Shown: piece by piece, positions 1-41,949 of the stretch | How positions within the stretch are numbered: position 1 is the stretch's first letter | Layout of the letters: each line of letters opens with the position of its first letter | Virus record (IMG/VR): IMGVR_UViG_2558860473_000005 | Location: 1-41,949 of that record | Reading direction: 5' to 3' (one strand) | Origin: a virus | Lineage: Duplodnaviria; Heunggongvirae; Uroviricota; Caudoviricetes | DNA length: 41,949 nt | Notes under the pieces: generated by a model | Told to the model about the DNA's origin: nothing | Seen by the model: the letters and a program-made list of their open reading frames with translations, nothing else | The model's database searches: none | Position numbers and translations under genes: made by a program

Positions 1-1248
1 ATGGCACTGAATATTCCATTCAGAAATGCGTACTATCGTTTTGCATCCAGTTACTCATTTCTCTTTTTTATTTCCTGGTCGCTGTGGTGGTCGTTATACG
101 CTATTTGGCTGAAAGGACATCTAGGGTTGACAGGGACGGAATTAGGTACACTTTATTCGGTCAACCAGTTTACCAGCATTCTATTTATGATGTTCTACGG
201 CATCGTTCAGGATAAACTCGGTCTGAAGAAACCGCTCATCTGGTGTATGAGTTTCATCCTGGTCTTGACCGGACCGTTTATGATTTACGTTTATGAACCG
301 TTACTGCAAAGCAATTTTTCTGTAGGTCTAATTCTGGGGGCGCTATTTTTTGGCTTGGGGTATCTGGCGGGATGCGGTTTGCTTGATAGCTTCACCGAAA
401 AAATGGCGCGAAATTTTCATTTCGAATATGGAACAGCGCGCGCCTGGGGATCTTTTGGCTATGCTATTGGCGCGTTCTTTGCCGGCATATTTTTTAGTAT
501 CAGTCCCCATATCAACTTCTGGTTGGTCTCGCTATTTGGCGCTGTATTTATGATGATCAACATGCGTTTTAAAGATAAGGATCACCAGTGCGTAGCGGCA
601 GATGCGGGAGGGGTAAAAAAAGAGGATTTTATCGCAGTTTTCAAGGATCGAAACTTCTGGGTTTTCGTCATATTTATTGTGGGGACGTGGTCTTTCTATA
701 ACATTTTTGATCAACAACTTTTTCCTGTCTTTTATTCAGGTTTATTCGAATCACACGATGTAGGAACGCGCCTGTATGGTTATCTCAACTCATTCCAGGT
801 GGTACTCGAAGCGCTGTGCATGGCGATTATTCCTTTCTTTGTGAATCGGGTAGGGCCAAAAAATGCATTACTTATCGGAGTTGTGATTATGGCGTTGCGT
901 ATCCTTTCCTGCGCGCTGTTCGTTAACCCCTGGATTATTTCATTAGTGAAGTTGTTACATGCCATTGAGGTTCCACTTTGTGTCATATCCGTCTTCAAAT
1001 ACAGCGTGGCAAACTTTGATAAGCGCCTGTCGTCGACGATCTTTCTGATTGGTTTTCAAATTGCCAGTTCGCTTGGGATTGTGCTGCTTTCAACGCCGAC
1101 TGGGATACTCTTTGACCACGCAGGCTACCAGACAGTTTTCTTCGCAATTTCGGGTATTGTCTGCCTGATGTTGCTATTTGGCATTTTCTTCTTGAGTAAA
1201 AAACGCGAGCAAATAGTTATGGAAACGCCTGTACCTTCAGCAATATAG
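1..1248 (+). CDS. cscB: LacY-family sucrose:H+ symporter (CscB-like), 415 aa
   Basis: Full-length ORF from window position 1; strongly hydrophobic multi-TM protein whose sequence I recall as E. coli CscB sucrose permease; host gene outside the prophage. Confidence 0.85.
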   Translation: MALNIPFRNAYYRFASSYSFLFFISWSLWWSLYAIWLKGHLGLTGTELGTLYSVNQFTSILFMMFYGIVQDKLGLKKPLIWCMSFILVLTGPFMIYVYEPLLQSNFSVGLILGALFFGLGYLAGCGLLDSFTEKMARNFHFEYGTARAWGSFGYAIGAFFAGIFFSISPHINFWLVSLFGAVFMMINMRFKDKDHQCVAADAGGVKKEDFIAVFKDRNFWVFVIFIVGTWSFYNIFDQQLFPVFYSGLFESHDVGTRLYGYLNSFQVVLEALCMAIIPFFVNRVGPKNALLIGVVIMALRILSCALFVNPWIISLVKLLHAIEVPLCVISVFKYSVANFDKRLSSTIFLIGFQIASSLGIVLLSTPTGILFDHAGYQTVFFAISGIVCLMLLFGIFFLSKKREQIVMETPVPSAI

Positions 1249-1260
1249 ACGTAAACTTTT

Positions 1261-1298
1261 TCCGGTTGTTGTCGATAGCTCTATATCCCTCAACCGGA
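1261..1298 (+). terminator. Inverted repeat downstream of cscB (TCCGGTTG ... CAACCGGA), possible transcription stop
   Basis: 8-bp perfect inverted repeat with a 22-nt loop, 13 bp after the cscB stop; no clean U-run, so weak. Confidence 0.3.
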
Positions 1299-1689
1299 AA
1301 ATAATAATAGTAAAATGCTTAGCCCTGCTAATAATCGCCTAATCCAAACGCCTCATTCATGTTCTGGTACAGTCGCTCAAATGTACTTCAGATGCGCGGT
1401 TCGCTGATTTCCAGGACATTGTCGTCATTCAGTGACCTGTCCCGTGTATCACGGTCCTGCGAATTCATCAAGGAATGCATTGCGGAGTGAAGTATCGAGT
1501 CACGCCATATTTCGCTATCAGGATTCTGTGTGATGGTTACATCGCCCGGCCCAGGGCTGTTTAGTCATCAGCGCTTTCTGACAGTGCTGAGATTTCAACC
1601 TGTTGCAGTAAAAATGAGTAGATATAAGGCAAGTGTGCTGCCAAACCCATCTTTTACGGGGTGAAGGTAGATTTCGTTTGAAGGGTATC

Positions 1690-1704
1690 TGGTGTCCCCT
1701 GCAG
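1690..1704 (-). other. 15-nt copy of the tRNA-Arg (argW) 3' end incl. CCA (TGGTGTCCCCTGCAG on + strand); putative prophage attachment core (distal junction)
   Basis: Matches the reverse complement of the argW 3' terminus as I recall it; sits between the host cscB side and the excisionase gene. Confidence 0.55.
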
Positions 1705-1777
1705 ACATCTACTTGAGGCAGCAGGGGATTGATTGGAATGGTGTTTTTTAGATGTGAAAAATATTTTACCCGCTATT

Positions 1778-1978
1778 TTACCCATTGGCGCGGCTTAAGA
1801 GCTTATTTTTGAATTCACAATGGTCACGATATAACCATCTTGCTCGCCCGTGGATAACTTTGGCTTTTGGCAGGTCTCCGGACTTAATCCGGTCATAGAT
1901 GAAGGTCTTACCGAAGCCAGTATCGGCCATGATGAATTTCAAATCAACCAGGGAATCAGGCTGTAGTTCGTGTTGCAT
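1778..1978 (-). CDS. torI: AlpA-family excisionase / recombination directionality factor (TorI-like), 66 aa
   Basis: Sequence MQHELQPDSLVDLKFIMADTGFGKTFIYDRIKSGDLP... recalled as TorI/AlpA family; lies just inside the att fragment, at the opposite prophage end from int. Confidence 0.8.
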   Translation of the reverse strand: MQHELQPDSLVDLKFIMADTGFGKTFIYDRIKSGDLPKAKVIHGRARWLYRDHCEFKNKLLSRANG

Positions 1979-1997
1979 GAGTGCTATCTCCGAATAG

Positions 1998-2013
1998 GGA
2001 ATCGAACCTGCAA
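1998..2013 (-). other. Second tRNA-Arg fragment (T-arm region, GGAATCGAACCTGCAA), not a complete tRNA
   Basis: 16-nt match to the reverse complement of the argW T-arm; flanking sequence is not tRNA-like. Confidence 0.5.
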
Positions 2014-2020
2014 ATCAGGC

Positions 2021-2043
2021 AATAAAAAACCGCATTGATGCGG
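2021..2043 (-). terminator. Rho-independent terminator at the end of the leftward early operon
   Basis: Hairpin CCGCAT-loop-ATGCGG followed by a U-run on the minus strand, just downstream of the 2103 stop. Confidence 0.5.
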
Positions 2044-2102
2044 CGATGGTAGGTCTGGATATCTTGAGAAATGAACTGGCCTCATCGAGTGTGAGGCTGT
2101 GG

Positions 2103-2447
2103 TTAGTCCTTGCGTAACTCGCTAATTCTTCTGTAAGTCTCTGGTGCTTTGTTTCCGTGTATCTTCATTTCAGACTTCAACAGAGCAACGAGGGAATCCC
2201 ATTCGTTGAGGATGCCTTTGAATGCCGGAACGCGCTTTGCAACCTTGTCGAATGAATCCCTGATTTCTGGAATCTGCTCAACAAGTGCAACGCATCGTCG
2301 GAAATCGGCTGCGTCATGTGGAGCGCCGAAGTGATGACCATAGATATTCTTTTTCAGTCCACATGCGATTGAGGCAAGAGTTGCGCTACTGATGCCGACA
2401 TCGCCAGTCGATTGCCATTTCAAAACCTTCATAGCCAAATCTGACAT
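2103..2447 (-). CDS. Hypothetical phage protein (114 aa from the internal start; track ORF extends to 2474)
   Basis: ORF track 2103..2474; GGAGA RBS 6 nt upstream of the ATG at 2447, whereas the 2474 start lies inside an upstream terminator hairpin. Confidence 0.55.
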   Translation of the reverse strand: MSDLAMKVLKWQSTGDVGISSATLASIACGLKKNIYGHHFGAPHDAADFRRCVALVEQIPEIRDSFDKVAKRVPAFKGILNEWDSLVALLKSEMKIHGNKAPETYRRISELRKD

Positions 2448-2460
2448 TTCTTGTCTCCAA

Positions 2461-2482
2461 TAAAAAACCGCCATCAGGCGGC
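2461..2482 (-). terminator. Rho-independent terminator between the zinc-ribbon gene and the 114-aa gene
   Basis: Hairpin CCGCC-atca-GGCGG followed by a U-run on the minus strand. Confidence 0.5.
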
Positions 2483-2547
2483 TTGGTGTTCTTTCAGTTC
2501 TTCAATTCGAATATTGGTTACATTGTTTTCATATATGAATAAATAAA

Positions 2548-2727
2548 TTAGCTTTTTTCGTTGCCTTCGCGATCTTTATTAATTTTGACAAACTCGTTTT
2601 TACCACGCTCTCCAAATGCGTCTTTAGAGTCGTTGTATCCGCAATCGCAGCACACATAATCACCAGACCATCCACGCATTGTTTTTTCTTTTGCAATATT
2701 TCCAGAACCGCATTTTGGACAAGACAT
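2548..2727 (-). CDS. Small zinc-ribbon protein (CPKCG ... CCDCG), 59 aa
   Basis: Two CxxC pairs; GGAGG RBS 7 nt upstream of the ATG at 2727 (track ORF 2548..2760 starts at a TTG). Confidence 0.55.
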   Translation of the reverse strand: MSCPKCGSGNIAKEKTMRGWSGDYVCCDCGYNDSKDAFGERGKNEFVKINKDREGNEKS

Positions 2728-2823
2728 ATCACTACCTCCAAAGCATGAGTGAGATGACAACGTAACATTGATTGGAGATTAACAATAGATTGCTGATGTA
2801 AAAGATATGTATAAGCTTCGCTT

Positions 2824-3603
2824 TCAAAGTGGAGGCTCTGGTAGCGGCATCCAGTGAGTCATTTCATGGGCAAGGATATCTGAGTTAAGTTCCGTCCAAC
2901 TATTCCAATACCCAGATTCATCCCACCATTTAACCTCGACATGCTCGCCGTCTGTCACTAACACATCAGCATACCCTTTCGGCATTCGCTCACTACAGCT
3001 TATCCAACCATCCGGAGTTACCGGAGAGTTGCCAGACAGTGCGTTCTGCAATCGTTCCAGCTTAACGTATTCCTGAACCCTGTTTCCGTCGCACGCCTGA
3101 AGCCATTGCACAGCCTTTTGCGCATCAGTGTGAAAGGTACAAGTGCGACCGTCATCAAATTGCATTTCGTAGAGGTCAGCAACCTGTTTAAACTGCGTTT
3201 GTGGCAACTTGTAAGCCTGGCTTGCATGTACGGCACCATAGAGCATGGCTGCACGGCAGGCGTTCCATCCGACAGCTTTTCCGTGTTCAAACGCGCTGTC
3301 AAAGTCATCATCCATTTCCATCGCATCAGGCACAGATACCGTCTCTGGAGGGGCGGCGTAAAGCGGAGTTACGGTAATTTCGTACTCGTTTATATCCTCG
3401 TCGCTGATATTTGCGAAATAGCGAAGGATGCCTTTCTCTCCACGACTACGAGCGTCAGAGTCCTGAATGATATACGCCACAGGCTCTGCTTCCAGCGATG
3501 CCAGCGCAATCCGTGCCAGTTCCATTTGTTCACCACGGGTAAGCCCGTTTTCAAGCGGATTTTTAATGAACAATTCAATACGTTCTTTGGTAATAGTGGC
3601 CAT
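2824..3603 (-). CDS. Phage protein with C-terminal DUF551-like domain, 259 aa
   Basis: C-terminal segment DGWISCSERMPKGYADVLVTDGEHV...WMPLPEPP resembles DUF551 of lambdoid early-region proteins. Confidence 0.6.
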   Translation of the reverse strand: MATITKERIELFIKNPLENGLTRGEQMELARIALASLEAEPVAYIIQDSDARSRGEKGILRYFANISDEDINEYEITVTPLYAAPPETVSVPDAMEMDDDFDSAFEHGKAVGWNACRAAMLYGAVHASQAYKLPQTQFKQVADLYEMQFDDGRTCTFHTDAQKAVQWLQACDGNRVQEYVKLERLQNALSGNSPVTPDGWISCSERMPKGYADVLVTDGEHVEVKWWDESGYWNSWTELNSDILAHEMTHWMPLPEPPL

Positions 3604-3605
3604 GG

Positions 3606-3797
3606 CTATTTCACCTTAATCTCAACATTTCGCAGTTTTAGCTCCACTGGCAGGTCTGACTTTCCGGTTAAAGCTAATGCGAGATTTTCTGGAGTAATGA
3701 GAGCTGTTATTGTTTTCCCCATCGCCAGACGAATAATCATTCGTATTTCGCGATCGTCACATGCTCCTGGTCGAACAATTGATATCTGTCCGTTCAT
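3606..3797 (-). CDS. Small hypothetical phage protein, 63 aa
   Basis: AGGAG RBS immediately upstream of the ATG at 3797; start sits 1 nt after the stop of the upstream Ea22-like gene (translational coupling). Confidence 0.5.
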   Translation of the reverse strand: MNGQISIVRPGACDDREIRMIIRLAMGKTITALITPENLALALTGKSDLPVELKLRNVEIKVK

Positions 3798-3798
3798 C

Positions 3799-5049
3799 TC
3801 ACTCTCCTTTGATGCGAATGCCAGCGGCGCGGATTGCATCGATGACTTCAGAAACTTTGTATGCCATTACCGTTTGGTAATCATCGTGAAAATCTGTTCG
3901 ATGAAGCATGCTGCTACGTTCCGGGAGCAGTATTTCCCGCGCTTCCAGTTCAGCAATCCGCTTCTCTGCTGCTTCCAGCTCATCCAGCAGCGCGTTATCT
4001 TCATCCTCTCTCAACACCACTGTGTCGAAGCTTTCGGCCTGCTTTTTGATTTTTGCAATCAGCGCCTGTTTGTTGATGTTGCTCATTTGGCGGACTCCTG
4101 TGCTCCAAGTTTTGCCCCATACTTCAAGGCTGTTATGCGAAATCAGCGCTTCGCGAACGCATGGCCTGTAGTAGTGATGGAAAGCGAAGGTCAGGCCGAG
4201 TTTTGTCGGGCGATCGTGTTTGCCAAGCAATCCCAGGCGAATACAGATAGTCGTTGCCGTGTAGCCAGAGTGATAGCCAGCAGCACGCTTCATAACTGTT
4301 TCTGCCAGAATGGTGCGGAAATCAGTGCGCCCGAAATTGGTACCTTCGAAAGCGGCGTTAACCACTTCGTCTGTAAGATGTGAATCATCAACTATGCTCA
4401 TACCGCTTCCCCCCTGACGAAGCTGGGCGGCGAACTCGTCGCATACGTGCGTTAAAGAGCAAATCTGGATAGCAGGATGCTCGCGCAACAATTCAACACC
4501 CTGCGCCCGCACTTCAGCCAGGAAGGCGTCGGTGGCTGGGTGCTCTGTCTGGCTATGCATTGCCCATTCAGATAAGTACTCGAAGCAACGGCGAAACTCC
4601 TGCCAATCACTGCACATGTTTAGGTTTCCGCCTTTACACTCGAACTGGTAATTCTCTAAACGGTCTGCAAACGCTCTGCCATTCTCTATGGCACCAAGTG
4701 GAGTTTCAGACTTCAGCCAAGCATTCTCCGCAGCCAGCGCCGCGAGATTAGTCTCAAGCTCTGCAATTCGACACATAGCATCAATATTTGTGTCCTCCAG
4801 GCGCTTAATTTCACCAAGCAGCTCCAGTGCAACCTTTGGGTTGAACGCGGCAACATGACGAGCGTTGTTCTCTGCATTTTTCTGTCCATCAAAGCCGGTC
4901 CATTTGATAACGTCTTCACATCGTTCATCACCGGGCGTGTGCACCGCATAAGTACCAGTATCCGTCGAAATAAATGCGACCCATTCGTCTGGTGTTGCCT
5001 TTTCTGCCGCCTCACGCAGTACCTGATAGTCAATTGTCATTCTCGCCAT
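3799..5049 (-). CDS. Ea22-like (ead/Ea22 family) early-region protein, 416 aa
   Basis: N-terminal IDYQVLREAAEKATPDEW motif typical of Ea22-like proteins; coiled-coil-rich. Confidence 0.7.
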   Translation of the reverse strand: MARMTIDYQVLREAAEKATPDEWVAFISTDTGTYAVHTPGDERCEDVIKWTGFDGQKNAENNARHVAAFNPKVALELLGEIKRLEDTNIDAMCRIAELETNLAALAAENAWLKSETPLGAIENGRAFADRLENYQFECKGGNLNMCSDWQEFRRCFEYLSEWAMHSQTEHPATDAFLAEVRAQGVELLREHPAIQICSLTHVCDEFAAQLRQGGSGMSIVDDSHLTDEVVNAAFEGTNFGRTDFRTILAETVMKRAAGYHSGYTATTICIRLGLLGKHDRPTKLGLTFAFHHYYRPCVREALISHNSLEVWGKTWSTGVRQMSNINKQALIAKIKKQAESFDTVVLREDEDNALLDELEAAEKRIAELEAREILLPERSSMLHRTDFHDDYQTVMAYKVSEVIDAIRAAGIRIKGE

Positions 5050-5702
5050 CCTTCACAGTTGTAATCACTACAGCCTTCAAAATCATATGGGCTGTACTGC
5101 CAGGTTATTTTTCCGCAATGCGGACAATTCCAACGCACCTTCCCGCTTCGCGACTTCTTTCTTCTGTTCTGCTCTTTCAACCAGTCAGGCATGACCAAAC
5201 CTGCGCCCTGAACCATTGTTCTGCGGTTAAATTTATTGATATTGAACGTCCGGCGCTTTGCTGCATCAGCAATGGAAAATGGCAACCAAACTATTCCTGG
5301 TTCGTTTTTGTTGGCGACGCTAAAGATGGTAGCTTTACTGAAGTCATCTGTTGGCAATCCACCGTGTTGAAGCCAGTAAACATCGTTGCCGTTCCAGCTA
5401 CCTTTTTTGTAGGCCACATACGCAGTGCAATCTGACTTAATCAGGCTTTCTGTAGGGATGTACTGGCAATCAACGTGCCACACTGCCATTGCATCCACGC
5501 TATCAGCGCAAACAGGCTGATCGATATCTCGCCCACAATTCCAGGCTTTTTGGGCTTTTTCCAGCGTGTAAACATGAGCGCGATCGATATCAGAACTGTA
5601 ACCATTGCCGTTATGGCAATGGAATGAAGCGTTATTGCCCACAGTTTCACGCGAGCACATCATGTAAAAACGGTTAGTCACTGGCTGCCTCCTTTGCGCC
5701 AC
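5037..5702 (-). CDS. Hypothetical protein with C-terminal CxxC...CxxC zinc-finger motif, 221 aa
   Basis: ORF in the leftward early operon; C-terminal NCPHCGK...CSDYNCEGW. Confidence 0.55.
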
Positions 5703-5841
5703 ATCGCATTCAGATATTTGTTTTCATTCACTGATGGAAAAGAATTTCTCTTAAGCAATTCCTCTCTCGATGGCATTGGCTTTACGCGTTGGCGAATAAT
5801 CATTTCTGCCGGAAGAATGCCGGGATTGTATGCAAGTCCTC

Positions 5842-6123
5842 TCATGATTTACTCTCCACGAACTGGTCAATAGCCATGCTAAGTGACACACCTAAAGTCT
5901 CGATATGCTGCTGAATATCCTGTAGCGTCTGCGCCTGAGATAACAGGATTTCACGGTTGCATAATTCTTTAACCAGATGCTCAAACTTGCTGTAATAACC
6001 GATACGGCTTAGTGTTTCTTTCCCTGCATTCTCGCCTTCTTTGATAATTCCTCTTTCACTAAGAATCAGGTCGTGTTTGGTTCCGGTAATAACGTATTTT
6101 CCGAGGTCGATGTTTAGCTTCAT
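5842..6123 (-). CDS. Hypothetical phage protein, 93 aa
   Basis: ORF in the leftward operon with consistent spacing to neighbours. Confidence 0.5.
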
Positions 6124-6139
6124 TGTTAATTATTCCATG

Positions 6140-6454
6140 TTAATTTATTCGTATGCCTGCTCTTTCTTCATCGAGTTTTTTTAGCTTGTATCGCATAGCT
6201 CTTACTGAATAAATTGAGCGGCAGGTTGCAATTGCTATTTCTTCTGCGGAGAACTTACCGAAAAGTGATACTTCGGCTCTTGTCCATCGTCTTCCACGAA
6301 GTCGGCTAACAATGTCAGCGCCAATCCTTGTTGCTTTCGCCATTACTGCTTTTTCAGTCCTTTCCAGTTTTTCAGCGATAACTTCAACTGGCATTGTTGC
6401 CGCTACTTCGCGCAAGAAATCGACTTCCCATTTCTCCCAAGGAGTCTTTTTCAT
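6140..6454 (-). CDS. Hypothetical protein, possibly a tandem Myb/SANT-like DNA-binding fold, 104 aa
   Basis: Two repeated W/R-rich helical segments; inference only. Confidence 0.45.
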   Translation of the reverse strand: MKKTPWEKWEVDFLREVAATMPVEVIAEKLERTEKAVMAKATRIGADIVSRLRGRRWTRAEVSLFGKFSAEEIAIATCRSIYSVRAMRYKLKKLDEERAGIRIN

Positions 6455-6465
6455 AGGCGATACCG

Positions 6466-6954
6466 TTATTTGATAAGAAGTGAAGGTTTCCCAACTTTGA
6501 GTTGAGCGCCGGGGATATTTATTCCTGCTTTTAGTTGGTGTTTGATTGCCAGTTTGTCGGCTTTAATTGTCGTTTCAAACTCAACGTATTCAGGAGGAAG
6601 GGCGCTTGAGTCGATTATTTCTACAATTTCTGATGGTTTGCGGATTGTTACCTGGTGAATACCTGCTCGAATCTTTTTCTTGCCAACCATTTCAAGCGAT
6701 GAGGCTATATATGCCATAATGCTATCAATCTTATTTTGAATTACTGCTGCTCGTTCATTCAGTGACTTTGCCTCGTCCTTGAGGCGTTCAGCATAACCAG
6801 ATTCATTTTTAATAATGGCAAGAAGTTGCTCTATTTTATCGGTAAATTCTCCTTCCATGCCTTCTATTGTGTCAGCAATCATCTCTGGTTCTAAATCTGA
6901 ATCCATCAATTTTGCGTATTCATTGGCTATTTCATATAGTTTGCTCACTGGCAA
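6466..6954 (-). CDS. Siphovirus Gp157-family protein (companion of RecT-type recombinases), 162 aa
   Basis: Recalled family similarity; overlaps the RecT gene stop as in phage recombination modules. Confidence 0.65.
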   Translation of the reverse strand: MPVSKLYEIANEYAKLMDSDLEPEMIADTIEGMEGEFTDKIEQLLAIIKNESGYAERLKDEAKSLNERAAVIQNKIDSIMAYIASSLEMVGKKKIRAGIHQVTIRKPSEIVEIIDSSALPPEYVEFETTIKADKLAIKHQLKAGINIPGAQLKVGKPSLLIK

Positions 6955-7834
6955 CCTCCAGTTTCGCTTTGCATTCTATGTAAATGGCTTGTACGTTCTG
7001 CTGCAATTTCATTCCAGATGTCAGGCGATATGCTTCTGCAAAATATCGCTTCAAATCATCCATGTTTTCTGCCTGAGCCATTTCATCACAAAGAAGTTGT
7101 GCTTTTTCCATAATTTCCTGCTGGCGTTTCCGTTCATCTTCGCGGATATCTTCCTCTGATTTGTGCGGCATAACTGGTTCCTGATGCATACCTTCATCCT
7201 CGTTAAGCAGGTGAATGGCATTATCCAGTCGCTGGGCTTTAGGCCAGTATTTGCTGGCGCGTTTAACTATTGTTTTACGCGCCATCTCTTCCCAGAATGT
7301 TTTCCACGGTCCATTCTTTGCCTTGCTCGTTGCTTCCACAGCTTTAATTTCTGCCAGACTCATTTCTTCAGTCAGGTAGTCACCATCTGCTGTTTTAACC
7401 GTGCAATAACCTCCAACAATAGAGCCTCGCTCACCAAATGCGTTGTATTTGTGGGTTGGTGCTGAATCAAGGCCATTTGATTCATAGGTGTCGTTTGAGT
7501 ACACCAGTTTGCATTGCCCCCACTTAATTGATCCTGTCGATTGCGCAAGATGAAGTAATCCCATGTAACTGATATCAAGGCACACCATGCCGTCGCGAGG
7601 AACCAGATAAGCCAGTTTGCTGGCCGGGTTTAAGGTGATGCCGATCGCCGCAACATTGATGATGGCGTTCTGTGCGCTGGTTGGATTTGCCAGTGCCGTT
7701 TTAGCCAGGTAATCATTTTTCTGGAAATACTGAATTGCAAACTGGCTTTCCTTAGCCCATGTCACCGTCTGTTCAGTCAATGCTCCGCAGAATAACTGCT
7801 CCTGCTGTTTAACGAATTCAACGATATTGCTCAT
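6932..7834 (-). CDS. recT: RecT-family single-strand annealing recombinase, 300 aa
   Basis: Conserved RecT-like core (LAYLVPRDG...); position matches lambdoid recombination modules. Confidence 0.8.
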   Translation of the reverse strand: MSNIVEFVKQQEQLFCGALTEQTVTWAKESQFAIQYFQKNDYLAKTALANPTSAQNAIINVAAIGITLNPASKLAYLVPRDGMVCLDISYMGLLHLAQSTGSIKWGQCKLVYSNDTYESNGLDSAPTHKYNAFGERGSIVGGYCTVKTADGDYLTEEMSLAEIKAVEATSKAKNGPWKTFWEEMARKTIVKRASKYWPKAQRLDNAIHLLNEDEGMHQEPVMPHKSEEDIREDERKRQQEIMEKAQLLCDEMAQAENMDDLKRYFAEAYRLTSGMKLQQNVQAIYIECKAKLEVASEQTI

Positions 7835-8142
7835 GCAGCTTCTCCATAAATATGTCTGCGTTTGAATATTGCGAAGGCATATTCAGCCTTAACTCTTTCG
7901 GTTATTGCATCCCAGAACCATTCAGCGGCTTTTTCCTGATAGTTACAGTCATCATCTTCCAGCCAGTCGATAGCGTCCTTAGTGTGTTCATCTGGTTTAT
8001 ATGAGCGAAGCATTTCGCTTATTGGGTCGCAACGTTTGCAGAGGCGATCAACTTCACTGTTGATTCGTTCGTAATCTTCATCAGTAAAACTTGCGATGAT
8101 TTGCGATATTTCACGCTTATCATTCAGAGTCAGAATCATCAT
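7831..8142 (-). CDS. Hypothetical early protein, 103 aa
   Basis: ORF overlapping the RecT start by 4 bp. Confidence 0.5.
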   Translation of the reverse strand: MMILTLNDKREISQIIASFTDEDYERINSEVDRLCKRCDPISEMLRSYKPDEHTKDAIDWLEDDDCNYQEKAAEWFWDAITERVKAEYAFAIFKRRHIYGEAA

Positions 8143-8227
8143 CTTTCTCCTGTTCTTTGTGCTGATTGAGCATTTTGTTCATCTGACGAATGAATTCTTC
8201 GTCTGACCAGCTATCTGTAAAACTCAT
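8120..8227 (-). CDS. Small ORF, 35 aa (MSFTDSWSDEEFIRQMNKMLNQHKEQEKDDDSDSE), acidic C-terminus
   Basis: Hand-translated; ATGA overlap with the cIII-like stop and overlaps the next gene start; below the ORF-track size cut-off. Confidence 0.3.
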   Translation of the reverse strand: MSFTDSWSDEEFIRQMNKMLNQHKEQEKDDDSDSE

Positions 8228-8394
8228 GGACGGCCTTGTTGTTTCAAAATATCCCAAAGCTTTTCGAGCAAACTTTTCATTCTTGGTTGTTTAAAGTCTG
8301 CTCCGGTTAAAATATTTTTTCGTGAATGCTGTACCGATAAAATCGGGTTGAAAGGGCGAACCGATGCCGCCCCTGCAATAGCGAACTGTTGCAT
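8224..8394 (-). CDS. cIII: CIII-like protein (FtsH inhibitor family), 56 aa
   Basis: AAGGAG RBS 6 nt upstream of the ATG at 8394; FAIAG motif and LLEKLWDILKQ segment resemble lambda CIII; the track ORF 8224..8499 is an over-extension. Confidence 0.5.
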   Translation of the reverse strand: MQQFAIAGAASVRPFNPILSVQHSRKNILTGADFKQPRMKSLLEKLWDILKQQGRP

Positions 8395-8458
8395 AGGATG
8401 CTCCTTCTGTTTGATTGCATAACGAAAACGCCTCAAGTGAAGCGTTATTGGTATGCAT

Positions 8459-8484
8459 ATAAAAAAGCCCTCACATTGGAGGGC
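8459..8484 (-). terminator. Rho-independent terminator upstream of the cIII-like gene
   Basis: Hairpin GCCCTC-acattg-GAGGGC followed by a U-run on the minus strand. Confidence 0.45.
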
Positions 8485-8577
8485 AAAGAAGATTTCCAAT
8501 AATCAGAACAAGTCGGCTCCTGTTTAGTTACGAGCGACATTGCTCACATAGCAGACTCGTAAATCTGCTATAGGCGC

Positions 8578-8739
8578 TTATTCGCATCGCATGACAACAT
8601 CAAATTTTTCGAGATTACTTTGTCGCAACAATCCTTCTTCTACGCGGTCAGCTTTTCTATAATTATCAAATTCGAAATGTTTAATTACTTCTTTTGTTTC
8701 TCGCTCTATAACTTCAACAATGTATTTCTTATTCATCAT
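8578..8739 (-). CDS. Small hypothetical protein, 53 aa (MMNKKYIVEVIERETKEV...)
   Basis: Hand-translated; ATGA overlap with the upstream gene stop; AT-rich. Confidence 0.35.
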   Translation of the reverse strand: MMNKKYIVEVIERETKEVIKHFEFDNYRKADRVEEGLLRQSNLEKFDVVMRCE

Positions 8740-9032
8740 TCTTCCCCAAGAGCTTTTCTTATTGCTGCGAGACCTTTATTAACAGCTCCATACCATTCTG
8801 GATATGTTGTCGTTGTTCTATTTTTGGTTTGCTTAAGTAATAACTGAAGTGCTTCGAGAAGGTCAGGTGCTGCCGCTATTAGATTGGCATCTTCAATGCA
8901 TTGAACTTCCTCACAGATTGCAATATACGAACGCCAGCCTGCGCCATTTTCAAGTGAGTCTGCCTGGATGATTTTAATCTCATCGCCATCCATCATTATT
9001 TCCCACTTACCTTCAGTACCTTTAAATTCCAT
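8736..9032 (-). CDS. Hypothetical early protein, 98 aa
   Basis: ORF in the leftward N-dependent operon. Confidence 0.5.
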   Translation of the reverse strand: MEFKGTEGKWEIMMDGDEIKIIQADSLENGAGWRSYIAICEEVQCIEDANLIAAAPDLLEALQLLLKQTKNRTTTTYPEWYGAVNKGLAAIRKALGEE

Positions 9033-9050
9033 GTTAGCCTCTGTTGTTTA

Positions 9051-9083
9051 TGCCAAAAATAAAGGCCACCATCAGGCAGCCTT
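9051..9083 (-). terminator. Imperfect hairpin plus U-run (tL1-like)
   Basis: Hairpin AAGGCCACC-atca-GGCAGCCTT with two mismatches, followed by a U-run on the minus strand; overlaps the stop of the 9072..9323 gene. Confidence 0.3.
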
Positions 9084-9323
9084 GTTGTAAATGTTGCAGG
9101 TATCAAGTAAGTAATTAGATGGAGCGCCATAAATTATGAATTCATCGTTTGTCGGGTCCATCTCCATCTCTTGGCCTATTGCCATTCTTGCGTCAGTGTC
9201 GTCAGCGGCGAAGCATAAAACAGCCCACGCCCCCATTGTTTTAAAAAGAACTGCAATTGGCTGTGGTTTTACTGAATTTGCGTTAGCGCGAAAATCACAA
9301 ATCGCACTTTCATGAAACTCCAT
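9072..9323 (-). CDS. Hypothetical early protein, 83 aa
   Basis: ORF immediately downstream of N. Confidence 0.5.
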   Translation of the reverse strand: MEFHESAICDFRANANSVKPQPIAVLFKTMGAWAVLCFAADDTDARMAIGQEMEMDPTNDEFIIYGAPSNYLLDTCNIYNKAA

Positions 9324-9331
9324 ATCTCACC

Positions 9332-9658
9332 TCAAATAAGTGGTTTGCTGCCTAATTTCATTTTCTGGCGACCAACACAAGTCACACCCATTTCACTGCG
9401 TGGCTTGCTGTACCATGTGCGCTGATTCTTGCGCTCAATACGTTGCAGGTTGCTTTCAATCTGTTCGTGGTATTCAGCCAGCACCGTAAGGTCTATCGGA
9501 TTCAGTGCGCTTTCTACTCGTGATTTCGGTTTGCGATTCAGCGAGAGAATAGGGCGGTTAACTGGTTTTGCGCTTACCCCAACCAACAGGGGATTTGCTG
9601 CTTTCCATTGAGCCTGTTTCTCTGCGCGACGTTCGCGGCGGCGTGTTTGTGCATCCAT
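9332..9658 (-). CDS. N: Antitermination protein N (lambda-type), 108 aa
   Basis: Begins MDAQTRRRERRAEKQAQWKAANPLLVG (arginine-rich boxB-binding motif); essentially lambda N by recall; start set at the internal Met of the track ORF. Confidence 0.9.
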   Translation of the reverse strand: MDAQTRRRERRAEKQAQWKAANPLLVGVSAKPVNRPILSLNRKPKSRVESALNPIDLTVLAEYHEQIESNLQRIERKNQRTWYSKPRSEMGVTCVGRQKMKLGSKPLI

Positions 9659-9768
9659 CTGGATTCTCCTGTCAGTTAGCTTTGAGTAACGCGCCGTGAT
9701 GCTTATCTCCACGGTTGCTGTCTTGCAGCTGCATTTCGCGCTACTCAAAGCTTTCTGCTTTGAATGCT

Positions 9769-9799
9769 GCCCTTCTTCAGGGCTTAATTTTTAAGAGCG
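9769..9799 (-). promoter_or_regulatory. nutL (boxA CGCTCTTAA, boxB GCCCTGAAGAAGGGC)
   Basis: Reverse complement reads CGCTCTTAAAAATTAAGCCCTGAAGAAGGGC, the canonical lambda nutL. Confidence 0.85.
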
Positions 9800-9828
9800 T
9801 CACCTTCATGGTGGTTAGTGCGTCCTGC

Positions 9829-9870
9829 TGATGGCTAAATAGTACGATTTGTACTTTATCGAGTCAATAC
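9829..9870 (-). promoter_or_regulatory. Putative PL promoter with OL-type dyad AGTACgatttGTACT
   Basis: On the minus strand: -35 TTGACT, 17-bp spacer, -10 TACTAT, overlapping a perfect 15-bp palindrome that shares the GTAC half-site with the OR sites. Confidence 0.5.
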
Positions 9871-9930
9871 AAAATGTTCTAAATATAATTAGTTTTTTAT
9901 AACGCTTTGTATTTAATGGGTTTATATTTT

Positions 9931-9960
9931 GGAAAAAGAAAACCCGACGCTAAGGTCGGG
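9931..9960 (-). terminator. Rho-independent terminator downstream of cI
   Basis: Hairpin CCCGAC-gctaag-GTCGGG followed by a U-run on the minus strand, about 30 bp after the cI stop. Confidence 0.6.
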
Positions 9961-9992
9961 TTATTGTTGTGTGTTTTAGAGTGGTGAGGCTG

Positions 9993-10652
9993 TTAACTAA
10001 ATGTCTCTTCAGGCCACTGGCTGGCGATAACTTTCCCTACTACGGAACAGCTATCATTGCATGGAATCATTGGATATTGCGGGTTTAGTGGCTGTAGGAA
10101 CACCTGACCGCTATCCCTGATCAGTTTCTTGAAGGTAAACTCGTCACCACCAAGTCTGGCTATGCAGAAATCACCTGGCTCAACAGCCTGATCAGGGTCA
10201 ACGAGAATTAACATCCCGTCAGGAAAGCTTGGCTTGGATCCTGTTGGCGCGGTCATGGAATTACCTTCAACTTCAAGCCAAAACGCACAATCACTGGCTT
10301 TTTTGGTTGTGCTGACCCATCTCTCCGCATCACCTTTGGTAAAGGTTCTAAGCTCAGGCGAGAACATCCCGGCCTGAACATGAGAAAAAACAGGGTACTC
10401 ATATTGTTTTTTAACGGGGGCAGATGAGTATTCGCCAACAGGTGAAAATGTACCGTCGTGGTTGAATGAGACGTTATCAATACCAAGGTATTTAAACACC
10501 ACACCAATCTCGTCAAGAGATGGATGACGAGATCCGCGCAACCAGTGACCAATTCCACCCTGCGTCATACCAAGCTCTTCAGCTAACTTCTCTTGAGTTA
10601 TGCCGAGCTCTTTCATTCTGGATCTAGCCAGTTCATACCATTTCATTTTCAT
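9993..10652 (-). CDS. cI: CI-type prophage repressor (HTH N-terminal domain plus S24/LexA-like C-terminal domain), about 219 aa
   Basis: C-terminal half ([37 protein letters not shown]...) is near-identical to lambda CI by recall; N-terminal DNA-binding domain is different; start taken at MKMKWYEL (10652) or two codons later (10646). Confidence 0.85.
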
Positions 10653-10763
10653 ACCCCTATTATTACGCTCTGTACTAAAACCATCCATGCACAAGATGTA
10701 TTTTTTGTTTGCATTCTAAAAGTACATATCGTATTATTGTTTCATGGTTACTATGGAGGGCAT
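10653..10763 (+). promoter_or_regulatory. OR/PR/PRM region: two GTAC dyads (ATTACgctctGTACT 10662-10676; AGTACatatcGTATT 10721-10735) and putative PR (-35 TTGCAT 10709-10714, -10 TATTAT 10732-10737)
   Basis: Divergent cI-cro intergenic region; the dyads share half-sites with the OL dyad; PR has a 17-bp spacer and is overlapped by the second dyad. Confidence 0.5.
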
Positions 10764-10979
10764 ATGAGCAACCTACGAAAATATCGAGAGTCACTGAATA
10801 TCTCTCAAACAACACTTGCTAAGGCAGTTGGATGCACACAGGGAGCTATCGGACATTGGGAATCTGGTCGTCGCTTCCCAGACCTTAAAACATGCCGTGC
10901 TCTTGTTGAGTGCCTAAACAAGTTAGGCGCAAAAGTCAGTCTTGATGACGTGTTCCCGCCGGAACACAAAGCCGCTTAA
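10764..10979 (+). CDS. cro: Cro-like HTH (XRE-family) regulator, 71 aa
   Basis: GGAGGG RBS upstream of ATG; helix-turn-helix segment ISQTTLAKAVGCTQGAIGHWESG; divergent from cI; not lambda Cro. Confidence 0.8.
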   Translation: MSNLRKYRESLNISQTTLAKAVGCTQGAIGHWESGRRFPDLKTCRALVECLNKLGAKVSLDDVFPPEHKAA

Positions 10980-10988
10980 GACATTCCA

Positions 10989-11019
10989 GCTCTTACACAT
11001 CCCAGCCCTGAAAAAGGGC
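10989..11019 (+). promoter_or_regulatory. nutR (boxA GCTCTTACA, boxB GCCCTGAAAAAGGGC)
   Basis: Matches lambda nutR by recall; the tR1 region follows before cII. Confidence 0.8.
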
Positions 11020-11098
11020 ATCAAATTAAACCACACCTATGGTGTATGCATTTATTTGCATACATTCAATCAATTGTTATCTAAGGAAATACTTACAT

Positions 11099-11392
11099 AT
11101 GGTTCGTGCAAACAAACGCAACGAGGCTCTACGAATCGAGAGTGCGTTGCTTAACAAAATCGCAATGCTTGGAACTGAGAAGACAGCGGAAGCTGTGGGC
11201 GTTGATAAGTCGCAGATCAGCAGGTGGAAGAGGGACTGGATTCCAAAGTTCTCAATGCTGCTTGCTGTTCTTGAATGGGGTGTTGTCGACGACGACATGG
11301 CTCGATTGGCACGACAAGTTGCTTCGATTCTCACCAATAAAAAACGCCCGGCGGCAACCGAGCGTTCTGATCAAATACAAATGGAATTTTAA
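11099..11392 (+). CDS. cII: Transcriptional activator CII (lambda-type), 97 aa
   Basis: MVRANKRNEALRIESALLNKIAMLGTEKTAEAVGVDKSQISRWKRDWIPKF... near-identical to lambda CII by recall. Confidence 0.9.
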   Translation: MVRANKRNEALRIESALLNKIAMLGTEKTAEAVGVDKSQISRWKRDWIPKFSMLLAVLEWGVVDDDMARLARQVASILTNKKRPAATERSDQIQMEF

Positions 11393-11414
11393 CAACATCC
11401 AACGAGGTAATTAT

Positions 11415-11687
11415 ATGCGAAACAAAGGCTTTAATCCACCTGATACACACAAAGAAGCTAAGCGTTTGCGCTTCCTTCGTTCCATTGATGAAAGAACTCA
11501 AATCTCTTTTGTGAAAGTTGCCAGAACTGAGCTTCTGAAGGCTGAGGCGAGGGCGTTGCTCTCGTCTCTACCAAAAGAGGAGGGATATACGTTCATTCCA
11601 AACGCATTTCTGGAAAAGCTTCTCAAAGAAGACATATCCGTAAGTCAGTTTAACGATGTTCTTAAGGTCTTTCGTCAAGGCAGGTAG
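11415..11687 (+). CDS. Hypothetical protein between cII and the replication initiator, 90 aa
   Basis: GAGGT RBS upstream of ATG; occupies a position where lambda has no gene. Confidence 0.5.
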   Translation: MRNKGFNPPDTHKEAKRLRFLRSIDERTQISFVKVARTELLKAEARALLSSLPKEEGYTFIPNAFLEKLLKEDISVSQFNDVLKVFRQGR

Positions 11688-11689
11688 TT

Positions 11690-12637
11690 ATGAGCAATAC
11701 AGCAAAAATCTACGATTTCAGCGCCGCACACGAGCGCAGGAGCAACAGGATGGAGAACCAGAAAACTGGTTACATTCCGTTGTACCGGAGCATTCTGAAA
11801 CAGTCATGGGCGAAAGATGTTTATCTTCGCACCCTGTGGGAAAACCTTCTCCTGAATGCCGCCAGAAAGCCATACAAAGCGAATTTCAAAGGTCATGAAT
11901 GGCATCTGCAACCCGGTCAACTGGTTGTGACAGCAGCTGATTTAGGTCTTCAGTTATGCGACAGACATGGCAAGCCAGCAAGCCGTGATCAGGTTGAGCG
12001 GATGCTTCAGGTTTTTGTGAAAGAGGGGATGATCTCCATTGATGGAGAGAAGCAAAAAGGTCGTGTGATAACCATCACAAATTACCATGAATATGCTCAA
12101 AAAATGGACAATTTACCCGCACATGAAGCCGCACAAACAACCGCACATGATGCCGCACATGACGAAGACAGTAATGGCGCGGCTTTCAGCGCACATGCCG
12201 CACATGAAAGCGCACATGAAGCCGCACAAACAACCGCACATCATGAACAAGAAGGTATTAACAAGAATATAAATAATACCCCCCTACCCCCCAATGGGGG
12301 AGGCGATGGGCAGGTTAAACCTGAACGTCGCAAGGCAGAACGAATCGACTACGAATCCTTCCTGAACGCCTACAACACCGAAGTCGGTGACAGACTGCCA
12401 CACGCTGTTGCGGTCAACGAGAAACGCAAACGCCGCCTGAAGAAAATCATCCCACAACTGAAAACGCCAAACGTGGACGGTTTCAGAGCGTATGTCAGGG
12501 CGTTTGTGCATCAGGCTAAGCCGTTTTACTTCGGAGACAACGACACGGGCTGGACGGCAGATTTTGATTACCTGTTGAGGGAAGATTCGTTAACGGGAGT
12601 ACGGGAAGGGAAGTTTGCAGACAGGGGGATTGCATGA
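11690..12637 (+). CDS. Replication initiator (O-like / P22 gp18-like replisome organiser), 315 aa
   Basis: N-terminal O-like DNA-binding domain; internal [10 protein letters not shown] repeat encoded by the iteron array; position between cII and the helicase. Confidence 0.7.
12117..12245 (+). repeat. Iteron-like direct repeats inside the O-like gene (putative origin), followed by an AT-rich stretch and a GC-rich palindrome
   Basis: 31-bp perfect direct repeat CGCACATGAAGCCGCACAAACAACCGCACAT at about 12118 and 12211 plus at least 7 copies of the CGCACATG core; AT-rich about 12246-12282; CCCCCAATGGGGG palindrome about 12290. Confidence 0.5.
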
Positions 12638-14010
12638 GACAGGATATCGAAGCGAGCGTTATCGGTGGCCTGCTGATTGGTGGATTAACTCCAACCGCCA
12701 GTGACGTTCTGGCAACGCTTGAGCCGGAAGCGTTTTCAATTCCGCTCTACAGGAAAGCCTTCGAAGTTATCCGTAAGCAGGCGAGAAACAGAAACCTAAT
12801 CGACGCGCTGATGGTTGCCGAGGCGTGCGGAGAGGAGCATTTCACGTCAATCCTGATGACCAGTAAGAACTGCCCGAGTGCCGCAAACCTGAAGGGATAT
12901 GCCGGAATGGTCGCGGATAACTATCACCGCCGTCTGGTGCTGGAAATCATGGATGAAATGCGTGAACCAATTCAGAGCGGAACCATCGATACATCGAGTC
13001 AGGCGATGGACGAGCTTGTAAAGCGTCTTTCAGCCATCAGAAAGCCCCGTGACGAGGTTAAACCTGTACGGTTAGGGGAAATCATCACTGACTACACTGA
13101 CACGCTTGACAGGCGTCTGAGGAACGGAGAAGAGTCCGATACCCTGAAGACCGGAATCGAAGAACTTGATGCCATCACCGGAGGGATGAACGCAGAAGAC
13201 CTGGTGATAATCGCTGCTCGTCCTGGTATGGGGAAAACCGAACTGGCGCTGAAGATTGCCGAAGGCGTTGCAAGCCGCGTTATTCCTGGTTCTGACGTCC
13301 GGCGCGGGGTATTGATTTTCTCAATGGAAATGAGCGCATTGCAGATTGCAGAGCGAAGCATTGCCAACGCCGGGAGGATGTCGGTTAGCGTACTGCGAAA
13401 TCCTGCATCGATGGATGACGAAGGCTGGGCGCGTGTTGCTAACGGCATGAGTCAGCTTGCAGATTTGGATGTATGGGTAGTCGATGCCTCGCGGTTATCG
13501 GTCGAAGAAATACGCTCAATCGCAGAACGGCATAAACAGGAAAATCCAAACCTCTCGCTCATCATGGTGGATTATCTTGGCCTGATTGAGAAGCCGAAAG
13601 CAGACCGCAACGACCTCGCAATTGCTCACATCTCCGGAAGCCTGAAGGCGATGGCGAAAGACCTGAAAACACCGGTTATCTCCCTGAGTCAGCTTTCGCG
13701 CGATGTTGAGAAGCGACCAAACAAACGCCCGACAAACGCAGATTTGCGTGATTCAGGAAGCATTGAACAGGATGCAGACTCAATCATCATGCTCTATCGG
13801 GAAGCGGTATATGACGAGAACAGTAGCGCCGCACCATTTGCTGAAATCATTGTGACGAAAAACCGTTTTGGCTCGCTTGGTACGGTTTACCAGCGGTTCT
13901 GCAACGGACACTTTGTTGCATGTGACCAGGATGAAGCCAGACATATTTGCACAACATCAAATGCACCTGCTGCGCGTGGCAGACGATATGCACAAGGGGC
14001 TGACGTATGA
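12634..14010 (+). CDS. Replicative DNA helicase (DnaB family, P22 gp12-like), 458 aa
   Basis: Walker A GMGKTE context, DnaB N- and C-terminal domain architecture; overlaps the O-like stop. Confidence 0.85.
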
Positions 14011-14082
14011 CCATCTACATCACTGAGCTAATAACAGGCCTGCTGGTAATCGCAGGCCTTTTTATTTGGGGGAGAGTAAATC

Positions 14083-14289
14083 GTGGCTGAGTTAATTTTC
14101 TCTGCATTGAGGCTTCTCGGTGCTCTGTGGATGGTGGCGACGTTCATTGTGGTTGCTGTCTGTTTTGTCCGGTTGGTAGGCGAAGGTAAAGACCTGGCGG
14201 GTGTGCTTTTCGGTAGCATTCTCATGTGGGTGATTATCGGTGTTGCGCCTGTCGCTGTAGCAAAAATGGCGTGGTGTTTTGTGAGTTGA
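14083..14289 (+). CDS. Small hydrophobic (probably 2-TM) membrane protein, 68 aa
   Basis: GGGAGAG RBS; GTG start per ORF track; largely hydrophobic sequence. Confidence 0.5.
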   Translation: MAELIFSALRLLGALWMVATFIVVAVCFVRLVGEGKDLAGVLFGSILMWVIIGVAPVAVAKMAWCFVS

Positions 14290-14306
14290 ACTGAGGGTAA
14301 GTATCG

Positions 14307-14621
14307 ATGGACGAATCAAGAAAGCAGTTTGAGGAATACGTTGCCAAAAAATTGAGATTACCATTCGAGATGATAACCGAGGCAAGAAATGGTGATAGGT
14401 ACTTTGCATTTTCAAGCATGGATATTCGTCACTCCTTAAATGAGTGGTGGGCTTTATGGCAGGCATCGCGAGCAGCTATTGAAATAACCGCGCCAAAGTT
14501 TATCGACAGCAGAGAAGCATTAGCCAAAGGGTTTACTGTTGATTATTCCAATGGCTTCGGTGATGCAATGGATGCTTATGAGGAAAACATCCGCGCTGCT
14601 GGAGTCAAAGTGAAGGAGTAA
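14307..14621 (+). CDS. Hypothetical nin-region protein, 104 aa
   Basis: GAGGG RBS upstream of ATG; tightly packed before ninB. Confidence 0.5.
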   Translation: MDESRKQFEEYVAKKLRLPFEMITEARNGDRYFAFSSMDIRHSLNEWWALWQASRAAIEITAPKFIDSREALAKGFTVDYSNGFGDAMDAYEENIRAAGVKVKE

Positions 14622-14623
14622 CG

Positions 14624-15034
14624 ATGAAGCAAACAATCTTCCTCCGAACTAAGCAACAACAGCAAGCCGCAATCAACGCCATCCTCGAAACTCCTCTCGA
14701 TAAAGACAAGCCAGTCACCATCCGCATTACTGACTACAAGCGCAACCTTAACCAGAACGCAAAATTTCACGCGATGCTGGCGGATATCGCACGTCAGGTT
14801 CAATGGTGCGGAAAATGGTTAAAACCGGAACAATGGAAGGTTTTGTTGATCAGCGGTCATGCAGTGGCAACAAAACAGGAAGCTGATGTTTTACCCGGGC
14901 TTGAAGGCGAATACGTCAACATTCGCGAAAGCAGCGCGCAGATGAGCGTGAAGCGTATGGCAAGTCTGATCGAGTACACAACAGCCTGGGCTATTGGTCA
15001 GGGTGTCAGATTTACCGACAGGAGGTACGAATGA
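14624..15034 (+). CDS. ninB: NinB (Orf-family recombination mediator), 136 aa
   Basis: Similarity to lambda NinB by recall; position at the start of the nin region. Confidence 0.75.
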
Positions 15035-15213
15035 GACGACAGCGACGAAATATCACCGACATCATCTGCGAAAACTGCAAATACCTTCCAACGAAACGCT
15101 CAAGAAATAAACGCAAGCCAATCCCAAAAGAATCTGACGTAAAAACCTTCAATTACACGGCTCACCTGTGGGATATCCGGTGGCTTAGAGAACGTGCGAG
15201 GAAAACAAGGTGA
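15031..15213 (+). CDS. ninE: NinE, 60 aa
   Basis: [30 protein letters not shown]... near-identical to lambda NinE by recall. Confidence 0.85.
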
Positions 15214-15380
15214 TTGACCAAAATCGAAGTTACGAACAAGAAAGCGTCGAGCGGGCTTTAACGTGCGCTAACTGCGGTCAGAAGCTGCATGTGCTGGAAG
15301 TTCACGTGTGTGAGCACTGCTGCGCAGAACTGATGAGCGATCCGAATAGCTCAATGTACGAGGAAGAAGACGATGAATGA
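15210..15380 (+). CDS. ninF: NinF, 56 aa (GTG start)
   Basis: Hand-translated [44 protein letters not shown]... matches lambda NinF by recall; overlaps ninE stop and the next gene start. Confidence 0.75.
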
Positions 15381-16095
15381 GTTAATAAATGGCAATGCCA
15401 TCAAAATGACAAGCATTGAAATCGCTGAGTTGGTGGGTAAGCGTCATGACAATGTGAAACGTACCATCGAAACGCTGGCTAAAAATGGTGTTATCCGGCT
15501 TCCTCAAATTGAGGTTTCCGAAAGAATCAATAACTTAGGGTTCAGTGTTCAGTACGAGCATTACGTCTTCGAGGGCGAACAAGGTAAGCGAGACAGTATT
15601 GTCGTTGTTGCCCAGTTGTCGCCAGAGTTCACCGCTCGTCTTGTTGACCGTTGGCGAGAGCTTGAAGAAACTGCGGTTAATATCCCAAAAACGTTACCGG
15701 AAGCGTTGCGCCTTGCTGCTGATCTTGCTGAGCAGAAAATGCAACTGGAAAACCAGCTCGCAATTGCCGCACCTAAAGTTGAGTTTGCCGATCGCGTTGG
15801 CGAGGCCAGCGGAATTTTGATTGGAAACTTTGCAAAGGTTGTTGGTATTGGTCCAAACAAACTGTTTGCGTGGATGCGCGATCACAAAATCCTTATTGCT
15901 TCAGGTTCCCGGCGCAATGTGCCAATGCAGGAATATATGGATCGCGGCTATTTCACAGTGAAAGAAACAGCGGTCAACACAAATCACGGAATACAGATAT
16001 CGTTCACCACAAAAATCACCGGGCGTGGTCAACAGTGGCTGACCAGAAAGCTGCTCGATAACGGAATGCTGAAAGTAACCGGGGAGGCTGCTTAA
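15373..16095 (+). CDS. Rha-family phage regulatory protein / antirepressor-like, 240 aa
   Basis: N-terminal Rha-type motif MTSIEIAELVGKRHDNVKRTIETL; C-terminal antirepressor-like domain. Confidence 0.65.
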   Translation: MNELINGNAIKMTSIEIAELVGKRHDNVKRTIETLAKNGVIRLPQIEVSERINNLGFSVQYEHYVFEGEQGKRDSIVVVAQLSPEFTARLVDRWRELEETAVNIPKTLPEALRLAADLAEQKMQLENQLAIAAPKVEFADRVGEASGILIGNFAKVVGIGPNKLFAWMRDHKILIASGSRRNVPMQEYMDRGYFTVKETAVNTNHGIQISFTTKITGRGQQWLTRKLLDNGMLKVTGEAA

Positions 16096-16385
16096 TGGCT
16101 AACCTACGCAAAGAAGCACGCGGCAGAGAATGCCAGGTACGTATTTACGGCGTATGCAATGGCAACCCTGAAACTACAGTTCTGGCACATTACCGGATGG
16201 CTGGAATTTGCGGAACGGGAATGAAACCTGACGACCTGATCGGCGCATGGGCTTGTAGCGCGTGTCACGATGAAATCGACCGACGCACCCATAACCTCGA
16301 CAACAAAGACGCCAGACTTTACCACCTGGAAGGCGTGATCAGGACGCAGGCGATACTGCTGAAGGAGGGGAAGATTAAGCCATGA
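16095..16385 (+). CDS. YbcO-like DUF1364 protein (putative nuclease), 96 aa
   Basis: Cys-rich motifs ECQVRIYGVCNGNPETTVLAH and ACSACHDEIDRR resembling DLP12 YbcO. Confidence 0.65.
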   Translation: MANLRKEARGRECQVRIYGVCNGNPETTVLAHYRMAGICGTGMKPDDLIGAWACSACHDEIDRRTHNLDNKDARLYHLEGVIRTQAILLKEGKIKP

Positions 16386-16744
16386 ACGAATATCAGTTTG
16401 TGCTTCCATACCCGCCGTCGGTGAACACCTACTGGCGAAGACGGGGAAGCCAATACTACATCAGCGATAAAGGCCAGAAATACCGAAAAGACGTTCAGCA
16501 AATCATCCGCCAACTCAAGTTAGACATTTTCACCAAATCACGACTCCGCATCAAAGTCATCGCAGACGTTCCAGACTCCCGCCGCCGCGACCTCGATAAC
16601 ATCCTGAAAGGTTTACTCGATTCCCTTATCCACGCCGGATTTGCGGAAGACGACGAGCAATTCGATGACATTCGCGTAATTCGTGGTGTGAAAGTACCAG
16701 GCGGACGGCTTGGAATAAAAATCACCGAACTGGAGAACGCATGA
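16382..16744 (+). CDS. rusA: RusA Holliday-junction resolvase, 120 aa
   Basis: RusA-family size and conserved acidic residues; typical nin-region position. Confidence 0.8.
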   Translation: MNEYQFVLPYPPSVNTYWRRRGSQYYISDKGQKYRKDVQQIIRQLKLDIFTKSRLRIKVIADVPDSRRRDLDNILKGLLDSLIHAGFAEDDEQFDDIRVIRGVKVPGGRLGIKITELENA

Positions 16745-16929
16745 ACGCCACAATTCAAACGATACCAGAGCTTCTTATCCAGACACGAGGCAATCAGACC
16801 GAGGTGGCGAGGATGCTTTCCTGTGCAAGAGGAACAGTGCTCAAGTACAACCGAGACAGCAAAGGTGAGCGTCACGTAATAGTTAACGGCGTCCTGATGG
16901 TCAAACAGGGCAAGAGGGGTAGACCATGA
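16741..16929 (+). CDS. ninH: NinH, 62 aa
   Basis: GNQTEVARMLSCARGTVLKY motif matches lambda NinH by recall. Confidence 0.75.
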   Translation: MNATIQTIPELLIQTRGNQTEVARMLSCARGTVLKYNRDSKGERHVIVNGVLMVKQGKRGRP

Positions 16930-17549
16930 GACTCGAAAGTGTAGCTAAATTTCATTCGCCAAAAAGCCCGATGATGAGCGACTCACCACGGGCTACGGCT
17001 TCTGACTCTCTTTCCGGTACTGATGTGATGGCTGCTATGGGGATGGCGCAATCACAAGCCGGATTCGGAATGGCTGCATTCTGCGGTAAGCATGAACTCA
17101 GCCAGAACGACAAACAAAAGGCTATCAACTATCTGATGCAATTTGCACACAAGGTATCGGGGAAATACCGTGGTGTGGCAAAGCTTGAAGGAAATACTAA
17201 GGCAAAGGTACTGCAAGTGCTCGCAACATTCGCTTATGCGGATTATTGCCGTAGTGCCGCGACGCCGGGCGCAAGATGCAGAGATTGCCACGGTACAGGC
17301 CGTGCGGTTGATATAGCAAAAACAGAGCAGTGGGGGAGAGTTGTTGAGAAAGAGTGCGGAAGATGCAAAGGTGTCGGCTATTCAAGGATGCCAGCAAGCG
17401 CCGCATATCGCGCTGTGACGATGCTAATCCCAAATCTTACCCAACCAACCTGGTCACGCACTGTTAAGCCGCTGTATGACGCTCTGGTGGTGCAATGCCA
17501 CAAGGAAGAGTCAATCGCAGACAACATTTTGAATGCGGTCACACGTTAG
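16926..17549 (+). CDS. Q: Late-gene antiterminator Q (lambda-type), 207 aa
   Basis: Sequence essentially lambda Q by recall, including the zinc-binding cysteines. Confidence 0.9.
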   Translation: MRLESVAKFHSPKSPMMSDSPRATASDSLSGTDVMAAMGMAQSQAGFGMAAFCGKHELSQNDKQKAINYLMQFAHKVSGKYRGVAKLEGNTKAKVLQVLATFAYADYCRSAATPGARCRDCHGTGRAVDIAKTEQWGRVVEKECGRCKGVGYSRMPASAAYRAVTMLIPNLTQPTWSRTVKPLYDALVVQCHKEESIADNILNAVTR

Positions 17550-17591
17550 CAGCATGATTGCCACGGATGGCAACATATTAACGGCATAATA

Positions 17592-17626
17592 TTGACTTTT
17601 TGAATAAAGTTGGGTAAATTTGACTC
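17592..17626 (+). promoter_or_regulatory. Late promoter PR' (-35 TTGACT, -10 TAAATT) with qut region
   Basis: Matches the lambda PR' region by recall; 17-bp spacer. Confidence 0.8.
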
Positions 17627-17820
17627 AACGATGGGTTAATTCGCTCGTTGTTGTAGTGAGATGAAAAGAGGCGGCGCTTACTACCGATTCCGCCTAGTTG
17701 GTCACTTCGACGTATCGTCTGGAACTCCAACCATCGCAGGCTGAGAGGTCTGTAAAATGCAATCCCGAAACAGTTCGCAGGTAATAGTTAGAGCCTGCAT
17801 AACGGTTTCGGGATTTTTTA
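17627..17820 (+). ncRNA. 6S RNA-like PR' leader transcript ending at tR'
   Basis: About 194 nt from the predicted start to the tR' hairpin (ATCCCGAAAC ... GTTTCGGGAT + U-run at 17762-17820), as in lambda. Confidence 0.6.
17762..17820 (+). terminator. tR' intrinsic terminator (Q target)
   Basis: 10-bp stem followed by TTTTTT. Confidence 0.8.
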
Positions 17821-17828
17821 TATCTGTG

Positions 17829-18330
17829 TAACAGGTAAGAGCATTCTCCCTTATGGGGCTTGGCTTAAATGCACCGAGTGCTCTTAGCGTTGTGGCAGCA
17901 CAACGATAGTTTTCGTCAGAGTTGGCGACTTTGCGGTTTTTTAGAAACTGACCACAAAGATAAATGCAAACGATGATGTTGTTCTGATGGCGGCGTAATA
18001 GCCTGTAAGTCAGCAAGGTCTTCCGACTCCTTGTAAACAAATTCGGCGCACTGGCCCGGTGTGATTAATAATGGGCACACAACAGGTAAGAGCATTAAAG
18101 AACTGGCAAAGAGCTTAACGGTCTGCGAAAGCATTTCTTAGTGGCACAACTGGCCGGTACAACTGAGTGCTCTTTCCGGTGTGGTGAATGCGCAGGCTGA
18201 TGCGCGCAGGAGAGCTTCGGAAGAACAAGGTGCCTGTATACAAGCCGGAGATCAGCGCCGGCCACCACAGCCAAATCCACCCAGAGTAAAACCGTTGTTC
18301 ATCCTTACCATTCCCTCAGTATTTTGGGCT
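17829..18330 (+). repeat. Tandemly duplicated, diverged ~250-bp unit in the late leader, marked by AACAGGTAAGAGCATT direct repeats (17830-17845, 18081-18096)
   Basis: 16-bp perfect direct repeat 251 bp apart; each unit carries a GAGTGCTCTT...GTTGTG-like segment. Confidence 0.5.
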
Positions 18331-18427
18331 ACAACCCTCAGCCCATTTTTTAAAGCGTACTTCCACCAAGAACCAGACCTAACCAACTCATTGCTGACAC
18401 TCTGTTGATACGGTGGTCTAGTGCGCT

Positions 18428-18460
18428 TTAAAAAAAGAAAACCCAGCATCAATGGCTGGG
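18428..18460 (-). terminator. Minus-strand intrinsic terminator-like hairpin in the late leader
   Basis: CCCAGC-atcaatg-GCTGGG preceded on the + strand by an A-run, i.e. hairpin plus U-run on the minus strand. Confidence 0.4.
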
Positions 18461-18623
18461 CTTCGTGATATGAGCGGCATGTATTGTTGGCGCAATCCAC
18501 GCCTGATTTGCTCATGAATGCGGTCACGAACAAACCCGTTACAAATCAACCGTAACCCGGATTTGTTCAAGCGACCATATCCATAATTCCTAATTTGAAC
18601 AGATCCCCTTCTGGGGGTAAGAC

Positions 18624-18947
18624 ATGAAGATGCCAGAAAAAAATGACCTGTTAGCCGCCATTCTCGCGGCAAAGGAACAAGGCATCGGGGCAATCCTTGC
18701 GTTTGCAATGGCGTACCTTCGCGGCAGATATAATGGCGGTGCGTTTACAAAAACAGTAATCGACGCAACGATGTGCGCCATTATCGCCTGGTTCATTCGT
18801 GACCTTCTCGACTTCGCCGGACTAAGTAGCAATCTCGCTTATATAACGAGCGTGTTCATCGGCTACATCGGTACTGACTCGATTGGTTCGCTTATCAAAC
18901 GCTTCGCTGCTAAAAAAGCCGGAGTAGAAGATGGTGGAAATCAATAA
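18624..18947 (+). CDS. S: Holin S (lambda S107/S105), 107 aa
   Basis: [39 protein letters not shown]... essentially lambda S by recall, incl. dual-start motif. Confidence 0.9.
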
Positions 18948-19407
18948 TCAACGTAAGGCGTTCCTCGATATGCTGGCGTGGTCAGAGGGAACTGATAACG
19001 GACGTCAAAAAACCAGAAATCATGGTTATGACGTCATTGTTGGCGGAGAGCTATTCACTGATTACTCCGATCACCCTCGCAAACTTGTCACGCTAAACCC
19101 CAAACTCAAATCAACAGCAGCCGGACGTTACCAGCTTCTTTCCCGTTGGTGGGATGCCTATCGTAAGCAGCTTGGCCTGAAAGACTTCTCTCCGAAAAGT
19201 CAGGACGCTGTGGCACTGCAACAGATTAAAGAGCGTGGCGCTTTACCGATGATTGATCGCGGTGATATTCGTCAGGCTATCGACCGTTGCAGCAATATCT
19301 GGGCTTCACTGCCGGGGGCTGGTTATGGTCAGTTCGAGCATAAGGCTGACAGCCTGATTGCAAAATTCAAAGAGGCTGGCGGAACGGTCAGAGAGATTGA
19401 GGTATGA
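18931..19407 (+). CDS. R: Endolysin R (lytic transglycosylase), 158 aa
   Basis: Near-identical to lambda R by recall. Confidence 0.9.
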
Positions 19408-19841
19408 GCAGAGTCACCGCGATTATCTCCGCTCTGGTTATCTGCATCATCGTCTGTCTGTCATGGGCTGTTAATCATTACCGTGATAACGCCATGACCT
19501 ACAAAGAGCAGCGCGATAAAGCCACATCCATCATCGCTGATATGCAGAAGCGTCAACGTGATGTAGCAGAACTCGACGCAAGATACACAAAGGAGCTTGC
19601 TGATGCTAACGCGACTATCGAAAGCCTCCGTGCTGATGTTTCTGCTGGTCGTAAGCGCCTGCAAGTCGCCGCCACCTGTGCAAAGTCAACGACCGGAGCC
19701 AGCAGCATGGGCGATGGAGAAAGCCCAAGACTTACAGCAGATGCTGAACTCAATTATTACCGTCTCCGAAGCGGAATCGACAGGATAACCGCGCAGGTTA
19801 ACTACCTGCAGGAATACATCAGGACGCAATGCCTTCGATGA
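19404..19841 (+). CDS. Rz: Spanin inner-membrane subunit Rz, 145 aa
   Basis: N-terminal TM segment and coiled-coil periplasmic domain; N-terminus matches lambda Rz. Confidence 0.85.
19597..19788 (+). CDS. Rz1: Spanin outer-membrane lipoprotein Rz1, embedded in the +1 frame of Rz, 63 aa
   Basis: Lipobox LVVSAC followed by a proline-rich segment; entirely inside Rz. Confidence 0.8.
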
Positions 19842-20280
19842 TAGCGATAATTCTACTCATCATCCTTCACATCTGGCTCTGTAGACAGGGTGGTGATCAC
19901 TTCTGGAGTGAATCCAGATTAAACATCTCATTGCTGATGCTTGAAGTTAAGCATATGGCGCGCGGCAAGGGGCTGCGTTGAGATAAGAGCCAGTTCATTA
20001 CAAAGCCTATCTACGGGTGGGCTTGATAATGAAACCGGAATTTATTCTGGGTAACCAGTTACGGCAGTACAGCGAAACAACCCAAGCCAGAAAGTGGGGA
20101 AATAACACTGGCAGCCACTGAAAGATGAACCTCCAGCCTTATGGCAAAAAAGATTCTTTGTGGTGGCGGACTGATGGAAAGACATCGGATAGAATAAAAC
20201 AGTGGCTAGGGTAGCTGCCGAAAAGCGGAATCGTCACCGCCTGCCACTGAATCTATGACGAACAACTAGACGAGGTTGTG

Positions 20281-20442
20281 ATGAAAAAGTTTATGCAGGC
20301 ATTGGCTATTATCTTAGGAGTTGATACTGCTAGAAATAGTGTCGCTGAGGATGTGATTCTTTCTGAATTGGAAAGAGAATACCGCCTTAACACCTTACAA
20401 ATTAAAATTCTTAAAGATATTTCAACTTTTGGTCGCTACTAG
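20281..20442 (+). CDS. Small hypothetical protein, 53 aa (MKKFMQALAIILGVDTARN...)
   Basis: Hand-translated; GAGG-type RBS upstream; AT-rich; below the ORF-track size cut-off. Confidence 0.4.
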   Translation: MKKFMQALAIILGVDTARNSVAEDVILSELEREYRLNTLQIKILKDISTFGRY

Positions 20443-20452
20443 AGTTTGGATT

Positions 20453-20617
20453 ATGAGTAAAGATCCGAAGGAAGGTGTTGAATACATCACTGGTGCTGAT
20501 GGTGTGAAAAGGCCAATGGCTTATTACAAAGCGGCTGAAGAGAGGGCAAGAATGGAAAATACCCCCAAATGCGGATCATTTTTCGACATGCTGAACCTTC
20601 AACAATGCAAGTTGTGA
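20453..20617 (+). CDS. Small hypothetical protein, 54 aa (MSKDPKEGVEYITGADGVKRP...)
   Basis: Internal ATG of track ORF 20429..20617, 10 nt after the upstream ORF stop; followed by a terminator. Confidence 0.4.
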   Translation: MSKDPKEGVEYITGADGVKRPMAYYKAAEERARMENTPKCGSFFDMLNLQQCKL

Positions 20618-20625
20618 ACAACTAA

Positions 20626-20650
20626 CAGGTCGCTCAGGCGGCCTTTTTTA
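20626..20650 (+). terminator. Rho-independent terminator after the two-gene mini-cassette
   Basis: Hairpin GGTCGC-tcag-GCGGCC followed by TTTTTTATT. Confidence 0.5.
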
Positions 20651-20756
20651 TTGCCATCACAAAAGCCATTCCCTACAGAGTGGCTTTGATAATGGCTTAT
20701 ACCCTACACGGGATAACTTAACTGATATCCCTTTTAACGGATAAATGGAGCCAACA

Positions 20757-20999
20757 ATGGCAGAGATTATTCCCATGACTGAAGAACAGAAATTCCAGTT
20801 AGAGATTTACAAACTGGTCATGAACCAGAACGCAGCCGCAGAAGAAGCATTTCAGTTCATTGGCACTGACGAGCTGAAGCTTGAGCTATTCAAAATTCAC
20901 TTCCAGTCAGGCGGCGCTAATTCAGATATCACGACCCGCACAATCGAAGCGGTGCGTAAATCGAAGGAAGCGTTAGACCTGTTCACTACCGGAGCATAA
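20757..20999 (+). CDS. Hypothetical protein upstream of the terminase genes, 80 aa
   Basis: GGAG RBS 6 nt upstream of the ATG at 20757 (track ORF starts at 20745). Confidence 0.5.
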   Translation: MAEIIPMTEEQKFQLEIYKLVMNQNAAAEEAFQFIGTDELKLELFKIHFQSGGANSDITTRTIEAVRKSKEALDLFTTGA

Positions 21000-21001
21000 A
21001 C

Positions 21002-21442
21002 ATGGCGCGCCCAACGAAGTATCAAGAGGCGTATGCCGAACAGGCACGCAAACTGTGCTTGCTGGGCTATACAGACGCCGAACTCGCGGACTTCTTTGAA
21101 GTTAGCGAGGCAACAATCAACAATTGGAAATTGGAATATCCGGAGTTTTTAGAGTCCATAAAAAAGGGTAAGGCCGTCGCTGATGCAGAAGTTAGTGATC
21201 GTCTTTATCAACGCGCTATGGGCTTCGTGGCTCCAGACATCGATATTCGTGTTATTGAAAACAGAATTGTCGAAACTCCGCTTGAGAAGTATTACCCGCC
21301 TGATACAACCGCCGCCATCTTCTGGCTTAAGAACCGACAGAAGGATAAATGGCGCGACAAGGTTGATCACGAGCTAACAGGCAAAGACGGCGGCGCAATT
21401 CAGATTGAAACATCACCGATGAGCACTCTATTCGGAAAATGA
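21002..21442 (+). CDS. Terminase small subunit (Sf6 gp1-like), 146 aa
   Basis: C-terminal GKDGGAIQIETSPMSTLFGK matches the Sf6 small terminase by recall; directly precedes the large subunit. Confidence 0.8.
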   Translation: MARPTKYQEAYAEQARKLCLLGYTDAELADFFEVSEATINNWKLEYPEFLESIKKGKAVADAEVSDRLYQRAMGFVAPDIDIRVIENRIVETPLEKYYPPDTTAAIFWLKNRQKDKWRDKVDHELTGKDGGAIQIETSPMSTLFGK

Positions 21443-22854
21443 CCTCGATTAATCCTATCTTTGAACCGTTCATTGAGGCGCATCGCTACAAAGTTGCCAA
21501 AGGCGGTCGAGGTAGCGGTAAGTCATGGGCAATTGCGAGGCTGCTTGTTGAAGCGGCGCGTCGGCAGCCTGTGCGTATTCTCTGCGCTCGTGAACTGCAA
21601 AACAGTATCAGCGATTCGGTAATCCGGTTGCTTGAAGATACCATCGAGCGTGAAGGGTATTCGGCTGAGTTTGAAATTCAGCGTTCAATGATTCGTCATC
21701 TCGGAACGAATGCTGAATTCATGTTCTACGGCATCAAAAACAACCCGACGAAGATTAAATCGCTCGAAGGTATTGATATCTGCTGGGTGGAAGAAGCGGA
21801 GGCGGTAACGAAGGAATCATGGGATATCCTGATACCAACCATCCGTAAGCCGTTCTCTGAAATATGGGTGAGCTTTAACCCGAAGAACATCCTCGACGAT
21901 ACCTATCAGCGATTCGTCGTAAATCCTCCTGATGATATTTGTCTGCTGACGGTGAACTACACCGACAACCCGCACTTTCCTGAAGTTCTCCGTCTGGAGA
22001 TGGAAGAGTGCAAACGCAGAAATCCGACACTGTATCGTCACATCTGGCTTGGTGAGCCGGTAAGCGCAAGTGATATGGCAATCATCAAACGTGAATGGCT
22101 TGAAGCCGCAACCGATGCGCACAAGAAACTCGGATGGAAAGCGAAAGGCGCTGTTGTCTCTGCGCATGACCCATCAGATACAGGGCCAGATGCTAAAGGT
22201 TATGCATCGCGTCACGGTTCGGTAGTTAAGCGCATTGCCGAAGGTCTGCTGATGGACATCAACGAGGGTGCTGACTGGGCTACTTCGCTGGCGATTGAAG
22301 ACGGCGCTGACCATTACCTGTGGGATGGTGATGGTGTTGGTGCCGGGCTACGCAGACAGACAACGGAAGCGTTCTCCGGCAAGAAAATCACCGCCACGAT
22401 GTTCAAAGGCAGTGAATCGCCATTCGATGAAGATGCGCCGTATCAGACCGGAGCATGGGCTGATGAAGTCGTACAGGGCGACAACGTTCGCACTATTGGT
22501 GATGTGTTCCGCAATAAGCGAGCGCAATTCTATTACGCGCTGGCTGACAGGCTGTATCTGACATATCGGGCGGTTGTTCACGGTGAGTATGCAGACCCCG
22601 ACGACATGCTGAGCTTCGATAAAGAAGCGATAGGCGAGAAGATGCTGGAGAAGCTGTTTGCAGAACTGACGCAGATTCAGCGCAAATTCAATAACAACGG
22701 GAAGCTGGAGCTTATGACTAAGGTCGAAATGAAGCAGAAGCTCGGTATTCCATCTCCTAACCTGGCTGATGCGCTGATGATGTGCATGCATTGCCCGGAG
22801 TCGGCTGCGCAACCCGACTATTCCAGTTACTCAATTCCTTGTGGTGTAGGTTGA
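21439..22854 (+). CDS. Terminase large subunit (headful-packaging type, Sf6 gp2-like), 471 aa
   Basis: Walker A KGGRGSGKS, ATPase and nuclease domains; overlaps the small subunit stop. Confidence 0.9.
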   Translation: MTSINPIFEPFIEAHRYKVAKGGRGSGKSWAIARLLVEAARRQPVRILCARELQNSISDSVIRLLEDTIEREGYSAEFEIQRSMIRHLGTNAEFMFYGIKNNPTKIKSLEGIDICWVEEAEAVTKESWDILIPTIRKPFSEIWVSFNPKNILDDTYQRFVVNPPDDICLLTVNYTDNPHFPEVLRLEMEECKRRNPTLYRHIWLGEPVSASDMAIIKREWLEAATDAHKKLGWKAKGAVVSAHDPSDTGPDAKGYASRHGSVVKRIAEGLLMDINEGADWATSLAIEDGADHYLWDGDGVGAGLRRQTTEAFSGKKITATMFKGSESPFDEDAPYQTGAWADEVVQGDNVRTIGDVFRNKRAQFYYALADRLYLTYRAVVHGEYADPDDMLSFDKEAIGEKMLEKLFAELTQIQRKFNNNGKLELMTKVEMKQKLGIPSPNLADALMMCMHCPESAAQPDYSSYSIPCGVG

Positions 22855-22855
22855 T

Positions 22856-25054
22856 ATGGCAGAAAAAAAGATGAATGACTGGCATCGCAAGGTGCTGTGC
22901 AACTTTGATAATGCCTGGTCAGCAACGCAGGATATGCGTGAGCAGATTATTGAGGCTCAACGTTTCGTCCGGGTATCCGGCGCACAGTGGGAAGGCAGCA
23001 CAAACGCTGGTTACTCATTTGATGAAGGCAGGTTTGAGCATTATCCGCGCTTTGAGCTGAATAAGATTGCCCGTGAATGTGATCGCATCATTGGCGAGTA
23101 TCGACAGAATCGCATAAGCGTTAAATTCAGGCCGAAGGACGATAAGGCATCGGAAGCTTTAGCCGAAAAGATGAACGGCAAATTCCGCGCTGACTATCAG
23201 GAAACATCCGGTGGCGAAGCGTGTGATAACGCATTTGATGATGCTGTAACGGGCGGATTCGGTTGTTTCCGCATGTGTGCCGATTACGAAGATGAAATGG
23301 ACCCAAGTAACGAGCAGCGACGCATCAGCCTTCTTCCTGTTTACGACCCGGCGACATGCGTCTTCTTCGATCAGGACAGCAAACAATATGACCGCTCTGA
23401 TGCTATGTGGGCTATGGAAATGTTCTCCATGACGCCTAAAGCGTTCGAGGCTGAATACCCTGATTCCATCGCGGCAAGCCTTTCTCGTGATGACACTGGT
23501 ACTCAGTATGACTGGTCAACGCCTGACGCCATCTATGTTGGACGCTACTACGAAGTCCGCATAGAGAAGGTGAAGCTCACAGCATGGCGTAACCCTGTCA
23601 GCGGAGAAACGGCAATCTATGATGAAGAGCAAATCAAAGATATTGTCGACGAGCTGACCGATGGTGCATTCGAACTGATTGGCGAGCGAACGGTGAAGAA
23701 ACGCCGAGTTTATTGCGGTCTTCTGTCTGGCGCTGAATGGCTGGAAGAACCGAAGCGTATTCCGGGCGAACATATTCCTCTCATCCCGGTATATGGGCGT
23801 CGTTCATTTGTTGATAATCAGGAGCGAATCGAAGGCCACGCAGCAAAAGCGATGGATGCACAGCGTCTTGAGAACCTGATGGTTTCCATGATTGCAGATA
23901 ACGCTACTCAGGCTGGCGGCGATGGCATTCCTATCGTGGATGTTGATTTCATTCCCGGTCCATTAATGAATCACTGGGCAGAGAGGAATAAGAAAAGACC
24001 TGCAGTTCTTCCCATGACCAGCAAGAAGGACAAAAACGGAACGGTCATTTCAGAGGCTCAGGTTGCTGGCTGGACACCTCCGACACAAATGCCTCCTGCT
24101 CTTGCTGGGCTACTGCAGTACACCGGAACGGCTATTCAGCAAATTACAGGTGCGTCGCAGCTTGAGAACATGCCGAGCAACGTCGCTACCGATACCGTTG
24201 ATAGCATCTTTAACCGGATGGACACGCAGTCCTATATCTACATGGACAACATGGCTAAATCCATGCGCCGTGCTGGCGTCGTGTGGCTTTCTATGGCTCG
24301 TGAAGTCTATGGCAGCGATACGCCAATGCGCATCGTTAATGAGGATGGCAGCGATGACGTGGCGCTGATGACTGGTGAAGTGGTTGACCGTCAGACAGGG
24401 AAGGTTATCGCGCTTAACGACCTTTCGCAGGGTAACTATGAAGTGACTGTCGATGTCGGTCAGTCGTTCGCTACTCGCCGTGATGCAACGGTTAAGTCGT
24501 TGCTTTCCATGCTGGCACTTATCCCGCCAGGAACGCCGAAGCATGACCTTGTATCGTCGATGATTCTCGACAATATGGACGGCGAAGGGATGGACGACCT
24601 TAAAGAATACAACCGCAATCAGTTGCTTCTGTCTGGCGTTATTAAGCCGAGAACACCAGAAGAACAGCAAATGGTTGAGCAGGCGAAACAACAACAGGCC
24701 AGTCAGCCAGATCCGGCTATGGTTGCTGCGCAAGGTCAGCTTCTTGCTGGTCAGGCTGAATTGCAGAAAGCGCAGAACGAACAGGCAGCCATTCAGGTTA
24801 AAGCATTCCAGGCACAGACTGATGCTCAGGTTGCAGCGGCAAATGTTGTGAAAATCCTCGCATCTGCCGATAGCCAGCAGAAATCTGATATCCGCGAGGC
24901 TCTGAAACTGCTCGGACAGTTCCAGCAACAGCAAGGAGACAATGCCCGTGCTGATGCAGAGCTTGTCCTGAAAAGTCAGGCACAGGGCCATGCGCAGCAC
25001 ATGGACATCAGCAGCATCCTGCAAAAATCAACTCAGCAACAACCACAGCAGTAA
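22856..25054 (+). CDS. Portal protein (P22 gp1-like), 732 aa
   Basis: Size and conserved segments (GEHIPLIPVYGRRSFVD..., Q/A-rich C-terminal barrel) matching the P22 portal. Confidence 0.9.
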   Translation: MAEKKMNDWHRKVLCNFDNAWSATQDMREQIIEAQRFVRVSGAQWEGSTNAGYSFDEGRFEHYPRFELNKIARECDRIIGEYRQNRISVKFRPKDDKASEALAEKMNGKFRADYQETSGGEACDNAFDDAVTGGFGCFRMCADYEDEMDPSNEQRRISLLPVYDPATCVFFDQDSKQYDRSDAMWAMEMFSMTPKAFEAEYPDSIAASLSRDDTGTQYDWSTPDAIYVGRYYEVRIEKVKLTAWRNPVSGETAIYDEEQIKDIVDELTDGAFELIGERTVKKRRVYCGLLSGAEWLEEPKRIPGEHIPLIPVYGRRSFVDNQERIEGHAAKAMDAQRLENLMVSMIADNATQAGGDGIPIVDVDFIPGPLMNHWAERNKKRPAVLPMTSKKDKNGTVISEAQVAGWTPPTQMPPALAGLLQYTGTAIQQITGASQLENMPSNVATDTVDSIFNRMDTQSYIYMDNMAKSMRRAGVVWLSMAREVYGSDTPMRIVNEDGSDDVALMTGEVVDRQTGKVIALNDLSQGNYEVTVDVGQSFATRRDATVKSLLSMLALIPPGTPKHDLVSSMILDNMDGEGMDDLKEYNRNQLLLSGVIKPRTPEEQQMVEQAKQQQASQPDPAMVAAQGQLLAGQAELQKAQNEQAAIQVKAFQAQTDAQVAAANVVKILASADSQQKSDIREALKLLGQFQQQQGDNARADAELVLKSQAQGHAQHMDISSILQKSTQQQPQQ

Positions 25055-25144
25055 TTAACCCATAACGTGCAATGGCTGTCTTTATGAGGCCTGGCACCCT
25101 ATTGCCTTCCGATGGGCTGAACATCGAGTAAACAGGGGTAACAA

Positions 25145-26038
25145 ATGGACCAGATGGCAGAAAACACACCAGAAGTTGAAATCGAACCCGACGCGTCAGA
25201 GCAGATTCCTGATGATGTCGAACTGGCTGAAGAAGTCGAAAAAGCAGATGGCAGTGAGTCCTCAGGAAATGATGCAGAGGAAGCTACTGACACTGATGAC
25301 GACGAATCAGAACAGGAATTCTACTTTGGTGACGAAAAGCTGGATTCGCCAACCAGCGAAGATAGCGCAGAGCATGGACTGGTAAAACACCTGCGCAAGA
25401 CGATTAAAGAGAAAGACCGTGAGCTGAAAGAGCTGATGCGTCAGTCTCAGAAACCCGTCGAGCAGCAGCCGGTAATCACTCAACCACCGCGAATGCCAAA
25501 ACTGGATGATGAGGACATCGGTTTCGATGAAGAAATCTACCAGCAACGCATGGCTAAGTGGGCAGAGGATAACGGCAAGTACCAGCAACAGGAGATGGCT
25601 CGCAAGCAGAAGGAGCAGGAGCTTCAGGCTGCCTATCAAGAGCGATTATCCAAATATCAGCAACGTGTTAAGGCTCTCAAAGTTCCTGGCTATCAGGAAG
25701 CTGAGCAGGCCGTACTCGAGGAAATCCCCATCGAGACACAAAACGCGATCCTGTTTGAGTCAGAGAAGCCGGAAATCGTTGTTCTGGCACTCGGTCGCAA
25801 CGCTGAACTGCGCAAGCAACTGGCAGAAGCTACCAACCCCGTAGCAATTGGTCGTCTGCTGGAACGTATCGAATCGAAGGCCAGAATCATGCCAAAAGCA
25901 AAAACCACGGCAGCCACAACCCCGACAGTTAAGGGGAGCAACGGCGCAGTAATCAACAACCTCGGCAAATTGAAAGCCAAGGCGCTGGAAACTGGTGACT
26001 GGACGCCGTATTTCGCCGCTAAAAAGGCAAAAAAATAA
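25145..26038 (+). CDS. Scaffolding protein (P22 gp8-like), 297 aa
   Basis: Acidic N-terminus, helical Q/K/E-rich body, position between portal and coat. Confidence 0.8.
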   Translation: MDQMAENTPEVEIEPDASEQIPDDVELAEEVEKADGSESSGNDAEEATDTDDDESEQEFYFGDEKLDSPTSEDSAEHGLVKHLRKTIKEKDRELKELMRQSQKPVEQQPVITQPPRMPKLDDEDIGFDEEIYQQRMAKWAEDNGKYQQQEMARKQKEQELQAAYQERLSKYQQRVKALKVPGYQEAEQAVLEEIPIETQNAILFESEKPEIVVLALGRNAELRKQLAEATNPVAIGRLLERIESKARIMPKAKTTAATTPTVKGSNGAVINNLGKLKAKALETGDWTPYFAAKKAKK

Positions 26039-26056
26039 CCTATCGGAGCATTAAGC

Positions 26057-27310
26057 ATGGCTAACCAATTAGCAAAAGACCTTGAAATCATGTTCGAAAA
26101 CTACGTTGAAGGCTTTGAGGCCGCCTGCGTAGTTTCCCGTAACGCTAAAAAATTCCGTCCCGGTGATACAGCAATGCAGCGAGCAGGTGATGTTCTGTAT
26201 CGTCCGCAGCATTACCACATGAACATTGAGGAAGGCCTAGACCTCAGCGGCAAAACGCCAACAGCACTGGTTCAGCGCCTTGTTCCTTCTGTGTTCAAGG
26301 AACCGAAAAACATTCTGTACACTCTGGATGCGCGTGAAATGCGTGACCCGGAACATAAAACTGAAGCTGGTCGCGCCGCAGGTATGCGCCTTGCTGCACA
26401 GATTGACTCTGACCTGATTTCCATGGTTACGCAGCGTGCTACTAACGTGATCACGATGGCTGACTCAACCACTGGTTCACAGGGCCGTGATTTGTGGAAC
26501 TGTGCGGCAGGTATTGATGCCACCATGACGGCGATTGGTGTACCGCAGGGTATCAACCGTCGCTCTTTCTGGAACCCCTTCAACTACAAAGACCTTGCTG
26601 GCGAGCTTGGTCACCGTGCCTACGCTCAGGGCGCAACCCTGACAGCATACGAAAAAGCGCAGATCCCTCCGGTTGCTTCCTTTGATAGCTACAAGACTGA
26701 TATTTCTGGTCGTGTTCCGAAAGGGACAGCAACTTCCATTACGCTGGCAGCAGCACCTGCGCACAAAGTTGAAGCGAAAGATGCTAACGATATGCCAGTT
26801 GATAACCGACAGGGGACCATTACGGTATCTACTGAAGGTTTGCAGGTTGGCGATGCGTTTACCATTGCAGGGGTGAATTCTGTACACCAGATCACCAAAG
26901 ATACCACCGGGCAGCCGCAGGTATTCCGCGTTCTGGCAGTAAGCGGAACGACAGTAACTATCTCCCCGAAAATTCTGCCGCCTGACAACGCGGATGTCGC
27001 CAGCCGTCCATATGCAAACGTTGATGCTAATGCGGCAAGTAGCGCAGCAATCACCATTCTCAACAAAAATTCCGCACCGGCTAACCTGTTCTGGGCTGAT
27101 GGTTCTGTTGAACTGATGTACGGCAAACTGGCGTTCCCGACTGGTCAGGGTCCACAGGTAATGACAGCAACCACCGAGCAGGGCGCTACGCTGATCATGT
27201 CTTACGCCTTCGACCACATCAAAGGCGTAACCACTGCGCGTTTCACCACTCTGTACGGTTGCTCTGTACTGGTTCCTGAATATACGGGCATCGTTATTGC
27301 CGGGCAGTAA
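26057..27310 (+). CDS. Major coat protein (P22 gp5-like), 417 aa
   Basis: Size, position and similarity to P22/Sf6 coat proteins by recall. Confidence 0.85.
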   Translation: MANQLAKDLEIMFENYVEGFEAACVVSRNAKKFRPGDTAMQRAGDVLYRPQHYHMNIEEGLDLSGKTPTALVQRLVPSVFKEPKNILYTLDAREMRDPEHKTEAGRAAGMRLAAQIDSDLISMVTQRATNVITMADSTTGSQGRDLWNCAAGIDATMTAIGVPQGINRRSFWNPFNYKDLAGELGHRAYAQGATLTAYEKAQIPPVASFDSYKTDISGRVPKGTATSITLAAAPAHKVEAKDANDMPVDNRQGTITVSTEGLQVGDAFTIAGVNSVHQITKDTTGQPQVFRVLAVSGTTVTISPKILPPDNADVASRPYANVDANAASSAAITILNKNSAPANLFWADGSVELMYGKLAFPTGQGPQVMTATTEQGATLIMSYAFDHIKGVTTARFTTLYGCSVLVPEYTGIVIAGQ

Positions 27311-27315
27311 TTTAG

Positions 27316-27340
27316 GTGGGGCTTCGGCCCCATTTTTATT
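27316..27340 (+). terminator. Rho-independent terminator after the coat gene
   Basis: Hairpin GGGGC-ttcg-GCCCC followed by ATTTTTATT. Confidence 0.7.
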
Positions 27341-27351
27341 GGGAGAAGACA

Positions 27352-27540
27352 ATGGCACGAACAATGCTCTATAAGCCGGGCAACATGATCACCTGTGGTC
27401 AGTTTGCTGTCGATTACATCATTGTTGATGACGAAGAAGTTAAATCTCACCTGAAAAAAGGCTGGGTAAAAACTCCTGAAGAAACCGCAACGAAGCAAAA
27501 AGTGGCTAAGGCGGAAGAAGATGGCGAAAACGAAGGGTGA
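27352..27540 (+). CDS. Small hypothetical protein between coat and gp4-like genes, 62 aa
   Basis: GGAGAAG RBS; start at the internal Met (MARTMLYKPG) of track ORF 27316..27540. Confidence 0.5.
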   Translation: MARTMLYKPGNMITCGQFAVDYIIVDDEEVKSHLKKGWVKTPEETATKQKVAKAEEDGENEG

Positions 27541-27982
27541 TCTCGTTCTTAAGGCTTTACGAAAAGCCGGGCTGTATTCCAATGCCACGTTGACAGATGC
27601 TGACCCTCAGGCAATTGAAGATGCCATTAATGACCTCGAAGACATGATGGCAGCATGGCAGGCAAAAGGTATCGAGCTTGGGTATCAGTTTGCTGATACA
27701 GAAAACGGCATCATGCCGTTACCTGACGATGATTCAGGTATCCCTGCATGGGCAAATGATGGCGTCGCTTTGAAACTCGCTGTGCAAGTGTGCATGGATA
27801 ACGTCATTCAGCCGTCAGACGCTCTCCTTACCGCTGCTGACAGTGCATATCAGACAATCTGTATCGCTTTAACCAAAATACCACCACTTGAGCGGAGAAA
27901 TGACATGCCTCGCGGTAGTGGTAACAAAAGCGCGTTTACGTGGAATCGGTTTTACATCGAGAAAGATGATCCGAGTACGTGA
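27521..27982 (+). CDS. Head completion / tail-hub accessory protein (P22 gp4-like), 153 aa
   Basis: Gene order after coat mirrors P22 (4, 10, 26); size comparable. Confidence 0.65.
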   Translation: MAKTKGDLVLKALRKAGLYSNATLTDADPQAIEDAINDLEDMMAAWQAKGIELGYQFADTENGIMPLPDDDSGIPAWANDGVALKLAVQVCMDNVIQPSDALLTAADSAYQTICIALTKIPPLERRNDMPRGSGNKSAFTWNRFYIEKDDPST

Positions 27983-27991
27983 GGTGAATAA

Positions 27992-29410
27992 ATGCCGATT
28001 CAGCAACTTCCGCTTATGAAAGGTGTCGGCAAAGACTTTAGAAACGCCGACTATATCGACTATCTGCCAGTGAATATGTTGGCTACACCCAAAGAAATAC
28101 TCAACAGCAGCGGATATCTTCGCTCATTCCCGGGCATTGCCAAACGTTCTGATGTGAACGGTGTATCGCGCGGTGTCGAGTACAACATGGCGCAGAGTGC
28201 TGTTTATCGCGTGTGTGGCGGCAAGCTGTACAAAGGCGAAAGCGAAGTCGGTGACGTCGCCGGAAGTGGTCGCGTATCAATGGCGCATGGTCGAACATCT
28301 CAGGCGGTAGGCGTTAATGGTCAACTGGTCGAGTATCGCTATGATGGCACGGTTAAAACAGTCTCAAACTGGCCTACAGACAGCGGATTCACTCAGTATG
28401 AGTTAGGTTCGGTTCGTGACATTACGCGCTTACGTGGGCGTTATGCGTGGTCAAAAGACGGAACTGATTCATGGTTCATCACTGACCTTGAAGACGAATC
28501 ACATCCTGACCGCTACAGCGCACAATATCGTGCCGAGTCTCAGCCTGACGGTATCATCGGCATCGGAACATGGCGAGACTTCATTGTCTGCTTTGGTTCA
28601 TCGACGATTGAATATTTTTCCATGACTGGTGCAACCACCGTTGGTGCCGCTTTGTATGTCGCACAGCCATCACTGATGGTGCAGAAAGGTATTGCCGGGA
28701 CTTACTGCAAAACGCCGTTTGCTGATTCCTATGCGTTCATCAGCAATCCGGCAACAGGTGCGCCGTCTGTGTACATCATCGGTTCCGGTCAGGTATCACC
28801 AATCGCCAGCGCGAGCATTGAGAAAATACTACGCTCCTACACTGCTGATGAACTGGCTGATGGCGTGATGGAGTCTCTGCGATTTGATGCGCATGAGCTG
28901 CTGATTATCCACCTTCCTCGCCATGTTCTCGTGTACGACGCATCTTCAAGCGCCAATGGTCCGCAATGGTGCGTACTGAAAACAGGACTGTATGACGATG
29001 TGTACCGCGCTATCGACTTCATTTACGAAGGCAATCAGATAACGTGCGGCGATAAGCTGGAATCCGTGACCGGGAAACTGCAATTCGATATCAGCAGCCA
29101 GTATGACAAGCAGCAGGAACACCTGCTGTTTACTCCACTCTTCAAAGCAGATAACGCCAGATGCTTTGATCTGGAGGTGGAATCATCGACGGGTGTTGCT
29201 CAGTACGCTGACCGCCTTTTTCTCTCTGCAACCACTGACGGCATAAATTACGGTCGTGAGCAGATGATTGAGCAGAATGAACCGTTCGTTTACGACAAAC
29301 GCGTTTTGTGGAAGAAAGTAGGGCGCATCAGGAAAAACATTGGTTTCAAATTGCGCGTTATCACGAAGTCACCTGTCACTCTGTCTGGCGCTCAGATAAG
29401 GATTGAGTAA
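27992..29410 (+). CDS. Head completion / packaged-DNA stabilisation protein (P22 gp10-like), 472 aa
   Basis: Same length as P22 gp10 and conserved synteny. Confidence 0.75.
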
Positions 29411-30363
29411 TGGCGGATTCGAATCTCAATGTTCCGGTAATCATTCAGGCTACACGGCTCGACACATCAGTCCTTCCACGCAATATCTTCTCGCAGTCGT
29501 ATCTGCTTTACGTTATCGCACAGGGCACTGATGTTGGTAACGTGGCTAACAAAGCCAACGAGGCCGGACAGGGCGCTTATGATGCGCAGGTCAGGAACGA
29601 TGAGCAGGATGTCACCCTTGCAGACCATGAATCCAGAATTGAAGCTGCTGAAGCAACTCTCATCAATCATGAACATAGAATTGCAGCAGCGGAAAGCACT
29701 CTTGCAGATCATGAAACAAGGATTACGGCTGCTGAAACAGAGCTGGCTGATCACGAGACGCGAATTGCTGCCAATGAATCTGAGTTAGCAAACCATGATG
29801 CGCGCATAACTCAGAATACAACCGATATCGACGCACTTGATACCAGGCTCACAGCGGCAGAGGGAAGTATTTCGACGCTACAAAGCACAGTTGGTGATCA
29901 CTCAACAAGAATATCTGCGCTTGAGTATGCCACCACGCGCAAGAAATCAGAGGTTGTTTACTCAGGGGTATCGGTAACAATTCCGACAGCGCCTACCAAC
30001 CTTGTTAGCCTGCTGAAAACGCTCACGCCGTCATCCGGCACGTTGGCACCATTCTTCGACACCGTTAACAACAAGATGGTTGTGTTCAACGAGAACAAAA
30101 CCCTGTTCTTCAAGCTGTCGATTGTCGGGACGTGGCCCAGTGGAACCGCCAACAGGTCAATGCAGCTAACCTTTTCCGGCTCTGTTCCTGACACACTGGT
30201 AAGCAGTCGCAACTCGGCGACAACGACCGATAACATCCTGTTAGCTACGTTCTTCAGCGTGGATAAAGACGGCTTTCTTGCCACAAATGGCAGCACGTTA
30301 ACCATTCAGTCGAATGGTGCGTCGTTTACTGCCACAACCATCAAGATAATCGCGGAGCAGTAA
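29410..30363 (+). CDS. Tail needle protein (P22 gp26-like) with heptad-repeat coiled coil and C-terminal knob, 317 aa
   Basis: Repeated [10 protein letters not shown] heptads in the middle; conserved N-terminal tip; extended C-terminal domain. Confidence 0.75.
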
Positions 30364-30818
30364 TGATTCAGTTCAAACCAACGCGAAACATCGACCTGAT
30401 AGAAGCCGTGGGAAATCACCCCGACATTATCACCGGGAGCAACAACGGTGATGGATACGACTACAAGCCTGAATGCCGTTACTTCGAGGTGAACGTGCAC
30501 GGGCAGTTCGGCGGAATTGTTTACTATCAGGAGATTCAGCCGCTTACATTCGATTGCCACGCCATGTACCTGCCAGAGGTTCGTGGATTCAGCAAGGAAA
30601 TCGGGATGGCGTTCTGGCGATACATTCTTACTAACACCACCGTTCAGTGCGTCACATCGTTCGCTGCACGCAAATTCCGCCACGGTCAGATGTACTGCGC
30701 AATGATTGGCCTTAAGCGTGTAGGAACCATCAAGAAATACTTCAAAGGCGTGGATGACGTGACGTTTTACAGCGCCACACGCGAAGAACTAATCGACTTC
30801 CTGAATCACGGGAGATAG
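30363..30818 (+). CDS. Head assembly protein (P22 gp14-like), 151 aa
   Basis: Position and size in the conserved 26-14-7-20-16 order. Confidence 0.6.
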   Translation: MIQFKPTRNIDLIEAVGNHPDIITGSNNGDGYDYKPECRYFEVNVHGQFGGIVYYQEIQPLTFDCHAMYLPEVRGFSKEIGMAFWRYILTNTTVQCVTSFAARKFRHGQMYCAMIGLKRVGTIKKYFKGVDDVTFYSATREELIDFLNHGR

Positions 30819-30820
30819 CC

Positions 30821-31513
30821 ATGTTATATGCATTTAAGCTGGGCAGAAAACTGCGCGGAGAGGAACCTTATTGCCCTGAAAAAGGCGGGAAAGGTGGCAG
30901 TTCTGATAAAAGTGCAAAGTATGCCGCAGAAGCTCAGAAGTATGCCGCAGACCTGCAAAATCAGCAGTGGCAGACGATCATGAAAAACCTTGCTCCGTTC
31001 ACGCCTCTTGCGGAGCAGTATGTTAACCAGCTTCAGAACCTTTCCAGTTTAGAAGGTCAGGGGCAGGCACTTAATCAGTATTACAACTCTCAGCAGTATA
31101 AAGACCTTGCAGGTCAGGCTCGTTACCAGAGTCTGGCGGCAGCGGAAGCAACAGGTGGATTGGGTTCCACTGCAACCGGTAATCAGTTAGCAACAATCGC
31201 ACCAACGCTTGGTCAGCAATGGCTATCTGGTCAGATGAACAACTACCAGAATCTGGCAAATATTGGTCTTGGCGCACTGCAAGGTCAGGCAAACGCCGGG
31301 CAGACATATGCCAACAATATGAGTCAGATTTCGCAGCAAAGTGCGGCTCTTGCAGCGGCAAATGCCAACAGACCATCAGCAATGCAATCTGCTATTGGCG
31401 GAGGTGCGTCTGGTGCTATTGCTGGGGCCGGACTTGCGAAATTAATTGGTTCATCAACTCCGTGGGGGGCTGCGATCGGCGGCGGTCTTGGTCTGCTTGG
31501 CTCGTTGTTTTAA
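30821..31513 (+). CDS. Ejection (DNA transfer) protein, P22 gp7-like, 230 aa
   Basis: Size, synteny, Gly/Ala-rich C-terminus. Confidence 0.7.
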   Translation: MLYAFKLGRKLRGEEPYCPEKGGKGGSSDKSAKYAAEAQKYAADLQNQQWQTIMKNLAPFTPLAEQYVNQLQNLSSLEGQGQALNQYYNSQQYKDLAGQARYQSLAAAEATGGLGSTATGNQLATIAPTLGQQWLSGQMNNYQNLANIGLGALQGQANAGQTYANNMSQISQQSAALAAANANRPSAMQSAIGGGASGAIAGAGLAKLIGSSTPWGAAIGGGLGLLGSLF

Positions 31514-31523
31514 GGGGTAATCA

Positions 31524-32855
31524 ATGGCTACGTGGCAACAGGGTATTAATTCTGGTGGTTTTCTGGCTGGAATTGGTGCGCAAAATGAGAATGCGCCAAA
31601 GGCAAGCGACATTAACGCAACGCTTGGTCTGATTCGCGAAAACAATGAACTGGCTCGCTCAGGTGCAAATAACGTTGGTCTGACCGCGTTACGTGGTCTG
31701 GCTGGAGTTGCTGATATTTACAATCAGGAACAGCAACAGAAAGCTATTAGTGCGTTCAATAAGGTTCACGCTGATGCATGGGCTTCTGGTGATCCATCGG
31801 GACTATTTAAGTTTGCCCGGGAAAATCCAGCGTTTGTTGCACAGGCACAACAGGCGTTTTCCGGTCTTAATGAGCAGCAACGCAACGATATGGGCGATTT
31901 AGCCATGAGGGCTAACGTCGCTCTTTCTCAGGGACCGGAAGCCTACAGTAAATTCATTACTGACAACAAGGACAGGTTAAATCGCGTTGGTGCTAATGCT
32001 GACTGGATGATTCAGACAGGTATCCAGAATCCAGAGCAGCTATCACACATGCTGACTACTATGACGCTAGGGGCTGTTGGTCCGGATAAAATGCTGGATT
32101 ATCAGGATAAGATGGTTGGTCGCCAACTTGAGAAAGGGCGATTGGATGAAAGCATCCGTCAGGCTGACATGGAGAACGCGAGAGGATGGGCAAATATCCA
32201 AAACGCTCAACTAGACAGGGCTCAGCGGGCACAAATGCATAATGATAACGTAGCCCTGAAGTTGCAGGAATTAGGGATGAAACAACAGGAAAGCGGAAAG
32301 ATTGACCCAAAACTTGTTCGAGATCTGAATAGTGATATTAATGGGTTCTCAAAGAATTATTCTGCAATGCGCAGTGCTTCTGACAACCTACAAGCCCTTG
32401 GGAAGCGCAACACTCCAGCCGCGCAGTTGGGAATGATTTTCAACTATATGAAATCGCTGGATCCGCAATCTGTGGTACGCGAAGGTGAGCAAGTGCAGGT
32501 AAAACGCACTGATGGAATATTTGGCACACTTGGTAACTATGTTAGCCAATTATCTAACGGCAAGATGCTGAATAATGAGCAAGTCCAAGACTTAATCAAC
32601 ACCTCAAAACTGATGGCAAATACTGAAGGCGAAAAGTTTAACCAGCAAATGGATGATTATCTTTCAACTTATGGAGATTCTCTCCCCAGCGGACTAACTA
32701 AGCAATTGCAATCCAGAAAAGCCAAGCTGTATGAAGATATTCAGCAGCCTGCGCAACAACAGAGCAATAACCAACAACCGACAAATACCCAACAGCAGCA
32801 GAGTCAATCCGGATCATATACCTCAAAATCAGGCATTCAATTTACGGTGGAATGA
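31524..32855 (+). CDS. Ejection protein, P22 gp20-like, 443 aa
   Basis: Size and synteny; Q/N-rich low-complexity segments. Confidence 0.7.
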
Positions 32856-34978
32856 TGAAAGTAACTGCAAACGGAAAGACATTTACCTTCCCTGATGGTA
32901 CGAGCACGGAAGATATTGGCACCGCCATTGATGAGTATTTTGCTGGTCAGGCTGTTCAGCAACAAACAGTTAATCAGGCCAATAATGAACCAGCGCGTGA
33001 AGAACCATCATTGATGCAACAAGCTGGCGATTGGCTCACTGGTGGTCAAAGTGCAGGGCAAATTGCAGAACAGGCTGGTCGTGGTCTGGTAAACATACCA
33101 TTTGACGTATTGCAGGGTGGCGCAAGTCTGATTAATGCAATCAGTCAGGGGCTTGGTGGGCCAAAAGTATTGGATGATGTCTATCGTCCAGTCGATCGAC
33201 CGACAGACCCTTACGCGCAAGCCGGTGAAACAATTGGTGGGTATCTCCTGCCAATTGGCACAGCGGCAAAAGCTGCTGGAGCGCCAGCAAAGCTCGCTGG
33301 AGATATCGGTTCCGCAGGAAACATGATTGCAGGTTCTCTTGCTGATGCTGCAAATCAGGAGGGCGATTTTGCACAAAATGCTGCCATTAACGGTGGTATC
33401 AATATTGGTGCTCAAGGCGTTCTTTCAGGTGTCGGGCGCGTTATTGCGCCAAGGGTTTCACAGGCTCTTGGTGGTGCAGCACTGAATTCTGCTAATGATG
33501 TTTCCAGGATGGCAAAGTCAGGTGCTGGGCGTCAGTCAATTGCCAGTCAGGCCGCTAATGTGTCCGAAGATGTAGCAAAAGCGGCTGAGTCTGCTGGAAT
33601 TGATATAAACGCATTAACACCAGGAATGCGATCTGGAAGTCGTGGAATTGCACAAGCCGAAGGCGCATTGGCATCAACACCAGGAATCGTTCAGGACGCC
33701 CATCAGGCAGCATTTAACGAAATATCATCAAAGTTAAGTCGAAACCTTGATGAATTTGGGGCCGCATCTGGAACGGCATCAGAAAAAAGTGCGGCTATAA
33801 AACAAAGGATTCTTCAAAATCTTGATCAGATGAAGGATGCCGAGCGCGCGGCATGGGATGACGTGCGGTCAACAATGCCAAATCAAAAATCAAGAATGCT
33901 AAATGGTAATGCCGTTATTCAGGCAGAGCGATCTGCTGGCATACCGCTTACTCCTGAAATGAAACAGTTTGTTCAGGCAAACAATCAAGGTGGAGTAACA
34001 TTTGATGGCATGAAAGCATGGAGAGCGAAATTTGCTGATGCGGAGCAAAAATATAAGCGTAGCGGAGAGGCAAATGCGGCAAGGAGAGCAGGGGAAATAC
34101 GCCGGGCAATTACTGATGATATGCGCACAATGGCGGAAAACGGCGGATTTCTTGATGACTGGCAAAAAGCTAATGATCTGTCTAAAGCGAGGTTATCAGC
34201 ACAAGAGAGTGCAGAGTCTGTTTTCGGGCGTGATTTGGCAACAGATGCACTGATTACGAATGGAGTAAAATCCCTTCAATCATCGTCAGCTAAAGGTCTT
34301 AATGGTCCTGCTGGATTCCATTCTATGATCCGCGCGCTGCCAGAATCAGAGCGTGTTCCTGCTATATCATCAATGTTGCAAGATGCTATCTCGCATGGTG
34401 TACGTGGTGGCAAAGCTGATGCAGCAGGAATTAACCATATCGCAGAGATACTCACTCCACAAAATGTAAAAGCCATTAGCCGATATTCCTCAGAGCTTGG
34501 AAGAATTGCAGATGCATATGGCACTCTTGCAAGAGCAGCAGTGAAACCTCAGCAGTATATTGAAAGAACAGGGAGAACTGCCAATGTACTACGCGATCTG
34601 GATGCTGGTTTATCCAACGTCACATCAACAGTGTTAAATGCAATTGCTAACTCAACATCAGGTGCCATTGTTGGTGGAGCAGGAGGGGGCATTGCAGGCG
34701 CTGCCGCAGGTGCTTTAGTTGGCGCTGGGTTAAAAGGCGCTGTATCTAAAATTGCCACCACACGTAGTGGTCGATATGCGATAGAGAAAGCTGTTCAGGA
34801 AGCCACCAAAGCAGTAAGAGCAGGCGGAAGCAAAGAAGCATTACTGGCGGCGGAACGCAGATTTATGGCAAATAAGGCCGCCGTAAAAGCAATACGTGAT
34901 ACAGTCGGAAACGAAGAGTTTCAGCGCTTAGCGAGGGCTGGTATTGTGGCATCGCTAAGCGGAATGGCACGGGAGTAA
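32852..34978 (+). CDS. Ejection protein, P22 gp16-like, 708 aa
   Basis: Size and synteny; Ala/Gly-rich. Confidence 0.7.
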
Positions 34979-35311
34979 TTAATCATCCATGGATGGATTG
35001 AGCTTATCTCGTGTTGATGTGGCGGTTTTCCCTACATTCCTAAGCCAAGCTTTCAAATCCTTGATATTGTCATTGATTTCATGAATATCTTCCTTTTTTA
35101 ATCTGTCAATATTATTTTCAATAATTTCAATGGATTGCTCAATATCAGATATAGTGAATGATAGTTTGCTCTTCTCATCTGTTATTGAGTTTTTAAGTAC
35201 TTCGTTCTCAGTCTTGAGGTCAGATATCTTTTGCTTTAAAGATGCCAGTTGGCACTGAACCACAATGAGTGCGATAGCTATCACGACAAATGTTGCATAC
35301 ACGCTAACCAC
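34979..35311 (-). CDS. Membrane-anchored coiled-coil protein (N-terminal TM helix then coiled coil), 110 aa; cassette gene C
   Basis: Hydrophobic YATFVVIAIALIVVQ segment followed by heptad-like K/E-rich sequence; GTG start; AT-rich by eye. Confidence 0.55.
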   Translation of the reverse strand: MVSVYATFVVIAIALIVVQCQLASLKQKISDLKTENEVLKNSITDEKSKLSFTISDIEQSIEIIENNIDRLKKEDIHEINDNIKDLKAWLRNVGKTATSTRDKLNPSMDD

Positions 35312-35322
35312 CTTGGTTTTAT

Positions 35323-35676
35323 CTACTTGAGGACTAATCCGTTAAGTGCATCAAGGATTTTAGATACGTAACTACCGAAAATGTAGGTGCAAAAAGCAAA
35401 AACAACCGTGACGACAGCACCGATAGCCTTAATGGTTGTTTTCATTGTGGTGATACTAGTTTCAATACTGCTAAGCCTGGTGTCAATTGACTTCACGTCT
35501 TTTTGAATGATCTCAATGTCACGCTTGATATAGCTGACATCAGACTCTAACTTTGCGACCCTTGATTCCATGCCATCACCTCCTTCGCCTCCAGACCTGT
35601 TCTTATCCTTTGTGTTCTCAGGATGGATACGAGATATGTTTTTTTCACTAATTGATGTTTCAATTATATCAAGCAT
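35323..35676 (-). CDS. Tail-anchored coiled-coil membrane protein (XhlA-like architecture), 117 aa, or 82 aa from the internal start at 35571; cassette gene B
   Basis: Coiled-coil segment then C-terminal hydrophobic helix AIGAVVTVVFAFCTYIFGSYV; strong GGAGG RBS before the internal Met; 8-bp overlap with gene A if the long start is used. Confidence 0.55.
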   Translation of the reverse strand: MLDIIETSISEKNISRIHPENTKDKNRSGGEGGDGMESRVAKLESDVSYIKRDIEIIQKDVKSIDTRLSSIETSITTMKTTIKAIGAVVTVVFAFCTYIFGSYVSKILDALNGLVLK

Positions 35677-36079
35677 CTTTCACATGACTCACGGAAAAGT
35701 AGGCTTGCGCAGAATGCACTAGAGTGTTGTCTTTGCTGATGGATACTCGAATTAAGTAATCCCCGTCAGCATCAAGTTTGCATTTATCGAAATGCATAGA
35801 CATCGATGTTGCCAAGGTGTTCCTGATCTCATTGTGTCCTTTTGCCTTAATCCATACGCCTTTATCACCGCTTACACTGATTTCTAACTCATTCTCGATT
35901 CTATAGAGACAAGCTGAAACCCAATATGGTGTATCATGAATTAAACCGAGAAAGTGAACCTGAAAATCAAGGTCAGTAGTCACAGGTAACTCATCTGTCT
36001 CCATGATTAACATGGGTGATTTTTCATCATTTTCAGACTTATGGTAAGGAAAAAGGAATGCTATTTTTTCAGTGTTCAT
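35669..36079 (-). CDS. Hypothetical soluble protein, 136 aa; cassette gene A
   Basis: Start overlaps the mnt stop by 4 bp (translational coupling); no recognisable family. Confidence 0.55.
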   Translation of the reverse strand: MNTEKIAFLFPYHKSENDEKSPMLIMETDELPVTTDLDFQVHFLGLIHDTPYWVSACLYRIENELEISVSGDKGVWIKAKGHNEIRNTLATSMSMHFDKCKLDADGDYLIRVSISKDNTLVHSAQAYFSVSHVKDA

Positions 36080-36318
36080 TTCCCATCCCTTAAACGTTTA
36101 AGTACATTGATGGTTACATCAAGAGCCTCTTGCTCTGACTTTGCCAGTTGCTGACTGCTTAATGGTATAACCTGCTCTTTATGCATTTTTATCCACAACT
36201 GGATAGCAGCAATAATCTCAGCATTGATAGAGCGTCGATTAGTGGCAGCAATATGCGTAAGTTGCTGTTTTATCTCATCTGGCATTCTTACGTTGAATTG
36301 CGGATCATTTCTAGCCAC
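36076..36318 (-). CDS. mnt: Mnt-like ribbon-helix-helix repressor, 80 aa
   Basis: MARNDPQFNVRMPDEIKQQL... resembles P22 Mnt; divergent from arc; GTG start with GGAGA RBS. Confidence 0.75.
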   Translation of the reverse strand: MARNDPQFNVRMPDEIKQQLTHIAATNRRSINAEIIAAIQLWIKMHKEQVIPLSSQQLAKSEQEALDVTINVLKRLRDGK

Positions 36319-36411
36319 GTCATTCTCCTTTTATTTATTGACATGCTAGAACGGTAGTAGTACGCTTTCAATAGTAGTACGGTGCTATCATTTGATGAAA
36401 TGGAGGTGAAT
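36319..36411 (+). promoter_or_regulatory. immI-like divergent promoter/operator region (Pant-like -35 TTGACA 36338-36343; direct repeats TAGTAGTAC at about 36355 and 36373)
   Basis: Intergenic region between divergent mnt and arc; candidate -35/-10 elements on both strands overlapped by two 9-bp direct repeats. Confidence 0.45.
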
Positions 36412-36573
36412 ATGCAAGGTGCAAGAAAAATGCCGCAGTTCAATTTGCGGTGGCCTAAAGAAGTATTGGATTTGGTACGCAAGGTGGCGGAAGAGAATGG
36501 TCGGTCTGTTAATTCTGAGATTTATCAGCGAGTAATGGAAAGCTTTAAGAAGGAAGGGCGCATTGGTGCGTAA
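36412..36573 (+). CDS. arc: Arc repressor (ribbon-helix-helix), 53 aa
   Basis: [53 protein letters not shown] is near-identical to P22 Arc by recall; GGAGGTG RBS. Confidence 0.9.
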
Positions 36574-36577
36574 AGTT

Positions 36578-36609
36578 GAAGCCCCAACTGCTGGAACAGT
36601 CAGGGCTTC
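36578..36609 (+). promoter_or_regulatory. Extended hairpin in the arc-ant intercistronic region
   Basis: GAAGCCC...GGGCTTC with inner ACTG/CAGT stem; no U-run on either strand. Confidence 0.35.
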
Positions 36610-36641
36610 GGTATCAACAAAACTTACGAGGTATTATTGAT

Positions 36642-37532
36642 ATGTCAAGCTTAGCAAAGTCAACTGTAAATTGCACTAATAGCATCATCATTTCTGACGT
36701 CAAGATTCATATGGATTCAGAGGGGCGTTACTCGCTTAATGACCTTCATGTAGCGTCTGGGAAGGAGGAAAAACATCAGCCAGCTTTCTTCATGCGTAGA
36801 AATGAAACTATTGAATTAATTAATGAAATTTTTAATTCTGCGGATATGCAGAATAAGAATCCCGTCCTTTCTAAGAAAGGTCGATATGGTGGAACCTACG
36901 TGTGCAAGGAGCTTGTTTACTCCTACGCCATGTGGATTAGTGCATCCTTTGCGCTGAAGGTTATCCGTGCATATGACGCAATGGTTACTGCCACACAAGA
37001 TAGGAAGGCTATTGGAGGTAAAACTTCAGTAGCTGAACGCACACCGCTACGAGATGCAGTAAACATGCTGGTAGGAAAGAAAGGACTTCGCTATGACGAT
37101 GCATACAATATGGTTCATCAGCGTTTTGGTATTGACAGCATTGATGAACTTTCAATTGAACAAATCCCGCTGGCCGTAGAGTACATCCACAGGGTAGTGC
37201 TTGAAGGTGAGTTCATTGGCAAACAAGAGAAGAAAACCAACGAGCTTTCTGCAAAAGAAGCAAACAGCCTTGTATGGTTATGGGATTATGCCAACCGTTC
37301 ACAGGCATTATTCCGCGAACTGTATCCGGCGCTAAAACAAATTCAATCGAACTATTCCGGCAGATGCTACGACTACGGTCATGAGTTCTCGTATGTTATC
37401 GGAATGGCGAGAGACGTTTTAATAAACCACACACGAGATGTTGATATTAATGAGCCAGACGGACCAACGAATCTTTCCGCATGGATGAGACTTAAGAATA
37501 AAGAATTACCTCCTTCAGTACATAACTACTGA
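36642..37532 (+). CDS. ant: Antirepressor Ant (KilA-N domain N-terminus), 296 aa
   Basis: KilA-N-like segment ([24 protein letters not shown]...); downstream of arc as in P22 immI; GAGGT RBS. Confidence 0.8.
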
Positions 37533-37570
37533 CAGATAACCAACGCAACGACCCAGCTTCGGCTGGGTTT

Positions 37571-37593
37571 TTTTATGCCCAAAATTCACCGTA
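37571..37593 (+). terminator. Rho-independent terminator after ant
   Basis: Hairpin CCCAGC-ttcg-GCTGGG followed by TTTTTTT. Confidence 0.75.
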
Positions 37594-37632
37594 GCCATGC
37601 TGCGGCGATTCCTTGTATCTGGAGCAAATTAA

Positions 37633-39441
37633 ATGACAGATTCAATAAATGCCAATGTTGTAGTGAGCATGCCATCGCAACTCTTCACTATGGCTCGTTC
37701 TTTTAAAGCCGTAGCCAATGGCAAAATTTATATCGGTAAAATTGACACTGACCCGGTAAATCCTGAAAACCAGATTCAGGTTTATGTAGAGAACGAAGAC
37801 GGCTCTCACGTTCCTGTTTCTCAACCAATCATCATTAACGCTGCTGGTTACCCAGTATATAACGGACAGATTGCCAAGTTTGTAACCGTGCAAGGCCATT
37901 CTATGGCTGTTTATGATGCGTATGGTGCACAGCAGTTTTATTTTCCTAATGTGCTGAAGTATGACCCTGATCAGTTTGGTCCAGACTTCAAAGAGCAGTT
38001 ATCTCAATCAGGGGAATACATTAATGATGATTCAAAAGGTGATGCATTAATTGGCGTAAGACAGCCCGTTGCCGGGTCGGTAGCTATCACACAGCATGAT
38101 AAAAACGCACAAATAATCAACTTAAAAGATTTTGGTGCTAAGTGCGATGGTGTAACTGATGACACAGTGGCAATTCAGGCTGCTGTAGCTGCTGCGCATA
38201 CTGGTGTCCGTATAGTTCAACCTGCAGGGGTTTGCCTTACATCTCAGCCGTTGTCATTCACTAGTCCTGCATTTTGGTATGGAGATGATGGCGCTCGCAT
38301 TAAGCTCATTAGTGGCAGTCATGACTATGTTATGGAAATTGATCTTCGCGGGCCTAGTGGTTCGTTCTGGGGTTATGGGTCACATATTGAAAACATTATC
38401 TTTGATGGTGGTGGTCACGCAAAAGATGGCCTTTCATTGCGTGGTGTTATCGGAGGTATATTCAAAAATATTCGTGGGACAAATATATCAAGGACCGCTA
38501 TTCATGAATGGTGGACCCAACTTTGCCACTATGAAAATATTCAATGCAGTAATAATATTGAAGCATTCCAAACAACCCCTATTCACGGAATCTTATCTGA
38601 TTGTGAGTTTGGAACTGGTAATGATCGTGGGTCTTCTGCAAATACTTACATGAATACCACTATTGAACATACCTCTGGTAGTGGGATTTGTGGGGTGTTT
38701 ATGTCTAATTGTACATTTATAAATGGCACATCAGAAGGTAACGATATTGGCATTGAGTTTGGTCACGCTACTGATGATAGAAACCAATCAGTTGGGAATT
38801 CAGTTATTGGCATGGATCTTGAAGTTAATTCTTTAACTGATGTGTTATTACATAAAACAACATATGCAAATGACTTTATTGGTCTAAAAGCTGGTTATTC
38901 ATCTCCAGCCATTCAGGTGCAAGGCTCATATGCTAATAGCTTTATTGGTGGAGTAAGCAGTGGTATAGATTTTGACTCATCATCGCATGATAATAAAGTA
39001 ATAGGTATGAATCTTTTAGGCAACGATTCTATCATCGTAGATAACGGGTTAAGAAATTCATATGAGAATATTTTCAATATTTCATCTGGAGCTAAAAAAG
39101 AAAGCACTAACCCTTATCCATCGCGTAGCAACAATATAATTTCATCAAATGGTACTGTGCAAATTAACCCATTTTTATCATCATACTGTGTTGTGTCGGC
39201 TACTGGTTCACCAATTAATGTTACGTCTGTAGCAAAAAAATTAGACGGTGCGACTATTGATATGACTATTCATAACATTTCTGGATCTGATGAATTAATA
39301 GTAAACTGGTCTTCTGACTTCAGAGTTTCTGGATGGACAAGCCCGGCAACAGGGCGCCACCGGTCTATAAGATTTGCTTATGATGCAAACTACGGATACT
39401 GGACTGCTATATCTATGAGTCAGTCAGATATTCTGAACTAA
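37633..39441 (+). CDS. Tailspike protein: P22-type N-terminal head-binding domain plus divergent beta-helix receptor-binding domain, 602 aa
   Basis: First ~115 residues match the P22/Sf6 tailspike N-terminus by recall; the rest has repetitive G/N/S/T-rich strands typical of parallel beta-helix depolymerases. Confidence 0.85.
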
Positions 39442-39453
39442 GATTTATGCTGT

Positions 39454-39476
39454 GGGGGGGATTATTCCCCCTGTTT
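39454..39476 (+). terminator. Terminator between the convergent tailspike and acyltransferase genes
   Basis: Hairpin GGGGGG-attatt-CCCCC followed by TGTTTTACTTT; overlaps the acyltransferase stop. Confidence 0.55.
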
Positions 39477-40595
39477 TACTTTCCTCATATCCACCAGTTT
39501 ACCAGGGATGCTCATAAATATCTTATTTCTAATCTTGTTAGTAAGTATCACTTCAATATATTTATGCGAAAGAAATGCAATAAAAATTGATAAAATTAGT
39601 AAAATAGTGAACCCGTATACATTGTGCATCACACCTGGATTATTAGCCTCAACCTGCCATGAAATGTAACTACCTACCTGGTTATGAAGCAGATACCATG
39701 AGAAGGAAATATCACCAAGCATTACAAAAAATGATGGTGTAATTTTTGTTATAACTTCATCATTTATTACGAACGCCACTAAGAGGAAGTATGCAATGAT
39801 GCCTGTCTTTAAATTATAACCTTCAATAGAACCATTGAAGACTGCAGTCATAAAAATTAATGCCGATATAGCAGTGAATGAGTATTTTAATCTATTGCTC
39901 CATGATTTTGCTGAACGCACTGTGTGCCCAGCAAGGATGCCTAAAGCAAATTCAATTACTATCGGATTTGTTAAAAAGCTAAGTTCTGGAGTACCAGTTT
40001 TATAACCTGAAGTGGATAATGTTACATTTCCAGTCAACATATATCCTACAAGGATAGTTGTCATTATCCATACGACTATGCCAGAGGTTCTTTTATTGAA
40101 TAATAAACAAAGTGCGAATACAAGATAGAAGTATAATTCATAGTTAAGCGTCCATCTAATAACAAATATACCACCAGCATCAACATACAAAGGAGGGTAC
40201 GCATCCGTAAAAGGAGAGAATGTTAAAGCACTCAGTAAGTTTTCCACCTTAGCTTGGTCAACGAAGATTCCAACTTCCCATGTAAAGTAGAAAGCTGTAA
40301 AGAGAGCAATAAAATATGTAGGAAAAATCCTTGTGAGTCTTTCTACGGAAAAGAATATAGCAGACTTTATACCAGATGGCTTACGGCTAGTGATATGCAT
40401 CATAATAAAACCACTTATTACGAAGAACAAATCAACACCAGCAGAACCCCAAGATAAATATTTATTAGGGATAGTTAAATCTCCATACAATGGTGATAAC
40501 CAAAATCTGTAGTGAAAAAGAACTACAGACAATGCAGCTAATCCTCTAAGTATCTGTACTGAGCTAAGTTTATTGTTCATTATTAAACCGATCAC
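39462..40595 (-). CDS. Acyltransferase family 3 (OafA/Oac-like) integral membrane O-acetyltransferase, 377 aa
   Basis: Multi-TM protein with acyltransferase-3-like N-terminal motif (ILRGLAALSVVLFHY); very AT-rich by eye; between tailspike and int, as oac is in Sf6. Confidence 0.75.
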   Translation of the reverse strand: MIGLIMNNKLSSVQILRGLAALSVVLFHYRFWLSPLYGDLTIPNKYLSWGSAGVDLFFVISGFIMMHITSRKPSGIKSAIFFSVERLTRIFPTYFIALFTAFYFTWEVGIFVDQAKVENLLSALTFSPFTDAYPPLYVDAGGIFVIRWTLNYELYFYLVFALCLLFNKRTSGIVVWIMTTILVGYMLTGNVTLSTSGYKTGTPELSFLTNPIVIEFALGILAGHTVRSAKSWSNRLKYSFTAISALIFMTAVFNGSIEGYNLKTGIIAYFLLVAFVINDEVITKITPSFFVMLGDISFSWYLLHNQVGSYISWQVEANNPGVMHNVYGFTILLILSIFIAFLSHKYIEVILTNKIRNKIFMSIPGKLVDMRKVKQGE

Positions 40596-40791
40596 TTTCT
40601 GTAAATGTCATTCACATGATTATGCGATAAAATCCATAGTAATCCATTATAAATTTTTCTATATGAAACATAAGAAAAATTCACTGAGTTGTTGAATTGA
40701 TACATCTCATCTTTCAACGACAATGTCTACAAAACACACAAAGCTTTGCACTGGATTGCAATGATTTGTGTCATTCGATAGTTAATGTGGA

Positions 40792-41949
40792 TCACTCCAC
40801 CTTTTCATCAAGCCAGTCCGCCCACCATTGCATCATTTCTCTGCGCTTATCGAGATACTGAGCATGGTTGTAAATCCCGCGCACAGAACCGCCGTTGGCA
40901 TGTGCCAGCTGCACTTCAATAGCGTCAGCAGGCCATTCGTGCTCGTTCATAATCGTGCTGAATTCATGCCTGAATCCGTGACCGCTTTCCAGACCTTCAT
41001 AGCCGATTTGTTTGATCACAAGCAATACCGCGTTCTCGCAGATTGGCTTCTTCTTATCGTTGCGCCCGGCAAAAACAAACTCTGAGACTGGTTTGGTGAT
41101 TGAGCTTAGCGTAGTGAGAAGTTCAACTACCTGGTCTGACATAGGAACCACATGAATTTTGCGTCCCTTCATCACGCTGGCGTCGATGGTGATAATCCTG
41201 TTTTCAAAATCGACGTTCTTCCATAGCATAGAACGAAGCTCTTTCGTTCTTAGGGCTGTGTAGCGTAAAACTTTGGTCGCAATGAGCGATACGATACTTC
41301 CTGAAAATGTTGCCAGTGCTTTGTTGAATGCCGGGATCTGGTCTGCAGGAAGAAACGGGAAGTTCTTCTTGCGGTATCCTTTCATGGCGTCAGCAAGGTC
41401 AGGTGCCGGGTTATATTTAGCCCTGCCGGTGACAATAGCGTAACGGAAAACCTCGCCGCATCTTCTGCGGGCTTTATTGGCTCGTTCCATTGCACCGCGA
41501 TCTTCAAATCTGCGGATTACTTCCAGCAGTTGCATTGGCTCAATATCCTGAATTTCAAGGCCGCCGATGATAGGTAAAATGTCGTCATCAAACATTTTTG
41601 CAAGTTCAGTCGCATACCCTACTGACCATACTTGCTTCTTGTGCTCGTACCATTCCTTGTAAATCGCACTAAAGGAATTGTTGTTAGACGAAGCCTTTTT
41701 CGCCTTTACCGGATCGATGCCAACCGAGATGTCTTTCCTCGCGGTCCATGCCTTATCCCTTGCCTCCTGCAAAGTCATAAGCGGATATTTTCCTACGGTC
41801 AGTATTTTTTCCTTACCGTCAATCTTGTAGCGAAGCTGCCATACCTTTTTCCCGGATACAGGGACATAAAGGTACAGGCCATTACCATCGAGAAGGCGGT
41901 ATGGTTTTTCTTTCGGCTTTGCTGCTTCAATCTGCTTAACGGTGAGCAT
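40792..41949 (-). CDS. intS: Tyrosine integrase (P4-type phage integrase family; IntS/Sf6 Int-like), 385 aa
   Basis: N-terminal SAM-like domain and C-terminal catalytic domain with conserved R...HGFRH...Y residues; start codon at the last 3 nt of the window. Confidence 0.85.
   Translation of the reverse strand: MLTVKQIEAAKPKEKPYRLLDGNGLYLYVPVSGKKVWQLRYKIDGKEKILTVGKYPLMTLQEARDKAWTARKDISVGIDPVKAKKASSNNNSFSAIYKEWYEHKKQVWSVGYATELAKMFDDDILPIIGGLEIQDIEPMQLLEVIRRFEDRGAMERANKARRRCGEVFRYAIVTGRAKYNPAPDLADAMKGYRKKNFPFLPADQIPAFNKALATFSGSIVSLIATKVLRYTALRTKELRSMLWKNVDFENRIITIDASVMKGRKIHVVPMSDQVVELLTTLSSITKPVSEFVFAGRNDKKKPICENAVLLVIKQIGYEGLESGHGFRHEFSTIMNEHEWPADAIEVQLAHANGGSVRGIYNHAQYLDKRREMMQWWADWLDEKVE

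Follow-up and report, generated by a model that had tools for sequence, protein, structure and literature searches.

The window, meaning the whole 41,949-nt stretch of DNA analysed here, belongs to a P22/HK620-like phage, and its late leader measures 1074 bp from the stop codon of Q to the start codon of S, compared with 676 bp in lambda. Within this leader the exact 16-mer AACAGGTAAGAGCATT occurs twice, at 17830-17845 and 18081-18096, spaced 251 bp. What does the repeat mark, and what accounts for the extra length? The repeat lies beyond chance expectation, as 2000 Markov resamples of the leader never gave one of 16 (maximum 14).

Repeated motifs and hairpin cassettes of the late leader

The initial annotation read the two 16-mers as belonging to a ~250-bp leader unit that had been tandemly duplicated and had later diverged. 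Its observations on the repeat and on the longer leader are confirmed, as is the single occurrence of the motif pair (16-mer plus a related 23-mer) in lambda. The 23-mer does follow each 16-mer (17873-17895 and 18162-18184, 83% identical), but the distances, said to be similar, are 43 nt and 81 nt. The duplicated unit itself did not survive comparison: without the 16-mer, the two copies share 135 identical columns versus 137.7 ± 3.7 for shuffled sequences, which places their interiors at the level of shuffled sequence, and self-BLAST returned the two short motifs and nothing more. What had been overlooked is that the GAGTGCTCTT segment is the reverse complement of the 16-mer, so that each such pair forms a hairpin stem. 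The 16-mers supply the 5′ sides of stem-closed RNA cassettes, whose arm A (AAGAGCAUU) is paired to arm B (AGUGCUCUU). The features of the leader are as follows.

17550 to 17822, + strand: lambda-type pR′/qut/6S RNA/tR′ module, 97% identical to lambda 44510-44805
17761-17815, + strand: tR′ hairpin and T run (inverted repeat)
17830 to 17887, + strand: cassette 1, with 16-mer 17830-17845 and a 31-nt insert; fold z = -2.6
17837-17845 and 17877-17885, + strand: cassette 1 arms A (AAGAGCATT) and B (AGTGCTCTT)
17888 to 17905, + strand: mini C/C′ hairpin CGTTGTGGCAGCACAACG, from a terminator-like match and fold
17906-18080, + strand: core RNA gene between the cassettes, 175 bases, structured
18081 to 18177, + strand: cassette 2, with 16-mer 18081-18096 and a 69-nt insert
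18088-18096 and 18166-18174, + strand: cassette 2 arms A and B
18178 to 18272, + strand: C/C′ domain, in which GGUGUGGUG pairs with CCACCACAGCC; fold z = -2.0
18327 to 18352, + strand: terminator-like hairpin and T6; the homologous HK620 site is annotated 'tQ'

The pairing of the arms is supported by compensatory changes in ~40 cassettes of related phages (for example AAGGGCGCT/AGCGTCCTT, AATGACACT/AGTGTCATT and AAGGCAATT/AGTTGCCTT), and the T·G wobbles of the arms (G·U in RNA) pair on the + strand only. Lambda has one A/B cassette, just 3′ of tR′, which folds into a ~20-bp helix (z = -3.5), whereas the two cassettes of the window have shorter helices of 12-13 bp. Cassette 1 is found on ~260 E. 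coli plasmids of 81-102 kb (~95% identical) and, placed after the core RNA, in Citrobacter phage KMM2 (~88% identical). The mini C/C′ hairpin that follows it occupies the site of a large C/C′ domain in other phages. Cassette 2 also occurs in HK620 and at loci L033 and L125. The C/C′ domain behind it encloses two hairpins (18190-18205 and 18244-18262), the complementary loops of which (GGCUGAU and AUCAGC) are candidates for loop-loop pairing, and its arms covary across phages when compared by eye (GUUGUGCUG/CAGCACAAC in lambda, GUUGUGAC/GUCACAAC in L092).

The homologies of the leader change at these same arms. Lambda homology (97%) ends exactly at 17845, the final base of the first 16-mer, HK620 homology (93.8%) begins at 17904, and the piece between them is common to P1-like plasmids and Felix-like phages. 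As the three segments differ in their homologies, the extra ~400 bp are mosaic cargo, which bears out the proposal of the initial annotation that the leader received an insertion in a region used by lambdoid phages for cargo; here the cargo is an RNA gene. HK620 has the double-cassette arrangement as well, and so do 84 of 5,426 complete E. coli genomes; this is thus a module arrangement that recurs, not a private duplication. A tandem duplication would account for an exact 16-mer recurring at 251 bp with a related 23-mer behind each copy. It fails because the repeats are helix arms of two different cassettes with unrelated interiors: these complementary motifs flank unrelated inserts in ~40 cassettes, and the nearest relatives differ among the three segments, so that we regard a duplication as exceedingly improbable. 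The best explanation is that the conserved arms are junctions where phages exchange modules and that the late leader is a string of stem-closed modules. Conserved 'boundary' sequences of lambdoid late leaders are thereby explained as RNA helix arms.

A tmRNA-like RNA gene between the cassettes

The core RNA was found in 758 of 50,697 phage records, spread over at least five ICTV families or genera in addition to lambdoid and T1-like phages (Ackermannviridae, Felix O1-like, T1-like, Chaseviridae, P1-like, HK620 and lambdoid phages), and is almost always left without annotation. Felix-like and Moogle-like phages carry it within their tRNA arrays, in the orientation of the tRNAs, and in T1-like and P1-like phages it adjoins tRNAs. 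Sigma-70-like promoters are situated immediately 5′ of the T1-like and Felix-like copies; no own promoter was found in the window, where expression of the core RNA would consequently rely on late read-through. When one genome of each bacterial species was scanned for exact 23-mers, matches came from two species only, which makes the core essentially a phage element. No Rfam family matches the region at the gathering threshold.

The conserved block coincides with a minus-strand open reading frame (18095-17916) of 59 aa, the ATG of which lies in the reverse complement of the second 16-mer. That it is a small protein gene has next to no probability in our view, and we ruled it out: the frame is unconserved, with 29-30 aa or a frameshift in most homologues, searches of Pfam and PHROG gave no match, and the helices rely on G·U pairs of the + strand.

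Read on the + strand, the core RNA contains the following elements.

17907 to 17943, + strand: 5′ domain, antisense to E. coli ssrA nt ~68-107
17961-17965, + strand: frame-setting motif UAAAU, in the region of weak Rfam tmRNA matches
17966-17968, + strand: resume codon GCA
17966-17995, + strand: tag template of 10 codons (ANDDVVLMAA), then stop UAA at 17996-17998
17984 to 18013, + strand: P5-like helix (outer and inner stems) round the last tag codons and the stop
17984-17987 with 18010-18013, + strand: P5-like outer stem CUGA/UCAG, 98.8% paired
17989-17991 with 18001-18003, + strand: P5-like inner stem GGC/GCC, weaker, 66.7% paired
18014 to 18046, + strand: pseudoknot 'PK2', 98% of cells paired, compensatory changes in 6 of 8 pairs
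18014-18018 with 18029-18033, + strand: PK2 stem CAAGG/CCUUG
18023-18026 with 18043-18046, + strand: PK2 stem CCGA/UCGG
18047 to 18076, + strand: pseudoknot 'PK3', compensatory changes in 6 of 10 pairs, conserved loop GGUGUGAUUAAUAAU
18047-18052 with 18058-18063, + strand: PK3 stem CGCACU/GGUGUG
18054-18057 with 18073-18076, + strand: PK3 stem GCCC/GGGC

This anatomy resembles the messenger half of tmRNA: a 10-residue tag of the form AND....AA without a start codon (direct reading of the sequence gave none in frame), a P5-like helix that holds the stop, and pseudoknots 3′ of the tag. UAAAU|GCA is invariant across copies, and exactly 10 codons plus a stop are retained in all 32 copies examined. 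The tag region exists in 21 nucleotide versions that encode 13 peptides matching the pattern AN[DE]x..[AV]A, with a pN/pS of 0.57 in frame versus 1.10 and 0.99 off frame. Rfam tmRNA matches, below gathering score and covering the messenger part only, were obtained for the window and for five of the six related loci searched. The best Rfam match of the core is the permuted-tmRNA model; viral contigs hold genuine permuted tmRNAs (tags ANDERFLMAA and ANDNAFLMAA) to which the tag region aligns, with an identical AUAAAU|GCA AAC GA context. Work on tmRNA has shown that the frame is set by A86, at position -4, that pseudoknots and tag template can be replaced, and that the spacing between PK1 and U85 is not critical (PMC2481249).

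Covariation supports the fold. PK2 and PK3 together show compensatory changes in 12 of 18 pairs, and one pair of the P5-like outer stem is changed on both sides (GC in 16, AU in 6). For the structure as a whole, 91% of cells are paired versus 37-45% when slid, 15 pairs carry double changes, and the covariation score of 0.259, which none of 500 shuffles reached, compares with 0.139 ± 0.010. A candidate PK1 (AGUUU/AAACU and CUUUG/CAAAG) is 86-92% paired and nearly invariant; one of its 10 pairs is changed on both sides, and beyond that pair none shows compensation. The nucleotides of this candidate PK1 are the same as those of the domain antisense to ssrA. Structure, strand, family and tag conservation are shown, and the tmRNA-like anatomy is well supported.

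The other half of a tmRNA is missing from the core. ARAGORN, which called ~20 genuine tmRNAs in control loci, reported no tRNA or tmRNA gene in the 42-kb window and no tmRNA at 30 homologous loci, and a tRNA-like domain (acceptor stem with G3·U70, T-arm, CCA) was absent by ARAGORN, by Rfam and by eye. Unlike tmRNA, the core has no acceptor stem, T-arm, CCA or acceptor piece, it has two downstream pseudoknots only, and its 5′ end is antisense to another tmRNA rather than forming P1/P2. A 5′ motif, GUUUUCGUC, was compared with the tmRNA D-loop analogue GGUUUCGAC as a possible homologue and rejected, the sense similarity being at background.

The core could be the coding piece of a genuine two-piece phage tmRNA, permuted or split, that works in the ordinary way and has its acceptor piece encoded nearby or elsewhere, too divergent for recognition. 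The permuted-tmRNA model and the viral-contig relatives of the tag region would fit this idea, as would a G·U pair in the A/B helix and T-arm-like hairpins in the core-adjoining cassette inserts of L100, L037, L045, L059 and L114. In these cassettes, however, position 3:70 would be U·G instead of G·U, and direct reading of the sequence found no 3′ CCA after the candidate A arms. Closing the core in acceptor-like fashion, with the B arm upstream and the A arm downstream of it, was likewise rejected: the arms covary within A-insert-B hairpins, with no covariation across the core. In the sense orientation, moreover, the 5′ end does not significantly resemble that of genuine tmRNAs. We therefore rejected a full or permuted tmRNA for the element as it stands and consider a two-piece phage tmRNA quite unlikely. 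The best explanation is that the core RNA gene derives from the messenger part of a tmRNA, without the tRNA-like domain. Lacking that domain, any use of the tag template requires an arrangement in trans, for which we know of no natural precedent.

A 5′ domain antisense to host tmRNA

The 37 nt of the 5′ domain are identical at 34 positions to the reverse complement of E. coli ssrA, the sole target used for the antisense analysis. The opposed ssrA region comprises the PK1 3′ strand, the A-rich linker, the resume codon and tag codons 1-6. This host PK1 3′ strand is engaged in pairing in native tmRNA, and the site may be covered by SmpB or S1. The predicted duplex between the 5′ domain and ssrA extends over 17904-17956 (44 bp, -50.5 kcal/mol, in folding models that leave out pseudoknots and proteins). 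Duplex energy has no discriminating power of its own, since predicted values go down to -59 kcal/mol for GC-rich tiles from other parts of the window, and a collinear alignment test took its place as the antisense statistic. In this test the 5′ domain scores 36 and ranks first among 8,378 window tiles (background 15.0 ± 2.1, maximum 27); the score lies ~10 sd above background and was reached by none of 300 shuffles. Antisense to ssrA was found in all 24 distinct 5′ domains, including those of Aeromonas and Erwinia phage copies, and is lacking in genuine tmRNAs. Predicted duplexes of Felix-like and Moogle-like copies and of L045 are much weaker (-26 to -31 kcal/mol). Pairing of the 5′ domain in cis with the tag region of the element itself was rejected as background: the mean score is 29.4 in trans (against ssrA) versus 14.8 in cis.

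tmRNA-SmpB is the main ribosome-rescue system of bacteria and an antibiotic target, and it is required by some phages (lambda-immP22, Mu). From the antisense match we infer a docking mechanism on host tmRNA, and we think it somewhat more probable than otherwise that the core RNA docks there and blocks or replaces the tag template. The core RNA would be made late, from pR′ by Q-antiterminated transcription, and may be freed by cleavage at the flanking helices, with a predicted 5′ end near GAUAGUUUUCG. It would then pair with host tmRNA along the PK1 3′ strand and on through the resume codon to tag codon 6 (UAGUUUUCGUC and GACGAAAACUA being the putative partners), and normal SsrA tagging would be disturbed. 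The template would, most likely, also be offered, because the tag template is intact and selected and U(-5)A(-4) lies just 3′ of the docking helix; that ribosomes under rescue by SmpB and the host tRNA-like domain may be presented with the core template is the least certain step. A reading in which ~40 bp of docking replace host PK1, mask the host template and supply that of the phage is accordingly a tentative one, which we would hold possible but doubtful. Were it true, the core RNA would place its own frame-setting motif and a 10-codon template beside the host tRNA-like domain and SmpB, ribosomes rescued during infection would append a tag chosen by the phage, such as AANDDVVLMAA or AANDNVFLAVA, in place of AANDENYALAA, and host and phage RNAs would form a natural inter-species two-piece tmRNA.

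Another interpretation is that the leader acts in cis only, as a set of late-mRNA processing or stability elements (RNase III sites, for instance) and recombination linkers that includes a decaying tmRNA-like relic with accidental complementarity to ssrA. Daniels et al. reportedly described RNase III processing sites in the lambda late leader in 1988 (Virology 167:568; cited in PMC7547250), and the single lambda cassette, just past tR′, resembles such a processed hairpin, the coincidence with the cleavage sites being a candidate one. The mosaic joints at the arms also fit, as do the substitutions of the 5′ domain (6 wobble-compatible versus 5 transitions and 17 transversions), which show no wobble-compatible enrichment. 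Against this, the core is not confined to mRNA leaders: virulent phages have it in tRNA arrays and with promoters of its own. An antisense score so far above background is also hard to put down to accident. Its conservation in hundreds of records, its covarying helices and its never-broken tag frame are features that a relic would lose, and a leader acting in cis only is in our judgement unlikely.

The core RNA could also be a decoy that acts without base pairing, by titrating S1, the SmpB tail or RNase R, or by sponging the GcvB sRNA through its CA-rich junctions. Pseudoknots 2 and 3 of tmRNA cross-link to S1 (PMC2481249), a phage-borne partial tmRNA in mycobacteriophage DS6A, consisting of the tRNA-like domain only, is thought to inhibit host tmRNA by titration (PMC4131195), and the C′-A junctions read CACAACA, the GcvB R1 target consensus (PMC4104026). 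CACAACA is, however, a mere 7-mer, the Rfam AgvB and AsxR models do not match, and a decoy leaves both the 34/37 antisense match and the selected tag frame unexplained, so that we rate it as very unlikely.

Taken with the docking reading, these findings suggest that phages tamper with bacterial ribosome rescue. If the core RNA pairs with host tmRNA, phages would steer ribosome rescue and proteolytic tagging directly via RNA, by means of a conserved RNA that has been left unannotated in hundreds of phages, including relatives of HK620, P1, Felix O1, Vi01 and T1. That would open the questions of why phage tRNA islands hold non-tRNA RNAs, which role trans-translation has in infection, and whether a tag template can be provided in trans. 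Annotators gain a new RNA family to call.

Parallels among tmRNA derivatives and phage anti-sRNAs

Literature searches on tmRNA-like phage RNAs, phage-encoded tmRNA and tag peptides yielded nothing relevant, and those on natural anti-tmRNA turned up no natural counterpart of synthetic anti-tmRNA oligonucleotides. Like the 5′ domain, these oligonucleotides are antisense to the tmRNA template region, but they are artificial DNA; they suppress trans-translation in vitro and in cell-free translation (PMC3384345, PMC7038980), with blocking of >95% in vitro in one study (PMC7038980).

Full tmRNAs are known from Bxz1-like mycobacteriophages and Bacillus phage G, alongside the partial one of DS6A, in a survey of 543 phage genomes that lists no enterobacterial phage (Hudson, Lau & Williams 2014, PMC4131195). 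The core RNA is, like these, a phage-borne tmRNA derivative. Unlike the DS6A fragment, in which the tRNA-like domain is kept, it retains the messenger half, to which an antisense domain is joined.

AgvB and AsxR are phage-encoded anti-sRNAs of EHEC prophages (Tree et al. 2014, PMC4104026). Their Rfam models gave no match to the region even at E ≤ 10, and an identity of the core with AgvB, AsxR or Pas sRNA was rejected, as the models do not match and the corresponding papers describe no such element. AgvB and AsxR are Hfq-dependent RNAs of 51-60 nt with their own promoter and terminator, encoded on the opposite strand in convergent pairs and carrying no tag template, whereas the core RNA is ~175 nt long, has no terminator of its own and has tmRNA, not an sRNA, as its proposed target. 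The 'moron' site 3′ of pR′ that encodes AgvB and AsxR also encodes the core RNA, and the way in which they act, a 5′ region pairing with a host non-coding RNA and blocking it, is the one proposed for the core.

Helix-closed cassettes in the late leader

The window represents a P22/HK620-like lambdoid phage whose late leader, at 1074 bp, is longer than that of lambda (676 bp), as the initial annotation had stated. The exact 16-mer AACAGGTAAGAGCATT that it had picked out does occur twice in this leader (17830–17845 and 18081–18096), which none of 2000 Markov resamples of the leader matched, and each copy is followed by a related 23-mer, a motif pair found once in lambda. The spacing from 16-mer to 23-mer, described as similar, differs between the copies (43 nt in the first, 81 nt in the second). 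Outside the 16-mer, the two supposedly diverged ~250-bp copies share 135 identical columns compared with 137.7 ± 3.7 after shuffling, and a duplicated 250-bp unit is therefore rejected. The observation was thus partly right and its reading as a duplication wrong: the motifs frame an undescribed, widespread phage RNA (the core or element), which probably targets host ribosome rescue.

Features of the late leader (window positions)
17549: end of Q
Directly after Q: lambda-type pR'-qut-6S-tR' module
17837–17845 pairing with 17877–17885: cassette 1
17906–18080 (+): core, 175 nt
18088–18096 pairing with 18166–18174: cassette 2
18624: start of S (holin gene)

Since AAGAGCAUU in the 16-mer and AGUGCUCUU in the 23-mer are complementary, each pair closes one hairpin, here called a cassette, in which arms A and B surround an insert. 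We catalogued ~40 cassettes with inserts of 31–97 nt in the window, lambda, HK620 and P1-like, T1-like and Ackermannviridae phages, among which compensatory arm variants are numerous (AAGGGCGCT/AGCGTCCTT, AATGACACT/AGTGTCATT, AAGGCAATT/AGTTGCCTT, AAGCTGCTT/AGGCAGCTT and, in HK620, AAGAGCATA/TGTGTTCTT). In the canonical A/B pair there are T·G wobbles that the opposite strand could read only as A·C mismatches, so the arms form RNA helices of the + strand. Alternating with the A/B cassettes is a second helix type, C GUUGUGGUG / C' CACCACAAC, which covaries as well (CUG/CAG in lambda where others have GUG/CAC; GUUGUGAC/GUCACAAC in the related locus L092).

Mosaic joints coincide with helix arms. 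Identity to lambda (97%) stops at 17845 and identity to HK620 (93.8%) begins at 17904; 17830–17894 is common to ~260 E. coli plasmids of 81–102 kb, and 17837–17885 to Citrobacter phage KMM2, where it is located after the core, not before it. The double-cassette arrangement also occurs in HK620 and in 84 of 5,426 complete E. coli genomes, with no annotation among the sampled hits. Identity of cassette 1 with its insert is ~95% on the plasmids, whose size is that of P1-like phage-plasmids, and ~88% in Felix-like and Moogle-like phages (e.g. locus L005, 1335–1380); the insert itself is therefore a conserved module.

In core-adjoining cassettes of other loci (L100, L037, L045, L059, L027, L114 and L008), inserts carry T-arm-like hairpins, such as GGTAGAGGGTTCGAATCCCTAC, GGCGGTTCGACTCCGC and TTAGGTTCAACTCCTAA, directly 5' of the B arm. 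These might be decoys resembling a tRNA or the tRNA-like domain (TLD) of tmRNA; ARAGORN made no calls on them. In addition, CACAACA(GG), which contains the sequence published as consensus target of the GcvB sRNA R1 seed (CACAACA; PMC4104026), is found at junctions before A arms (window 18079–18085, ~1179–1185 of the lambda locus L001 and most C'–A junctions in related loci), and the C arms look like the GcvB seed itself. The cassette array could be a GcvB sponge, or the resemblance a coincidence.

A widespread tmRNA-like RNA

A distant BLAST search of the region matched hundreds of unrelated phages. The core alone has matches in 758 of 50,697 phage records (334 covering 80% or more of its length), and none of 12 sampled matches was annotated. 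Carriers include Taipeivirus and Kuttervirus (Ackermannviridae), Felixounavirus, Mooglevirus, Chaseviridae, Punavirus (P1-like), Lederbergvirus HK620, one Aeromonas phage, and records whose size suggests that they are T1-like (46–48 kb) and N4-like (~72 kb). The element lies within the tRNA array of Felix-like and Moogle-like phages and adjoins tRNAs in T1-like and P1-like phages; wherever tRNAs are nearby, they share its strand. T1-like and Felix-like copies have a promoter (TTGACA-17-TAGATT/TAAGAT) ~10 nt upstream. A minus-strand ORF coinciding with the core in the window was rejected, being truncated or frame-shifted in most homologues, with no family matches.

We class the element as a tmRNA derivative. 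At relaxed thresholds, Rfam tmRNA models match its + strand below threshold (permuted tmRNA, 27.4 bits; beta-tmRNA), as they do in five of six related loci searched. The matched stretch, AUAAAU GCA AAC GAU GAU GUU GUU CUG AUG GCG GCG UAA, reads ANDDVVLMAA without an in-frame start codon. Tag length does not vary: in each of the 32 copies examined, exactly 10 codons precede a stop (UAA, UAG or UGA), and 21 nucleotide versions give 13 peptides, among them ANEEMYLAVA (HK620), ANDNVFLAVA (Felix-like phages), ANDNTFLAVA (Ackermannviridae), ANDDLMMVAA (P1-like phage) and ANDSEMRVAA (Aeromonas phage). In the tag frame pN/pS is 0.57, compared with 1.10 and 0.99 in the other two, stop-filled frames. 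UAAAU|GCAAACGA is invariant among copies, and its A(-4) and U(-5) are counterparts of the E. coli tmRNA bases A86 and U85, by which the reading frame is fixed (PMC2481249).

We specified a structure by hand, comprising two H-type pseudoknots and a helix that encloses the last tag codons and the stop, and scored it on 22 distinct sequences. In this structure 91% of cells are paired (37–45% with slid partners), 15 pairs are changed on both sides (8.7 ± 1.7 in shuffles) and the covariation score is 0.259 (0.139 ± 0.010), values reached by none of 500 shuffles.

ARAGORN also identified genuine, mostly permuted tmRNAs in other loci sharing the 14-mer ATAAATGCAAACGA; their tags include ANDERFLMAA, ANDNAFLMAA and ANDEVFALAA, with which the window's tag region aligns. 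Permuted (two-piece) genes with 10-residue tags, some adjoining tRNAs, are present on IMG/VR environmental viral contigs (L019, L047, L057, L015, L063, L021, L013 and L060), and because they share the element's resume-codon context they may be its ancestors. The element has no TLD: ARAGORN and Rfam called neither a tRNA nor a tmRNA anywhere in the 42-kb window, and no tmRNA at any of 30 homologous copies. A survey of 543 phage genomes reported ssrA, the tmRNA gene, for mycobacteriophages and Bacillus phage G alone, and DS6A has a TLD-only fragment (PMC4131195).

A 5' domain antisense to host ssrA

These results show an RNA of the + strand that is conserved and structured, has a tmRNA-type tag template under selection and lacks a TLD, and whose 5' domain is antisense to the template region of host tmRNA. 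The 5' motif UAGUUUUCGUC, which does not vary among copies, is perfectly complementary to GACGAAAACUA of the E. coli tag codons, as checked on real ssrA, and 17907–17943 is identical at 34 of 37 positions, with two indels, to the reverse complement of ssrA nt ~68–107 (the 3' strand of pseudoknot PK1, A-rich linker, resume codon and codons 1–6). The antisense score of 36 is the highest of 8,378 window tiles on both strands (background 15.0 ± 2.1, maximum 27) and was reached by none of 300 shuffles; the highest background scores lie at ~30501–30600 (+) and ~14151–14220 (-). The predicted duplex with ssrA has 44 bp and -50.5 kcal/mol, an energy that alone is not discriminating, as GC-rich window tiles get to -59 kcal/mol; the net cofolding gain is -15.8 kcal/mol, compared with -5.5 ± 2.3 for shuffled 5' domains.

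Each of the 24 distinct 5' domains, those of the Aeromonas and Erwinia phage copies among them, keeps 23–35 complementary positions, and the mean score is 29.4 for pairing in trans with ssrA versus 14.8 with the element's own remainder. Codons 4–6 of its tag differ from those of the host, and the element is therefore without self-complementarity. Genuine tmRNAs have antisense scores of 16–22. Predicted pairing is weaker for Felix-like copies, and the substitution pattern of the 5' domains gave no added support for antisense pairing. In the sense orientation, the 5' region resembles the 5' ends of genuine tmRNAs only at background level, the sole significant case being a small additional hairpin in window-type 5' domains (17913–17928, UCGUC-AGAGUU-GGCGA) that resembles the PK1 hairpin of the L015 tmRNA (score 23, matched by 1 of 300 shuffles).

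Proposed mechanism and neighbouring features

Because a promoter search in the window's leader found none, the RNA would be made only once Q lets RNA polymerase read past tR'. The two cassette helices flanking the element are candidate processing sites; lambda's cassette is predicted to form a ~20-bp helix, and RNase III sites have reportedly been found in the lambda late leader. The RNA would then anneal to host tmRNA. Trans-translation is blocked by synthetic antisense oligonucleotides directed at the same site (PMC7038980, PMC3384345), so inhibited normal tagging would be the minimal consequence. The frame-setting motif and tag template are retained 12–22 nt beyond the docking helix, and E. 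coli tmRNA tolerates replacement of its pseudoknots and template, with no critical spacing between PK1 and U85 (PMC2481249), which together make use of the phage template by the host TLD and SmpB after docking plausible, though less likely than not. Should both docking and the hand-off of the template prove real, this would be a categorically new mechanism.

We found no description of the element in the searchable literature and no Rfam family for it. It is proposed to work partly like the coding piece of tmRNA, yet without a tRNA-like domain it is not a member of that class; likewise it may partly act as a phage anti-sRNA, but does not show the AgvB/AsxR features and is not one of these.

Two terminators converge ~160 nt upstream of S:

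18327–18352 (+): HK620 'tQ'
18438–18464 (-): strong terminator, GAAGCCCAGCCATTGATGCTGGGTTTTC plus T7

This layout is known from EHEC prophages, where anti-sRNA genes converge 3' of pR' (PMC4104026). A small minus-strand sRNA may adjoin S; the Rfam models for AgvB and AsxR gave no match. Elsewhere in the window, two RNAs reach Rfam gathering level, namely sar RNA (P22 immI antisense RNA; 36574–36640 (-), 66 bits) and, just past the lysis genes, the int-alpA RNA motif (20199–20261 (+), 41 bits).

Follow-up and report, generated by a model that had tools for sequence, protein, structure and literature searches.

P2, a conserved stem-loop with leftward intrinsic-terminator anatomy at the left edge of the holin leader of lambdoid phages, and a neighbouring tmRNA-like RNA

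The window, i.e., the whole stretch of 41,949 nucleotides that was analysed, is a lambdoid mosaic; the sizes of the morphogenetic ORFs alone suggest a P22-like virion module. The features around the stem-loop considered here, named P2, are the following, from left to right.

16926-17549: lambda-type Q gene.
About 17590-17810: lambda-type pR', qut, 6S RNA and tR', with 97-98% identity to lambda.
About 17905-18096, possibly the whole of 17831-18352, plus strand: core of a tmRNA-like RNA that ends at the 18325-18351 terminator.
18325-18351, plus strand: rightward intrinsic terminator (TGGGCT, 9-nt loop, AGCCCA, TTTTTT), annotated "tQ" in HK620.
18352-18429, plus strand: P1 spacer domain, a helix of AAAGCGUACU (18352-18361) with AGUGCGCUUU (18420-18429) and a C/A-rich interior.
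18430-18441, plus strand: A-run AAAAAAAGAAAA.
18442-18447 and 18455-18460, plus strand: arms of the core stem, CCCAGC and GCTGGG, with the loop ATCAATG (18448-18454).
18464 to 18438, minus strand: P2 terminator-like stem-loop, GAAGCCCAGC-CAUUGAU-GCUGGGUUUU.
18464-18461 with 18441-18438, minus strand only: extension of the stem base, GAAG with UUUU, including two G-U pairs.
18437 to 18430, minus strand: remaining U-tract, a C followed by U7, CUUUUUUU, corresponding to the A-run on the plus strand.
18462-18623, plus strand: structured holin leader.
18462-18468 with 18524-18530, plus strand: helix of UUCGUGA with UCACGAA, enclosing hairpin H2 (18470-18515).
18528-18568, plus strand: hairpin H3, GAACAAAyC with GGAUUUGUUC.
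18605-18616, plus strand: sdi-type hairpin CCCC/GGGG; a third GAACAnAUCC copy abuts it and the dual-start site.
18624: start codon of the holin gene S, with R and Rz next.

The stretch of about 780 nt after tR' is common to HK620 and HK633 (94.5% identity). The rightward terminator at 18325-18351 lies about 85 nt left of P2 (about 85-110 nt across loci) and forms with it a convergent pair around a structured spacer of 78 nt. Whichever the upstream module, a rightward terminator or hairpin always precedes P2 in the homologous loci: tR' in P22 and HK022, the "tQ" terminator in the window and HK620, and others elsewhere. On the right side, the distance from P2 to the first lysis gene is 160 nt in the window (gene S) and always 150-180 nt, before at least six holin types. 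The nearest real genes of the minus strand are about 17 kb to the right of P2. The full element spans 18430-18464; a preliminary description of 18428-18460, i.e., of the A-run and the core hairpin, had assigned it to the "late leader". P2 is upstream of the lysis genes but outside the pR'-tR' leader proper; it is localized past the second rightward terminator, where the structured holin leader has its left boundary.

On the minus strand, P2 has a 10-bp stem of -14.4 kcal/mol (RNAfold), with a core of 6 G-C/A-U pairs and a loop of 7 nt. The mean of the shuffled sequences is -6.6 kcal/mol (z -3.74), and 0 of 200 shuffles equals P2. The stem is directly followed, on its 3' side, by the U-rich tract UUUUCUUUUUUU, as read from the sequence. 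The reading of CCCAGC/GCTGGG and its A-run as a minus-strand hairpin followed by a U-run, given in the preliminary description, is thus confirmed (z -3.7), and this arrangement is kept in 41 variants. In a terminator scan, P2 is called on the minus strand only, ranks first between 15 and 22 kb and is comparable to the strongest terminator-like sites elsewhere in the 42-kb window. The plus strand right of GCTGGG reads CTTCGTG; there is no U-tract after the hairpin on that strand, since CUUCGUGA, found there, contains 3 U in 8. P2 as a bidirectional terminator was rejected on this plus-strand U-tract test, and the bidirectional insulator that had also been proposed is contradicted by the same sequence. 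P2 has the stem-loop, the U-tract and the compensatory changes (see below) of an intrinsic terminator in the leftward orientation only.

HK620, HK633, HK022, Sf101, epsilon34, SI5, PS119, ST-35 and P22 all carry the hairpin together with its A/U-run. Upon 122 IMG/VR loci, retrieved by means of the flanking sequence without P2 itself, about 49 contain P2; the remaining ones have a lambda-type allele with no hairpin, and both alleles meet exactly at CTTCGTGA. There is no leftward terminator in the lambda leader; the P22 leader carries P2. A pattern scan of genome contigs by the flanks alone led to chance matches only. More than 100 viral and metagenomic loci gave 41 distinct variants of the P2 region and 31 distinct hairpins. 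The U-tract is retained in 41/41 variants, and the A-run is present in every one of them (9-12 A, with at most one interruption). The loop varies freely (CAUUGAU, CAUUGC, CAUAGU, CAUGU, UCAAU, CAAGC and others). Four compensated stems are used, CCCAGC/GCUGGG, CCAGC/GCUGG, CCCGC/GCGGG and CCCCGC/GCGGGG, both arms changing together. Across lineages the flanks of P2 have diverged by about 30%, with the U-tract intact and the stem changes paired. The free loop, the paired stem changes and the constant U-tract point to a generic structure-dependent element (e.g., a terminator) and not to a loop-specific binding site.

Nothing is annotated at P2 in the curated records of P22 (BK000583), epsilon34 and HK620. 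In the epsilon34 paper and in the P22 and epsilon34 records, tR' and the anti-Q RNA are annotated and no feature is given at the P2 hairpin. As judged from its sequence, P2 is of the ordinary intrinsic-terminator type, its novelty being only in its place and its distribution.

Both neighbours of P2 are structured RNAs. P1, on the left, is probably a plus-strand RNA helix: 5 of its 8 pairs have double compensatory changes (RNAalifold, 32 homologues), and G-U pairs, which would be A-C on the minus strand, are fixed in three clades vs. 2 singleton reverse cases. In one locus (L078) the interior of P1 is nearly deleted; the helix, the A-run and the hairpin are kept. The composition of the P1 interior on the plus strand (C 31%, G 17%) is suggestive only of a Rho-loading (rut) site for read-through that is not antiterminated.

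The holin leader, on the right, is a chain of conserved, covarying helices located before at least six holin classes. H2 corresponds by homology to the lambda hairpin GGCAGGAGG...CCUCCUGCC-GUUUUG. The late leader of lambda contains, in the same leader region as P2, tandem rightward terminators, i.e., tR' and the downstream hairpin GGCAGGAGG...CCTCCTGCC-GTTTTG. Q-modified polymerase reads through these rightward-facing terminators, whereas P2 faces the opposite direction and is absent from lambda. By eye, CCGTAGCCAC appears as a motif shared by the plus strand of lambda and the minus strand of HK022, i.e., in opposite orientation. The 3' arm of H3, GGAUUUGUUC (18559-18568), can pair either with GAACAAAC (18528-) or with the third copy, GAACAGAUCC (18597-18606); judged by eye, this alternative pairing looks like a switch for holin/antiholin translation.

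Small-RNA sequencing of P22-infected cells gave ten phage RNAs (PMC13397905). The sole RNA listed at the place of P2 is P22E, of 101 nt, plus strand and abundant in P22-infected Salmonella; no minus-strand RNA is found there among the ten (PMC13397905). P22E comes from homologous DNA (window about 18347-18450) and comprises P1, the A-run and the 5' half of the hairpin; its body is the P22 counterpart of P1 (BK000583, about 37964-38064; L131, about 1065-1165). When mapped on the P22 record, it starts about 20 nt past tR' and its 3' end is in the loop of the P2 hairpin. P22E is reported for P22 only, and its strand is opposite to that of the proposed terminator function of P2 (PMC13397905).

These data bear on a first alternative, which we consider possible, if on the unlikely side, namely that P2 is a plus-strand hairpin. 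It would be the final helix, after P1 and an A-rich linker, in a structured late-leader RNA that runs on into the helices of the holin leader. The A-run would then be a single-stranded linker, e.g., an (ARN)n Hfq-type site or a spacer, and the likeness to a reversed terminator would be incidental. The covariation of P1 with its fixed plus-strand-only G-U pairs, and the fact that P22E covers exactly P1 through to the P2 loop, agree with this alternative, as do the fixed 150-180 nt from P2 to the holin start and the presence of H2, H3, the sdi hairpin and the dual-start site, all plus-strand mRNA features, before several unrelated holin classes. However, the A-run is left unexplained, kept as it is in every variant at 9-12 A with no more than one interruption, the loop is not conserved and the extension of the stem base pairs on the minus strand only. 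Moreover, P22E may be a decay intermediate; its reported 3' end is inside the loop instead of past the hairpin, and its stated distance to gene 13 misfits the record (48 nt according to PMC13397905 vs. about 180 nt by mapping on BK000583).

The strand evidence for the hairpin and its neighbourhood is mixed. The P2 hairpin is about 3 kcal/mol more stable on the minus strand than its complement, owing to the G-U pairs at the stem base. The whole domain also folds better as minus-strand RNA in 30 of 32 homologues; no weight was given to this whole-domain bias because the minus strand is rich in G+U, which favours folding regardless of function. Variants with a single substitution that retains a wobble pair are 3 minus-only vs. 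1 plus-only, i.e., too few to decide. By eye, there is no covariation between the A-run and the U-rich flank upstream, with which it might pair. The invariant U-tract, for which there is no plus-strand reason supported by the data, is still the best indication of orientation. The sdi-type hairpin of P22 (L131, 1323-1338; window 18605-18616) also scores as terminator-like on the minus strand (CCUCACGACCGUGAGG then AUUUGUUCAA). Reversed terminator-like shapes in the leader can thus come from plus-strand RNA structures, and P2 has to be considered with the corresponding caution.

The lack of a protein gene on the minus strand upstream of P2, pointed out in the preliminary description, is borne out. 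The ORFs 18252..18533 and 18418..18708 were rejected as genes: both cross the hairpin and the S leader, and their homologues carry indels of 1-3 nt. Their equivalents in Sf101_0056/SI5 were rejected on the same grounds (hairpin crossed, indels of 1-3 nt). One locus that extends from Q to portal without lysis genes (L144) has a leftward HTH-like ORF of 64 aa (6752-6943), whose stop is 23 nt before the hairpin; this is a single case, and the family match is weak (Pfam HTH_37, E 0.015).

Inserts directly right of the hairpin are rare, but three were seen, the leftward ORF of L144 being one, and this junction is a hot spot of insertion. That of ST-35 (L009, 1303-1821) contains a rightward ORF of 172 aa, also present in L137 and L186 and resembling, by eye, an HNH/NUMOD-type homing endonuclease. 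Another one (L202) contains two rightward ORFs of about 260 aa, by eye a kinase and a PP2C-type phosphatase.

No minus-strand promoter was obtained between P2 and 19446 with the promoter scan tool. A position-weight scan of 110 distinct homologous leaders, over the 520 nt upstream on the minus strand, gave neither a sigma-70 promoter nor a promoter position common to the homologue groups; the best score of the window over these 520 nt is 6.6 vs. a shuffle mean of 8.3. A CII-type TTGC-N6-TTGC box was not seen by eye. P2 is thus not at the 3' end of a recognisable transcription unit, the minus strand being without a gene and without a promoter within 520 nt. The Rfam search gave no match to RF02703 or RF02702, either at E <= 10 in 18280-18640 or at E <= 1 in 16500-20000, and no match to STnc100 in the window. 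At the hairpin the matches are at chance level only (isrJ, E 1.6; rnk leader, E 4.9). The same search detects AsxR in 933W with 88 bits.

Downstream of pR', leftward sRNAs in convergent orientation form an established class, i.e., AsxR and AgvB of Stx and other EHEC lambdoid prophages (PMC4104026). Like P2, AsxR/AgvB (RF02703, RF02702; Tree et al. 2014, PMC4104026) have leftward terminators downstream of pR' and the moron slot, facing a plus-strand RNA gene whose end comes just before; P2 has the same position, convergent with pR' at the right edge of that slot. The differences are as follows: (i) AsxR/AgvB have their own promoter for a primary transcript of 51-60 nt, that of AsxR (TTGCGC-17-TAAAAT) being evident, whereas P2 has no promoter 50-60 nt upstream; (ii) there is no sequence or covariance-model match between P2 and AsxR/AgvB; (iii) in 933W, STnc100 (plus strand) ends at 3483 and AsxR (minus strand) at 3485 (Rfam search), so that their 3' ends abut, whereas P2 and its partner terminator are separated by the 78-nt structured spacer; (iv) P2 precedes a lysis cassette of lambda-S type, whereas AsxR/AgvB are set behind stx. 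P2 was therefore rejected as a member of the AsxR/AgvB family, both the covariance-model match and the promoter test having failed.

It seems unlikely that a discrete regulatory RNA, transcribed leftward, has its 3' end at P2; its promoter would be weak or factor-dependent and thus missed by consensus scans. Such an RNA would be either a cis-antisense RNA of about 160-200 nt over the holin leader and start, or a short trans-acting sRNA of AsxR type. The layout of the minus strand is sRNA-like (stem-loops, short linker, terminator, long U-tail), the P2-holin distance is constant, and AsxR/AgvB, whose 3' ends abut a plus-strand RNA, hold the same position relative to pR' and the moron inserts. 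Nevertheless, the promoter was not found and the best score is below the shuffle mean, as opposed to the near-consensus promoter of AsxR. No CII-type box is visible, Rfam gives nothing better than E 1.6, and the ten reported P22 RNAs include no minus-strand RNA there. Lambda, in addition, shares the whole region right of the hairpin and yet has no terminator. The sole possible antisense target of a short leftward RNA ending at P2 is the holin leader (18462-18623). It appears quite unlikely that a cis-antisense RNA ending at P2 is made in lysogens or early after induction, covers H2, H3, the sdi hairpin and the dual start, and blocks holin from leaky read-through or sets lysis timing in P22, HK022, HK620, Sf101 and epsilon34-type phages and not in lambda. 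From the preliminary description, which took a leftward terminator to imply a small transcript, the terminator anatomy, leftward only, and the existence of a known class of this type (AsxR/AgvB) are retained. The short leftward RNA itself finds no other support in the sequence: there is no promoter within 520 nt and no Rfam match, and the only P22 RNA listed there is on the plus strand.

The precise junction of the alleles at CTTCGTGA and the variety of the inserts directly right of the hairpin (HNH gene, kinase/phosphatase pair, HTH-like ORF) would suit another origin, which is to be held quite improbable: P2 would be a relic or linker without function, i.e., the leftover terminator of a former leftward moron within the "boundary sequence" of lambdoid recombination. 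Such a boundary sequence is annotated in the leader in the CUS-3 record, and lambda manages without P2. Decay would be expected for a relic, yet the stem changes are paired and the U-tract is intact across flanks that have diverged by about 30%.

P2 and its rightward partner resemble ordinary convergent terminator pairs in hairpin anatomy, U-tract, order (plus then minus) and spacing; unlike these pairs, what lies right of P2 is not a leftward gene but the leader and the start of a rightward holin gene. The order, a rightward terminator followed by a leftward one, is that expected between convergent transcription units. With the anatomy, orientation, conservation, compensated stem changes and position described, P2 may best be explained as a genuine but orphan leftward intrinsic terminator, convergent with the terminator at 18325-18351, a proposal that we make tentatively and at somewhat less than even probability. 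P2 is called orphan because no leftward gene or recognisable promoter feeds it in the phage of the window. A polymerase moving leftward would come first to the GC-rich hairpin and next to the U-tract, and would be released independently of any factor. With the rightward terminator, P2 makes up a convergent pair that encloses the small structured spacer, where the pR'/moron slot borders on the holin leader. Leftward (antisense) transcription coming from the lysis/late region, or from leftward inserts on the right side, would be halted by P2, and the polymerases would thus be stopped before the RNA genes, pR' and Q. We infer the existence of this leftward transcription, the stopping of which would be the selected function.

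In favour of the leftward terminator were counted the leftward ORF that ends before the hairpin in L144 and the leftward RNAs of Stx phages in the same niche (PMC4104026). Against it were counted the lack of a promoter, the distance of about 17 kb to the minus-strand genes, the plus-strand-only G-U pairs of P1, the plus strand of P22E, the fact that L144 is a single weak case, and the absence of P2 from lambda. Since lambda has neither P2 nor any other leftward terminator in its leader, P2 is dispensable.

The RNA located left of the pair deserves its own description. The tmRNA-like core contains a tag frame at 17966-17998, ...UAGAAACUGACCACAAAGAUAAAU GCA AAC GAU GAU GUU GUU CUG AUG GCG GCG UAA, i.e., ANDDVVLMAA*, in which a conserved resume-codon context precedes a frame of 10 codons. 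An in-frame UAG is located seven codons upstream of the tag, with no start codon or Shine-Dalgarno sequence in between. The tag starts with GCA and ends as a degron of the hydrophobic-A-A type. The tag of E. coli tmRNA is ANDENYALAA. At least 16 tag variants have the same 10-codon form (e.g., ANEEMYLAVA, ANDEQFLAVA, ANDDLMLMAA, ANDNTFLAVA and ANDEKFALAA). The stop codon is in a hairpin like helix 5, which is followed by two pseudoknots, the total being five helices. In 30 diverse sequences, 95.9% of the cells are paired and 15 of 23 pairs have double changes; 0 of 500 shuffles match this, and the slid controls are at 30-46%. Two invariant G-U pairs determine the strand, which is plus.

Rfam gives weak matches to two tmRNA families (27.4 bits, E 0.001-0.006, vs. 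a gathering score of 47). No tRNA-like domain (acceptor stem with G3-U70, T-arm, 3' CCA) was detected, the Rfam match does not cover one, and with ARAGORN neither the window nor any of 35 related loci yields a tmRNA call. The RNA is not called a tmRNA here because the tRNA-like domain is undetectable. Its homologues are present in 758 GenBank phage records from unrelated groups: HK620, Vi01 and T765 (Ackermannviridae), Felix O1 (within the tRNA cluster), siphoviruses of Klebsiella and E. coli, Vibrio phages and Erwinia phages. In the 2014 tmRNA census, phage ssrA was found only in mycobacteriophages and Bacillus phage G (PMC4131195). In the literature searched, no description of this tmRNA-like element was found.

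Two other elements were observed in the same region. A hairpin GCCGG-AGAUCAGCR-CCGGC, directly followed by CACCA (18246-18270, plus strand), is common to the window and to Klebsiella phage T765 (Ackermannviridae; L133, stretch 641-1120). It is reminiscent, as far as its sequence tells, of an acceptor-type minihelix with a CCA end; a canonical T-loop and G3-U70 are absent. The sequence ACAGGTAAGAGCATT occurs twice (17831-17845/18083-18097 and 17876-17890/18174-18190), and both copies have a pairing partner downstream, (G)AGTGCTCTT(A/T). The resulting long-range helices bracket variable inserts, and the same helix is found in the late leader of lambda (L007, about 990-1060) and in phage C1. The 3' arms, GUGCUCUUU/GUGCUCUUA, presumably resemble the boxA of rrn/nut (UGCUCUUUAACAA).

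The tmRNA-like RNA matters more than P2. It points to a widespread phage RNA, by which a phage-specified degradation tag may be fed into ribosome rescue. As for P2, if the terminator works, it would give a large group of model temperate phages (P22, HK022, HK620 and Sf6-like phages) a point of control, so far unannotated, in front of the lysis genes and past the late promoter, and it would imply a leftward transcription across the holin leader that has so far not been looked for. It would then bear on the silence of the holin in lysogens and on the insulation of modules in mosaic phage genomes. If P2 does not terminate, it would be a conserved RNA hairpin of the late leader, of modest importance.

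Follow-up and report, generated by a model that had tools for sequence, protein, structure and literature searches.

The two small ORFs that lie between the lysis and head genes of a P22-like (Lederbergvirus) E. coli prophage appear to be the cargo and the 3' end of a self-bounded accessory cassette of the moron type, an explanation that, with its inferred steps included, we hold at a probability of about 0.6. The cassette sits in the hypervariable region from Rz to the terminase genes, with holin, lysozyme and Rz upstream (18624-19841) and DUF2560 (20757-20999), TerS (21002) and TerL (21439) downstream. From about 20190 to 20650 of the window (the whole 41,949-nucleotide stretch of DNA that was analysed), it reads as a -10-like hexamer, an int-alpA leader, an SD-bearing hairpin, ORF1, ORF2 and an intrinsic terminator (Table 1).

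A first-pass annotation had described two small ORFs of 53 and 54 aa, the first of them AT-rich, followed by an intrinsic terminator and placed between Rz and the head genes. All of this holds, with a gap of exactly 10 nt between the ORF1 stop and the ORF2 start and a GC content for ORF1 of 34.6% against 46.6% for the window. The extent given, 20281-20650, was too narrow, as the unit begins near 20190 with the hexamer and the leader, the latter starting about 80 bases 5' of 20281. Ribosome-binding sites, called plausible for both ORFs, stood for ORF1 (GAGG, 20272-20275, 5 nt ahead of the ATG), whereas the motif before ORF2 is only a weak GGA, 3 nt upstream of the start.

Small ORFs are abundant by chance (61 of at least 30 aa overlap the 5 kb around the feature), and a terminator scan taken alone is at chance level (2 found, 1.9 expected). 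The feature nevertheless stands above chance because both ORFs have full-length PHROG matches (ORF1 to phrog_8360, E = 1.5e-41; ORF2 to phrog_5425, E = 3.3e-43), ORF2 is under purifying selection and the terminator hairpin is conserved.

Table 1 Features of the cassette and of its boundaries, in window coordinates
Feature	Position	Strand	Remarks
Boundary palindrome, copy 1 (imperfect), ends in GGCTTGATAATG	19994-20033	+	Inverted repeat I2; direct repeat D2 with 20680-20694
-10-like hexamer TAGAAT, candidate weak promoter	20190-20195	+	Read from sequence; 3-4 nt before P1
int-alpA RNA (Rfam RF02996), three-way junction	20199-20261	+	cmscan 41.1 bits
seg1 (UGACGA), decoy segment	20256-20261	+	Complementary to P3 loop UCGUCA (20231-20236)
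Hairpin P4 (ACAACU / GGUUGU), loop AGACGA	20262-20279	+	MFE fold; overlaps ORF1 SD GAGG (20272-20275)
ORF1, 53 aa	20281-20442	+	ATG 20281 to TAG 20442; first cargo gene; starts at the slot's conserved SD and ATG
ORF2, 54 aa	20453-20617	+	ATG 20453 to TGA 20617; conserved small soluble protein, phrog_5425
Intrinsic terminator, 3' slot boundary, hairpin AGGTCGCTNAGGCGGCCT	20627-20650	+	Stem-loop and T run
Boundary palindrome, copy 2, GCCATCACAAAAGCCATTC ... GAGTGGCTTTGATAATGGC	20653-20696	+	Inverted repeat I1; direct repeat D2; 5' of DUF2560 gene

Exchange of cargo between conserved ends

No phage record covered 80% of positions 19800-21050, and relatives showed mosaic joints at 19996-20007, 20283 and 20459/20627, with an exchange joint exactly at the start codon. 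The unit is bounded upstream by the first copy of the palindrome, where the conserved non-coding segment 19996-20283 begins; in L028, the same motif stands directly 5' of the leader. In a census of 5426 E. coli genomes, the leader was present in 51, followed by DUF551 in 26, an ORF of the 80-aa type in 16, an unannotated ORF in 5 and ORF1 plus ORF2 in 4. The same flanks carry ORF1 with ORF2, ORF2 alone, DUF551, or the 80-aa ORF with ORF2, and other cargo in the same slot class includes HNH and GIY-YIG nucleases, Rha and DUF551. The ORF1-ORF2 block itself occurs on backgrounds in which slot 1 is empty or holds DUF2829, GIY-YIG or Rha, and with three terminase types. Even where Rz is only 39-53% identical, phages have, immediately after Rz, this leader, a single ORF of 58-89 aa and the same terminator hairpin.

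Judged from these sequence comparisons, leader and terminator are conserved ends common to many enterobacterial lambdoid and P22-like phages, and the ORFs between them are exchanged. The proposal that the post-lysis position is a variable, moron-type accessory site that carries a terminator of its own is borne out by the region: the same flanks hold different cargo in relatives, the cargo is present in some close relatives and absent from others, the unit has its own terminator, and base composition deviates for ORF1 (34.6% against 46.6%) and marginally for ORF2 (43.6%).

The two cargo genes

By its sequence record, ORF2 is an older, selected small gene that travels together with the terminator. 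Its family comprises 19 clusters with 19 invariant columns in the alignment and a conserved C-terminal tail, GSFFDxL..W(P/K)(F/L); frame-disrupting variation, which had been named as the sign that the ORFs are not genes, is not what the family shows: the coding sequence is conserved under strong purifying selection (dN/dS 0.07-0.15). Family members are mostly found without ORF1. At least 19 of the E. coli genomes listed carry ORF2 and the terminator in this way; ORF2 also stands without ORF1 behind a decapitated leader in LF82 and phage Gally, immediately downstream of Q in phages from metagenomes, and in prophages of Yersinia. In L011-L015 its distance from Q is 76 nt, and the first terminator comes next.

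ORF1 is an AT-rich sequence that was inserted later, between the ATG of the slot and ORF2 and exactly behind that ATG. Its relatives form a single 90% cluster among 5.8 billion proteins (word-indexed search), phage records gave no match, and the members of phrog_8360 are near-identical to one another. The exact sequence occurs on 262 contigs, identity among all copies is 98-100%, and about 269 contigs hold 5 variant sequences of ORF1 as against 25 of the equally long ORF2 in the same block, with no frame-breaking variant seen among the ORF1 copies. Copies this alike go back to a single insertion event, and they vary too little for selection on ORF1 to be tested. The status of ORF1 as a gene rests on its position, its PHROG family of near-identical members and its low variant diversity rather than on substitution patterns.

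Homology searches covered Pfam, NCBIfam, PADLOC, PHROGs, PDB sequences, tblastn of phage records and 5.8 billion proteins (word-indexed); for ORF2, 1.84 billion representatives were also searched exhaustively with an HMM. They yielded just the two PHROG families, both of unknown function, in agreement with the earlier statement that neither protein is recognisable. Neither ORF matched Pfam, NCBIfam or PADLOC at E <= 1 or gave anything below E = 0.6 against PDB sequences, and Foldseek comparison of the ORF2 AlphaFold model with PDB and BFVD gave nothing below E = 0.37. An AF2 model of ORF1 from its single sequence (pLDDT 80) has helices at residues 2-12 and 20-52 and is a plain helical hairpin. 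The best 19-residue hydropathy window scores 1.05 in ORF1 and -0.26 in ORF2; by hydropathy neither has a transmembrane segment, and ORF1 as a small membrane toxin is ruled out on that ground.

Given the 10-nt spacing and the weak SD, translation of ORF2 is probably coupled to that of ORF1. We propose that the two proteins would be small soluble accessory factors acting independently, each most likely binding a host or rival-phage protein, and that neither would be a lysis or assembly component.

The int-alpA leader

The int-alpA match spans model positions 1-71 of 71 at 41.1 bits, above the gathering score of 35.8 (E = 3e-5 for the window); the window holds no further int-alpA copies and no C4-like RNAs. 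Its junction joins P1 (20200-20206 with 20243-20249, recovered in the MFE fold), P2 (20209-20211 with 20217-20219, one G-G mismatch in the window copy) and P3 (20225-20228 with 20237-20240), the last with the loop AAUCGUCA at 20229-20236. The conserved junction nucleotides UAG, GAAAA and CU are invariant columns in an alignment of 71 sequences. Pairing holds in 93% of helix cells across 71 diverse sequences, compared with 67.5% after shuffling, and 10 pairs show compensatory changes. For P1, the figures are 95.8% paired and 7 co-varying pairs, inflated by the choice of sequences with at least 6 P1 pairs; for P2, which was unselected, they are 79% and 3. Helix co-variation of this kind points to an RNA and not to a DNA site.

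An SD and an ORF of at least 40 codons lie downstream of int-alpA in 128 of 129 unique instances, at a median distance of 40 nt (IQR 32-41 nt). Besides seg1, the P3 loop is complementary to GACGA (20269-20273) in the loop of P4. Since the loop and seg1 columns were out of register in the MAFFT alignment, co-variation was tested by permuting loops among sequences instead of by an alignment-based pseudoknot test, in two independent collections. Complementarity of the P3 loop to seg1 was found in 20/36 of the viral set (3.6 +/- 1.7 in permutations) and 26/66 of the bacterial set (7.0 +/- 2.3), and complementarity to the SD flank in 28/36 (13.4 +/- 2.3) and 52/66 (28.9 +/- 2.9), respectively; none of 1000 permutations reached the observed value for either site in either collection. 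The co-variation spans more than 100 distinct loops on viral and bacterial contigs from many phyla. In the window, the loop-SD pairing is 5 bp only. Support for P4, assessed with ORF-validated starts, is modest: 55 of 123 instances have a stem of 5 bp or longer, compared with 25 (at most 38) when permuted, and the mean best stem is 4.33 against 3.67.

Two variants of the ORF1 block bear on these pairings: 20230 A>C in the P3 loop gives one more pair to the SD, and 20258 A>G in seg1 retains a wobble pair. In LF82-type copies, which have no leader core, seg1 and the SD flank have drifted out of complementarity. The element in the window looks like a leader for control of ORF1 translation. We propose that it would act in cis, the P3 loop pairing with one of two partners, the decoy seg1 or the P4 loop near the SD, and that this choice would set the translation level of ORF1 and, via coupling, that of ORF2.

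Promoter, terminator and expression

The hexamer TAGAAT has neither a -35 nor an extended -10; a consensus scan found no sigma-70 consensus promoter on the plus strand of the window, and no minus-strand promoter-like site was seen in 20200-20700. Among 59 unique viral instances, -10-like hexamers are over-represented at 6-12 nt ahead of the motif's CTAG. Only 3 of the 24 positioned -10s elsewhere have a -35, and full consensus promoters precede some int-alpA copies (for example, L124 and L132). At the other end, the terminator stem AGGTCGC/GCGGCCT (20627-20644) has 7 pairs, 5 of them G-C, a loop of 4 and a T run to 20650, with a fold of -14 kcal/mol (z = -2.9), and the hairpin sequence is common to cassettes of distantly related phages.

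During lytic growth, the cassette would be transcribed within the Q-antiterminated late operon, with polymerase reading through the terminator; any RNA started at the weak promoter of the cassette itself would end there, insulating the head genes. In LF82, no Gally prophage gene is transcribed above prophage background (PMC9928086), which is weak evidence because the leader core is missing there and ORF2 is unannotated.

Discussion

The first-pass annotation had suggested a toxin/antitoxin-like or otherwise dedicated pair, and the evidence went against it: mutual dependence of ORF1 and ORF2 is very unlikely. The 10-nt gap suggests coupled translation, a 54-aa ORF2 follows every ORF1 copy found (contig counts of about 262 and 260), and the block is intact across several phage backgrounds. 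This co-occurrence carries no weight, however, because the ORF1 copies stem from one insertion event, and the two genes would co-travel anyway with conserved recombination ends only 370 nt apart. Since ORF1 was inserted later between the slot's ATG and ORF2, they are linked by position rather than by co-evolution, and the proposed co-occurrence check, with ORF2 mostly found alone (E. coli, Gally, after Q, Yersinia), tells against a pair. The obligate co-occurrence with co-evolution and the recognisable domain of Type II toxin-antitoxin systems were not found (Pfam, NCBIfam and PADLOC, E <= 1), nor were the transmembrane peptide (1.05 and -0.26) and convergent antisense promoter of a Type I toxin (none in 20200-20700). 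It is also quite improbable that ORF1 is non-functional, a recently acquired AT-rich insert staying open by chance, so that only ORF2 and the RNA leader matter. Confinement of its homologues to one 90% cluster, with none in phage records, its GC of 34.6% and variation insufficient for a selection test would agree with such an insert, but the start of ORF1 falls exactly on the slot's conserved SD and ATG, its 5 variants compare with 25 for ORF2 in about 269 contigs and include none that breaks the frame, and AF2 gives a confident helical hairpin from the single sequence.

What the cargo does admits further readings. That the proteins are independent anti-defence factors in an anti-defence island beside the terminase genes is possible, if doubtful: the cargo is small, fast-swapping and narrowly distributed, as is typical for counter-defence genes, and the adjacent slot in relatives (L001 and phage Huey), though not in the window, holds DUF2829 proteins, which belong to the Tad2 anti-Thoeris family (bioRxiv 10.1101/2023.05.01.538930). 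Neither protein, however, resembles known anti-defence proteins (Acr, Tad1/Tad2, Ocr and others) in sequence or, as searched with the ORF2 model, in fold, a late-operon position is unusual for proteins needed early, and the slot is not specific to anti-defence, since HNH and GIY-YIG nucleases, Rha and DUF551 are among the cargo of its class. The 'anti-CRISPR' labels on phage Huey proteins of the region were rejected, as PHROGs give DUF2829-like and DUF551-like instead. We consider it unlikely that the int-alpA element is a trans-acting sRNA or a DNA-level element whose adjacency to the cassette is incidental, even though Rfam types it as Gene; sRNA, that is, not as a cis element. The c4 RNA of P1, which is leader-embedded, processed and base-pairing, offers a precedent, but complements of the P3 loop elsewhere in the window are at chance level (8 sites against 5.6 expected, and 4 against 2.75), the distance to the start codon varies little (IQR 32-41 nt), and in two collections the loop shows co-variation with the SD flank of that next gene itself. 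A lysogen-benefit moron, one with a promoter of its own that is active in the repressed prophage and with proteins that hinder superinfecting phages or alter host physiology, also seems improbable. The promoter-gene-terminator-like layout would suit it, as would the place of ORF2 in L011-L015, which by its position and by analogy to lambda PR'-tR' may be a constitutive late leader; the window promoter, however, is weak and only a candidate, the transcriptome of the Gally prophage revealed no morons (PMC9928086), and many exclusion factors are membrane or surface proteins, which the products of ORF1 and ORF2 are not.

The moron-type cassette remains the reading we prefer: ORF1 and ORF2 are ordinary orphan phage cargo, and the cassette is an ordinary one with an interesting leader. 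Rejecting the pair averts a wrong toxin-antitoxin or anti-defence annotation. Leader and terminator together provide a sequence handle for harvesting fast-evolving accessory genes of lambdoid prophages, the gene class from which new defence and counter-defence proteins usually come. For an orphan Rfam motif, a fixed distance before genes and a loop that co-varies with the ribosome-binding region make function directly testable. Tentatively, we suggest that int-alpA may be not an sRNA but a widespread promoter-proximal 5'-leader switch that phages and integrative elements carry across bacterial phyla, in which the P3 loop would toggle between the decoy and the SD hairpin of the next gene and a universal factor or ligand would read the invariant junction; in enterobacterial lambdoid phages, leader and one common terminator would then form a plug-and-play cassette whose conserved ends permit the swapping of small genes such as ORF1 and ORF2 between unrelated phages. 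As a joint claim, this is speculative.

The moron concept of lambdoid phages reportedly goes back to Juhala and Hendrix. Like lambdoid morons, the cassette is an extra non-essential late-operon unit of variable presence, with its own terminator, deviant composition and rapid flux of content; it differs in that its promoter is only a candidate and that a structured RNA leader and a common terminator sequence form its conserved ends. An 'ant moron' of P22-like phages has been described (PMC2629481), whereas the slot analysed here lies between Rz and the terminase genes rather than at the ant locus. With Type II toxin-antitoxin modules, the cassette shares two short adjacent genes, tight spacing and a mobile element, but co-occurrence of ORF1 and ORF2 is not obligate, toxin or antitoxin domains are absent and the proteins are smaller than typical.

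The leader has its own parallels. The int-alpA motif (RF02996) is a known but uncharacterised candidate structured RNA from comparative genomics, its function unknown; Weinberg et al. 2017, which we take to be its source, does not mention it in the main text. The window element has the three-way junction of the family and a score above the gathering threshold, and in L182 a copy stands ahead of an AlpA/excisionase-like gene, fitting the family name. In contrast to the Rfam sRNA listing, the window element behaves as a 5' leader, with a fixed start-codon distance and a loop complementary to the SD flank and to a decoy. The c4 antisense RNA of P1 and P7 (immI operon) is likewise embedded in a leader, and its loops complement duplicated sites on the same transcript, one of which covers the downstream ribosome-binding site. 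Both are structured RNAs in operon leaders with a loop complementary to the ribosome-binding region of the next gene, but the window leader would use one loop where c4 uses two, and the Rfam C4 model had no match at E <= 1 in the whole window, so that any resemblance would be functional only. T4-type phages are said to carry 'mobile regulatory cassettes' (PeSL; Arbiol et al. 2010), promoter-early stem-loops flanking variable ORFs. There, as here, short conserved regulatory elements, a terminator-like hairpin and a promoter, bracket hypervariable small ORFs, with apparent recombination joints for modular shuffling; for our cassette, recombination at the ends is what we infer from the joints. 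The phage group and the elements are different, the 5' element of the present cassette being a three-way-junction RNA of about 60 nt that is conserved across bacterial phyla.

Two small genes between Rz and the terminase genes

In the window, a P22-like (Lederbergvirus) E. coli prophage, two small ORFs of 53 and 54 aa, 10 nt apart and followed by an intrinsic terminator, lie exactly as the first-pass annotation had described them. ORF1 is indeed AT-rich (34.6% GC vs 46.6% for the window). The accompanying interpretation, a toxin/antitoxin-like or anti-defence pair at an accessory site, is partly supported. About 300 nt between the upstream 50-aa ORF and the two small ORFs hold no good ORFs. 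Chance at this density already predicts small ORFs and, separately, terminator-like hairpins; we judge the feature real because both ORFs have full-length PHROG matches, purifying selection acts on ORF2 and other phages share the terminator sequence.

Upstream, the ~1.07 kb between the Q-like gene and holin (17550-18623) contains no convincing ORFs. Relatives have tRNA-Asn and tRNA-Thr in the corresponding interval, ARAGORN detects no tRNA in the window, and tmRNA-like matches at 17863-18047 are all sub-threshold.

Features of the window in and around the cassette
Feature	Position	Strand	Detail
Q-like gene	16926-17549		
Holin, GH24 lysozyme, Rz	18624-19841		
50-aa ORF	19829-19981	+	overlaps Rz stop codon; hydrophobic N-terminus; phrog_11822, E = 3e-37; annotated in relatives
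Imperfect palindromes	19994-20033 and 20653-20696		two, related, 40 nt; ends GGCTT(T)GATAATG; bracket whole unit
Piece A	end at about 20004		
Piece B	19996-20283		non-coding; 3' end exactly at ORF1 ATG
Candidate -10	20190-20195		TAGAAT, without -35
int-alpA RNA (RF02996)	20199-20261		
P1	20200-20206 with 20243-20249		
P2			short helix
P3			GCGG/CCGC, loop AAUCGUCA
Decoy segment	20256-20261		UGACGA
P4	20262-20279		small hairpin
Shine-Dalgarno (SD) flank	20269-20273		GACGA
ORF1	20281-20442		53 aa; strong SD GAGG 5 nt before start
ORF2	20453-20617		54 aa; upstream signal a weak GGA only
Terminator	20627-20650		
Piece C	begins at terminator		
DUF2560 gene	20757-20999		then small terminase, large terminase, portal
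sar antisense RNA (RF00262)	36574-36640	-	66.3 bits; marker of P22-type immI region

An int-alpA leader precedes ORF1

The sole int-alpA copy in the window scores 41.1 bits against an Rfam gathering score of 35.8 and ends 20 nt before ORF1. It forms a three-way junction with invariant junction nucleotides, and compensatory changes are abundant in P1 and P2, with the caveat that P1 was partly selected for. We searched for the int-alpA core in IMG/VR and GTDB genomes and drew regularities from the matches listed, which include Pseudomonadota, Planctomycetota, Acidobacteriota, Bacillota, Bacteroidota and others. Among these matches, 128 of 129 unique instances of the motif were followed, at a median of 40 nt, by an SD and the start of an ORF 40 or more codons long, and the genes behind the leader across phyla included HNH/NUMOD4 nucleases, a Dam methylase, DUF1376, a tail-tube protein, an AlpA-like regulator and many unknowns. 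Given such heterogeneous genes, the leader is a general expression element and no marker of a single function.

Two int-alpA leaders 411 nt apart in a Planctomycetota MAG (L182, 1648-2150), the first preceding an AlpA/excisionase-like 89-aa ORF, show that tandem leader-gene units exist far outside enterobacteria. In the window, a 17-nt partial copy of the leader's 3' half at 20106-20122 (CACTGGCAGCCACTGAA, 82% identity to 20235-20251) may be a relic of an older leader.

The P3 loop is complementary to the decoy segment, a few nucleotides past P1, and also to the purine stretch adjoining the SD, each complementarity co-varying with the loop. Among the matches listed, both were present in 17/36 viral representatives (2.6 ± 1.5 with permuted loops) and in 23/66 bacterial ones (5.5 ± 2.0), values reached in 0 of 1000 permutations in either set; the SD-proximal complement usually fell inside the loop of P4, with modest, significant support. 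Loop-complementary sites elsewhere in the window were not enriched. In copies of the type found in the E. coli LF82 prophage, the junction is gone through a clean 58-nt deletion, and the decoy segment and SD flank have diverged. Taken together, the fixed ORF placement, loop co-variation, lack of site enrichment elsewhere and drift in LF82-type copies point, at the sequence level, to a leader acting in cis, in which the P3 loop would pair alternatively with the decoy segment or the SD flank and so set the level of translation of the first cargo gene. Rfam labels int-alpA an sRNA.

Among the matches listed, -10-like hexamers cluster 6-12 nt ahead of the motif CTAG, and in some cases a textbook promoter puts +1 on the first P1 base; a promoter is plausible at the candidate -10 of the window, which has no -35. 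From established lambdoid biology and by position, a Q-antiterminated late transcript would read through the terminator, and one started within the cassette would stop there.

Cargo is exchanged between conserved ends

Among 5426 complete E. coli genomes, just 4 have the whole stretch 20230-20670; the half with ORF2 and the terminator (20459-20670) occurs in many more of them, and the bare flanks also enclose a DUF551 gene. Annotated contexts and joint mapping delimited three conserved pieces, A, B and C. Between B and C lie ORF1 and ORF2 (the window and loci L001 and L136-138 from other genomes), ORF2 joined straight to the slot ATG ('MVSVNKDPKEG...', the LF82 prophage Gally), a 71-aa DUF551 protein, or an 80-aa ORF with another slot, decapitated and carrying ORF2, behind it. 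From these alternatives, the ORF1 insertion put 175 nt in place of 12 nt in an ancestral cassette with ORF2, right after the start codon. The window-type leader, found in 51/5426 E. coli genomes, has at least three alternative cargos. In enterobacterial phages with an Rz only 39-53% identical to that of the window, Rz is immediately followed by the same leader, a single ORF and the same terminator hairpin (AAGGTCGCTNAGGCGGCCTTTTTTATTG), and the ORF (58-89 aa, of unknown function) varies between phages. Overall, this is the picture of a moron-type cassette with conserved ends that serve as exchange joints.

The palindromes may serve as boundaries, promoters or operators; their GGCTT(T)GATAATG motif also adjoins the leader in another locus (L028). 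The terminator region 20619-20655 has a 97% match next to an annotated tRNA-Arg of Enterobacter phage CobraSix, as well as a match in a Klebsiella phage, so the hairpin recurs outside P22-like phages.

ORF2 occurs without ORF1

ORF2 relatives at 65-75% identity occur in two further settings: in metagenomic lambdoid phages, 76 nt after the Q gene and before the same terminator hairpin, and in Yersinia prophages, between Rz and terminase, downstream of a different 63-aa ORF. The former position (L011-L015, e.g. L012 3916-4208) is where lambdoid phages have the PR'-tR' leader; there the homologue comes after a promoter-like site that overlaps the Q end, and a tRNA-like sequence and then holin follow the hairpin. 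In the Yersinia prophages (L007-L010, ~3975-4000), a slot terminator hairpin remnant, AAGGTCGCTTAGGCGAGGCT, provides the ORF2 SD, which suggests tandem cassettes joined inside the terminator.

The ORF2 core has a dN/dS of 0.07-0.15 at dS 0.6-1.4. ORF2 belongs to a very small enterobacterial family, with 19 clusters at 90% identity and, by exhaustive HMM search, 7 representatives. The predicted model is a beta-hairpin with two helices (pLDDT 74), and the conserved C-terminal tail, GSFFDxL(D/N)..W(P/K)(F/L)-COOH in the family alignment, with W->C in the window allele, may be a short binding motif. One relative (P0024) has a CxxC...CxxC N-terminal domain fused onto an ORF2-type C-terminal half.

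Roles of the two proteins

ORF1, modelled as a helical hairpin, is known only as near-identical copies (exact sequence on 262 contigs, 5 variants), in every case with the 54-aa ORF2 (~260 contigs, 25 variants) behind it. Because one insertion is ancestral to all ORF1 copies, this co-occurrence is uninformative on dependence; the occurrence of ORF2 independent of ORF1 argues directly against a dedicated pair. Neither protein matched toxin, antitoxin, defence or anti-defence families. The toxin/antitoxin-like pair of the first-pass annotation, or any dependent pair, is thus very improbable, and that ORF1 is non-functional is unlikely. Neither ORF has transmembrane segments, and structure models and fold searches gave nothing informative; both are probably independent small accessory proteins, binding other proteins.

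What they might do for phage or host is more tentative. A counter-defence role is possible though doubtful: relatives have a DUF2829 (Tad2-family) gene in the neighbouring slot, which is weak guilt by association, but nucleases and regulators occupy the same region too. That slot, between the 50-aa ORF and piece B, holds the DUF2829 protein in two loci (L001 1777-2256; L004 1264-1764) and is empty in the window; in phage Huey the protein is annotated 'anti-CRISPR'. A benefit to the lysogen seems somewhat less likely again. The Q-proximal leader position of ORF2 hints at constitutive expression in the prophage, but the transcriptome of the LF82 Gally prophage, whose copy is leaderless, reported no morons (PMC9928086).

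Comparison with known systems

The ORFs belong to catalogued orphan families, the accessory site is of a known phage kind and the RNA is in a known Rfam family. Worth following up are the design of the leader, apparently cis-regulatory, and the use of the leader-terminator cassette as a handle for finding accessory genes. The RNA design of the leader is like that of the P1 c4 leader, and the cassette logic is like that of the T4 PeSL cassettes.

Follow-up and report, generated by a model that had tools for sequence, protein, structure and literature searches.

The window analysed here is a stretch of 41,949 nucleotides (IMG/VR record IMGVR_UViG_2558860473_000005) which, taken as a whole, is a mosaic of known P22-like E. 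coli phages, for example CUS-3, Kapi1 and Gally. It contains an intact open reading frame of 317 aa that an earlier note on this DNA had described as an extended tail needle gene (Table 1). At both ends the gene overlaps its neighbours, its ATG with the gp10 stop codon on the upstream side (TAATG) and its own stop codon with the ATG of the gene that follows, an arrangement typical of a translationally coupled late operon. Pfam analysis gives the gene order as gp4 (PF11650), gp10 (PF11134), needle, gp14-like (PF11039), gp7 (PF25688) and gp20 (PF16928), after which there is a gp16-sized protein. Downstream (3') of the ejection genes there is an immI region with Arc/Mnt-like repressors and an antirepressor, followed by a tailspike with a P22 head-binding domain, an acyltransferase and an integrase. 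The position of the needle gene, between the gp10 hub gene and the gene-14-like and ejection genes, matches that in the P22-like late operon.

Table 1. Positions of the needle gene, its parts, its neighbours and other features in the window
Feature	Position	Strand	Evidence or remarks
LacY-family sugar/proton symporter gene	1–1248	+	PF01306; left window edge
gp10 tail hub gene (PF11134, Phage_stabilise)	27992–29410	+	Pfam; upstream neighbour; structure plugged by the needle
Tail needle gene (P22 gene 26/Sf6 gene 9 homologue, HS1 subtype)	29410–30363	+	317 codons and stop
N-terminal tail-hub-binding plug domain (~residues 1–61)	29410–29592	+	Conserved with P22, HK620 and Sf6 needles
Heptad RNDEQDV with NxxQD polar-core motif (N63, Q66, D67)	29593–29613	+	Homologue alignment
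Coiled-coil shaft	29614–29925	+	Seven 42-nt (14-aa) units and RISALE; units 1–5 carry L-x-[DN]-H-[ED]-x-R-I
C-terminal knob, TNF-like jellyroll (~residues 173–317)	29926–30360	+	Pfam, PDB identity, AF2 monomer
DUF2824 protein gene (P22 gene 14 homologue; PF11039)	30363–30818	+	Pfam; downstream neighbour; then ejection-protein genes 7, 20 and 16
Three small ORFs	34979–36079	-	Low-GC patch
Segment with tailspike (602 aa), acyltransferase and integrase genes	37633–41949		P22 head-binding domain in tailspike
Acyltransferase-3 gene	39462–40595	-	3' of tailspike
Integrase gene	40792–41949	-	

The C-terminal part of the protein matches PF16532 (Phage_tail_NK, 'Sf6-type phage tail needle knob') with E=8e-109. 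The score is 361 bits against a gathering cut-off of 27 and the profile is covered in full (positions 1–175). At the DNA level the gene shares 98.4% identity, over its full length, with an E. coli HS gene that bears the annotation 'tail needle knob protein'; identity is 98.0% with phage Gally and 95.6% with phages JEP4 and vB_EcoP-720R6. The DNA of phage Sf6 aligns to both ends of the gene but not through the shaft. Comparison with the PDB shows that residues 1–139 align to P22 gp26 (2POH, 3C9I and 4ZKP; E about 1e-41 for 2POH/4ZKP), residues 1–79 to the HK620 needle (5BU5) and residues 3–64 to 8EAP.

The nearest known needle is that of HS1, the E. coli HS prophage (EcHS_A0316/WP_000785558.1; knob PDB 4K6B). 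It has the same 317 aa, the same 16-heptad shaft and the same genomic neighbours, and 313/317 residues are identical. The two proteins differ at four sites (window to HS1: D100E, A107D, T138A and S305A); residue 305 is Ser in the window and in Sf6 but Ala in HS1. The background of the HS1 prophage differs from that of the window in being a different mosaic with another tailspike. The gp9 needle of the Shigella phage Sf6 (282 aa; knob PDB 3RWN) shares with the window 96.6% of the N-terminal DNA, 97.7% of the knob DNA, the glutamate pocket described below and the gene order. Its shaft, in contrast, has 11 heptads rather than 16 and is of another sequence type, with ~84% identity over 146 alignable nt. 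The Salmonella phage P22 needle, gp26, is 233 aa in the 2POH and 3C9I chains, in agreement with the earlier note. Its plug and proximal coiled coil are homologous to the window needle over the aligned residues, and the two share the NxxQD Ca2+ motif, the DHExRI heptad motif, their role and their gene position. In gp26 the tip consists of a triple beta-helix with an inverted coiled coil after it. P22 gp26 has no knob and its C-terminal tip domain is unrelated to the Sf6-type knob (PMC3741392).

The N-terminal ~60 residues form a plug domain homologous to that of gp26, with many invariant columns among 29 homologues. N63, E65, Q66 and D67 are invariant across the same 29, and the NxxQD motif coordinates Ca2+ in P22 gp26 (PMC13580157). 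Heptad periodicity is evident in the parsed shaft sequence. The AF2 monomer has a single continuous helix from residue 42 to 176 (pLDDT >95 over ~70–160) and a beta-strand domain at 179–316. This agrees with the proposal that the C-terminal ~140 residues are not coiled coil, and the PDB knob matches begin at residue 165. A sequencing frameshift, or a C-terminal domain absent from the true protein, had been allowed for; the domain is present and in frame. Over residues 165–317 the knob is identical at 152/153 positions to the crystallised knobs of both HS1 (4K6B) and Sf6 gp9 (3RWN). This ~99% identity to solved knobs and the beta domain of the AF2 model show that the fold is a TNF-like jellyroll. 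The knob domain that had been suspected is therefore real, but already characterised, both as PF16532 and in the HS1 and Sf6 crystal structures. Using the list of residues in PMC3741392, all six L-glutamate-pocket residues are kept at the HS1 positions (E181, K235, S283, D285, L290 and K312), as is the S266-R267-N268 phosphate triad at the tip.

Taken together, the PF16532 match, the knob identity to 4K6B and 3RWN, the DNA identity to E. coli HS, the pocket residues, the gene order and the AF2 model identify the gene as that of the tail needle in a P22-like (Lederbergvirus-type) prophage; among Sf6-like needles it belongs to the HS1 subtype. We put the probability of this reading, including the function and the shaft length variation discussed below, at about 0.93. 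A needle with a knob is already known, and this one is a near-identical copy of the HS1-type Sf6-like needle.

The HS1 needle has been described as a 317-aa protein in which an N-terminal virion-binding domain is followed by a coiled-coil shaft of 16 heptads and a predicted 210 Å, in comparison with 11 heptads in the Sf6 and P22 needles; its TNF-like knob binds three L-glutamates and phosphate (PMC3741392). Cryo-EM of Sf6 shows the N-terminal helical hairpin of the needle as a quasi-sixfold plug in the channel of the hexameric hub (PMC9728967). By homology with these systems, the window needle would be a trimer, as in the homologous crystal structures, and would be incorporated into the virion as a DNA-retaining plug, as in P22 and Sf6. 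The N-terminal ~60 residues would plug the gp10 hub channel and hold the packaged DNA in, the 16 heptads would form a three-stranded coiled-coil shaft of ~210 Å, and the last ~145 residues would form the jellyroll knob with three L-glutamates at the subunit interfaces. At infection the needle would reach the outer membrane first and would then be expelled, so opening the channel.

The earlier note proposed that the knob contributes to host range or to membrane penetration. A strong form of the first idea makes the knob a receptor-binding domain that determines host range, like the fibre knobs of adenovirus and PRD1, with needle length and knob matched to the host surface. The tip is placed to touch the outer membrane first, and in its TNF-like fold it is similar to the knobs of adenovirus and PRD1 (PMC3741392). 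However, P22 chimeras bearing either knob, from HS1 or from Sf6, assemble and show normal infection of Salmonella, from which it follows that species specificity does not come from the knob, and mutations in the glutamate pocket have no apparent effect on virion function (PMC3741392). In the homologue alignment knob sequences are nearly invariant across the family, and the published divergence is ≤4.9% (PMC3741392). The comparison of tailspikes points the same way. Among the best 80 IMG/VR loci with a window-type needle (95–100% protein identity), 64 have a downstream ORF with a P22 head-binding domain. The 63 receptor-binding parts compared (62 loci and the window; one short ORF was dropped) fall into 40 clusters at ≥50% identity, and three loci whose needle protein is 100% identical to that of the window have three different tailspikes. 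As the needle is 317 aa in every one of these loci, the scan shows one needle with many tailspikes and not the converse. Nevertheless, ~40 tailspike types with one needle make the needle an exchangeable module uncoupled from O-antigen specificity, and this reinforces the view of a generic part rather than a host-range determinant. We consider it most unlikely that the knob is a host-range-determining receptor-binding domain; a host-range role is not supported, being contradicted by the published chimeras and by this comparison. A role in DNA delivery has partial support in the literature. The HS1-knob chimera releases K+ at 40–70% of the wild-type rate (PMC3741392), which indicates that the tip affects the kinetics of DNA delivery. 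The reading that we prefer, an HS1-type needle, would thus have a tip that tunes the speed of DNA delivery and does not set host specificity.

The tailspike of the window itself, which has a P22 head-binding domain and a pectate-lyase-like body, clusters with 0/62 of the tailspikes from contigs with the same needle. The acyltransferase-3 gene that follows it (34% GC) is probably for O-antigen modification. In Klebsiella aerogenes and Serratia marcescens, too, there are records of 317-aa needles with Sf6-type knobs, 76–77% identical. The 2013 paper describes knob-bearing P22-like phages as infecting only Escherichia or Shigella (PMC3741392), so the hosts of the Sf6-type knob needle are now wider than in that description.

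The central coding region had been described as periodic, and this is correct. Tandem Repeats Finder reports a period of 42 nt at 29613–29715 (2.5 copies, 70% matches), and a repeat search found four copies at an exact spacing of 42 nt, with a fifth 147 nt beyond, at 61–74% identity to the reference copy. In the reading frame, starting from 29614, seven 14-aa units and then RISALE make up the shaft. The unit is therefore two heptads and not one, as had been claimed. There are matches to a degenerate D-H-E-x-R-I coding motif at 29623, 29665, 29707 and 29749, all four in phase in the shaft. The motif has 7 matches in the window against 0.59 expected, which is clearly non-random. Units 1–5 are listed as carriers of the L-x-[DN]-H-[ED]-x-R-I form of the motif, and units 5–7 are described as being without DHExRI.

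The repeats are neither perfect nor near-identical at the DNA level, and here the earlier description fails. Pairwise nucleotide identity between the seven units is 31–79% and the longest exact repeated word is 9 nt. The 21-mer quoted as a repeat unit occurs once, with one mismatch, and there is no second copy at ≤3 mismatches. At positions where units have the same amino acid, they share the codon in 32/81 cases in comparison with 29.3 expected from the codon usage of the operon (p=0.30). There is no excess of codon sharing, and therefore the DNA periodicity follows from the protein repeat alone; for the same reason, a recent duplication within the window gene is ruled out.

A comparison of repeat number among relatives had been suggested, and the number is not invariant. 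Among the best 120 cluster representatives from a protein database, ranked by similarity to the window needle, lengths of 254, 268, 282, 289, 296, 303, 310, 317, 331, 338 and 345 aa occur. When shafts are delimited by conserved anchors the steps are almost always 7 aa, and the heptad register is kept in 108/112. The four shafts that are out of register (79, 92, 103 and 110 aa) are single-cluster sequences, each on only one or two contigs. Parsing heptad by heptad shows that the indels are block-wise, with relatives gaining or losing blocks of 14, 28 or 49 aa in the window-type shaft region. For the HS1-type shaft, 303-aa alleles arise from three different 14-aa deletions, 289-aa alleles from two different 28-aa deletions and a 268-aa allele from a 49-aa deletion. 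A 345-aa allele arises from a 28-aa duplication, and the 331-aa allele has that duplication together with a 14-aa deletion. Among alleles with the Sf6-type shaft, those of 254 and 268 aa have lost 28 and 14 aa, respectively, and those of 296, 310 and 338 aa carry duplications of 14, 28 and 56 aa. The best 120 representatives record no fewer than a dozen in-register events that are independent of one another.

The DNA of six HS1-type variants shows one or two clean indels of 42, 84 or 147 nt in each. The shaft is otherwise 98.8–100% identical to that of the window, in comparison with 90–99% for the N-terminal segment and 95–97% for the knob, a contrast between shaft (99%) and flanks (90–97%) that is partly explained by the choice of variants by protein similarity to the query, which favours genes with the window shaft type. 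The junctions lie within the repeated motif and slide over 2–8 nt of microhomology (AGAATTG, CATGAA, TGATCAC and CTTGCAGA). One junction has 2 nt of microhomology against the window allele but 7 nt against the allele seen in variant locus L005. The 345- and 331-aa alleles have perfect 84-nt tandem duplications with a private substitution in both copies, and these duplications are therefore recent.

The earlier note suggested that the repeats promote length variation by slippage or recombination. The variation is as proposed, spanning 254–345 aa, in register and with junctions in the repeated motif, but the substrate is microhomology of 2–8 nt instead of perfect repeats. The comparison shows that related prophages have gained and lost whole 14-, 28- or 49-aa blocks of the diverged 42-nt units time and again. 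The anatomy of the junctions would be explained if the DNA had slipped during replication, or recombined over short homologies, at microhomologies in the repeated DHE(T/S)-RI coding motif, short as these are, and if selection had then kept almost only heptad-register products.

In principle, the length differences could be artefacts of short-read assembly, through repeat collapse or expansion, or could reflect decayed prophages. Many of the variant clusters have only one member, a single contig carries the 345-aa form and the four out-of-register shafts could be errors or pseudogenes. However, the units of 42–84 nt are shorter than typical reads, and 108/112 shafts in register is unlike random assembly error. 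The 303-aa form recurs in 31 index blocks, and there are 17 contigs with the 289-aa form and 7 with the 268-aa form; the contigs that carry these three alleles (7 to >24 independent contigs for each) have intact flanking gp10 and gp14-like genes. Additionally, the Sf6 (282 aa) and HS1 (317 aa) sequences are finished, and in the case of HS1 the gene was cloned and the knob domain expressed. Artefact or decay is therefore a highly unlikely explanation of the length differences.

The alleles are not equally common. In a spread sample of complete E. coli genomes, the only full-length matches are of the 954-nt (317 aa) and 849-nt (282 aa) classes; the other matches are knob-only in O157:H7, or are P22-type needles that match only over the N-terminal ~200 nt. 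The needle is exactly 317 aa in 80/80 of the best IMG/VR loci. Alleles of other lengths are therefore a minority, and the picture is one of two stable major forms with a cloud of minority, probably young, in-register variants. This bears on whether the variation is a programmed high-frequency switch, working like a contingency locus by slippage on perfect repeats. Relatives with perfect 84-nt tandem duplications do exist, and the dozen or more independent in-register events would fit such a switch. Against this, the repeats in the window are diverged (31–79% identity, no exact repeat of more than 9 nt and codon sharing not above expectation), the complete-genome sample is dominated by two length classes, and the 317-aa allele of the best 80 IMG/VR loci is stable over 3–5% sequence divergence. 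We regard a switch as extremely improbable.

A further suggestion is that the shaft is an evolutionary hot-spot, in which in-register two-heptad indels occur faster than point substitutions and length is adaptive or tunable rather than drifting neutrally around two forms. We consider this doubtful. If length were tunable, it might govern, for example, how far the needle reaches through a layer of O-antigen or capsule, or when DNA ejection takes place.

There is also mosaicism inside the needle gene. In loci L001–L006, against the high identity of the shaft and the lower identity of the N-terminal segment and knob given above, the region 3' of the gene is 65–91% identical to the window. The pattern suggests that the shaft may move as a cassette, and the selection of variants adds to the contrast.

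The gene has little discovery value, as it is effectively the HS1 needle, for which there is a 1.1-Å crystal structure of the knob and a genetic analysis of function from 2013. The only additions to the literature consulted are a range of ~7–20 heptads in comparison with the 11–16 stated in 2013, and the DNA-level junctions; Bhardwaj 2009 may cover part of this. The wider census of lengths (254–345 aa, nearly all in register), together with the microhomology junctions, may be useful in a modest way to those who work on phages, as may the finding that one needle goes with ~40 tailspike specificities.

Pfam scans of several other window genes gave no reverse transcriptase or other diversity-generating match, and a PADLOC scan of five of those genes gave nothing convincing. 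Between the gene-16 homologue and immI (arc/mnt/ant) there is a patch of low GC (37–40%) with three small ORFs, encoding proteins of 110 aa (hydrophobic N-terminus and coiled coil), 117 aa (coiled coil and hydrophobic C-terminus) and 136 aa (no family). None of the three has a Pfam or PADLOC match above cut-off. The patch sits roughly where P22 carries sieA, and the ORFs are a candidate moron or superinfection-exclusion cluster. Finally, the symporter gene at the left window edge (E=1.7e-193) has a matching gene in the phage records vB_EcoP-611R6 and vB_EcoP-683R2, where the annotation is sucrose transporter; the symporter gene probably belongs to the host flank, or is cargo adjoining the prophage end.

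Follow-up and report, generated by a model that had tools for sequence, protein, structure and literature searches.

In prophages, the abortive infection (Abi) systems RexAB and BstA are encoded in the cI-N slot, which shows high transcription in lysogens (PMC8585504). In the genome paper of phage epsilon34, the gene 45/44 pair was called "like rexA and rexB" in position (PMC2629481). SieA of P22 (162 to 164 amino acids [aa]; three predicted transmembrane [TM] segments, with one more in types B and C; motif FxRYPxEAxxFNK) targets gp16/gp20 at the inner membrane (PMC10883804). In PBSX, the gene order is xepA (encoding a beta-sandwich), xhlA, xhlB, and xlyA, and lysis needs XhlA (PMC6834076; PMC5589764). 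Here, we describe three genes (A, B, and C) lying behind the repressor gene mnt of a P22-like Escherichia coli prophage, within a stretch of 41,949 nucleotides that was analyzed as a whole (the window). The original prediction, made from this DNA, treated the three genes as one superinfection exclusion or Abi cassette. Our reading is that the locus holds two independent cargo units, A-B and the hkcB homologue C, and that A-B is probably a Rex-like, lysogen-expressed Abi or exclusion module (probability, about 0.5).

Layout and transcription of the locus

The open reading frame (ORF) list of the window places mnt, A, B, and C in series on the minus strand. The mnt gene (36076 to 36318, minus strand) encodes an 80-aa maintenance repressor of the Arc/Mnt family (PF03869, E value of 4.9e-13; phrog_2685, E value of 2e-33); it is the first gene of the operon and is divergent from arc (36382 to 36573) and ant (36576 to 37532), the product of which has KilA-N and P22_AR_C domains. 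A (35669 to 36079, minus strand) overlaps mnt by 4 bp (ATGA), B (35323 to 35676, minus strand) overlaps A by 8 bp, and C (34979 to 35311, minus strand) follows B after 11 bp. C ends one base past the stop of gene 16 (34978), which encodes an ejection (DNA transfer) protein (32852 to 34978, plus strand) and is convergent with C. The order and overlaps were as predicted, and a hydropathy scan, together with AF2 models of A and B, agreed with the predicted topology (A soluble, B with a C-terminal and C with an N-terminal TM segment). The holin and endolysin genes of the window are located away from A-B-C.

Computed GC content was 39.2% for A, 39.8% for B, and 35.7% for C (38.2% for the three together), compared with 48.2% for gene 16 and 49.3% for the structural genes at 20000 to 34978. 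The AT-richness previously judged by eye is therefore real, but it is not peculiar to the cassette, because GC content is low elsewhere at the right end too (mnt, 40.7%; ant, 42.5%; tailspike gene, 39.7%).

A promoter scan detected a Pmnt-like promoter (TTGAAA-17-TAGCAT; 36343 to 36371, minus strand) facing a conserved Pant (TTGACA). In alignment, the site was collinear with the mnt-arc intergenic regions of P22 and epsilon34, and the epsilon34 record annotates Pmnt, Pant, and arcO in this region. No inverted-repeat operators were found in the mnt-arc region at the settings used, and the terminator scan found no minus-strand terminator in the stretch from mnt through C or a little past it. Cotranscription of mnt-A-B-C, which the original prediction had proposed, is plausible given the aligned promoter and the lack of a terminator in that scan.

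The slot is a known variable cargo region of P22-like prophages (immI, or "ant moron"), and A, B, and C are carried there in the mnt operon. In P22 itself, the gene abutting gene 16 is sieA, and the one just behind mnt is ORF59; of the three genes originally assigned to the sieA position, C alone is strictly there. In the E. coli P22-like prophage Gally, genes of the slot between gene 16 and mnt are transcribed in the lysogen above the neighboring structural genes (PMC9928086 supplement), and in LF82, the Gally slot genes and mnt are induced 6- to 40-fold inside macrophages (PMC9928086).

Searches of A, B, C, and four other partners (the variable gene paired with B, see below) against Pfam, NCBIfam, and PADLOC returned no informative family. 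In PADLOC-DB v2.0.0, A and the four other partners had no match, B had only a weak CorA-like match (E value of 0.002), C gave coiled-coil noise, and no system model matched the pair; no NCBIfam model matched the pair either. Profile and structure searches identified the A/X, B, and hkcB families and an Ig-like fold for A. The three proteins belong to no family of known function; the original statement that none is recognizable needs the rider that each can be assigned to a PHROG family and that the epsilon34 pair had already been remarked upon (PMC2629481). Whether the homologues are conserved virion or injection components was also considered, and A, B, and C are neither. No experimental work on these genes was found in the literature on hkcB, prophage XhlA, mnt morons, and prophage defense screens, and none on A-B or hkcB genes in the DefensePredictor supplements.

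Gene C, an hkcB homologue

C (110 aa; N-terminal TM segment at residues 1 to 27 by hydropathy scan, then a coiled coil) matches phrog_5962 (E value of 1e-56) over 109 of 109 profile positions. Its true start is more likely GTG at 35302 (107 aa), since this codon is preceded by a Shine-Dalgarno (SD) sequence (AAGGTGG) and is the start annotated by PGAP and in other phage records. The product is 87 to 92% identical to epsilon34 gp14, CUS-3 hkcB, and SEN22_15 and 49% identical to HK620 hkcB; length, position, and orientation are the same as in the HK620, CUS-3, and epsilon34 genes (49 to 92% identity).

In 57 of 57 viral loci, as in the window, hkcB is antisense to gene 16 and abuts its 3' end, while its upstream neighbors vary (opposite-strand genes, such as epsilon34 gp15 and hkcC, or others). 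The gene is present in approximately 188 E. coli genomes and 57 viral contigs and has A-B alongside only in the phage of the window, where homology to other phages breaks approximately 10 bp upstream of the C start. Judged by this synteny, C is independent of A-B. Elsewhere hkcB is alone on its strand, whereas readthrough from the mnt operon probably reaches C in the window.

Like sieA, hkcB lies antisense in this neighborhood, in the exact place of sieA, and encodes a product of the inner-membrane type. The predicted TM counts (A, 0; B, 1; C, 1) differ from that of the multipass P22 SieA, and phmmer and motif searches found neither SieA homology nor its motif in the window, the 57 hkcB loci, or the 80 loci with a B-family gene. 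By analogy of position, hkcB may be an alternative superinfection exclusion protein, and we treat it as a candidate.

The partner-B module of Enterobacterales prophages

A (136 aa) belongs to the A/X family (phrog_5893, E value of 5e-51) and is the variable "partner" of the pair. It has no TM segment by hydropathy scan, and neither it nor the other partners have a signal peptide. The AF2 model is all-beta (pLDDT, 91). A is, with high confidence, a nonenzymatic Ig-like beta-sandwich and is predicted to be cytoplasmic; among viral proteins, those closest to it in structure are small ones from Firmicutes phages, and XepA and YomS are absent from its top 50 to 60 structural matches. With A as the tblastn query, 50,697 phage records gave no match. 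A is homologous to the partners at cI sites, as seen in collinear alignments and in a profile search (54 clusters); it matches the L009 partner by blastp (E value of 1.6e-9) and aligns with the N-terminal strand shared by the A/X family (E-[KR]-I-[AS]-[FY]-x-x-P). In P22-like prophages of Salmonella and in a Leclercia prophage of the siphovirus type that is unrelated to them, an A-type gene again comes after an Arc/Mnt gene and overlaps it by 4 bp. The gene after A is always of the B type, in Leclercia too once the full ORF is read.

B in its long form (117 aa; phrog_6136, E value of 1e-37) starts with a disordered variable tail (residues 1 to 28) and a Gly-rich linker (29 to 35); a conserved coiled coil follows, with a TM segment (approximately 78 to 105) toward the C terminus. 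It thus carries the family signature of tail, Gly linker, RVAKLESDVxYIKRD coiled coil, and C-terminal TM segment, and the AF2 model gives disorder over residues 1 to 30 and then one helix from 35 to 116. Sequence and profile searches yielded 70 clusters of homologues; an exhaustive B-profile search was polluted by long coiled-coil proteins, and the family size is stated only to approximately 150 clusters (E value of ≤1e-10).

Within B lies a putative start of an 82-aa short form at Met36 (35323 to 35571, minus strand; ATG at 35571 to 35569, SD GGAGG at 35583 to 35579). An internal SD and ATG were present in all 40 distinct B genes, with a mean SD duplex energy of −10.8 kcal/mol versus −1.8 kcal/mol for control internal Mets, and the tail reading frame was open in 39 of 39 genes. 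Production of two B isoforms is likely on these features. The Gly-rich linker is inherently GG-rich, and part of the internal SD signal may be a coding by-product. For L006 (Leclercia) and L007 (Salmonella), gene callers had picked the internal start; the apparently truncated B proteins (70 aa in Leclercia and 82 aa in Salmonella L007) were rejected as internal-start calls, as the full frames are open. Dual-start membrane genes that give a shorter isoform are known in P22 SieB/Esc and in the holin pair S107/S105. B resembles them as a prophage membrane gene with an in-frame internal start and predicted isoforms but has no homology to them.

Among 80 viral contig loci with a B-family gene, the partner gene abuts or overlaps the B start on the same strand in all but one (79/80). 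The partner is of the A/X type (Ig-like beta-sandwich) in 52 loci, and the others are a CxxC protein or belong to a family of approximately 90 aa. The gene ahead of the pair is cI in at least 45 loci and a short helix-turn-helix repressor gene in others; an Arc/Mnt-type gene precedes at least three (L021, L022, and L086), and the hkcB scan added four further Arc/Mnt-type loci (L116 to L121). The exceptions to repressor linkage are four pair loci among tail genes. At cI, the order cI, partner (127 to 156 aa), B, N is invariant in the homologues of E. coli, Salmonella, Yersinia, and Enterobacter, and many non-P22-like phages have the pair at this slot. Close A-like partners also follow repressors that are not of the ribbon-helix-helix (RHH) type (L063, L065, and L066), and members of the wider A/X family are found behind cI. 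In the window, the cI-N slot is empty, and the module is therefore placed in the other lysogenic operon, directly downstream of mnt. We conclude from synteny and homology that A-B is a member of a widespread, unstudied two-gene module of Enterobacterales prophages. Prophages with such pairs occur in Salmonella, Klebsiella, Enterobacter, Yersinia, and E. coli, including EPEC E2348/69. E. coli is a rare carrier; 5,426 complete genomes contained 1 pair of the window type and 22 of the cI-N type.

The epsilon34 45/44 pair, directly after repressor gene 46 and with identical pairs in g341c and NM-3, is truly homologous. Its gp45 shares 73% identity with the E. coli cI-site partner and only approximately 20 to 25% with A; gp44 shares the tail, linker, and coiled coil of B and differs in the C-terminal half (a second B subfamily). 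It differs from the window pair in being at cI and not at mnt.

Pairwise comparison of loci showed that where partners were at least 60% identical (33 pairs), the B tails were never less than 30% identical, even though the B core differed in 10 of these. Where partners were unrelated (652 pairs), the tails never reached 50% identity, and yet the cores were at least 70% identical in 116. At the level of sequence, this shows partner and B tail to be inherited as a unit, while the B cores to which they are fused in-frame are interchangeable. Co-inheritance of partner and tail could reflect mere adjacency and recombination at a conserved motif.

Proposed function and alternatives

The likeness to lambda RexA/RexB is one of organization only: two genes in a repressor operon, one product cytoplasmic and one in the inner membrane, with most A-B relatives in the identical cI-N slot. 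RexB has four TM helices, and the B of the window has one. No Rex family is among the Pfam, PADLOC, and NCBIfam matches at E values up to 1, and RexA is a 279-aa protein that is not an Ig-like domain, in contrast to the 136-aa A. The partner is also swappable among unrelated folds, and the window copy is behind mnt and not cI. Points against a Rex-like reading are the single TM segment of B, the pairs among tail genes, and the rarity in E. coli.

Our best guess for A-B is the kind of role originally proposed for the cassette, namely exclusion or Abi that acts at the membrane and is expressed in the lysogen; it is drawn from position and architecture, no defense model having matched. The prophage would make A-B in the lysogen from its position behind the repressor gene. 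B would be a tail-anchored inner-membrane protein, with a single C-terminal TM anchor and with tail, linker, and coiled coil in the cytoplasm, and the partner would dock on the tail and act as a sensor or regulator. Infection by another phage may then cause the coiled-coil/TM core of B to oligomerize and compromise the inner membrane, by which the infection would be aborted or excluded. The functional analogue would be RexA/RexB. The tail-less short B probably tunes or antagonizes the long form, as in P22 SieB/Esc or holin/antiholin pairs. The earlier picture of a soluble component with two membrane proteins is reduced to one partner and one membrane protein, with C as an independent membrane gene.

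A single three-gene exclusion or Abi system is suggested by the tight same-strand packing, the probably single Pmnt transcript, the 11-bp gap between B and C, and the membrane coiled-coil nature of both B and C; it is largely refuted by synteny and is very improbable. C accompanies A-B only in this phage, pairs of the A-B type lack C in dozens of prophages (most of the 80 pair loci are without hkcB, and the L022 pair directly abuts gene 16), and both the constant place of hkcB at gene 16 and the homology break above the C start point the same way. A SieA-like block of DNA entry at the envelope by A-B and/or hkcB, instead of an internally triggered Abi, would fit a locus that adjoins the ejection protein genes, replaces sieA/ORF59, and encodes inner-membrane proteins by hydropathy (B and C), the inner membrane being where SieA acts on gp16/gp20 (PMC10883804). 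We regard it as unlikely: the partners and most of B face the cytoplasm, which suits an intracellular cue, the module also occurs in non-P22-like phages at cI-N and so has no fixed link with ejection proteins of the P22 type, and SieA similarity and motif are lacking in the loci searched. For hkcB alone, such a block is still a candidate reading. Phage-unrelated lysogenic conversion by A-B and/or hkcB (envelope stress, host survival, or virulence) is rather unlikely, though it accords with the typical moron position, the lack of a match to known defense models, and the macrophage induction of the LF82 Gally slot genes and mnt (PMC9928086). Against it stand the marked bias of the module toward the rex/bstA slot and the module swapping of a hypervariable, sensor-like partner on a conserved membrane core, which would be expected of an arms race more than of a housekeeping-type conversion function.

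Spanins, holin partners, and division proteins can also be of the coiled-coil/TM kind, which counts against the Rex-like reading of B. A-B could be a lysis accessory, with B as an XhlA-like holin partner and A as a XepA/YomS-like beta-sandwich, serving the phage's own lysis or vesicle release instead of defense. B matches Pfam XhlA (PF10779) weakly over almost the entire profile, at 24.8 bits against a gathering threshold of 34.7 bits, and many B homologues are labeled "hemolysin XhlA" by NCBI. B shares with PBSX XhlA its small size, a coiled coil, a C-terminal TM segment, and a beta-sandwich gene upstream, in the xepA-xhlA order (PMC6834076; PMC5589764), and the viral proteins nearest to A in structure come from Firmicutes phages. 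This reading is improbable nonetheless. XhlA was matched weakly by 19 of 27 B members (best E value, 1.9e-5), none of the 27 reached the gathering score, and distant B relatives gave no XhlA match. None of the pairs in the loci examined was in a lysis cassette, all being in lysogenic operons or tail region morons; the lysis genes of the window are elsewhere, and XepA and YomS are not top matches of A. Membership of B in XhlA was rejected on the subthreshold score and the lack of lysis cassette context. RHH antitoxin genes commonly precede toxin genes, and mnt-A could be a toxin-antitoxin-like or regulatory pair in which A acts on immI control; the 4-bp overlap and the mnt-A linkage kept in the distant Leclercia prophage would agree. 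Such a pair is extremely improbable, as A-like partners are also behind non-RHH repressors or cI, A is an Ig-like beta-sandwich and not a toxin fold, and a B-type gene always follows A. A type II toxin-antitoxin system was rejected, there being no obligate RHH linkage, no toxin fold, and always a B gene next.

A bolder form of the preferred Rex-like reading, which we hold to be doubtful, makes partner-B a new, widespread, modular Abi family with the tail-less isoform as regulator or self-immunity factor and hkcB as a SieA-independent excluder of P22-type ejection. Sensor and docking tail would be swapped in-frame onto a conserved membrane-disrupting core, and the window would hold a rare version in which the mnt promoter takes the role of the cI promoter.

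If A-B is a defense system, the few defenses encoded in prophage repressor operons (RexAB and BstA) would gain a new family. The module would also offer a swappable sensor and tail on a conserved membrane effector, testable, potentially reprogrammable, and possibly under isoform control, and it would account for the gene pair that recurs in prophages as "hypothetical" or misnamed "hemolysin XhlA." For its part, hkcB is a candidate substitute for SieA in the two-thirds of P22-like phages without SieA.

The mnt operon and hkcB

Behind mnt (minus strand, 36076-36318; Arc domain), genes A (35669-36079, 136 aa), B (35323-35676, 117 aa) and C (34979-35311, 110 aa as called) follow on the same strand with a 4-bp mnt/A overlap, an 8-bp A/B overlap and an 11-bp B-C gap, in full agreement with the original description of the ORFs. 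The true start of C is probably the GTG at 35302 (107 aa), matching annotation in other records, and its stop lies one base past that of the convergent gene 16. On the minus strand, TTGAAA-17-TAGCAT can be aligned with P22 Pmnt and faces a conserved Pant -35 element; no intrinsic terminator was found between mnt and C or just past C. The AT-richness first judged by eye held against gene 16 and the structural genes (GC content, 38.2% for A-B-C versus 48 to 49%), but the right end of the window overall (mnt, ant, tailspike) is also low (only 40 to 43%).

The window holds a P22-like prophage that matches E. coli 266917_2 at 99.9% identity over this segment and in that strain adjoins torT; the B protein is identical in IMG/VR contig UViG_2645727970_000011. 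The tailspike is 602 aa in the window (37633-39441) versus 883 aa in the otherwise near-identical 266917_2 prophage (L158, 22655-25306), so the window derives from a phage that is related to it but not the same. The antirepressor (36576-37532; KilA-N and P22_AR_C domains) is called from a TTG start and is annotated by PGAP as 296 aa in that prophage. Pant/Pmnt hexamers (36319-36381) are collinear with P22 and epsilon34; sequences at the arc/mnt operator positions differ, so the immI region probably has a repressor specificity other than that of P22/epsilon34.

C belongs to phrog_5962 (E 1e-56) and is hkcB, with 87 to 92% identity to epsilon34 gp14, CUS-3 hkcB and SEN22_15 and 49% to HK620 hkcB; its upstream neighbours differ in every one of those phages, often lying on the opposite strand. 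The prediction that A-B-C form one three-gene system is contradicted by synteny (57 hkcB contigs, 80 B-relative contigs), which splits A-B from hkcB. Compared across the 57 viral contigs, the gene 16-mnt junction is the variable slot that had been proposed, but with hkcB fixed: it abuts gene 16 in 57/57, while A-B occupy the hkcB-mnt space only in the window's phage, other contents being a CxxC protein with another B subtype, epsilon34 gp15, hkcC, the 199-aa and 139-aa genes of CUS-3, and further genes. Among 5,426 complete E. coli genomes, ~188 carry the hkcB segment and only one the whole A-B-C-mnt block.

P22 has the order gene 16, abutting sieA, ORF59, mnt; the sieA position claimed for the cassette therefore applies to hkcB, the positional counterpart of sieA, P22 having ORF59 next to mnt. 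SieA-like sequence and the FxRYPxEAxxFNK motif were absent from the window and all hkcB/B loci searched, and judged by sequence hkcB is not a SieA homolog. sieA is carried by only 22 of 66 P22-like phages (PMC10883804). The last ~37 residues of hkcB (EDIH.I.D.I..LK.WL.NVG..ATSTRDKLNPSMDD; window 34979-35070, alignment A4) are near-invariant even between homologs only 48% identical overall, which suggests a functional C-terminal element. In another P22-like lineage (loci L116, L118, L120, L121 [2544-3830]), mnt is followed by a 121-aa CxxC...CxxC protein, a third B subtype (111 aa) and hkcB, the same operon design as in the window with an unrelated partner.

Partner-B pairs across prophages

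Hydropathy scanning and AF2 models upheld the topologies claimed for all three products. A is a soluble, all-beta protein modelled with confidence as an Ig-like beta-sandwich (pLDDT 91), and C has an N-terminal TM segment and a coiled coil. B is disordered over residues 1 to 30 and then forms one long helix (35 to 116) with the TM segment at ~78 to 105. In structure, A comes nearest to adhesin repeats, to Ig-like domains of glycosidases and to the lipid-binding cups RhoGDI, PDE-delta and GM2-activator, with no enzyme fold among the matches; its closest viral models are uncharacterised Firmicutes phage proteins of a single domain.

The A family is small (13 clusters, none named), and its genes always overlap a preceding Arc/Mnt gene by 4 bp, also in a siphovirus-type Leclercia prophage. 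The B family is larger (70 clusters, many auto-named "hemolysin XhlA"). Prophages of E. coli, Salmonella, Yersinia and Enterobacter without exception show the gene order cI, a 127- to 156-aa protein, B and N, the position of lambda rexAB, and these cI-site partners are distant A homologs (26% identity over 119 aa, collinear). The joint A/X profile, which unites A with these partners, recovered 54 clusters, Enterobacterales throughout. A same-strand partner ORF abuts or overlaps B in 79/80 viral contigs with a B relative: 52 are A/X-type, ~15 CxxC...CxxC, 9 of a ~90-aa family and the remainder singletons. The gene before the pair is of cI type, of Arc/Mnt type or codes for a short HTH repressor and diverges from cro/cII, except that four pairs lie as morons in tail-gene regions.

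Genes 45/44 of epsilon34 are one such pair, described in 2008 as placed "like rexA and rexB" and matching nothing (PMC2629481). The module is widespread across Enterobacterales and rare in E. coli (1 + 22 of 5,426 complete genomes). Among these is the well-studied EPEC strain E2348/69 (O127:H6; loci H84-H86), whose cI-site pair is annotated as two hypothetical proteins and is 98.7% identical to L009 4577-5372. The window's own cI (9993-10694, minus; HTH_3 and Peptidase_S24) is directly followed by N (9332-9748; PF11438), leaving the rex/bstA cargo slot empty, so the A-B module here sits in the other lysogenic operon, that of mnt.

Tail exchange and an internal start signal in B

An exhaustive B-profile search (~150 clusters at E <= 1e-10) returned proteins alike in plan: hypervariable N-terminal tail, Gly-rich linker, E-x-RVAKLESDV-x-YIKRD motif, more coiled coil and C-terminal TM. 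The core (coiled coil plus TM) exists in at least three subtypes. The tail is co-inherited with the partner as one unit, and cores are swapped. Where partners are >=60% identical (33 pairs), tail identity is never <30% and the core differs in 10; where partners are unrelated (652 pairs), tail identity never reaches 50%, and cores are >=70% identical in 116. Partner, tail and core identities are 74%, 78% and 35% for L022 versus L086, and 72%, 68% and 33% for L024 versus L078. The point of exchange, at the linker and the conserved RVAKLESDV motif, keeps the reading frame (B-family loci L021-L100). An ORF at 29410-30363 matches the B profile weakly (E 1e-4), most likely mere coiled-coil similarity of a virion protein, perhaps of tail-needle type, and no second B gene.

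In the window, the linker (35569-35592, minus) is coded as ggaggcgaaggaggtgatggc-ATG, placing a strong Shine-Dalgarno sequence 7 nt ahead of in-frame Met36, with counterparts in L005-L100 and L116. GGAGG stands 5 to 9 nt ahead of the conserved internal ATG in 40/40 distinct B genes of three subtypes, with a mean duplex energy of -10.8 kcal/mol versus -1.8 at 1,490 control internal Mets; GGA makes up 35% of linker Gly codons versus 19% background. The tail frame is open in 39/39 distinct B sequences, and gene callers take either start on near-identical DNA. Together these features make two B isoforms likely, of 117 aa and, from Met36, 82 aa. Public B calls are inconsistent (L006 6401-6727, L007 6404-6757, L008 4258-4611): Leclercia "70-aa" and Salmonella "82-aa" genes are internal-start calls of full-length ORFs, and in near-identical L008 the upstream start was chosen.

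Rival readings and proposed function

A role for A-B in lysis is suggested by the PBSX order xepA-xhlA, but it fails: B misses the Pfam threshold for XhlA, the genomic context is wrong and the structural matches do not fit. Reading mnt-A as a toxin-antitoxin pair fails as well, since A-like genes also occur behind other repressors and always ahead of a B gene. The genes may have a host-physiology conversion function; they may also act by true exclusion at the envelope, a reading that applies above all to hkcB.

The facts point to partner-B as a lysogen-expressed, two-component, membrane-acting module, whose variable part (partner and tail) resembles a specificity element and whose conserved coiled coil and TM resemble an effector. 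Shorter isoforms act as modulators in SieB/Esc and antiholins, and the short B form might do likewise. Lysogens strongly transcribe the cI-N slot, a known hotspot that houses the abortive infection (Abi) systems RexAB and BstA (PMC8585504); in the P22-like E. coli prophage Gally, genes of the gene 16-mnt slot are also transcribed in the lysogen (PMC9928086). The module would sense an intracellular phage cue, and membrane damage would follow. Because the partner is cytoplasmic and B mostly faces the cytoplasm, we favour such Rex-like Abi over a DNA-entry block.

Profile and structure searches gave no known-function family, PADLOC v2 no match and the literature no functional study of these genes, in keeping with the original prediction of an undescribed system, but PHROGs and PGAP (as "hypothetical" or "hemolysin XhlA") already list the genes, and the position of one pair, epsilon34 45/44, was remarked on in 2008. 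New are the division of the cassette into two units, the tie between A and the cI-site partners, the general rule "repressor - variable partner - B", the in-frame swapping of partner and tail, and the conserved internal start in B. In place of the three-gene system first proposed stands A-B, a genuine candidate of fair interest for a new family of Rex-like prophage defences.

Follow-up and report, generated by a model that had tools for sequence, protein, structure and literature searches.

The region between positions 34979 and 35676 of the window, a 41,949-nucleotide Caudoviricetes sequence (IMG/VR record IMGVR_UViG_2558860473_000005, analysed at full length), carries two accessory genes, B and C, that belong to a P22-like prophage and are unrelated to each other; both follow the mnt-like repressor gene of its immI region. 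Gene order and sequence comparison show B to be the conserved membrane part of a mobile cassette in which a variable small cytoplasmic partner, gene A in this prophage, is followed by B. The cassette is found across Gamma- and Alphaproteobacteria, and its commonest position is immediately downstream of a prophage repressor. Both open reading frames of the original prediction were recovered at their predicted positions on the minus strand. The pairing of B with C that it also proposed was largely refuted by gene distribution, and the corrected anatomy of the locus makes A+B, not B+C, the unit to clone. The features of the locus are as follows.

36343–36371, minus strand: promoter-like site TTGAAA-17-TAGCAT, 5′ of the mnt-like gene (consensus scan only)
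36076–36318, minus strand: mnt-like Arc-family repressor gene, 80 aa, first gene of the operon (Pfam Arc, 49 bits)
35669–36079, minus strand: gene A, 136 aa, soluble all-beta protein, conserved partner of B
35323–35676, minus strand: gene B, long isoform, 117 aa (phrog_6136, E 1e-37)
35323–35571, minus strand: gene B, predicted short isoform, 82 aa, from ATG 35571
35575–35585, minus strand: internal Shine-Dalgarno site of B, AAGGAGGTGAT
35422–35571, minus strand: coiled coil of B, residues 36–85
35365–35427, minus strand: C-terminal transmembrane helix of B, residues ~84–104 (hydropathy, conservation)
35326–35364, minus strand: conserved C-terminal tail of B, SKILDALNGLVLK, 13 aa (conservation)
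34979–35302, minus strand: gene C, hkcB homologue, 107 aa from GTG 35302 (phrog_5962, E 1e-56)
35237–35293, minus strand: N-terminal membrane helix of C
35321–36082, no strand assigned: mosaic insert of 762 bp, exactly A + B (Megablast limits)
32852–34978, plus strand: gene 16, ejection/DNA-transfer protein, convergent with C (phrog_770, E 4e-233; PGAP)
18624–19841: separate holin, endolysin and Rz lysis cassette
19404–19841: Rz of the lysis cassette (phrog_13, E 2e-72)

The promoter-like site is likely the equivalent of Pmnt and would drive transcription of mnt-A-B-C. The consensus scan showed no second minus-strand promoter-like site before B, and no minus-strand terminator-like site was detected by scanning inside the operon. 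The first gene is named Arc family DNA-binding protein by PGAP, and the mnt gene of phage Emek is 86% identical to it at the DNA level. DNA similarity to other P22-like phages ends at the start of C and at the mnt stop, as determined by Megablast, and the GC content of the intervening mosaic insert is 35–43% versus 45–50% in gene 16. Gene 16 is the marker of the sieA-equivalent position; the P22 region between gene 16 and gene 9 contains sieA (PMC10883804).

A partner open reading frame of 75–161 aa was found on the same strand directly upstream of B in 22 of 23 distinct loci, with an intergenic gap of −32 to +6 nt. These partners belong to at least three unrelated families, namely a beta-sandwich type (phrog_5893), a Zn-ribbon type (phrog_4293) and a 92–95 aa type, and the B motif is kept while the partner family changes. 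Identity of A between loci is 22–27%, compared to 55–80% for the core of B. One of five AlphaFold2 models of A, built from a shallow alignment, was confident and displayed a generic beta-sandwich fold. A mosaic joint was located at the glycine tract of B, where the tail has a dS of 0.65 and the core a dS of 0.05 in the comparison of loci L005 and L009. Loci L013 and L040 have the partner and the B tail in common but not the C-terminal half of B.

Approximately 25 cassette contexts were examined, nine of them without classification, and the cassette was repressor-adjacent in more than 15 loci. The order cI-type repressor, partner, B was observed in L004–L012, L016–L021, L025, L026, L030, L031, L034, L036, L039 and L054, and the order Mnt, partner, B in this window, at six further places with an identical B protein and in L044. 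Reverse-oriented inserts in the tail region were found in L013, L040 and L042. The cI–N slot is occupied by rexAB in lambda and by bstA in BTP1 (PMC8585504). Literature searches on accessions, PHROG numbers, gene names and concepts returned no functional study of the A, B or C families. Screening against PADLOC-DB 2.0 gave no significant match, the best E values of 0.0003–0.002 representing coiled-coil noise, and no match for A; the cassette has no Pfam family and no PADLOC entry.

The coiled coil and subsequent C-terminal hydrophobic helix originally predicted for B were confirmed by hydropathy, heptad count and AlphaFold2 modelling. The sole hydrophobic segment of the 117-aa protein lies at residues ~82–104 (Kyte-Doolittle 19-residue maximum 2.08). 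Within the seven heptads of residues 36–85, all 15 of the a/d positions are hydrophobic, mostly Ile/Val, as opposed to 9% of the other positions. AlphaFold2 returned residues 1–34 as disordered (pLDDT <50) and residues 35–116 as a single continuous helix; from N to C terminus, B comprises a variable, disordered tail containing a Gly-rich tract, the coiled coil, the membrane helix and a 13-aa tail. The family signature RVAKLESDVxYIKRD sits in the coiled coil. Weak sequence matches of B in the PDB are generic coiled coils, mostly trimeric, and this similarity suggests that the B coil is probably trimeric. An exhaustive search with the B profile recovered 1,596 clusters at 50% identity (E ≤ 0.001); the figure of ~1,600 is an upper bound, some clusters being long coiled-coil repeat proteins. 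A double-glycine bacteriocin leader was also considered for the glycine tract, and the variable tails displayed no common leader-like pattern by eye.

The internal ATG of B at 35571–35569 is preceded by AAGGAGGTGAT (35585–35575), which corresponds to Glu-Gly-Gly-Asp codons and places a GGAGG core 7 nt upstream. The calculated anti-Shine-Dalgarno duplex energy was −13.0 kcal/mol at this ATG versus −2.3 kcal/mol at the annotated ATG 35676. Positions and energies agree with the consensus site, 82-aa product and weaker annotated ribosome binding site of the original prediction. The 23 real plus-strand gene starts measured in the window were all weaker than the internal site (−2.6 to −11.8 kcal/mol), and 170 in-frame internal ATGs of real genes had a mean of −2.0 and a best value of −7.0 kcal/mol. 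The internal Shine-Dalgarno strength of B is far beyond chance. Among the B homologues the median internal-site energy was −10.6 kcal/mol, with weak sites in 4 of 23. Reading of the DNA showed a start-capable codon at the internal position in 25 of 25 variants, being ATG or else TTG, GTG or ATT; the joint chance of three independent TTG replacements and one GTG replacement is 0.0008. The predicted short isoform starts exactly where the predicted helix of B starts. Folding of positions 35530–35700 (minus strand) gave no sign of RNA structure masking the internal Shine-Dalgarno site, which was unpaired (z = +0.44 versus shuffles).

Sequence features upstream of the internal start were also conserved. 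The frame is open in 23 homologues, where the 28 upstream codons have 3 stops in frame 0, against 26 in frame +1 and 65 in frame +2, and the N-terminal tail has a dN/dS of 0.14–0.29 in two of three pairs. The 35 codons upstream of the internal start behave as coding sequence and are under purifying selection. The annotated start ATG 35676 overlaps the stop of the upstream gene (ATGCTTGA), with an A–B overlap of 8 nt, an arrangement typical of translational coupling. This start/stop overlap with gene A was absent from the original prediction, which had named two isoforms or a mis-set start as possibilities. Two B isoforms are likely from these sequence data, and they are a better reading than a mis-set start because the internal start is conserved while the N-terminal extension is also coding-like.

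It is rather unlikely that only the long B protein is made. In that reading a conserved poly-glycine linker would create the internal GGAGG incidentally, and the methionine would simply be the first residue of the helix. Gly-Gly pairs with the anti-Shine-Dalgarno sequence regardless of the codons used, so the strong ribosome binding site is partly a by-product of the amino-acid sequence, and synonymously recoded glycine tracts still averaged −8.45 kcal/mol. Only 2 of 1000 recoded tracts matched the observed pairing, however, which indicates biased codon choice, and the site exceeds all of the real gene starts measured in the window. The four homologues lacking a good internal site, the conserved long frame under purifying selection, and locus L044, in which the extension has only 13 residues and its own Shine-Dalgarno site, are consistent with a single long product; the invariable presence of a start-capable codon, including the independent TTG replacements, argues for a functional internal start. 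The gene caller itself picked the internal methionine in L054 (protein P0054), yet the long frame is intact there and overlaps the stop of the partner. P0054 was rejected as a stand-alone short B gene, the intact long frame giving no proof of a short-only form.

Gene C is hkcB, an independent gene that many P22-like phages carry beside gene 16. Its protein matches phrog_5962, a family with no assigned function, over residues 2–110, which places it in the hkcB family. Its identity to the copies in CUS-3 (hkcB), epsilon34 (gp14) and SEN22 is 87–92%, and to HK620 hkcB it is 50%; C also has the length of this family and its position convergent with gene 16. Beside gene 16 in HK620 and epsilon34, as in many E. 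coli prophages, hkcB stands alone, whereas C in this window lies behind A-B and is probably on the mnt transcript. The hkcB family has no known function (PMC2629481).

The hydrophobic segment of C spans residues 4–22 (Kyte-Doolittle maximum 2.31). An N-terminal helix followed by a long coiled coil had been predicted; helix and coil are both present, but heptads are clear only for residues 19–50 (7 of 10 a/d positions hydrophobic), and a conserved C-terminal motif was also observed. The originally proposed start, GTG 35311 (110 aa), virtually lacks a Shine-Dalgarno site (−1.6 kcal/mol). GTG 35302 (−7.7 kcal/mol) is the PGAP start, gives the 107 aa typical of homologues and is probably the true start. 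The i-spanin family models gave insignificant scores for C (spanin PHROGs, E 0.004–0.03, versus 1e-56 for phrog_5962; NCBIfam LysB, E 0.23), and a search of solved structures by sequence gave no match. No other minus-strand open reading frame of at least 30 aa that could encode an o-spanin partner was present inside C, and C is located outside the lysis cassette. No positive charge precedes the helix and three Lys residues follow it directly, so the positive-inside rule would favour a cytoplasmic coil. That neither B nor C is a lysis spanin, as originally stated, was upheld by the position of the holin/endolysin/Rz cassette elsewhere in the window. With low confidence, C may be a separate inner-membrane exclusion factor in place of P22 sieA; many E. 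coli P22-like prophages consistently have hkcB at the sieA position.

We see an even chance that A and B constitute a lysogen-expressed exclusion or abortive-infection module that combines a variable cytoplasmic partner with a conserved membrane effector, a functional reading obtained from gene context by guilt by association. Both proteins would be made in lysogens and would confer superinfection exclusion or abortive infection, like lambda RexA/RexB. The fast-evolving partner may sense, or be titrated by, an infecting phage and then release or activate B, a presumed tail-anchored inner-membrane protein whose coil would face the cytoplasm. Oligomerization of B through the Ile/Val-rich, probably trimeric coil would compromise the membrane. 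The long isoform would arise from coupling to translation of the partner, and its 35-residue disordered tail, which co-diverges and is co-inherited with the partner, could be the docking or regulatory handle of that partner. The short isoform, produced from the strong internal site, would not carry the handle, and the long/short ratio would set the trigger threshold. More tentatively, partner and B may represent a widespread, uncatalogued prophage immune module in which interchangeable cytoplasmic sensors of beta-sandwich, zinc-ribbon and other types would control one conserved tail-anchored, coiled-coil effector, whose two isoforms, differing in whether they carry a tail for sensor docking, would set the firing threshold.

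Three other readings of B were weighed against an exclusion or abortive-infection role. A toxin-antitoxin addiction module, in which B would be a small membrane toxin neutralized by A and would stabilize the prophage with no anti-phage role, is improbable. It is consistent with the overlapping, translationally coupled two-gene operon and its upstream putative neutralizer, with the YafO-family toxin gene pair that fills the slot between mnt and hkcB in CUS-3 and NU14 instead of the cassette, and with another YafO gene that the L042 cassette adjoins. Post-segregational killing would nevertheless be of little gain to an integrated prophage, and the repressor-adjacent positions and swaps between unrelated partners fit sensor-effector defence at least as well. 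The addiction and defence readings overlap, since many toxin-antitoxin systems act as abortive-infection systems.

An XhlA-type lysis accessory, which would assist the holin of the phage as the lytic cycle ends, is a very unlikely identity for B. The likeness to XhlA drawn in the original prediction held for the architecture, a short protein with a coil and one C-terminal membrane helix, but extended neither to the score nor to a lysis context. Residues 36–95 match Pfam XhlA (PF10779) with 24.8 bits (E 2e-5), below the gathering threshold of 34.7 bits, which was reached by 0 of 24 aligned family members even though 16 of the 24 match weakly and NCBI names several homologues 'hemolysin XhlA'. 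The family profile gave no bridge from B to true XhlA: ten distant members sampled from the clusters had no XhlA match at E ≤ 0.001. PBSX XhlA is required with XhlB and XlyA for lysis (PMC5589764), and both it and B are short proteins with an N-terminal coiled coil and one C-terminal membrane helix. B differs from this xhlA-xhlB-xlyA component in its repressor operon, Proteobacteria hosts, Gly-rich tract and internal start. It is antiparallel to the late operon of a prophage that has a complete lysis cassette, and B adjoins neither a holin nor an endolysin gene in any of the ~25 contexts. Lower still is the probability of a joint B–C membrane complex serving as a pore, fusogen or envelope-spanning device. 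In this prophage B and C are neighbours at a distance of 11–20 nt, share a strand and probably a transcript, retain this arrangement at all six places with an identical B protein, and both encode single-pass coiled-coil membrane proteins. However, the conserved neighbour of B is the upstream A or an analogous partner, a C homologue was found beside B in 0 of 22 other distinct B loci, and C is present with B absent in ~154 complete E. coli genomes as well as in HK620, epsilon34, SEN22 and CUS-3. A mosaic joint also falls exactly between B and C. Diverged paralogy or a hetero-coil partnership was rejected on an insignificant hhalign probability of 30%.

Genes on the repressor transcript of prophages are a classic source of exclusion and abortive-infection systems (rexAB, sieA, bstA), and the A-B cassette fills those same slots across many Proteobacteria. 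Should the defence reading be correct, the small membrane effectors of the cassette, combined with exchangeable sensors, would form a new family, and the cassette would offer a compact case of isoform control through an internal start.

Dual starts are known for holin/antiholin genes (lambda S105/S107, P22 gene 13), and T7 4A/4B and phiX174 A/A* are examples of phage genes nested in frame. B resembles the S105/S107 type in having two in-frame starts in a small phage membrane-protein gene, which would yield isoforms that differ only N-terminally. The starts of B are 35 codons apart and outside the lysis cassette, in contrast to holin dual starts 1–3 codons apart, and B was rejected as a holin dual-start motif on both grounds. 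The extra segment is a predicted disordered cytoplasmic tail in B and a single charged residue in the holin motif.

The tail-region moron gp15 of HK97 was reportedly described by Cumby et al. in 2012 as a membrane exclusion protein. Morons of this type are like the A-B inserts in the tail clusters of L013, L040 and L042, except that gp15 is a single gene and A-B comprises two; we know of no sequence relationship between them. P22 SieA is a superinfection-exclusion protein that prevents DNA injection; this inner-membrane prophage protein is encoded in the same region, adjoining mnt and with gene 16 and the tailspike gene on either side (PMC10883804). SieA is multi-pass and carries FxRYPxEAxxFNK (PMC10883804), whereas B and C have one hydrophobic segment each and lack the motif. 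B and C were rejected as SieA, with which they have only genomic position in common.

A-B is also likened to the abortive-infection system RexA/RexB of lambda (operon cI-rexA-rexB), two genes co-transcribed with the maintenance repressor in lysogens that encode a cytoplasmic and a small inner-membrane component. Homologues of A-B sit in the same cI–N slot as rexAB (PMC8585504), and Rex-like synteny, with two genes directly downstream of a repressor, was observed in more than 15 loci. Searches of Pfam, NCBIfam and PADLOC gave no match of A or B to Rex. RexB has four membrane helices and B one helix with a long coil; RexA has 279 aa and A has 136 aa in an all-beta fold. Unlike lambda RexA/RexB, B has a partner that is interchangeable among unrelated families, and if the immune-module reading is true, the cassette would reproduce Rex-like logic from entirely different parts.

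The window is a P22-like (Lederbergvirus-type) prophage in which genes A, B and C are located between gene 16 and the immI region:

32852-34978, plus strand: gene 16, ejection protein
34979-35302 or 35311, minus strand: gene C
35323-35676, minus strand: gene B, 117 aa
35669-36079, minus strand: gene A, 136 aa
36076-36318, minus strand: mnt, 80 aa (immI region)
36371-36343, minus strand: promoter-like site before mnt (consensus scan)
36412-36573, plus strand: arc (immI region)
36574-36640, minus strand: sar antisense RNA between arc and ant (Rfam, 66 bits, E 1e-11; immI region)
up to 37532: ant (immI region)

The position of sar between arc and ant completes the immI set of mnt, arc, sar and ant. 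For ant, the mechanically called ORF (TTG 36576) overlaps the sar RNA; 36642, where PGAP begins the gene, is the likelier start. The mnt, A, B and C genes are consecutive on the minus strand, overlapping or separated by tiny gaps. Because the one minus-strand promoter-like site that the consensus scan found upstream of B precedes mnt, and no minus-strand terminator-like site was found within mnt-A-B-C, the simplest reading is that this block would be expressed as one transcript from a Pmnt-like promoter.

The partner of B is A and not C. Among 23 distinct B homologues read with their DNA (loci L004-L039 and the window), an ORF of 75-161 aa on the same strand ends -32 to +6 nt from the long start of B at 22 loci, and no C homologue was found downstream of B at any of the other loci read. 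Profile comparison of B and C gave no significant similarity. On these grounds the B + C membrane complex originally suggested is an unlikely rival reading. Similarity to P22-like phage DNA covers the end of gene 16 and C, stops at ~35320 and resumes at mnt (~36083); the 762 bp between these limits contain exactly A and B. Additionally, among the 155 matching complete E. coli genomes, about 154 have C but no B. In HK620, epsilon34 and E. coli EC24, C is the lone gene next to gene 16, and in CUS-3 and NU14 it is preceded by a YafO-toxin pair.

The N-terminal membrane helix and following coil ascribed to C were borne out, although heptads are clear just in the first 30 residues after the hydrophobic segment. 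Translation of C most likely begins at GTG 35302 (Shine-Dalgarno energy -7.7 kcal/mol; 107 aa, matching PGAP and homologues), GTG 35311 (-1.6 kcal/mol) being less likely. C is best taken to be hkcB, a conserved single-pass membrane protein whose gene occupies the sieA position, and may be a separate exclusion factor; in P22, sieA occupies the gene 16-gene 9 region (PMC10883804). The mnt-hkcB slot of NU14/CUS-3 (L047 2847-3850, L001 4126-5129) carries a 199-aa gene and a YafO-family toxin gene rather than A-B, and at L042 another YafO gene adjoins an A-B-type cassette.

Partner families are unrelated, comprising beta-rich phrog_5893 (including A), the CxxC...CxxC zinc-ribbon phrog_4293, a 92-95 aa family and a few others. 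Identity of A to its homologues is just 22-27% at loci where the B core is 55-80% identical. Judged from sequence divergence, the extension of B (the 35 residues before Met36) co-travels with the partner gene. Between loci L005 and L009, dS is 0.65 in the tail and 0.05 in the core, while L013 and L040 have the partner (74% identity) and tail in common and differ in the C-terminal half of B. Simple linkage could also produce this pattern. Structure prediction gives A as a soluble beta-sandwich: the five models were inconsistent, the best reaching pLDDT 76, and the structural neighbours are generic ones of Ig-like and arrestin-like type.

The annotated start of B, ATG 35676, indeed has a poor Shine-Dalgarno site (-2.3 kcal/mol), as originally noted. 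It overlaps the stop codon of A (ATGCTTGA), which suggests that translation of B may be coupled to A. The strong site claimed before the internal ATG at 35571 was confirmed: AAGGAGGTGAT precedes it, giving an 11-nt match to the anti-Shine-Dalgarno complement and a pairing energy of -13.0 kcal/mol. None of the 23 real gene starts tested in the window (best -11.8) is as strong, nor is any of the 170 in-frame ATGs inside real genes (best -7.0). Median energies in 23 homologues were -10.6 kcal/mol for the internal site versus -6.0 for the long start.

Alternatively, B could be a single product whose internal Shine-Dalgarno site is accidental. The Gly-Gly tract pairs with the anti-Shine-Dalgarno sequence under any codons (recoded mean -8.45 kcal/mol); its actual codons reach -9.78 kcal/mol, a value equalled by just 2 of 1000 recodings of homologues that are not fully independent. 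More telling than this test is the start codon itself, which stays start-capable in every Met replacement among the homologues examined: TTG in three independent lineages (L022/L023, L039, L042), GTG in L030 and ATT in L044. Given local codon usage, finding TTG three times and GTG once has a joint chance of 0.0008. Over the 28 codons upstream, stops number 3 in the frame of B versus 26 and 65 in the other frames, the three being ORF boundaries of the shortest extensions. Of three pairs compared, two give the extension a dN/dS of 0.29 and 0.14, and the other gives 0.77. By these comparisons the internal start and the long frame are both conserved, so production of both isoforms (117 and 82 aa) is likely, and is a better reading than the mis-set start offered as the other option.

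B has a single hydrophobic segment (residues ~82-104) and unbroken heptads over residues 36-85, with 15/15 a/d positions hydrophobic, mostly Ile or Val. AlphaFold2 (48 homologues) modelled residues 1-34 as disordered and 35-116 as one helix, of which the internal Met is the first residue. Hydropathy, heptads and model thus agree with the coil and C-terminal membrane helix first described. PDB sequence matches are weak and mostly to trimeric coiled coils (P22 gp26, reovirus sigma-1, Lpp, trimeric adhesin stalks), which, together with Ile/Val at a and d, suggests that the coil may be a trimer. Profile searching retrieved 1,596 clusters (represented at 50% identity) at E <= 0.001, of which 135 reached E <= 1e-10, the top matches listed being mostly proteins of 70-160 aa. 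All 20 matches sampled share a variable tail, Gly tract, (M/L)ExRVAKLESDVxYIKRD, variable-length coil and membrane helix. The proposed XhlA likeness, and with it a role for B as an XhlA-type lysis accessory protein, fared poorly: matches of the family to Pfam XhlA were sub-threshold only, and ten distant members had none at all. PHROGs assigns A, B and C to families of unknown function.

The coil profile also matches 6-11 separate stretches in each of several proteins of 900-2,300 aa (P0102, P0108, P0109 and others), and B matches phrog_3556 (276 aa; E 1e-13). Reuse of the motif as a repeat unit by large phage or surface proteins is one possible explanation; compositional matching is another.

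The cassette (partner gene and B) is also found in the cI-N interval, immediately after the cI-type repressor gene and on its strand. This arrangement occurs in E. coli, Salmonella, Enterobacter and Yersinia prophages, phage ENT1, and Shewanella, Pseudoalteromonas, Pseudomonas and Vibrio loci. The cI-N slot is a recognised mosaic hotspot, holding rexAB in lambda and bstA in BTP1 (PMC8585504). The corresponding genes of the window are:

9993-10694, minus strand: cI-type repressor
9332-9748, minus strand: N-like antiterminator

They are directly consecutive, with a gap of just 244 bp, so the rex-type slot is empty here, the cassette being placed in immI. A position downstream of mnt was found in the window, in six further places with an identical B protein, and at L044; reverse-oriented inserts in tail gene clusters occur at L013, L040 and L042. 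The six places carry different tailspike domains.

E. coli 266917_2 (L003) has an A-B-C segment with 100% identity to that of the window; the tailspike ORF is 602 aa in the window (37633-39441, plus strand) versus 883 aa in L003 (8655-11306). Together with the differing tailspikes of the six places, this indicates that the mnt-A-B-C block moves between phages of different receptor specificity. In Yersinia prophage L019, cI and the partner-B pair are separated by a gene (2943-3449) for a 168-aa protein whose N-terminus resembles that of a lipoprotein (MLRLMLLLCCSLYLLGC). In Thorsellia L037, a 585-aa Schlafen/AlbA_2 + HATPase_c_4 protein (519-2276) has a partner-B pair ~450 bp downstream; this domain combination is often found near defence genes. 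Other features of the window were:

20199-20261, plus strand: int-alpA sRNA match just downstream of the lysis cassette (Rfam, 41 bits; gathering threshold 35.8)
39462-40595, minus strand: O-antigen acetyltransferase-like gene downstream of the tailspike (phrog_3333, E 3e-89), likely a lysogenic-conversion gene

The analysis shows the anatomy of the locus, the cassette and the two starts of B. As a candidate the cassette is well defined, widespread and cheap to test, and we infer its function from context. On the most likely reading it would be expressed in lysogens, with B tail-anchored in the inner membrane and its coil in the cytoplasm alongside the signal-less A. An infecting phage would alter the A-B relationship, and B oligomers would then damage the membrane. 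The tail of the long isoform may serve as a handle for the partner, and the short isoform may escape partner control. An addiction-type toxin-antitoxin pair is a rival reading of A-B that overlaps with exclusion or abortive infection. Literature and database searches found no characterised relative of, and no paper on, the A, B or C families. The parts of the cassette and the 35-codon dual start are not of a known kind; the logic of a repressor-linked operon with a cytoplasmic partner and a small membrane effector is of a known kind, and by analogy the outcome for A-B would be RexA/RexB-like exclusion or abortive infection.

What the first reader, a model, noticed from the sequence alone, without database searches (positions are those of the whole stretch)
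35669..36079. Unknown 136-aa soluble protein translationally coupled to the Mnt repressor
Seen: gene A starts within the mnt stop codon (4-bp overlap) and ends overlapping the start of gene B. The protein has no recognisable motif (no nucleotide-binding or nuclease signatures I can see). Inference: its stoichiometric coupling to a lysogeny repressor and to membrane proteins suggests a sensor or regulator of the cassette, or an independent exclusion factor.
Basis: partly seen in the sequence, partly recalled or inferred. Interest (0 to 1): 0.55.

Follow-up and report, generated by a model that had tools for sequence, protein, structure and literature searches.

The report
Repressor-linked two-gene prophage cassette (A–B)
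The 136-aa protein is a real, conserved gene that always travels with a small tail-anchored membrane protein directly behind a prophage repressor gene, the slot where phage lambda keeps rexAB, so it is probably half of an uncharacterised phage-exclusion module whose function has never been tested.

Summary
Gene A (35669-36079, minus strand) starts in an ATGA overlap with the mnt stop, and its stop overlaps the start of gene B by 8 bp. A has no Pfam, NCBIfam or PADLOC match, no membrane segment, and dN/dS of about 0.1.

A is not tied to Mnt or to gene C. In all 17 loci carrying recognisable A homologues, A follows a prophage repressor, either Mnt-type or CI-type, and overlaps a B-family gene. 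Remote A homologues, including phage epsilon34 gp45, precede most other B genes sampled. Two lineages have a zinc-ribbon partner instead.

A is predicted to be an Ig-like beta-sandwich. B has a hypervariable N-peptide, a poly-glycine linker, a near-invariant Met preceded by a Shine-Dalgarno-like motif, a probably trimeric coiled coil and a C-terminal membrane helix. The N-peptide co-varies with A; the B core does not.

Gene C (hkcB-like) is separate cargo.

Best reading, inferred only: a lysogen-expressed, Rex-like exclusion module, with A as a tethered sensor or adaptor and B as the membrane effector. No function has been tested. The only mention I found is a 2008 remark that epsilon34 genes 44 and 45 sit "like rexA and rexB".

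The parts
36076..36318 (-). mnt-type ribbon-helix-helix maintenance repressor (80 aa), first gene of the leftward immI operon
   Evidence: Pfam Arc 4.9e-13. 85.9% DNA identity to the annotated mnt of phage Emek. Divergent from arc, sar and ant.
36343..36371 (-). candidate Pmnt promoter (TTGAAA, 17-nt spacer, TAGCAT)
   Evidence: Consensus scan. Its position matches Pmnt/Pant in the epsilon34 annotation. A pattern match only.
35669..36079 (-). gene A: 136-aa soluble acidic protein with a predicted 8-strand Ig-like beta-sandwich. Member of the epsilon34 gp45-like superfamily (PHROG 5893).
35323..35676 (-). gene B, long form (117 aa): N-peptide, Gly linker, coiled coil and C-terminal TM. Its start overlaps A's stop by 8 bp.
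   Evidence: PHROG 6136 1.1e-37. Sub-threshold XhlA match, 24.8 bits against a 34.7 cut-off.
35593..35676 (-). B N-terminal peptide (aa 1-28). Hypervariable across the family, co-varies with A, and is predicted disordered on its own.
   Evidence: (dN/dS 0.12-0.21).
35572..35592 (-). B glycine-rich linker (GGEGGDG). Apparent recombination joint between the A-plus-N-peptide module and the B core.
35577..35585 (-). Shine-Dalgarno-like AAGGAGGTG inside the linker codons, 5 nt upstream of the internal ATG
   Evidence: An SD-like motif is present in 15 of 17 loci against 6.4 expected.
35323..35571 (-). B core, or putative short form (82 aa), starting at the near-invariant Met36. The heptad coiled coil (aa 36-83) continues into the TM helix.
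35365..35433 (-). B C-terminal transmembrane segment (about aa 82-104)
   Evidence: Hydropathy 2.08 at residues 82-100. Part of one continuous helix in the AF2 model.
34979..35311 (-). gene C, hkcB-like (N-terminal TM plus coiled coil). Co-oriented but independent cargo, not part of the A-B module.
   Evidence: PHROG 5962 1e-56. 93-95% DNA identity to hkcB homologues of SEN22, epsilon34 and CUS-3, which lack A and B here. Hydropathy.
36412..36573 (+). arc repressor
   Evidence: Pfam Arc 1.4e-30. RefSeq coordinates.
36574..36640 (-). sar antisense RNA
   Evidence: Rfam RF00262, 66.3 bits, E 8.8e-13.
36642..37532 (+). ant antirepressor (KilA-N plus P22_AR_C)

Best explanation
Genes A and B form a mobile two-gene cassette that temperate Enterobacterales phages place in the operon of a lysogeny repressor, here mnt, so both proteins are made in the lysogen.

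B is a tail-anchored inner-membrane protein. A probably trimeric cytoplasmic coiled coil runs straight into a single C-terminal membrane helix. At its membrane-distal tip, on a flexible poly-glycine tether, it carries a short hypervariable peptide.

A is a cytoplasmic Ig-like beta-sandwich, a binding module with no catalytic motif. It co-evolves with that peptide and probably docks on it.

I propose Rex-like logic. A is the specificity or sensor subunit that recognises a component of an infecting phage. B is the membrane effector, related in architecture to XhlA lysis-cassette proteins. B then perturbs the membrane and so aborts or excludes the infection.

An internal SD plus ATG in B probably yields an untethered short isoform that sets the threshold or gives self-immunity. 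Known precedents, recalled from memory, are SieB/Esc, S105/S107 and excess RexB.

Shown here: gene reality, synteny, coupling, architecture, modular co-variation and the internal start signal. Inferred: expression in the lysogen, the A-peptide contact, the membrane action and the anti-phage role.
For: 1. Synteny.
- All 17 loci with recognisable A homologues have the order repressor, A, B.
- The Mnt-type loci all keep the ATGA overlap between repressor and A.
- A and B overlap by 1-8 bp in those loci, and overlap by up to 14 bp or abut in the wider set.
- The repressor types are unrelated: RHH Mnt, S24 CI and short HTH CI. The phage types also differ: P22-like, lambdoid, and siphovirus-like with Bro-N antirepressors.

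2. B as the common element.
- The B family is large, at least 335 clusters across Enterobacterales.
- Every sampled B lies behind a repressor and a 126-156-aa protein with no Pfam match.
- In 12 of 14 lineages that protein belongs to the A superfamily: hhalign 98.7, 98.8, 99.3, 92.9 and 92.4%. In 2 lineages it is a zinc-ribbon protein.
- This is the pattern of a conserved effector with exchangeable partners.

3. Co-variation.
- N-peptide identity tracks A identity, and B-core identity does not. Window against L013 gives A 66, N-peptide 57, core 28. Window against L019 gives A 26, N-peptide 18, core 73.
- Among 120 B proteins, N-peptides form 46 clusters and cores form 5 at 50% identity.

4. 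Structure.
- In B, residues 1-34 are disordered and residues 35-116 form a single helix.
- All heptad a and d positions are Ile, Val, Leu or Met.
- Profile hits in the PDB are mainly trimeric coiled coils.

5. Internal start.
- The residue after the linker is Met in 113 of 120, Val in 6 and Leu in 1.
- An SD-like motif lies 3-10 nt upstream in 15 of 17 loci, against 6.4 expected under synonymous recoding (P about 1.6e-5).

6. Slot.
- Between cI and N, lambda carries rexAB and BTP1 carries bstA, both abortive-infection systems (PMC8585504).
- Downstream of mnt, P22 carries sieA (PMC2629481 and PMC10883804).
- Similarity to phage Emek stops at window 36083. Similarity to epsilon34, SEN22 and CUS-3 stops at 35320. 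The cassette 35323-36079 is therefore bounded by mosaic junctions on both sides.
Against: - No phenotype exists for any member.
- A, B and their relatives match no PADLOC model beyond coiled-coil noise.
- An Ig-like fold is generic and says nothing specific about sensing.
- The co-variation of A with the N-peptide could reflect physical linkage plus recombination at the Gly-codon repeat rather than contact.
- The XhlA similarity is below Pfam's cut-off and comes largely from coiled coil plus TM.
- The N-in topology of B is inferred from the lack of a signal peptide and from tail-anchored precedents. It was not predicted with a dedicated tool.
- The 17 loci in the SD test are not phylogenetically independent.
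- Constant linkage to repressors could equally point to a role in the phage's own lysogeny control.
Confidence: 0.45

Rival explanations
1. SieA-like superinfection exclusion. The A-B complex at the cytoplasmic face of the inner membrane blocks DNA entry or the ejection-protein conduit of incoming phages, and the cell survives.
For: In this window the cassette occupies the P22 sieA slot between gene 16 and mnt. B is an inner-membrane protein. SieA-type proteins are diverse in sequence (PMC10883804).
Against: The same cassette sits in lambdoid and siphovirus-like prophages with different injection machinery. The hypervariable part (A plus N-peptide) is predicted cytoplasmic, whereas SieA is reported to act on gp16 and gp20 during envelope crossing. 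Neither A nor B resembles SieA: the PHROG hits are all of unknown function or are coiled-coil matches.
Confidence: 0.15
2. A self-directed regulator. A-B modulates the prophage's own lysis-lysogeny switch, induction or lysis timing, as reported for the RexA influence on the CI-Cro switch or for XhlA-type holin accessory proteins. It would not act on foreign phages.
For: The cassette is always attached to a maintenance repressor of whatever type, with an ATGA overlap to Mnt. B resembles lysis-cassette XhlA proteins. Dual-start membrane proteins are typical of holin and antiholin control (my own knowledge).
Against: The cassette is accessory. Close relatives with the same mnt or the same hkcB lack it. 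A is in only 1 of 5,426 complete E. coli genomes. In this window the cI-N interval is empty. Extreme diversification of A and the N-peptide against a conserved core fits a conflict interface better than a housekeeping regulator. In Erwinia aphidicola B is frameshifted within an otherwise apparently intact immunity region.
Confidence: 0.15
3. A lysogenic-conversion function unrelated to phages, for example envelope or stress physiology of the host. This would resemble the E. coli tail-anchored coiled-coil proteins ElaB and YqjD.
For: The architecture is tail-anchored coiled coil plus C-terminal TM. There is no defence-database hit. The genes are probably expressed in lysogens.
Against: All 14 lineages sampled lie in prophage immunity regions and none in core chromosome. 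The modular sensor-like diversification is unexplained by this reading.
Confidence: 0.15
4. A toxin-antitoxin or addiction module, with the RHH protein Mnt as antitoxin and A (with or without B) as toxin.
For: An RHH gene is followed by a small gene with a 4-bp overlap, the classical type II layout. Weak FitA and HicB RHH hits occur for Mnt.
Against: A-B occurs just as regularly behind CI/S24 and HTH repressors that have no RHH. The RHH protein is the bona fide Mnt of an intact immI region with arc, sar and ant. A has no toxin-like fold.
Confidence: 0.03

Closest known systems
Salmonella phage epsilon34 genes 45 and 44 (also g341c and NM-3)
   Same: gp45 is a remote homologue of A (hhalign 98.8%, E 8.6e-17). 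gp44 is a B-family protein with the same N-peptide, Gly linker, Met, coiled coil and TM layout. The pair overlaps and sits just downstream of the prophage repressor. Villafane et al. 2008 inferred prophage expression and compared the position to rexA and rexB.
   Different: The epsilon34 pair is in immC behind the CI-type repressor, whereas here the pair is in immI behind Mnt. The B core is of a different type (31% identity between cores of this type). No function is known for either.
Phage lambda RexA/RexB abortive-infection system
   Same: It is a two-gene cassette co-transcribed with the maintenance repressor and lies between cI and N in the CI-linked homologues. It has one cytoplasmic and one membrane component. 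Excess of the membrane component is thought to damp the system (PMC8585504), which is analogous to a possible B short form.
   Different: There is no sequence similarity: no RexA or RexB hits in Pfam at E up to 1. From memory, RexA is 279 aa and not an Ig-like sandwich, and RexB is a four-TM protein. B is single-pass and tail-anchored. No phenotype has been shown here.
XhlA family (Pfam PF10779), membrane proteins of Gram-positive phage lysis cassettes such as PBSX
   Same: These are small proteins with an N-terminal coiled coil and a C-terminal TM. B aligns over profile positions 9-66 of 67. NCBI labels many B-family proteins 'hemolysin XhlA'.
   Different: The score is 24.8 bits against a gathering score of 34.7, and only 5 of 11 members match at E up to 0.01. 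B carries an extra N-peptide and poly-Gly linker. The genomic context is a repressor operon, not a holin-endolysin cassette.
P22 SieA and P22/lambda SieB-Esc
   Same: All are prophage-expressed membrane exclusion proteins. sieA occupies the same gene 16 to mnt interval in P22. From memory, SieB makes a shorter inhibitory isoform (Esc) from an internal in-frame start, which parallels the B internal start.
   Different: No sequence similarity was detected. SieA works as a single protein, whereas here there is an obligate two-gene pair.
BstA (prophage BTP1)
   Same: It is defence cargo that characteristically sits directly downstream of prophage repressors in many Gram-negative prophages.
   Different: BstA is a single large DNA-associated protein with an aba self-immunity element. 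It is unrelated in sequence and architecture.

Membership tests
epsilon34 gp45-like / PHROG 5893 superfamily (gene A) | Sequence or profile homology over the full length | tested here: met
   PHROG 5893 at 5.4e-51 over residues 1-135. 17 representatives in 1.8 billion proteins. hhalign 98.8% to epsilon34 gp45.
epsilon34 gp45-like / PHROG 5893 superfamily (gene A) | Position immediately downstream of a prophage maintenance repressor, followed by an overlapping B-family gene | tested here: met
   All 17 loci.
B family (PHROG 6136; labelled 'hemolysin XhlA' by NCBI) | N-peptide, Gly-rich linker, Met-x-x-R-x-x-x-L-E coiled coil and C-terminal TM | tested here: met
   Alignment A3 invariant columns G30, G33, M36, R39 and E44. 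All 120 of 120 relatives have the linker. PHROG 6136 at 1.1e-37.
Pfam XhlA (PF10779) | Score at or above the curated gathering threshold of 34.7 bits | tested here: not met
   24.8 bits for window B. No member of A3 matches better than E 2.4e-05.
Pfam XhlA (PF10779) | Location in a holin-endolysin lysis cassette | tested here: not met
   All sampled contexts are repressor operons.
Lambda RexAB | Homology to RexA or RexB | tested here: not met
   No RexA or RexB family among Pfam hits at E up to 1 for A or B, and no PADLOC hit for A.
Lambda RexAB | Co-transcription with the maintenance repressor in the lysogen | tested here: inconclusive
   The genes share a strand with the repressor and overlap it or lie within 65 nt. 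No terminator-like site was found between mnt, A and B on the minus strand. No expression data exist.
Lambda RexAB | Abortive-infection phenotype with membrane depolarisation | not testable with these tools
   Needs infection assays.
P22 SieA | Sequence homology, or being a single inner-membrane protein sufficient for exclusion | tested here: not met
   No exclusion-annotated PHROG or Pfam family among the hits. The unit here is an obligate pair, and A is soluble.
Type II toxin-antitoxin (RHH antitoxin plus toxin) | Constant pairing of the putative toxin with an RHH antitoxin | tested here: not met
   A homologues follow S24-type CI or short HTH repressors in most lineages.
Dual-start membrane proteins (holin/antiholin, SieB/Esc) | Two in-frame starts, each with its own initiation signal, producing two isoforms | tested here: inconclusive
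   Sequence signals are present and enriched: 15 of 17 loci against 6.4 expected, and Met, Val or Leu in 120 of 120. The upstream segment is under purifying selection. No protein or ribosome-profiling evidence exists.

The most novel reading that the evidence does not exclude
A-B defines a new, Enterobacterales-wide class of repressor-operon immune modules. In it, a hypervariable Ig-like receptor (A) is held on a poly-glycine leash by a matching docking peptide at the tip of a trimeric, tail-anchored coiled-coil effector (B). Phage recognition by A releases or reorganises B to breach the inner membrane. An internally initiated leash-less B isoform tunes the threshold or protects the resident prophage. 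The Gly-codon repeat doubles as a recombination joint that lets phages swap receptor heads onto a few conserved effector stalks.
Probability: 0.25. Interest if true: 0.8.

Novelty: new variant of a known kind. Interest (0 to 1): 0.6.

Why it matters
Cargo downstream of prophage repressors is a proven source of abortive-infection and exclusion systems such as rexAB, bstA and sieA. Even so, the mechanism of the two-component paradigm, Rex, is still poorly understood.

This cassette is small (about 760 bp) and widespread in Enterobacterales prophages, including epsilon34 and a prophage of EPEC E2348/69. It is also naturally modular, with dozens of head types (A plus docking peptide) on five stalk types.

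If it is a defence system, it offers three things:
- a tractable model for how a soluble sensor is coupled to a membrane effector;
- a natural library for mapping specificity;
- an explanation for many genes currently mislabelled 'hemolysin XhlA' in clinical genomes.

If it instead regulates the prophage's own switch or lysis, its strict linkage to three unrelated repressor types would be equally informative.

Tried and rejected
- tblastn of A against 50,697 phage records found nothing. A is absent from sequenced phage isolates at the sequence level.
- A genome-contig scan with alignment A1 found no confirmed relative.
- The search for related loci with the diverse alignment A2 failed because no stretch was conserved enough.
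- The afdb50 fold library was unavailable.
- The three long repeat proteins in the representative search (P0026, P0028, P0029) are NHL or DUF11 repeat proteins. They are spurious matches to a beta-hairpin.
- PDB sequence search with the A profile gave nothing significant (best E 0.027).
- Literature searches for the RefSeq and PHROG identifiers, and for XhlA in a prophage-defence context, found no functional study.
- Brenes and Laub 2025 (Cell Host Microbe) could not be read. The DefensePredictor paper gave no identifiable match. Prior experimental description in those works therefore cannot be excluded.
- The toxin-antitoxin reading was rejected (see rivals), as was the idea that C belongs to the module.
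Full report
**1. What is at the coordinates**

The window is a P22-like prophage. The stretch 34900-36400 is 99.9% identical to E. coli 266917_2. On the minus strand, downstream of the ejection-protein gene 16, the genes run in this order:
- mnt, 36076-36318
- A, 35669-36079
- B, 35323-35676
- C, 34979-35311

Divergent from them on the plus strand lie arc (36412-36573), sar RNA (36574-36640 on the minus strand; Rfam RF00262, 66 bits), ant (36642-37532) and the tailspike gene.

A has no hit in Pfam, NCBIfam or PADLOC. It does match PHROG 5893, a family of unknown function, at 5.4e-51. It has no hydrophobic segment.

A evolves under purifying selection. dN/dS is 0.11 against an 89%-identical Salmonella homologue and 0.08 against a 66%-identical one.

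**2. Family size and fold of A**

Sequence searches find a small family:
- 13 clusters at 90% identity with the single sequence;
- 28 clusters with a profile;
- 17 representatives at 50% identity among 1.8 billion proteins.

Members come from E. coli, Salmonella, Leclercia, Tatumella, Erwinia and Serratia. Only 1 of 5,426 complete E. coli genomes carries A.

The only invariant residues are M1, P11, P32, G106 and Y108. Nothing suggests catalysis. A looks like a binding module.

**3. Context is the informative part**

In all 17 loci with a recognisable A homologue, about nine lineages, A lies immediately downstream of a prophage maintenance repressor. It is followed by a gene whose start overlaps A's stop by 1-8 bp.

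The repressor is one of two kinds in these loci:
- Mnt-type RHH, always with the ATGA overlap. This occurs in P22-like phages, and also in Leclercia and Tatumella prophages with siphovirus-type tail genes and Bro-N antirepressors.
- CI-type with an S24 peptidase domain. The pair then sits between cI and N, which is the lambda rexAB position.

The coupling is therefore to "a lysogeny repressor", not to Mnt as such. That also disposes of a toxin-antitoxin reading.

**4. The partner B**

All downstream partners share one architecture:
- a variable N-terminal peptide of 25-50 aa;
- a glycine-rich linker;
- a near-invariant Met;
- an M-x-x-R-x-x-x-L-E coiled coil;
- a C-terminal hydrophobic helix.

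AF2 predicts B residues 1-34 as disordered and residues 35-116 as one continuous helix. The heptad a and d positions are 100% Ile, Val, Leu or Met. Profile hits in the PDB are dominated by trimeric coiled coils: GCN4-pII fusions, fibritin, autotransporter stalks and P22 gp26. A trimer is therefore plausible.

There is no signal peptide and the TM helix is at the very C-terminus. B is therefore most simply a tail-anchored inner-membrane protein with its coiled coil in the cytoplasm. This topology is an inference.

B matches Pfam XhlA only below threshold, at 24.8 bits against a 34.7 cut-off. NCBI nevertheless names many relatives 'hemolysin XhlA'.

**5. B is the common denominator, and A is one of its partner types**

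The B family is much larger than the recognisable A family. It has at least 335 clusters across Enterobacterales.

I sampled six further B proteins with unrelated N-peptides, from Escherichia, Enterobacteriaceae, Serratia, Enterobacter, Yersinia and Pantoea. Each lies behind a repressor and a 126-145-aa protein with no Pfam match.

Profile comparison shows that most of these partners are remote A homologues:
- 98.7% for E. coli;
- 99.3% for Yersinia;
- 92.9% for Serratia;
- 92.4% for the profile of the L022 (Enterobacteriaceae) and L032 (Pantoea) partners, scored against an extended A profile.

Two lineages carry an unrelated CxxC...CxxC zinc-ribbon protein instead. These are Enterobacter phage ENT1 and an Enterobacter prophage.

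Phage epsilon34 gp45 and gp44 form such a pair behind repressor gp46 (hhalign 98.8% for gp45). Its genome paper noted only that the two genes sit "like rexA and rexB" and had no database matches (PMC2629481). That is the only literature mention I found.

**6. Modularity**

Across 14 lineages, identity of the B N-peptide follows identity of A, whereas identity of the B core does not.

| Pair | A identity (%) | N-peptide identity (%) | B core identity (%) |
|---|---|---|---|
| Window vs L013 | 66 | 57 | 28 |
| L019 vs epsilon34 | 73 | 78 | 31 |
| Window vs L019 | 26 | 18 | 73 |
| L011 vs L025 | 25 | 13 | 95 |

Among 120 B proteins, the N-peptides form 46 clusters and the cores form 5 at 50% identity. 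Chimeras are visible directly, for example P0113 and P0124.

The exchange point is the poly-Gly linker. The N-peptide codons are under purifying selection (dN/dS 0.12-0.21), so the long form is translated.

The simplest functional reading is that A and the N-peptide are a co-adapted unit, with A docking on the peptide, mounted on interchangeable stalks. Physical linkage alone could produce the same pattern. I could not model the complex.

**7. A second start in B**

The residue after the linker is Met in 113, Val in 6 and Leu in 1 of 120 proteins.

The Gly codons upstream spell GGAGG-type Shine-Dalgarno motifs 3-10 nt before this ATG in 15 of 17 loci. Only 6.4 are expected if the same peptides are recoded with the window's codon usage (P about 1.6e-5; the loci are not fully independent). 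In the window the motif is AAGGAGGTG, 5 nt from the ATG.

Gene callers split between the two starts. Two isoforms are therefore likely:
- a long form, translationally coupled to A;
- a short form, independently initiated and lacking the peptide and leash.

From my own knowledge, this recalls the holin S105/S107 pair, SieB/Esc, and the damping of Rex by excess RexB. The last point is also mentioned in PMC8585504.

**8. Gene C and the boundaries of the module**

C is an hkcB homologue (PHROG 5962) with an N-terminal TM and a coiled coil.

It occurs next to gene 16 in HK620, CUS-3, epsilon34, SEN22 and about 250 complete E. coli genomes that lack A and B. Salmonella relatives of A-B carry an unrelated 62-aa protein in its place.

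DNA similarity to epsilon34, SEN22 and CUS-3 ends at window 35320. Similarity to the mnt of phage Emek ends at 36083. The A-B cassette (35323-36079) is thus delimited by mosaic junctions at gene borders.

The same slot holds other cargo elsewhere: orf59a and sieA in P22, and small ORFs plus a DUF4065 pair in Emek. In this window the alternative slot between cI and N is empty.

**9. Mechanism**

Shown here:
- a conserved, overlapping A-B pair in repressor operons;
- A as a soluble Ig-like protein;
- B as peptide, Gly leash, coiled coil and TM;
- co-variation of A with the peptide;
- an internal initiation signal in B.

Inferred:
- expression in the lysogen from Pmnt or PRM;
- N-in topology for B;
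- contact between A and the peptide;
- trimerisation of B;
- an anti-phage role.

I commit to a Rex-like two-component exclusion or abortive-infection module, with A as the specificity subunit and B as the membrane effector (confidence 0.45). The grounds are the slot (rexAB, bstA and sieA precedents), the accessory and mosaic distribution, and the pattern of hypervariable heads on conserved stalks.

The rivals are:
- a SieA-like entry block (0.15);
- a self-directed lysis or lysogeny regulator (0.15);
- phage-unrelated lysogenic conversion (0.15);
- toxin-antitoxin (0.03).

**10. Novelty and score**

The kind, repressor-operon cargo with one soluble and one membrane component, is known from Rex. 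The proteins, the tethered architecture, the dual start and the head-stalk modularity are not described in anything I could read.

I could not access Brenes and Laub 2025, so prior experimental work cannot be excluded.

I rate the finding a new variant of a known kind, with interest 0.6.

Noticed in passing
window 36574-36640 (-): A clear sar antisense RNA (Rfam RF00262, 66 bits) lies between arc and ant. The immI region is therefore complete (mnt, arc, sar, ant), and ant most likely starts at 36642 rather than at the TTG at 36576 listed by the ORF finder.
   Followed up: yes
window 34979-35311 (-): The stop codon of gene C (hkcB-like; N-terminal TM plus coiled coil) abuts the stop of convergent gene 16 (which ends at 34978) with no spacer. 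C is widespread in P22-like phages and in about 250 complete E. coli genomes. Its function is unknown.
   Followed up: partly
L018 3533-3916 (Enterobacter phage ENT1) and L028 2628-3008: A second, unrelated partner class sits upstream of B-family genes. These are proteins of about 126 aa with CxxC...CxxC zinc-ribbon motifs, in the same slot after the repressor.
   Followed up: partly
L008 5420-5904 (Erwinia aphidicola CP142257): The B-family gene is frameshifted here, while the identical A gene is intact. In the sister locus L007 the B gene is intact (161 aa). This looks like decay of the effector in some hosts.
   Followed up: no
L005 and L006 about 5480-5530 (Tatumella): The poly-Gly run differs in length between two otherwise identical loci (10 against 14 Gly). 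The GGN repeat appears to be unstable or slippage-prone.
   Followed up: no
L030 1943-2449 (Yersinia): An extra 168-aa gene with a lipoprotein-like N-terminus (...LLGC) is inserted between cI and the A-B pair. This is further cargo stacked in the same slot.
   Followed up: no
L034 978-1851 (Salmonella phage Emek): The gene 16 to mnt interval of Emek carries a DUF4065-domain gene plus a 161-aa partner on the opposite strand, and two small ORFs downstream of mnt. This is a different cargo set in the same hotspot.
   Followed up: no
window 9332-10694 (-): The prophage's CI-type repressor (9993-10694) is followed directly by the N antiterminator gene (within 9332-9748), with no cargo between them. 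This phage carries its A-B cassette only at immI.
   Followed up: partly
window 37633-41949: The tailspike here is 602 aa, against 883 aa in the otherwise near-identical E. coli 266917_2 prophage. It is followed by a 377-aa multi-pass membrane ORF (39462-40595, minus strand), possibly an O-antigen-modifying acyltransferase, and by a 385-aa ORF at the window end (40792-41949, minus strand). These were not analysed further.
   Followed up: no
E. coli complete genomes: DNA similar to the type-1 B core occurs in 16 of 5,426 complete E. coli genomes, including EPEC O127:H6 E2348/69. A well-studied strain therefore carries a relative of the cassette.
   Followed up: no
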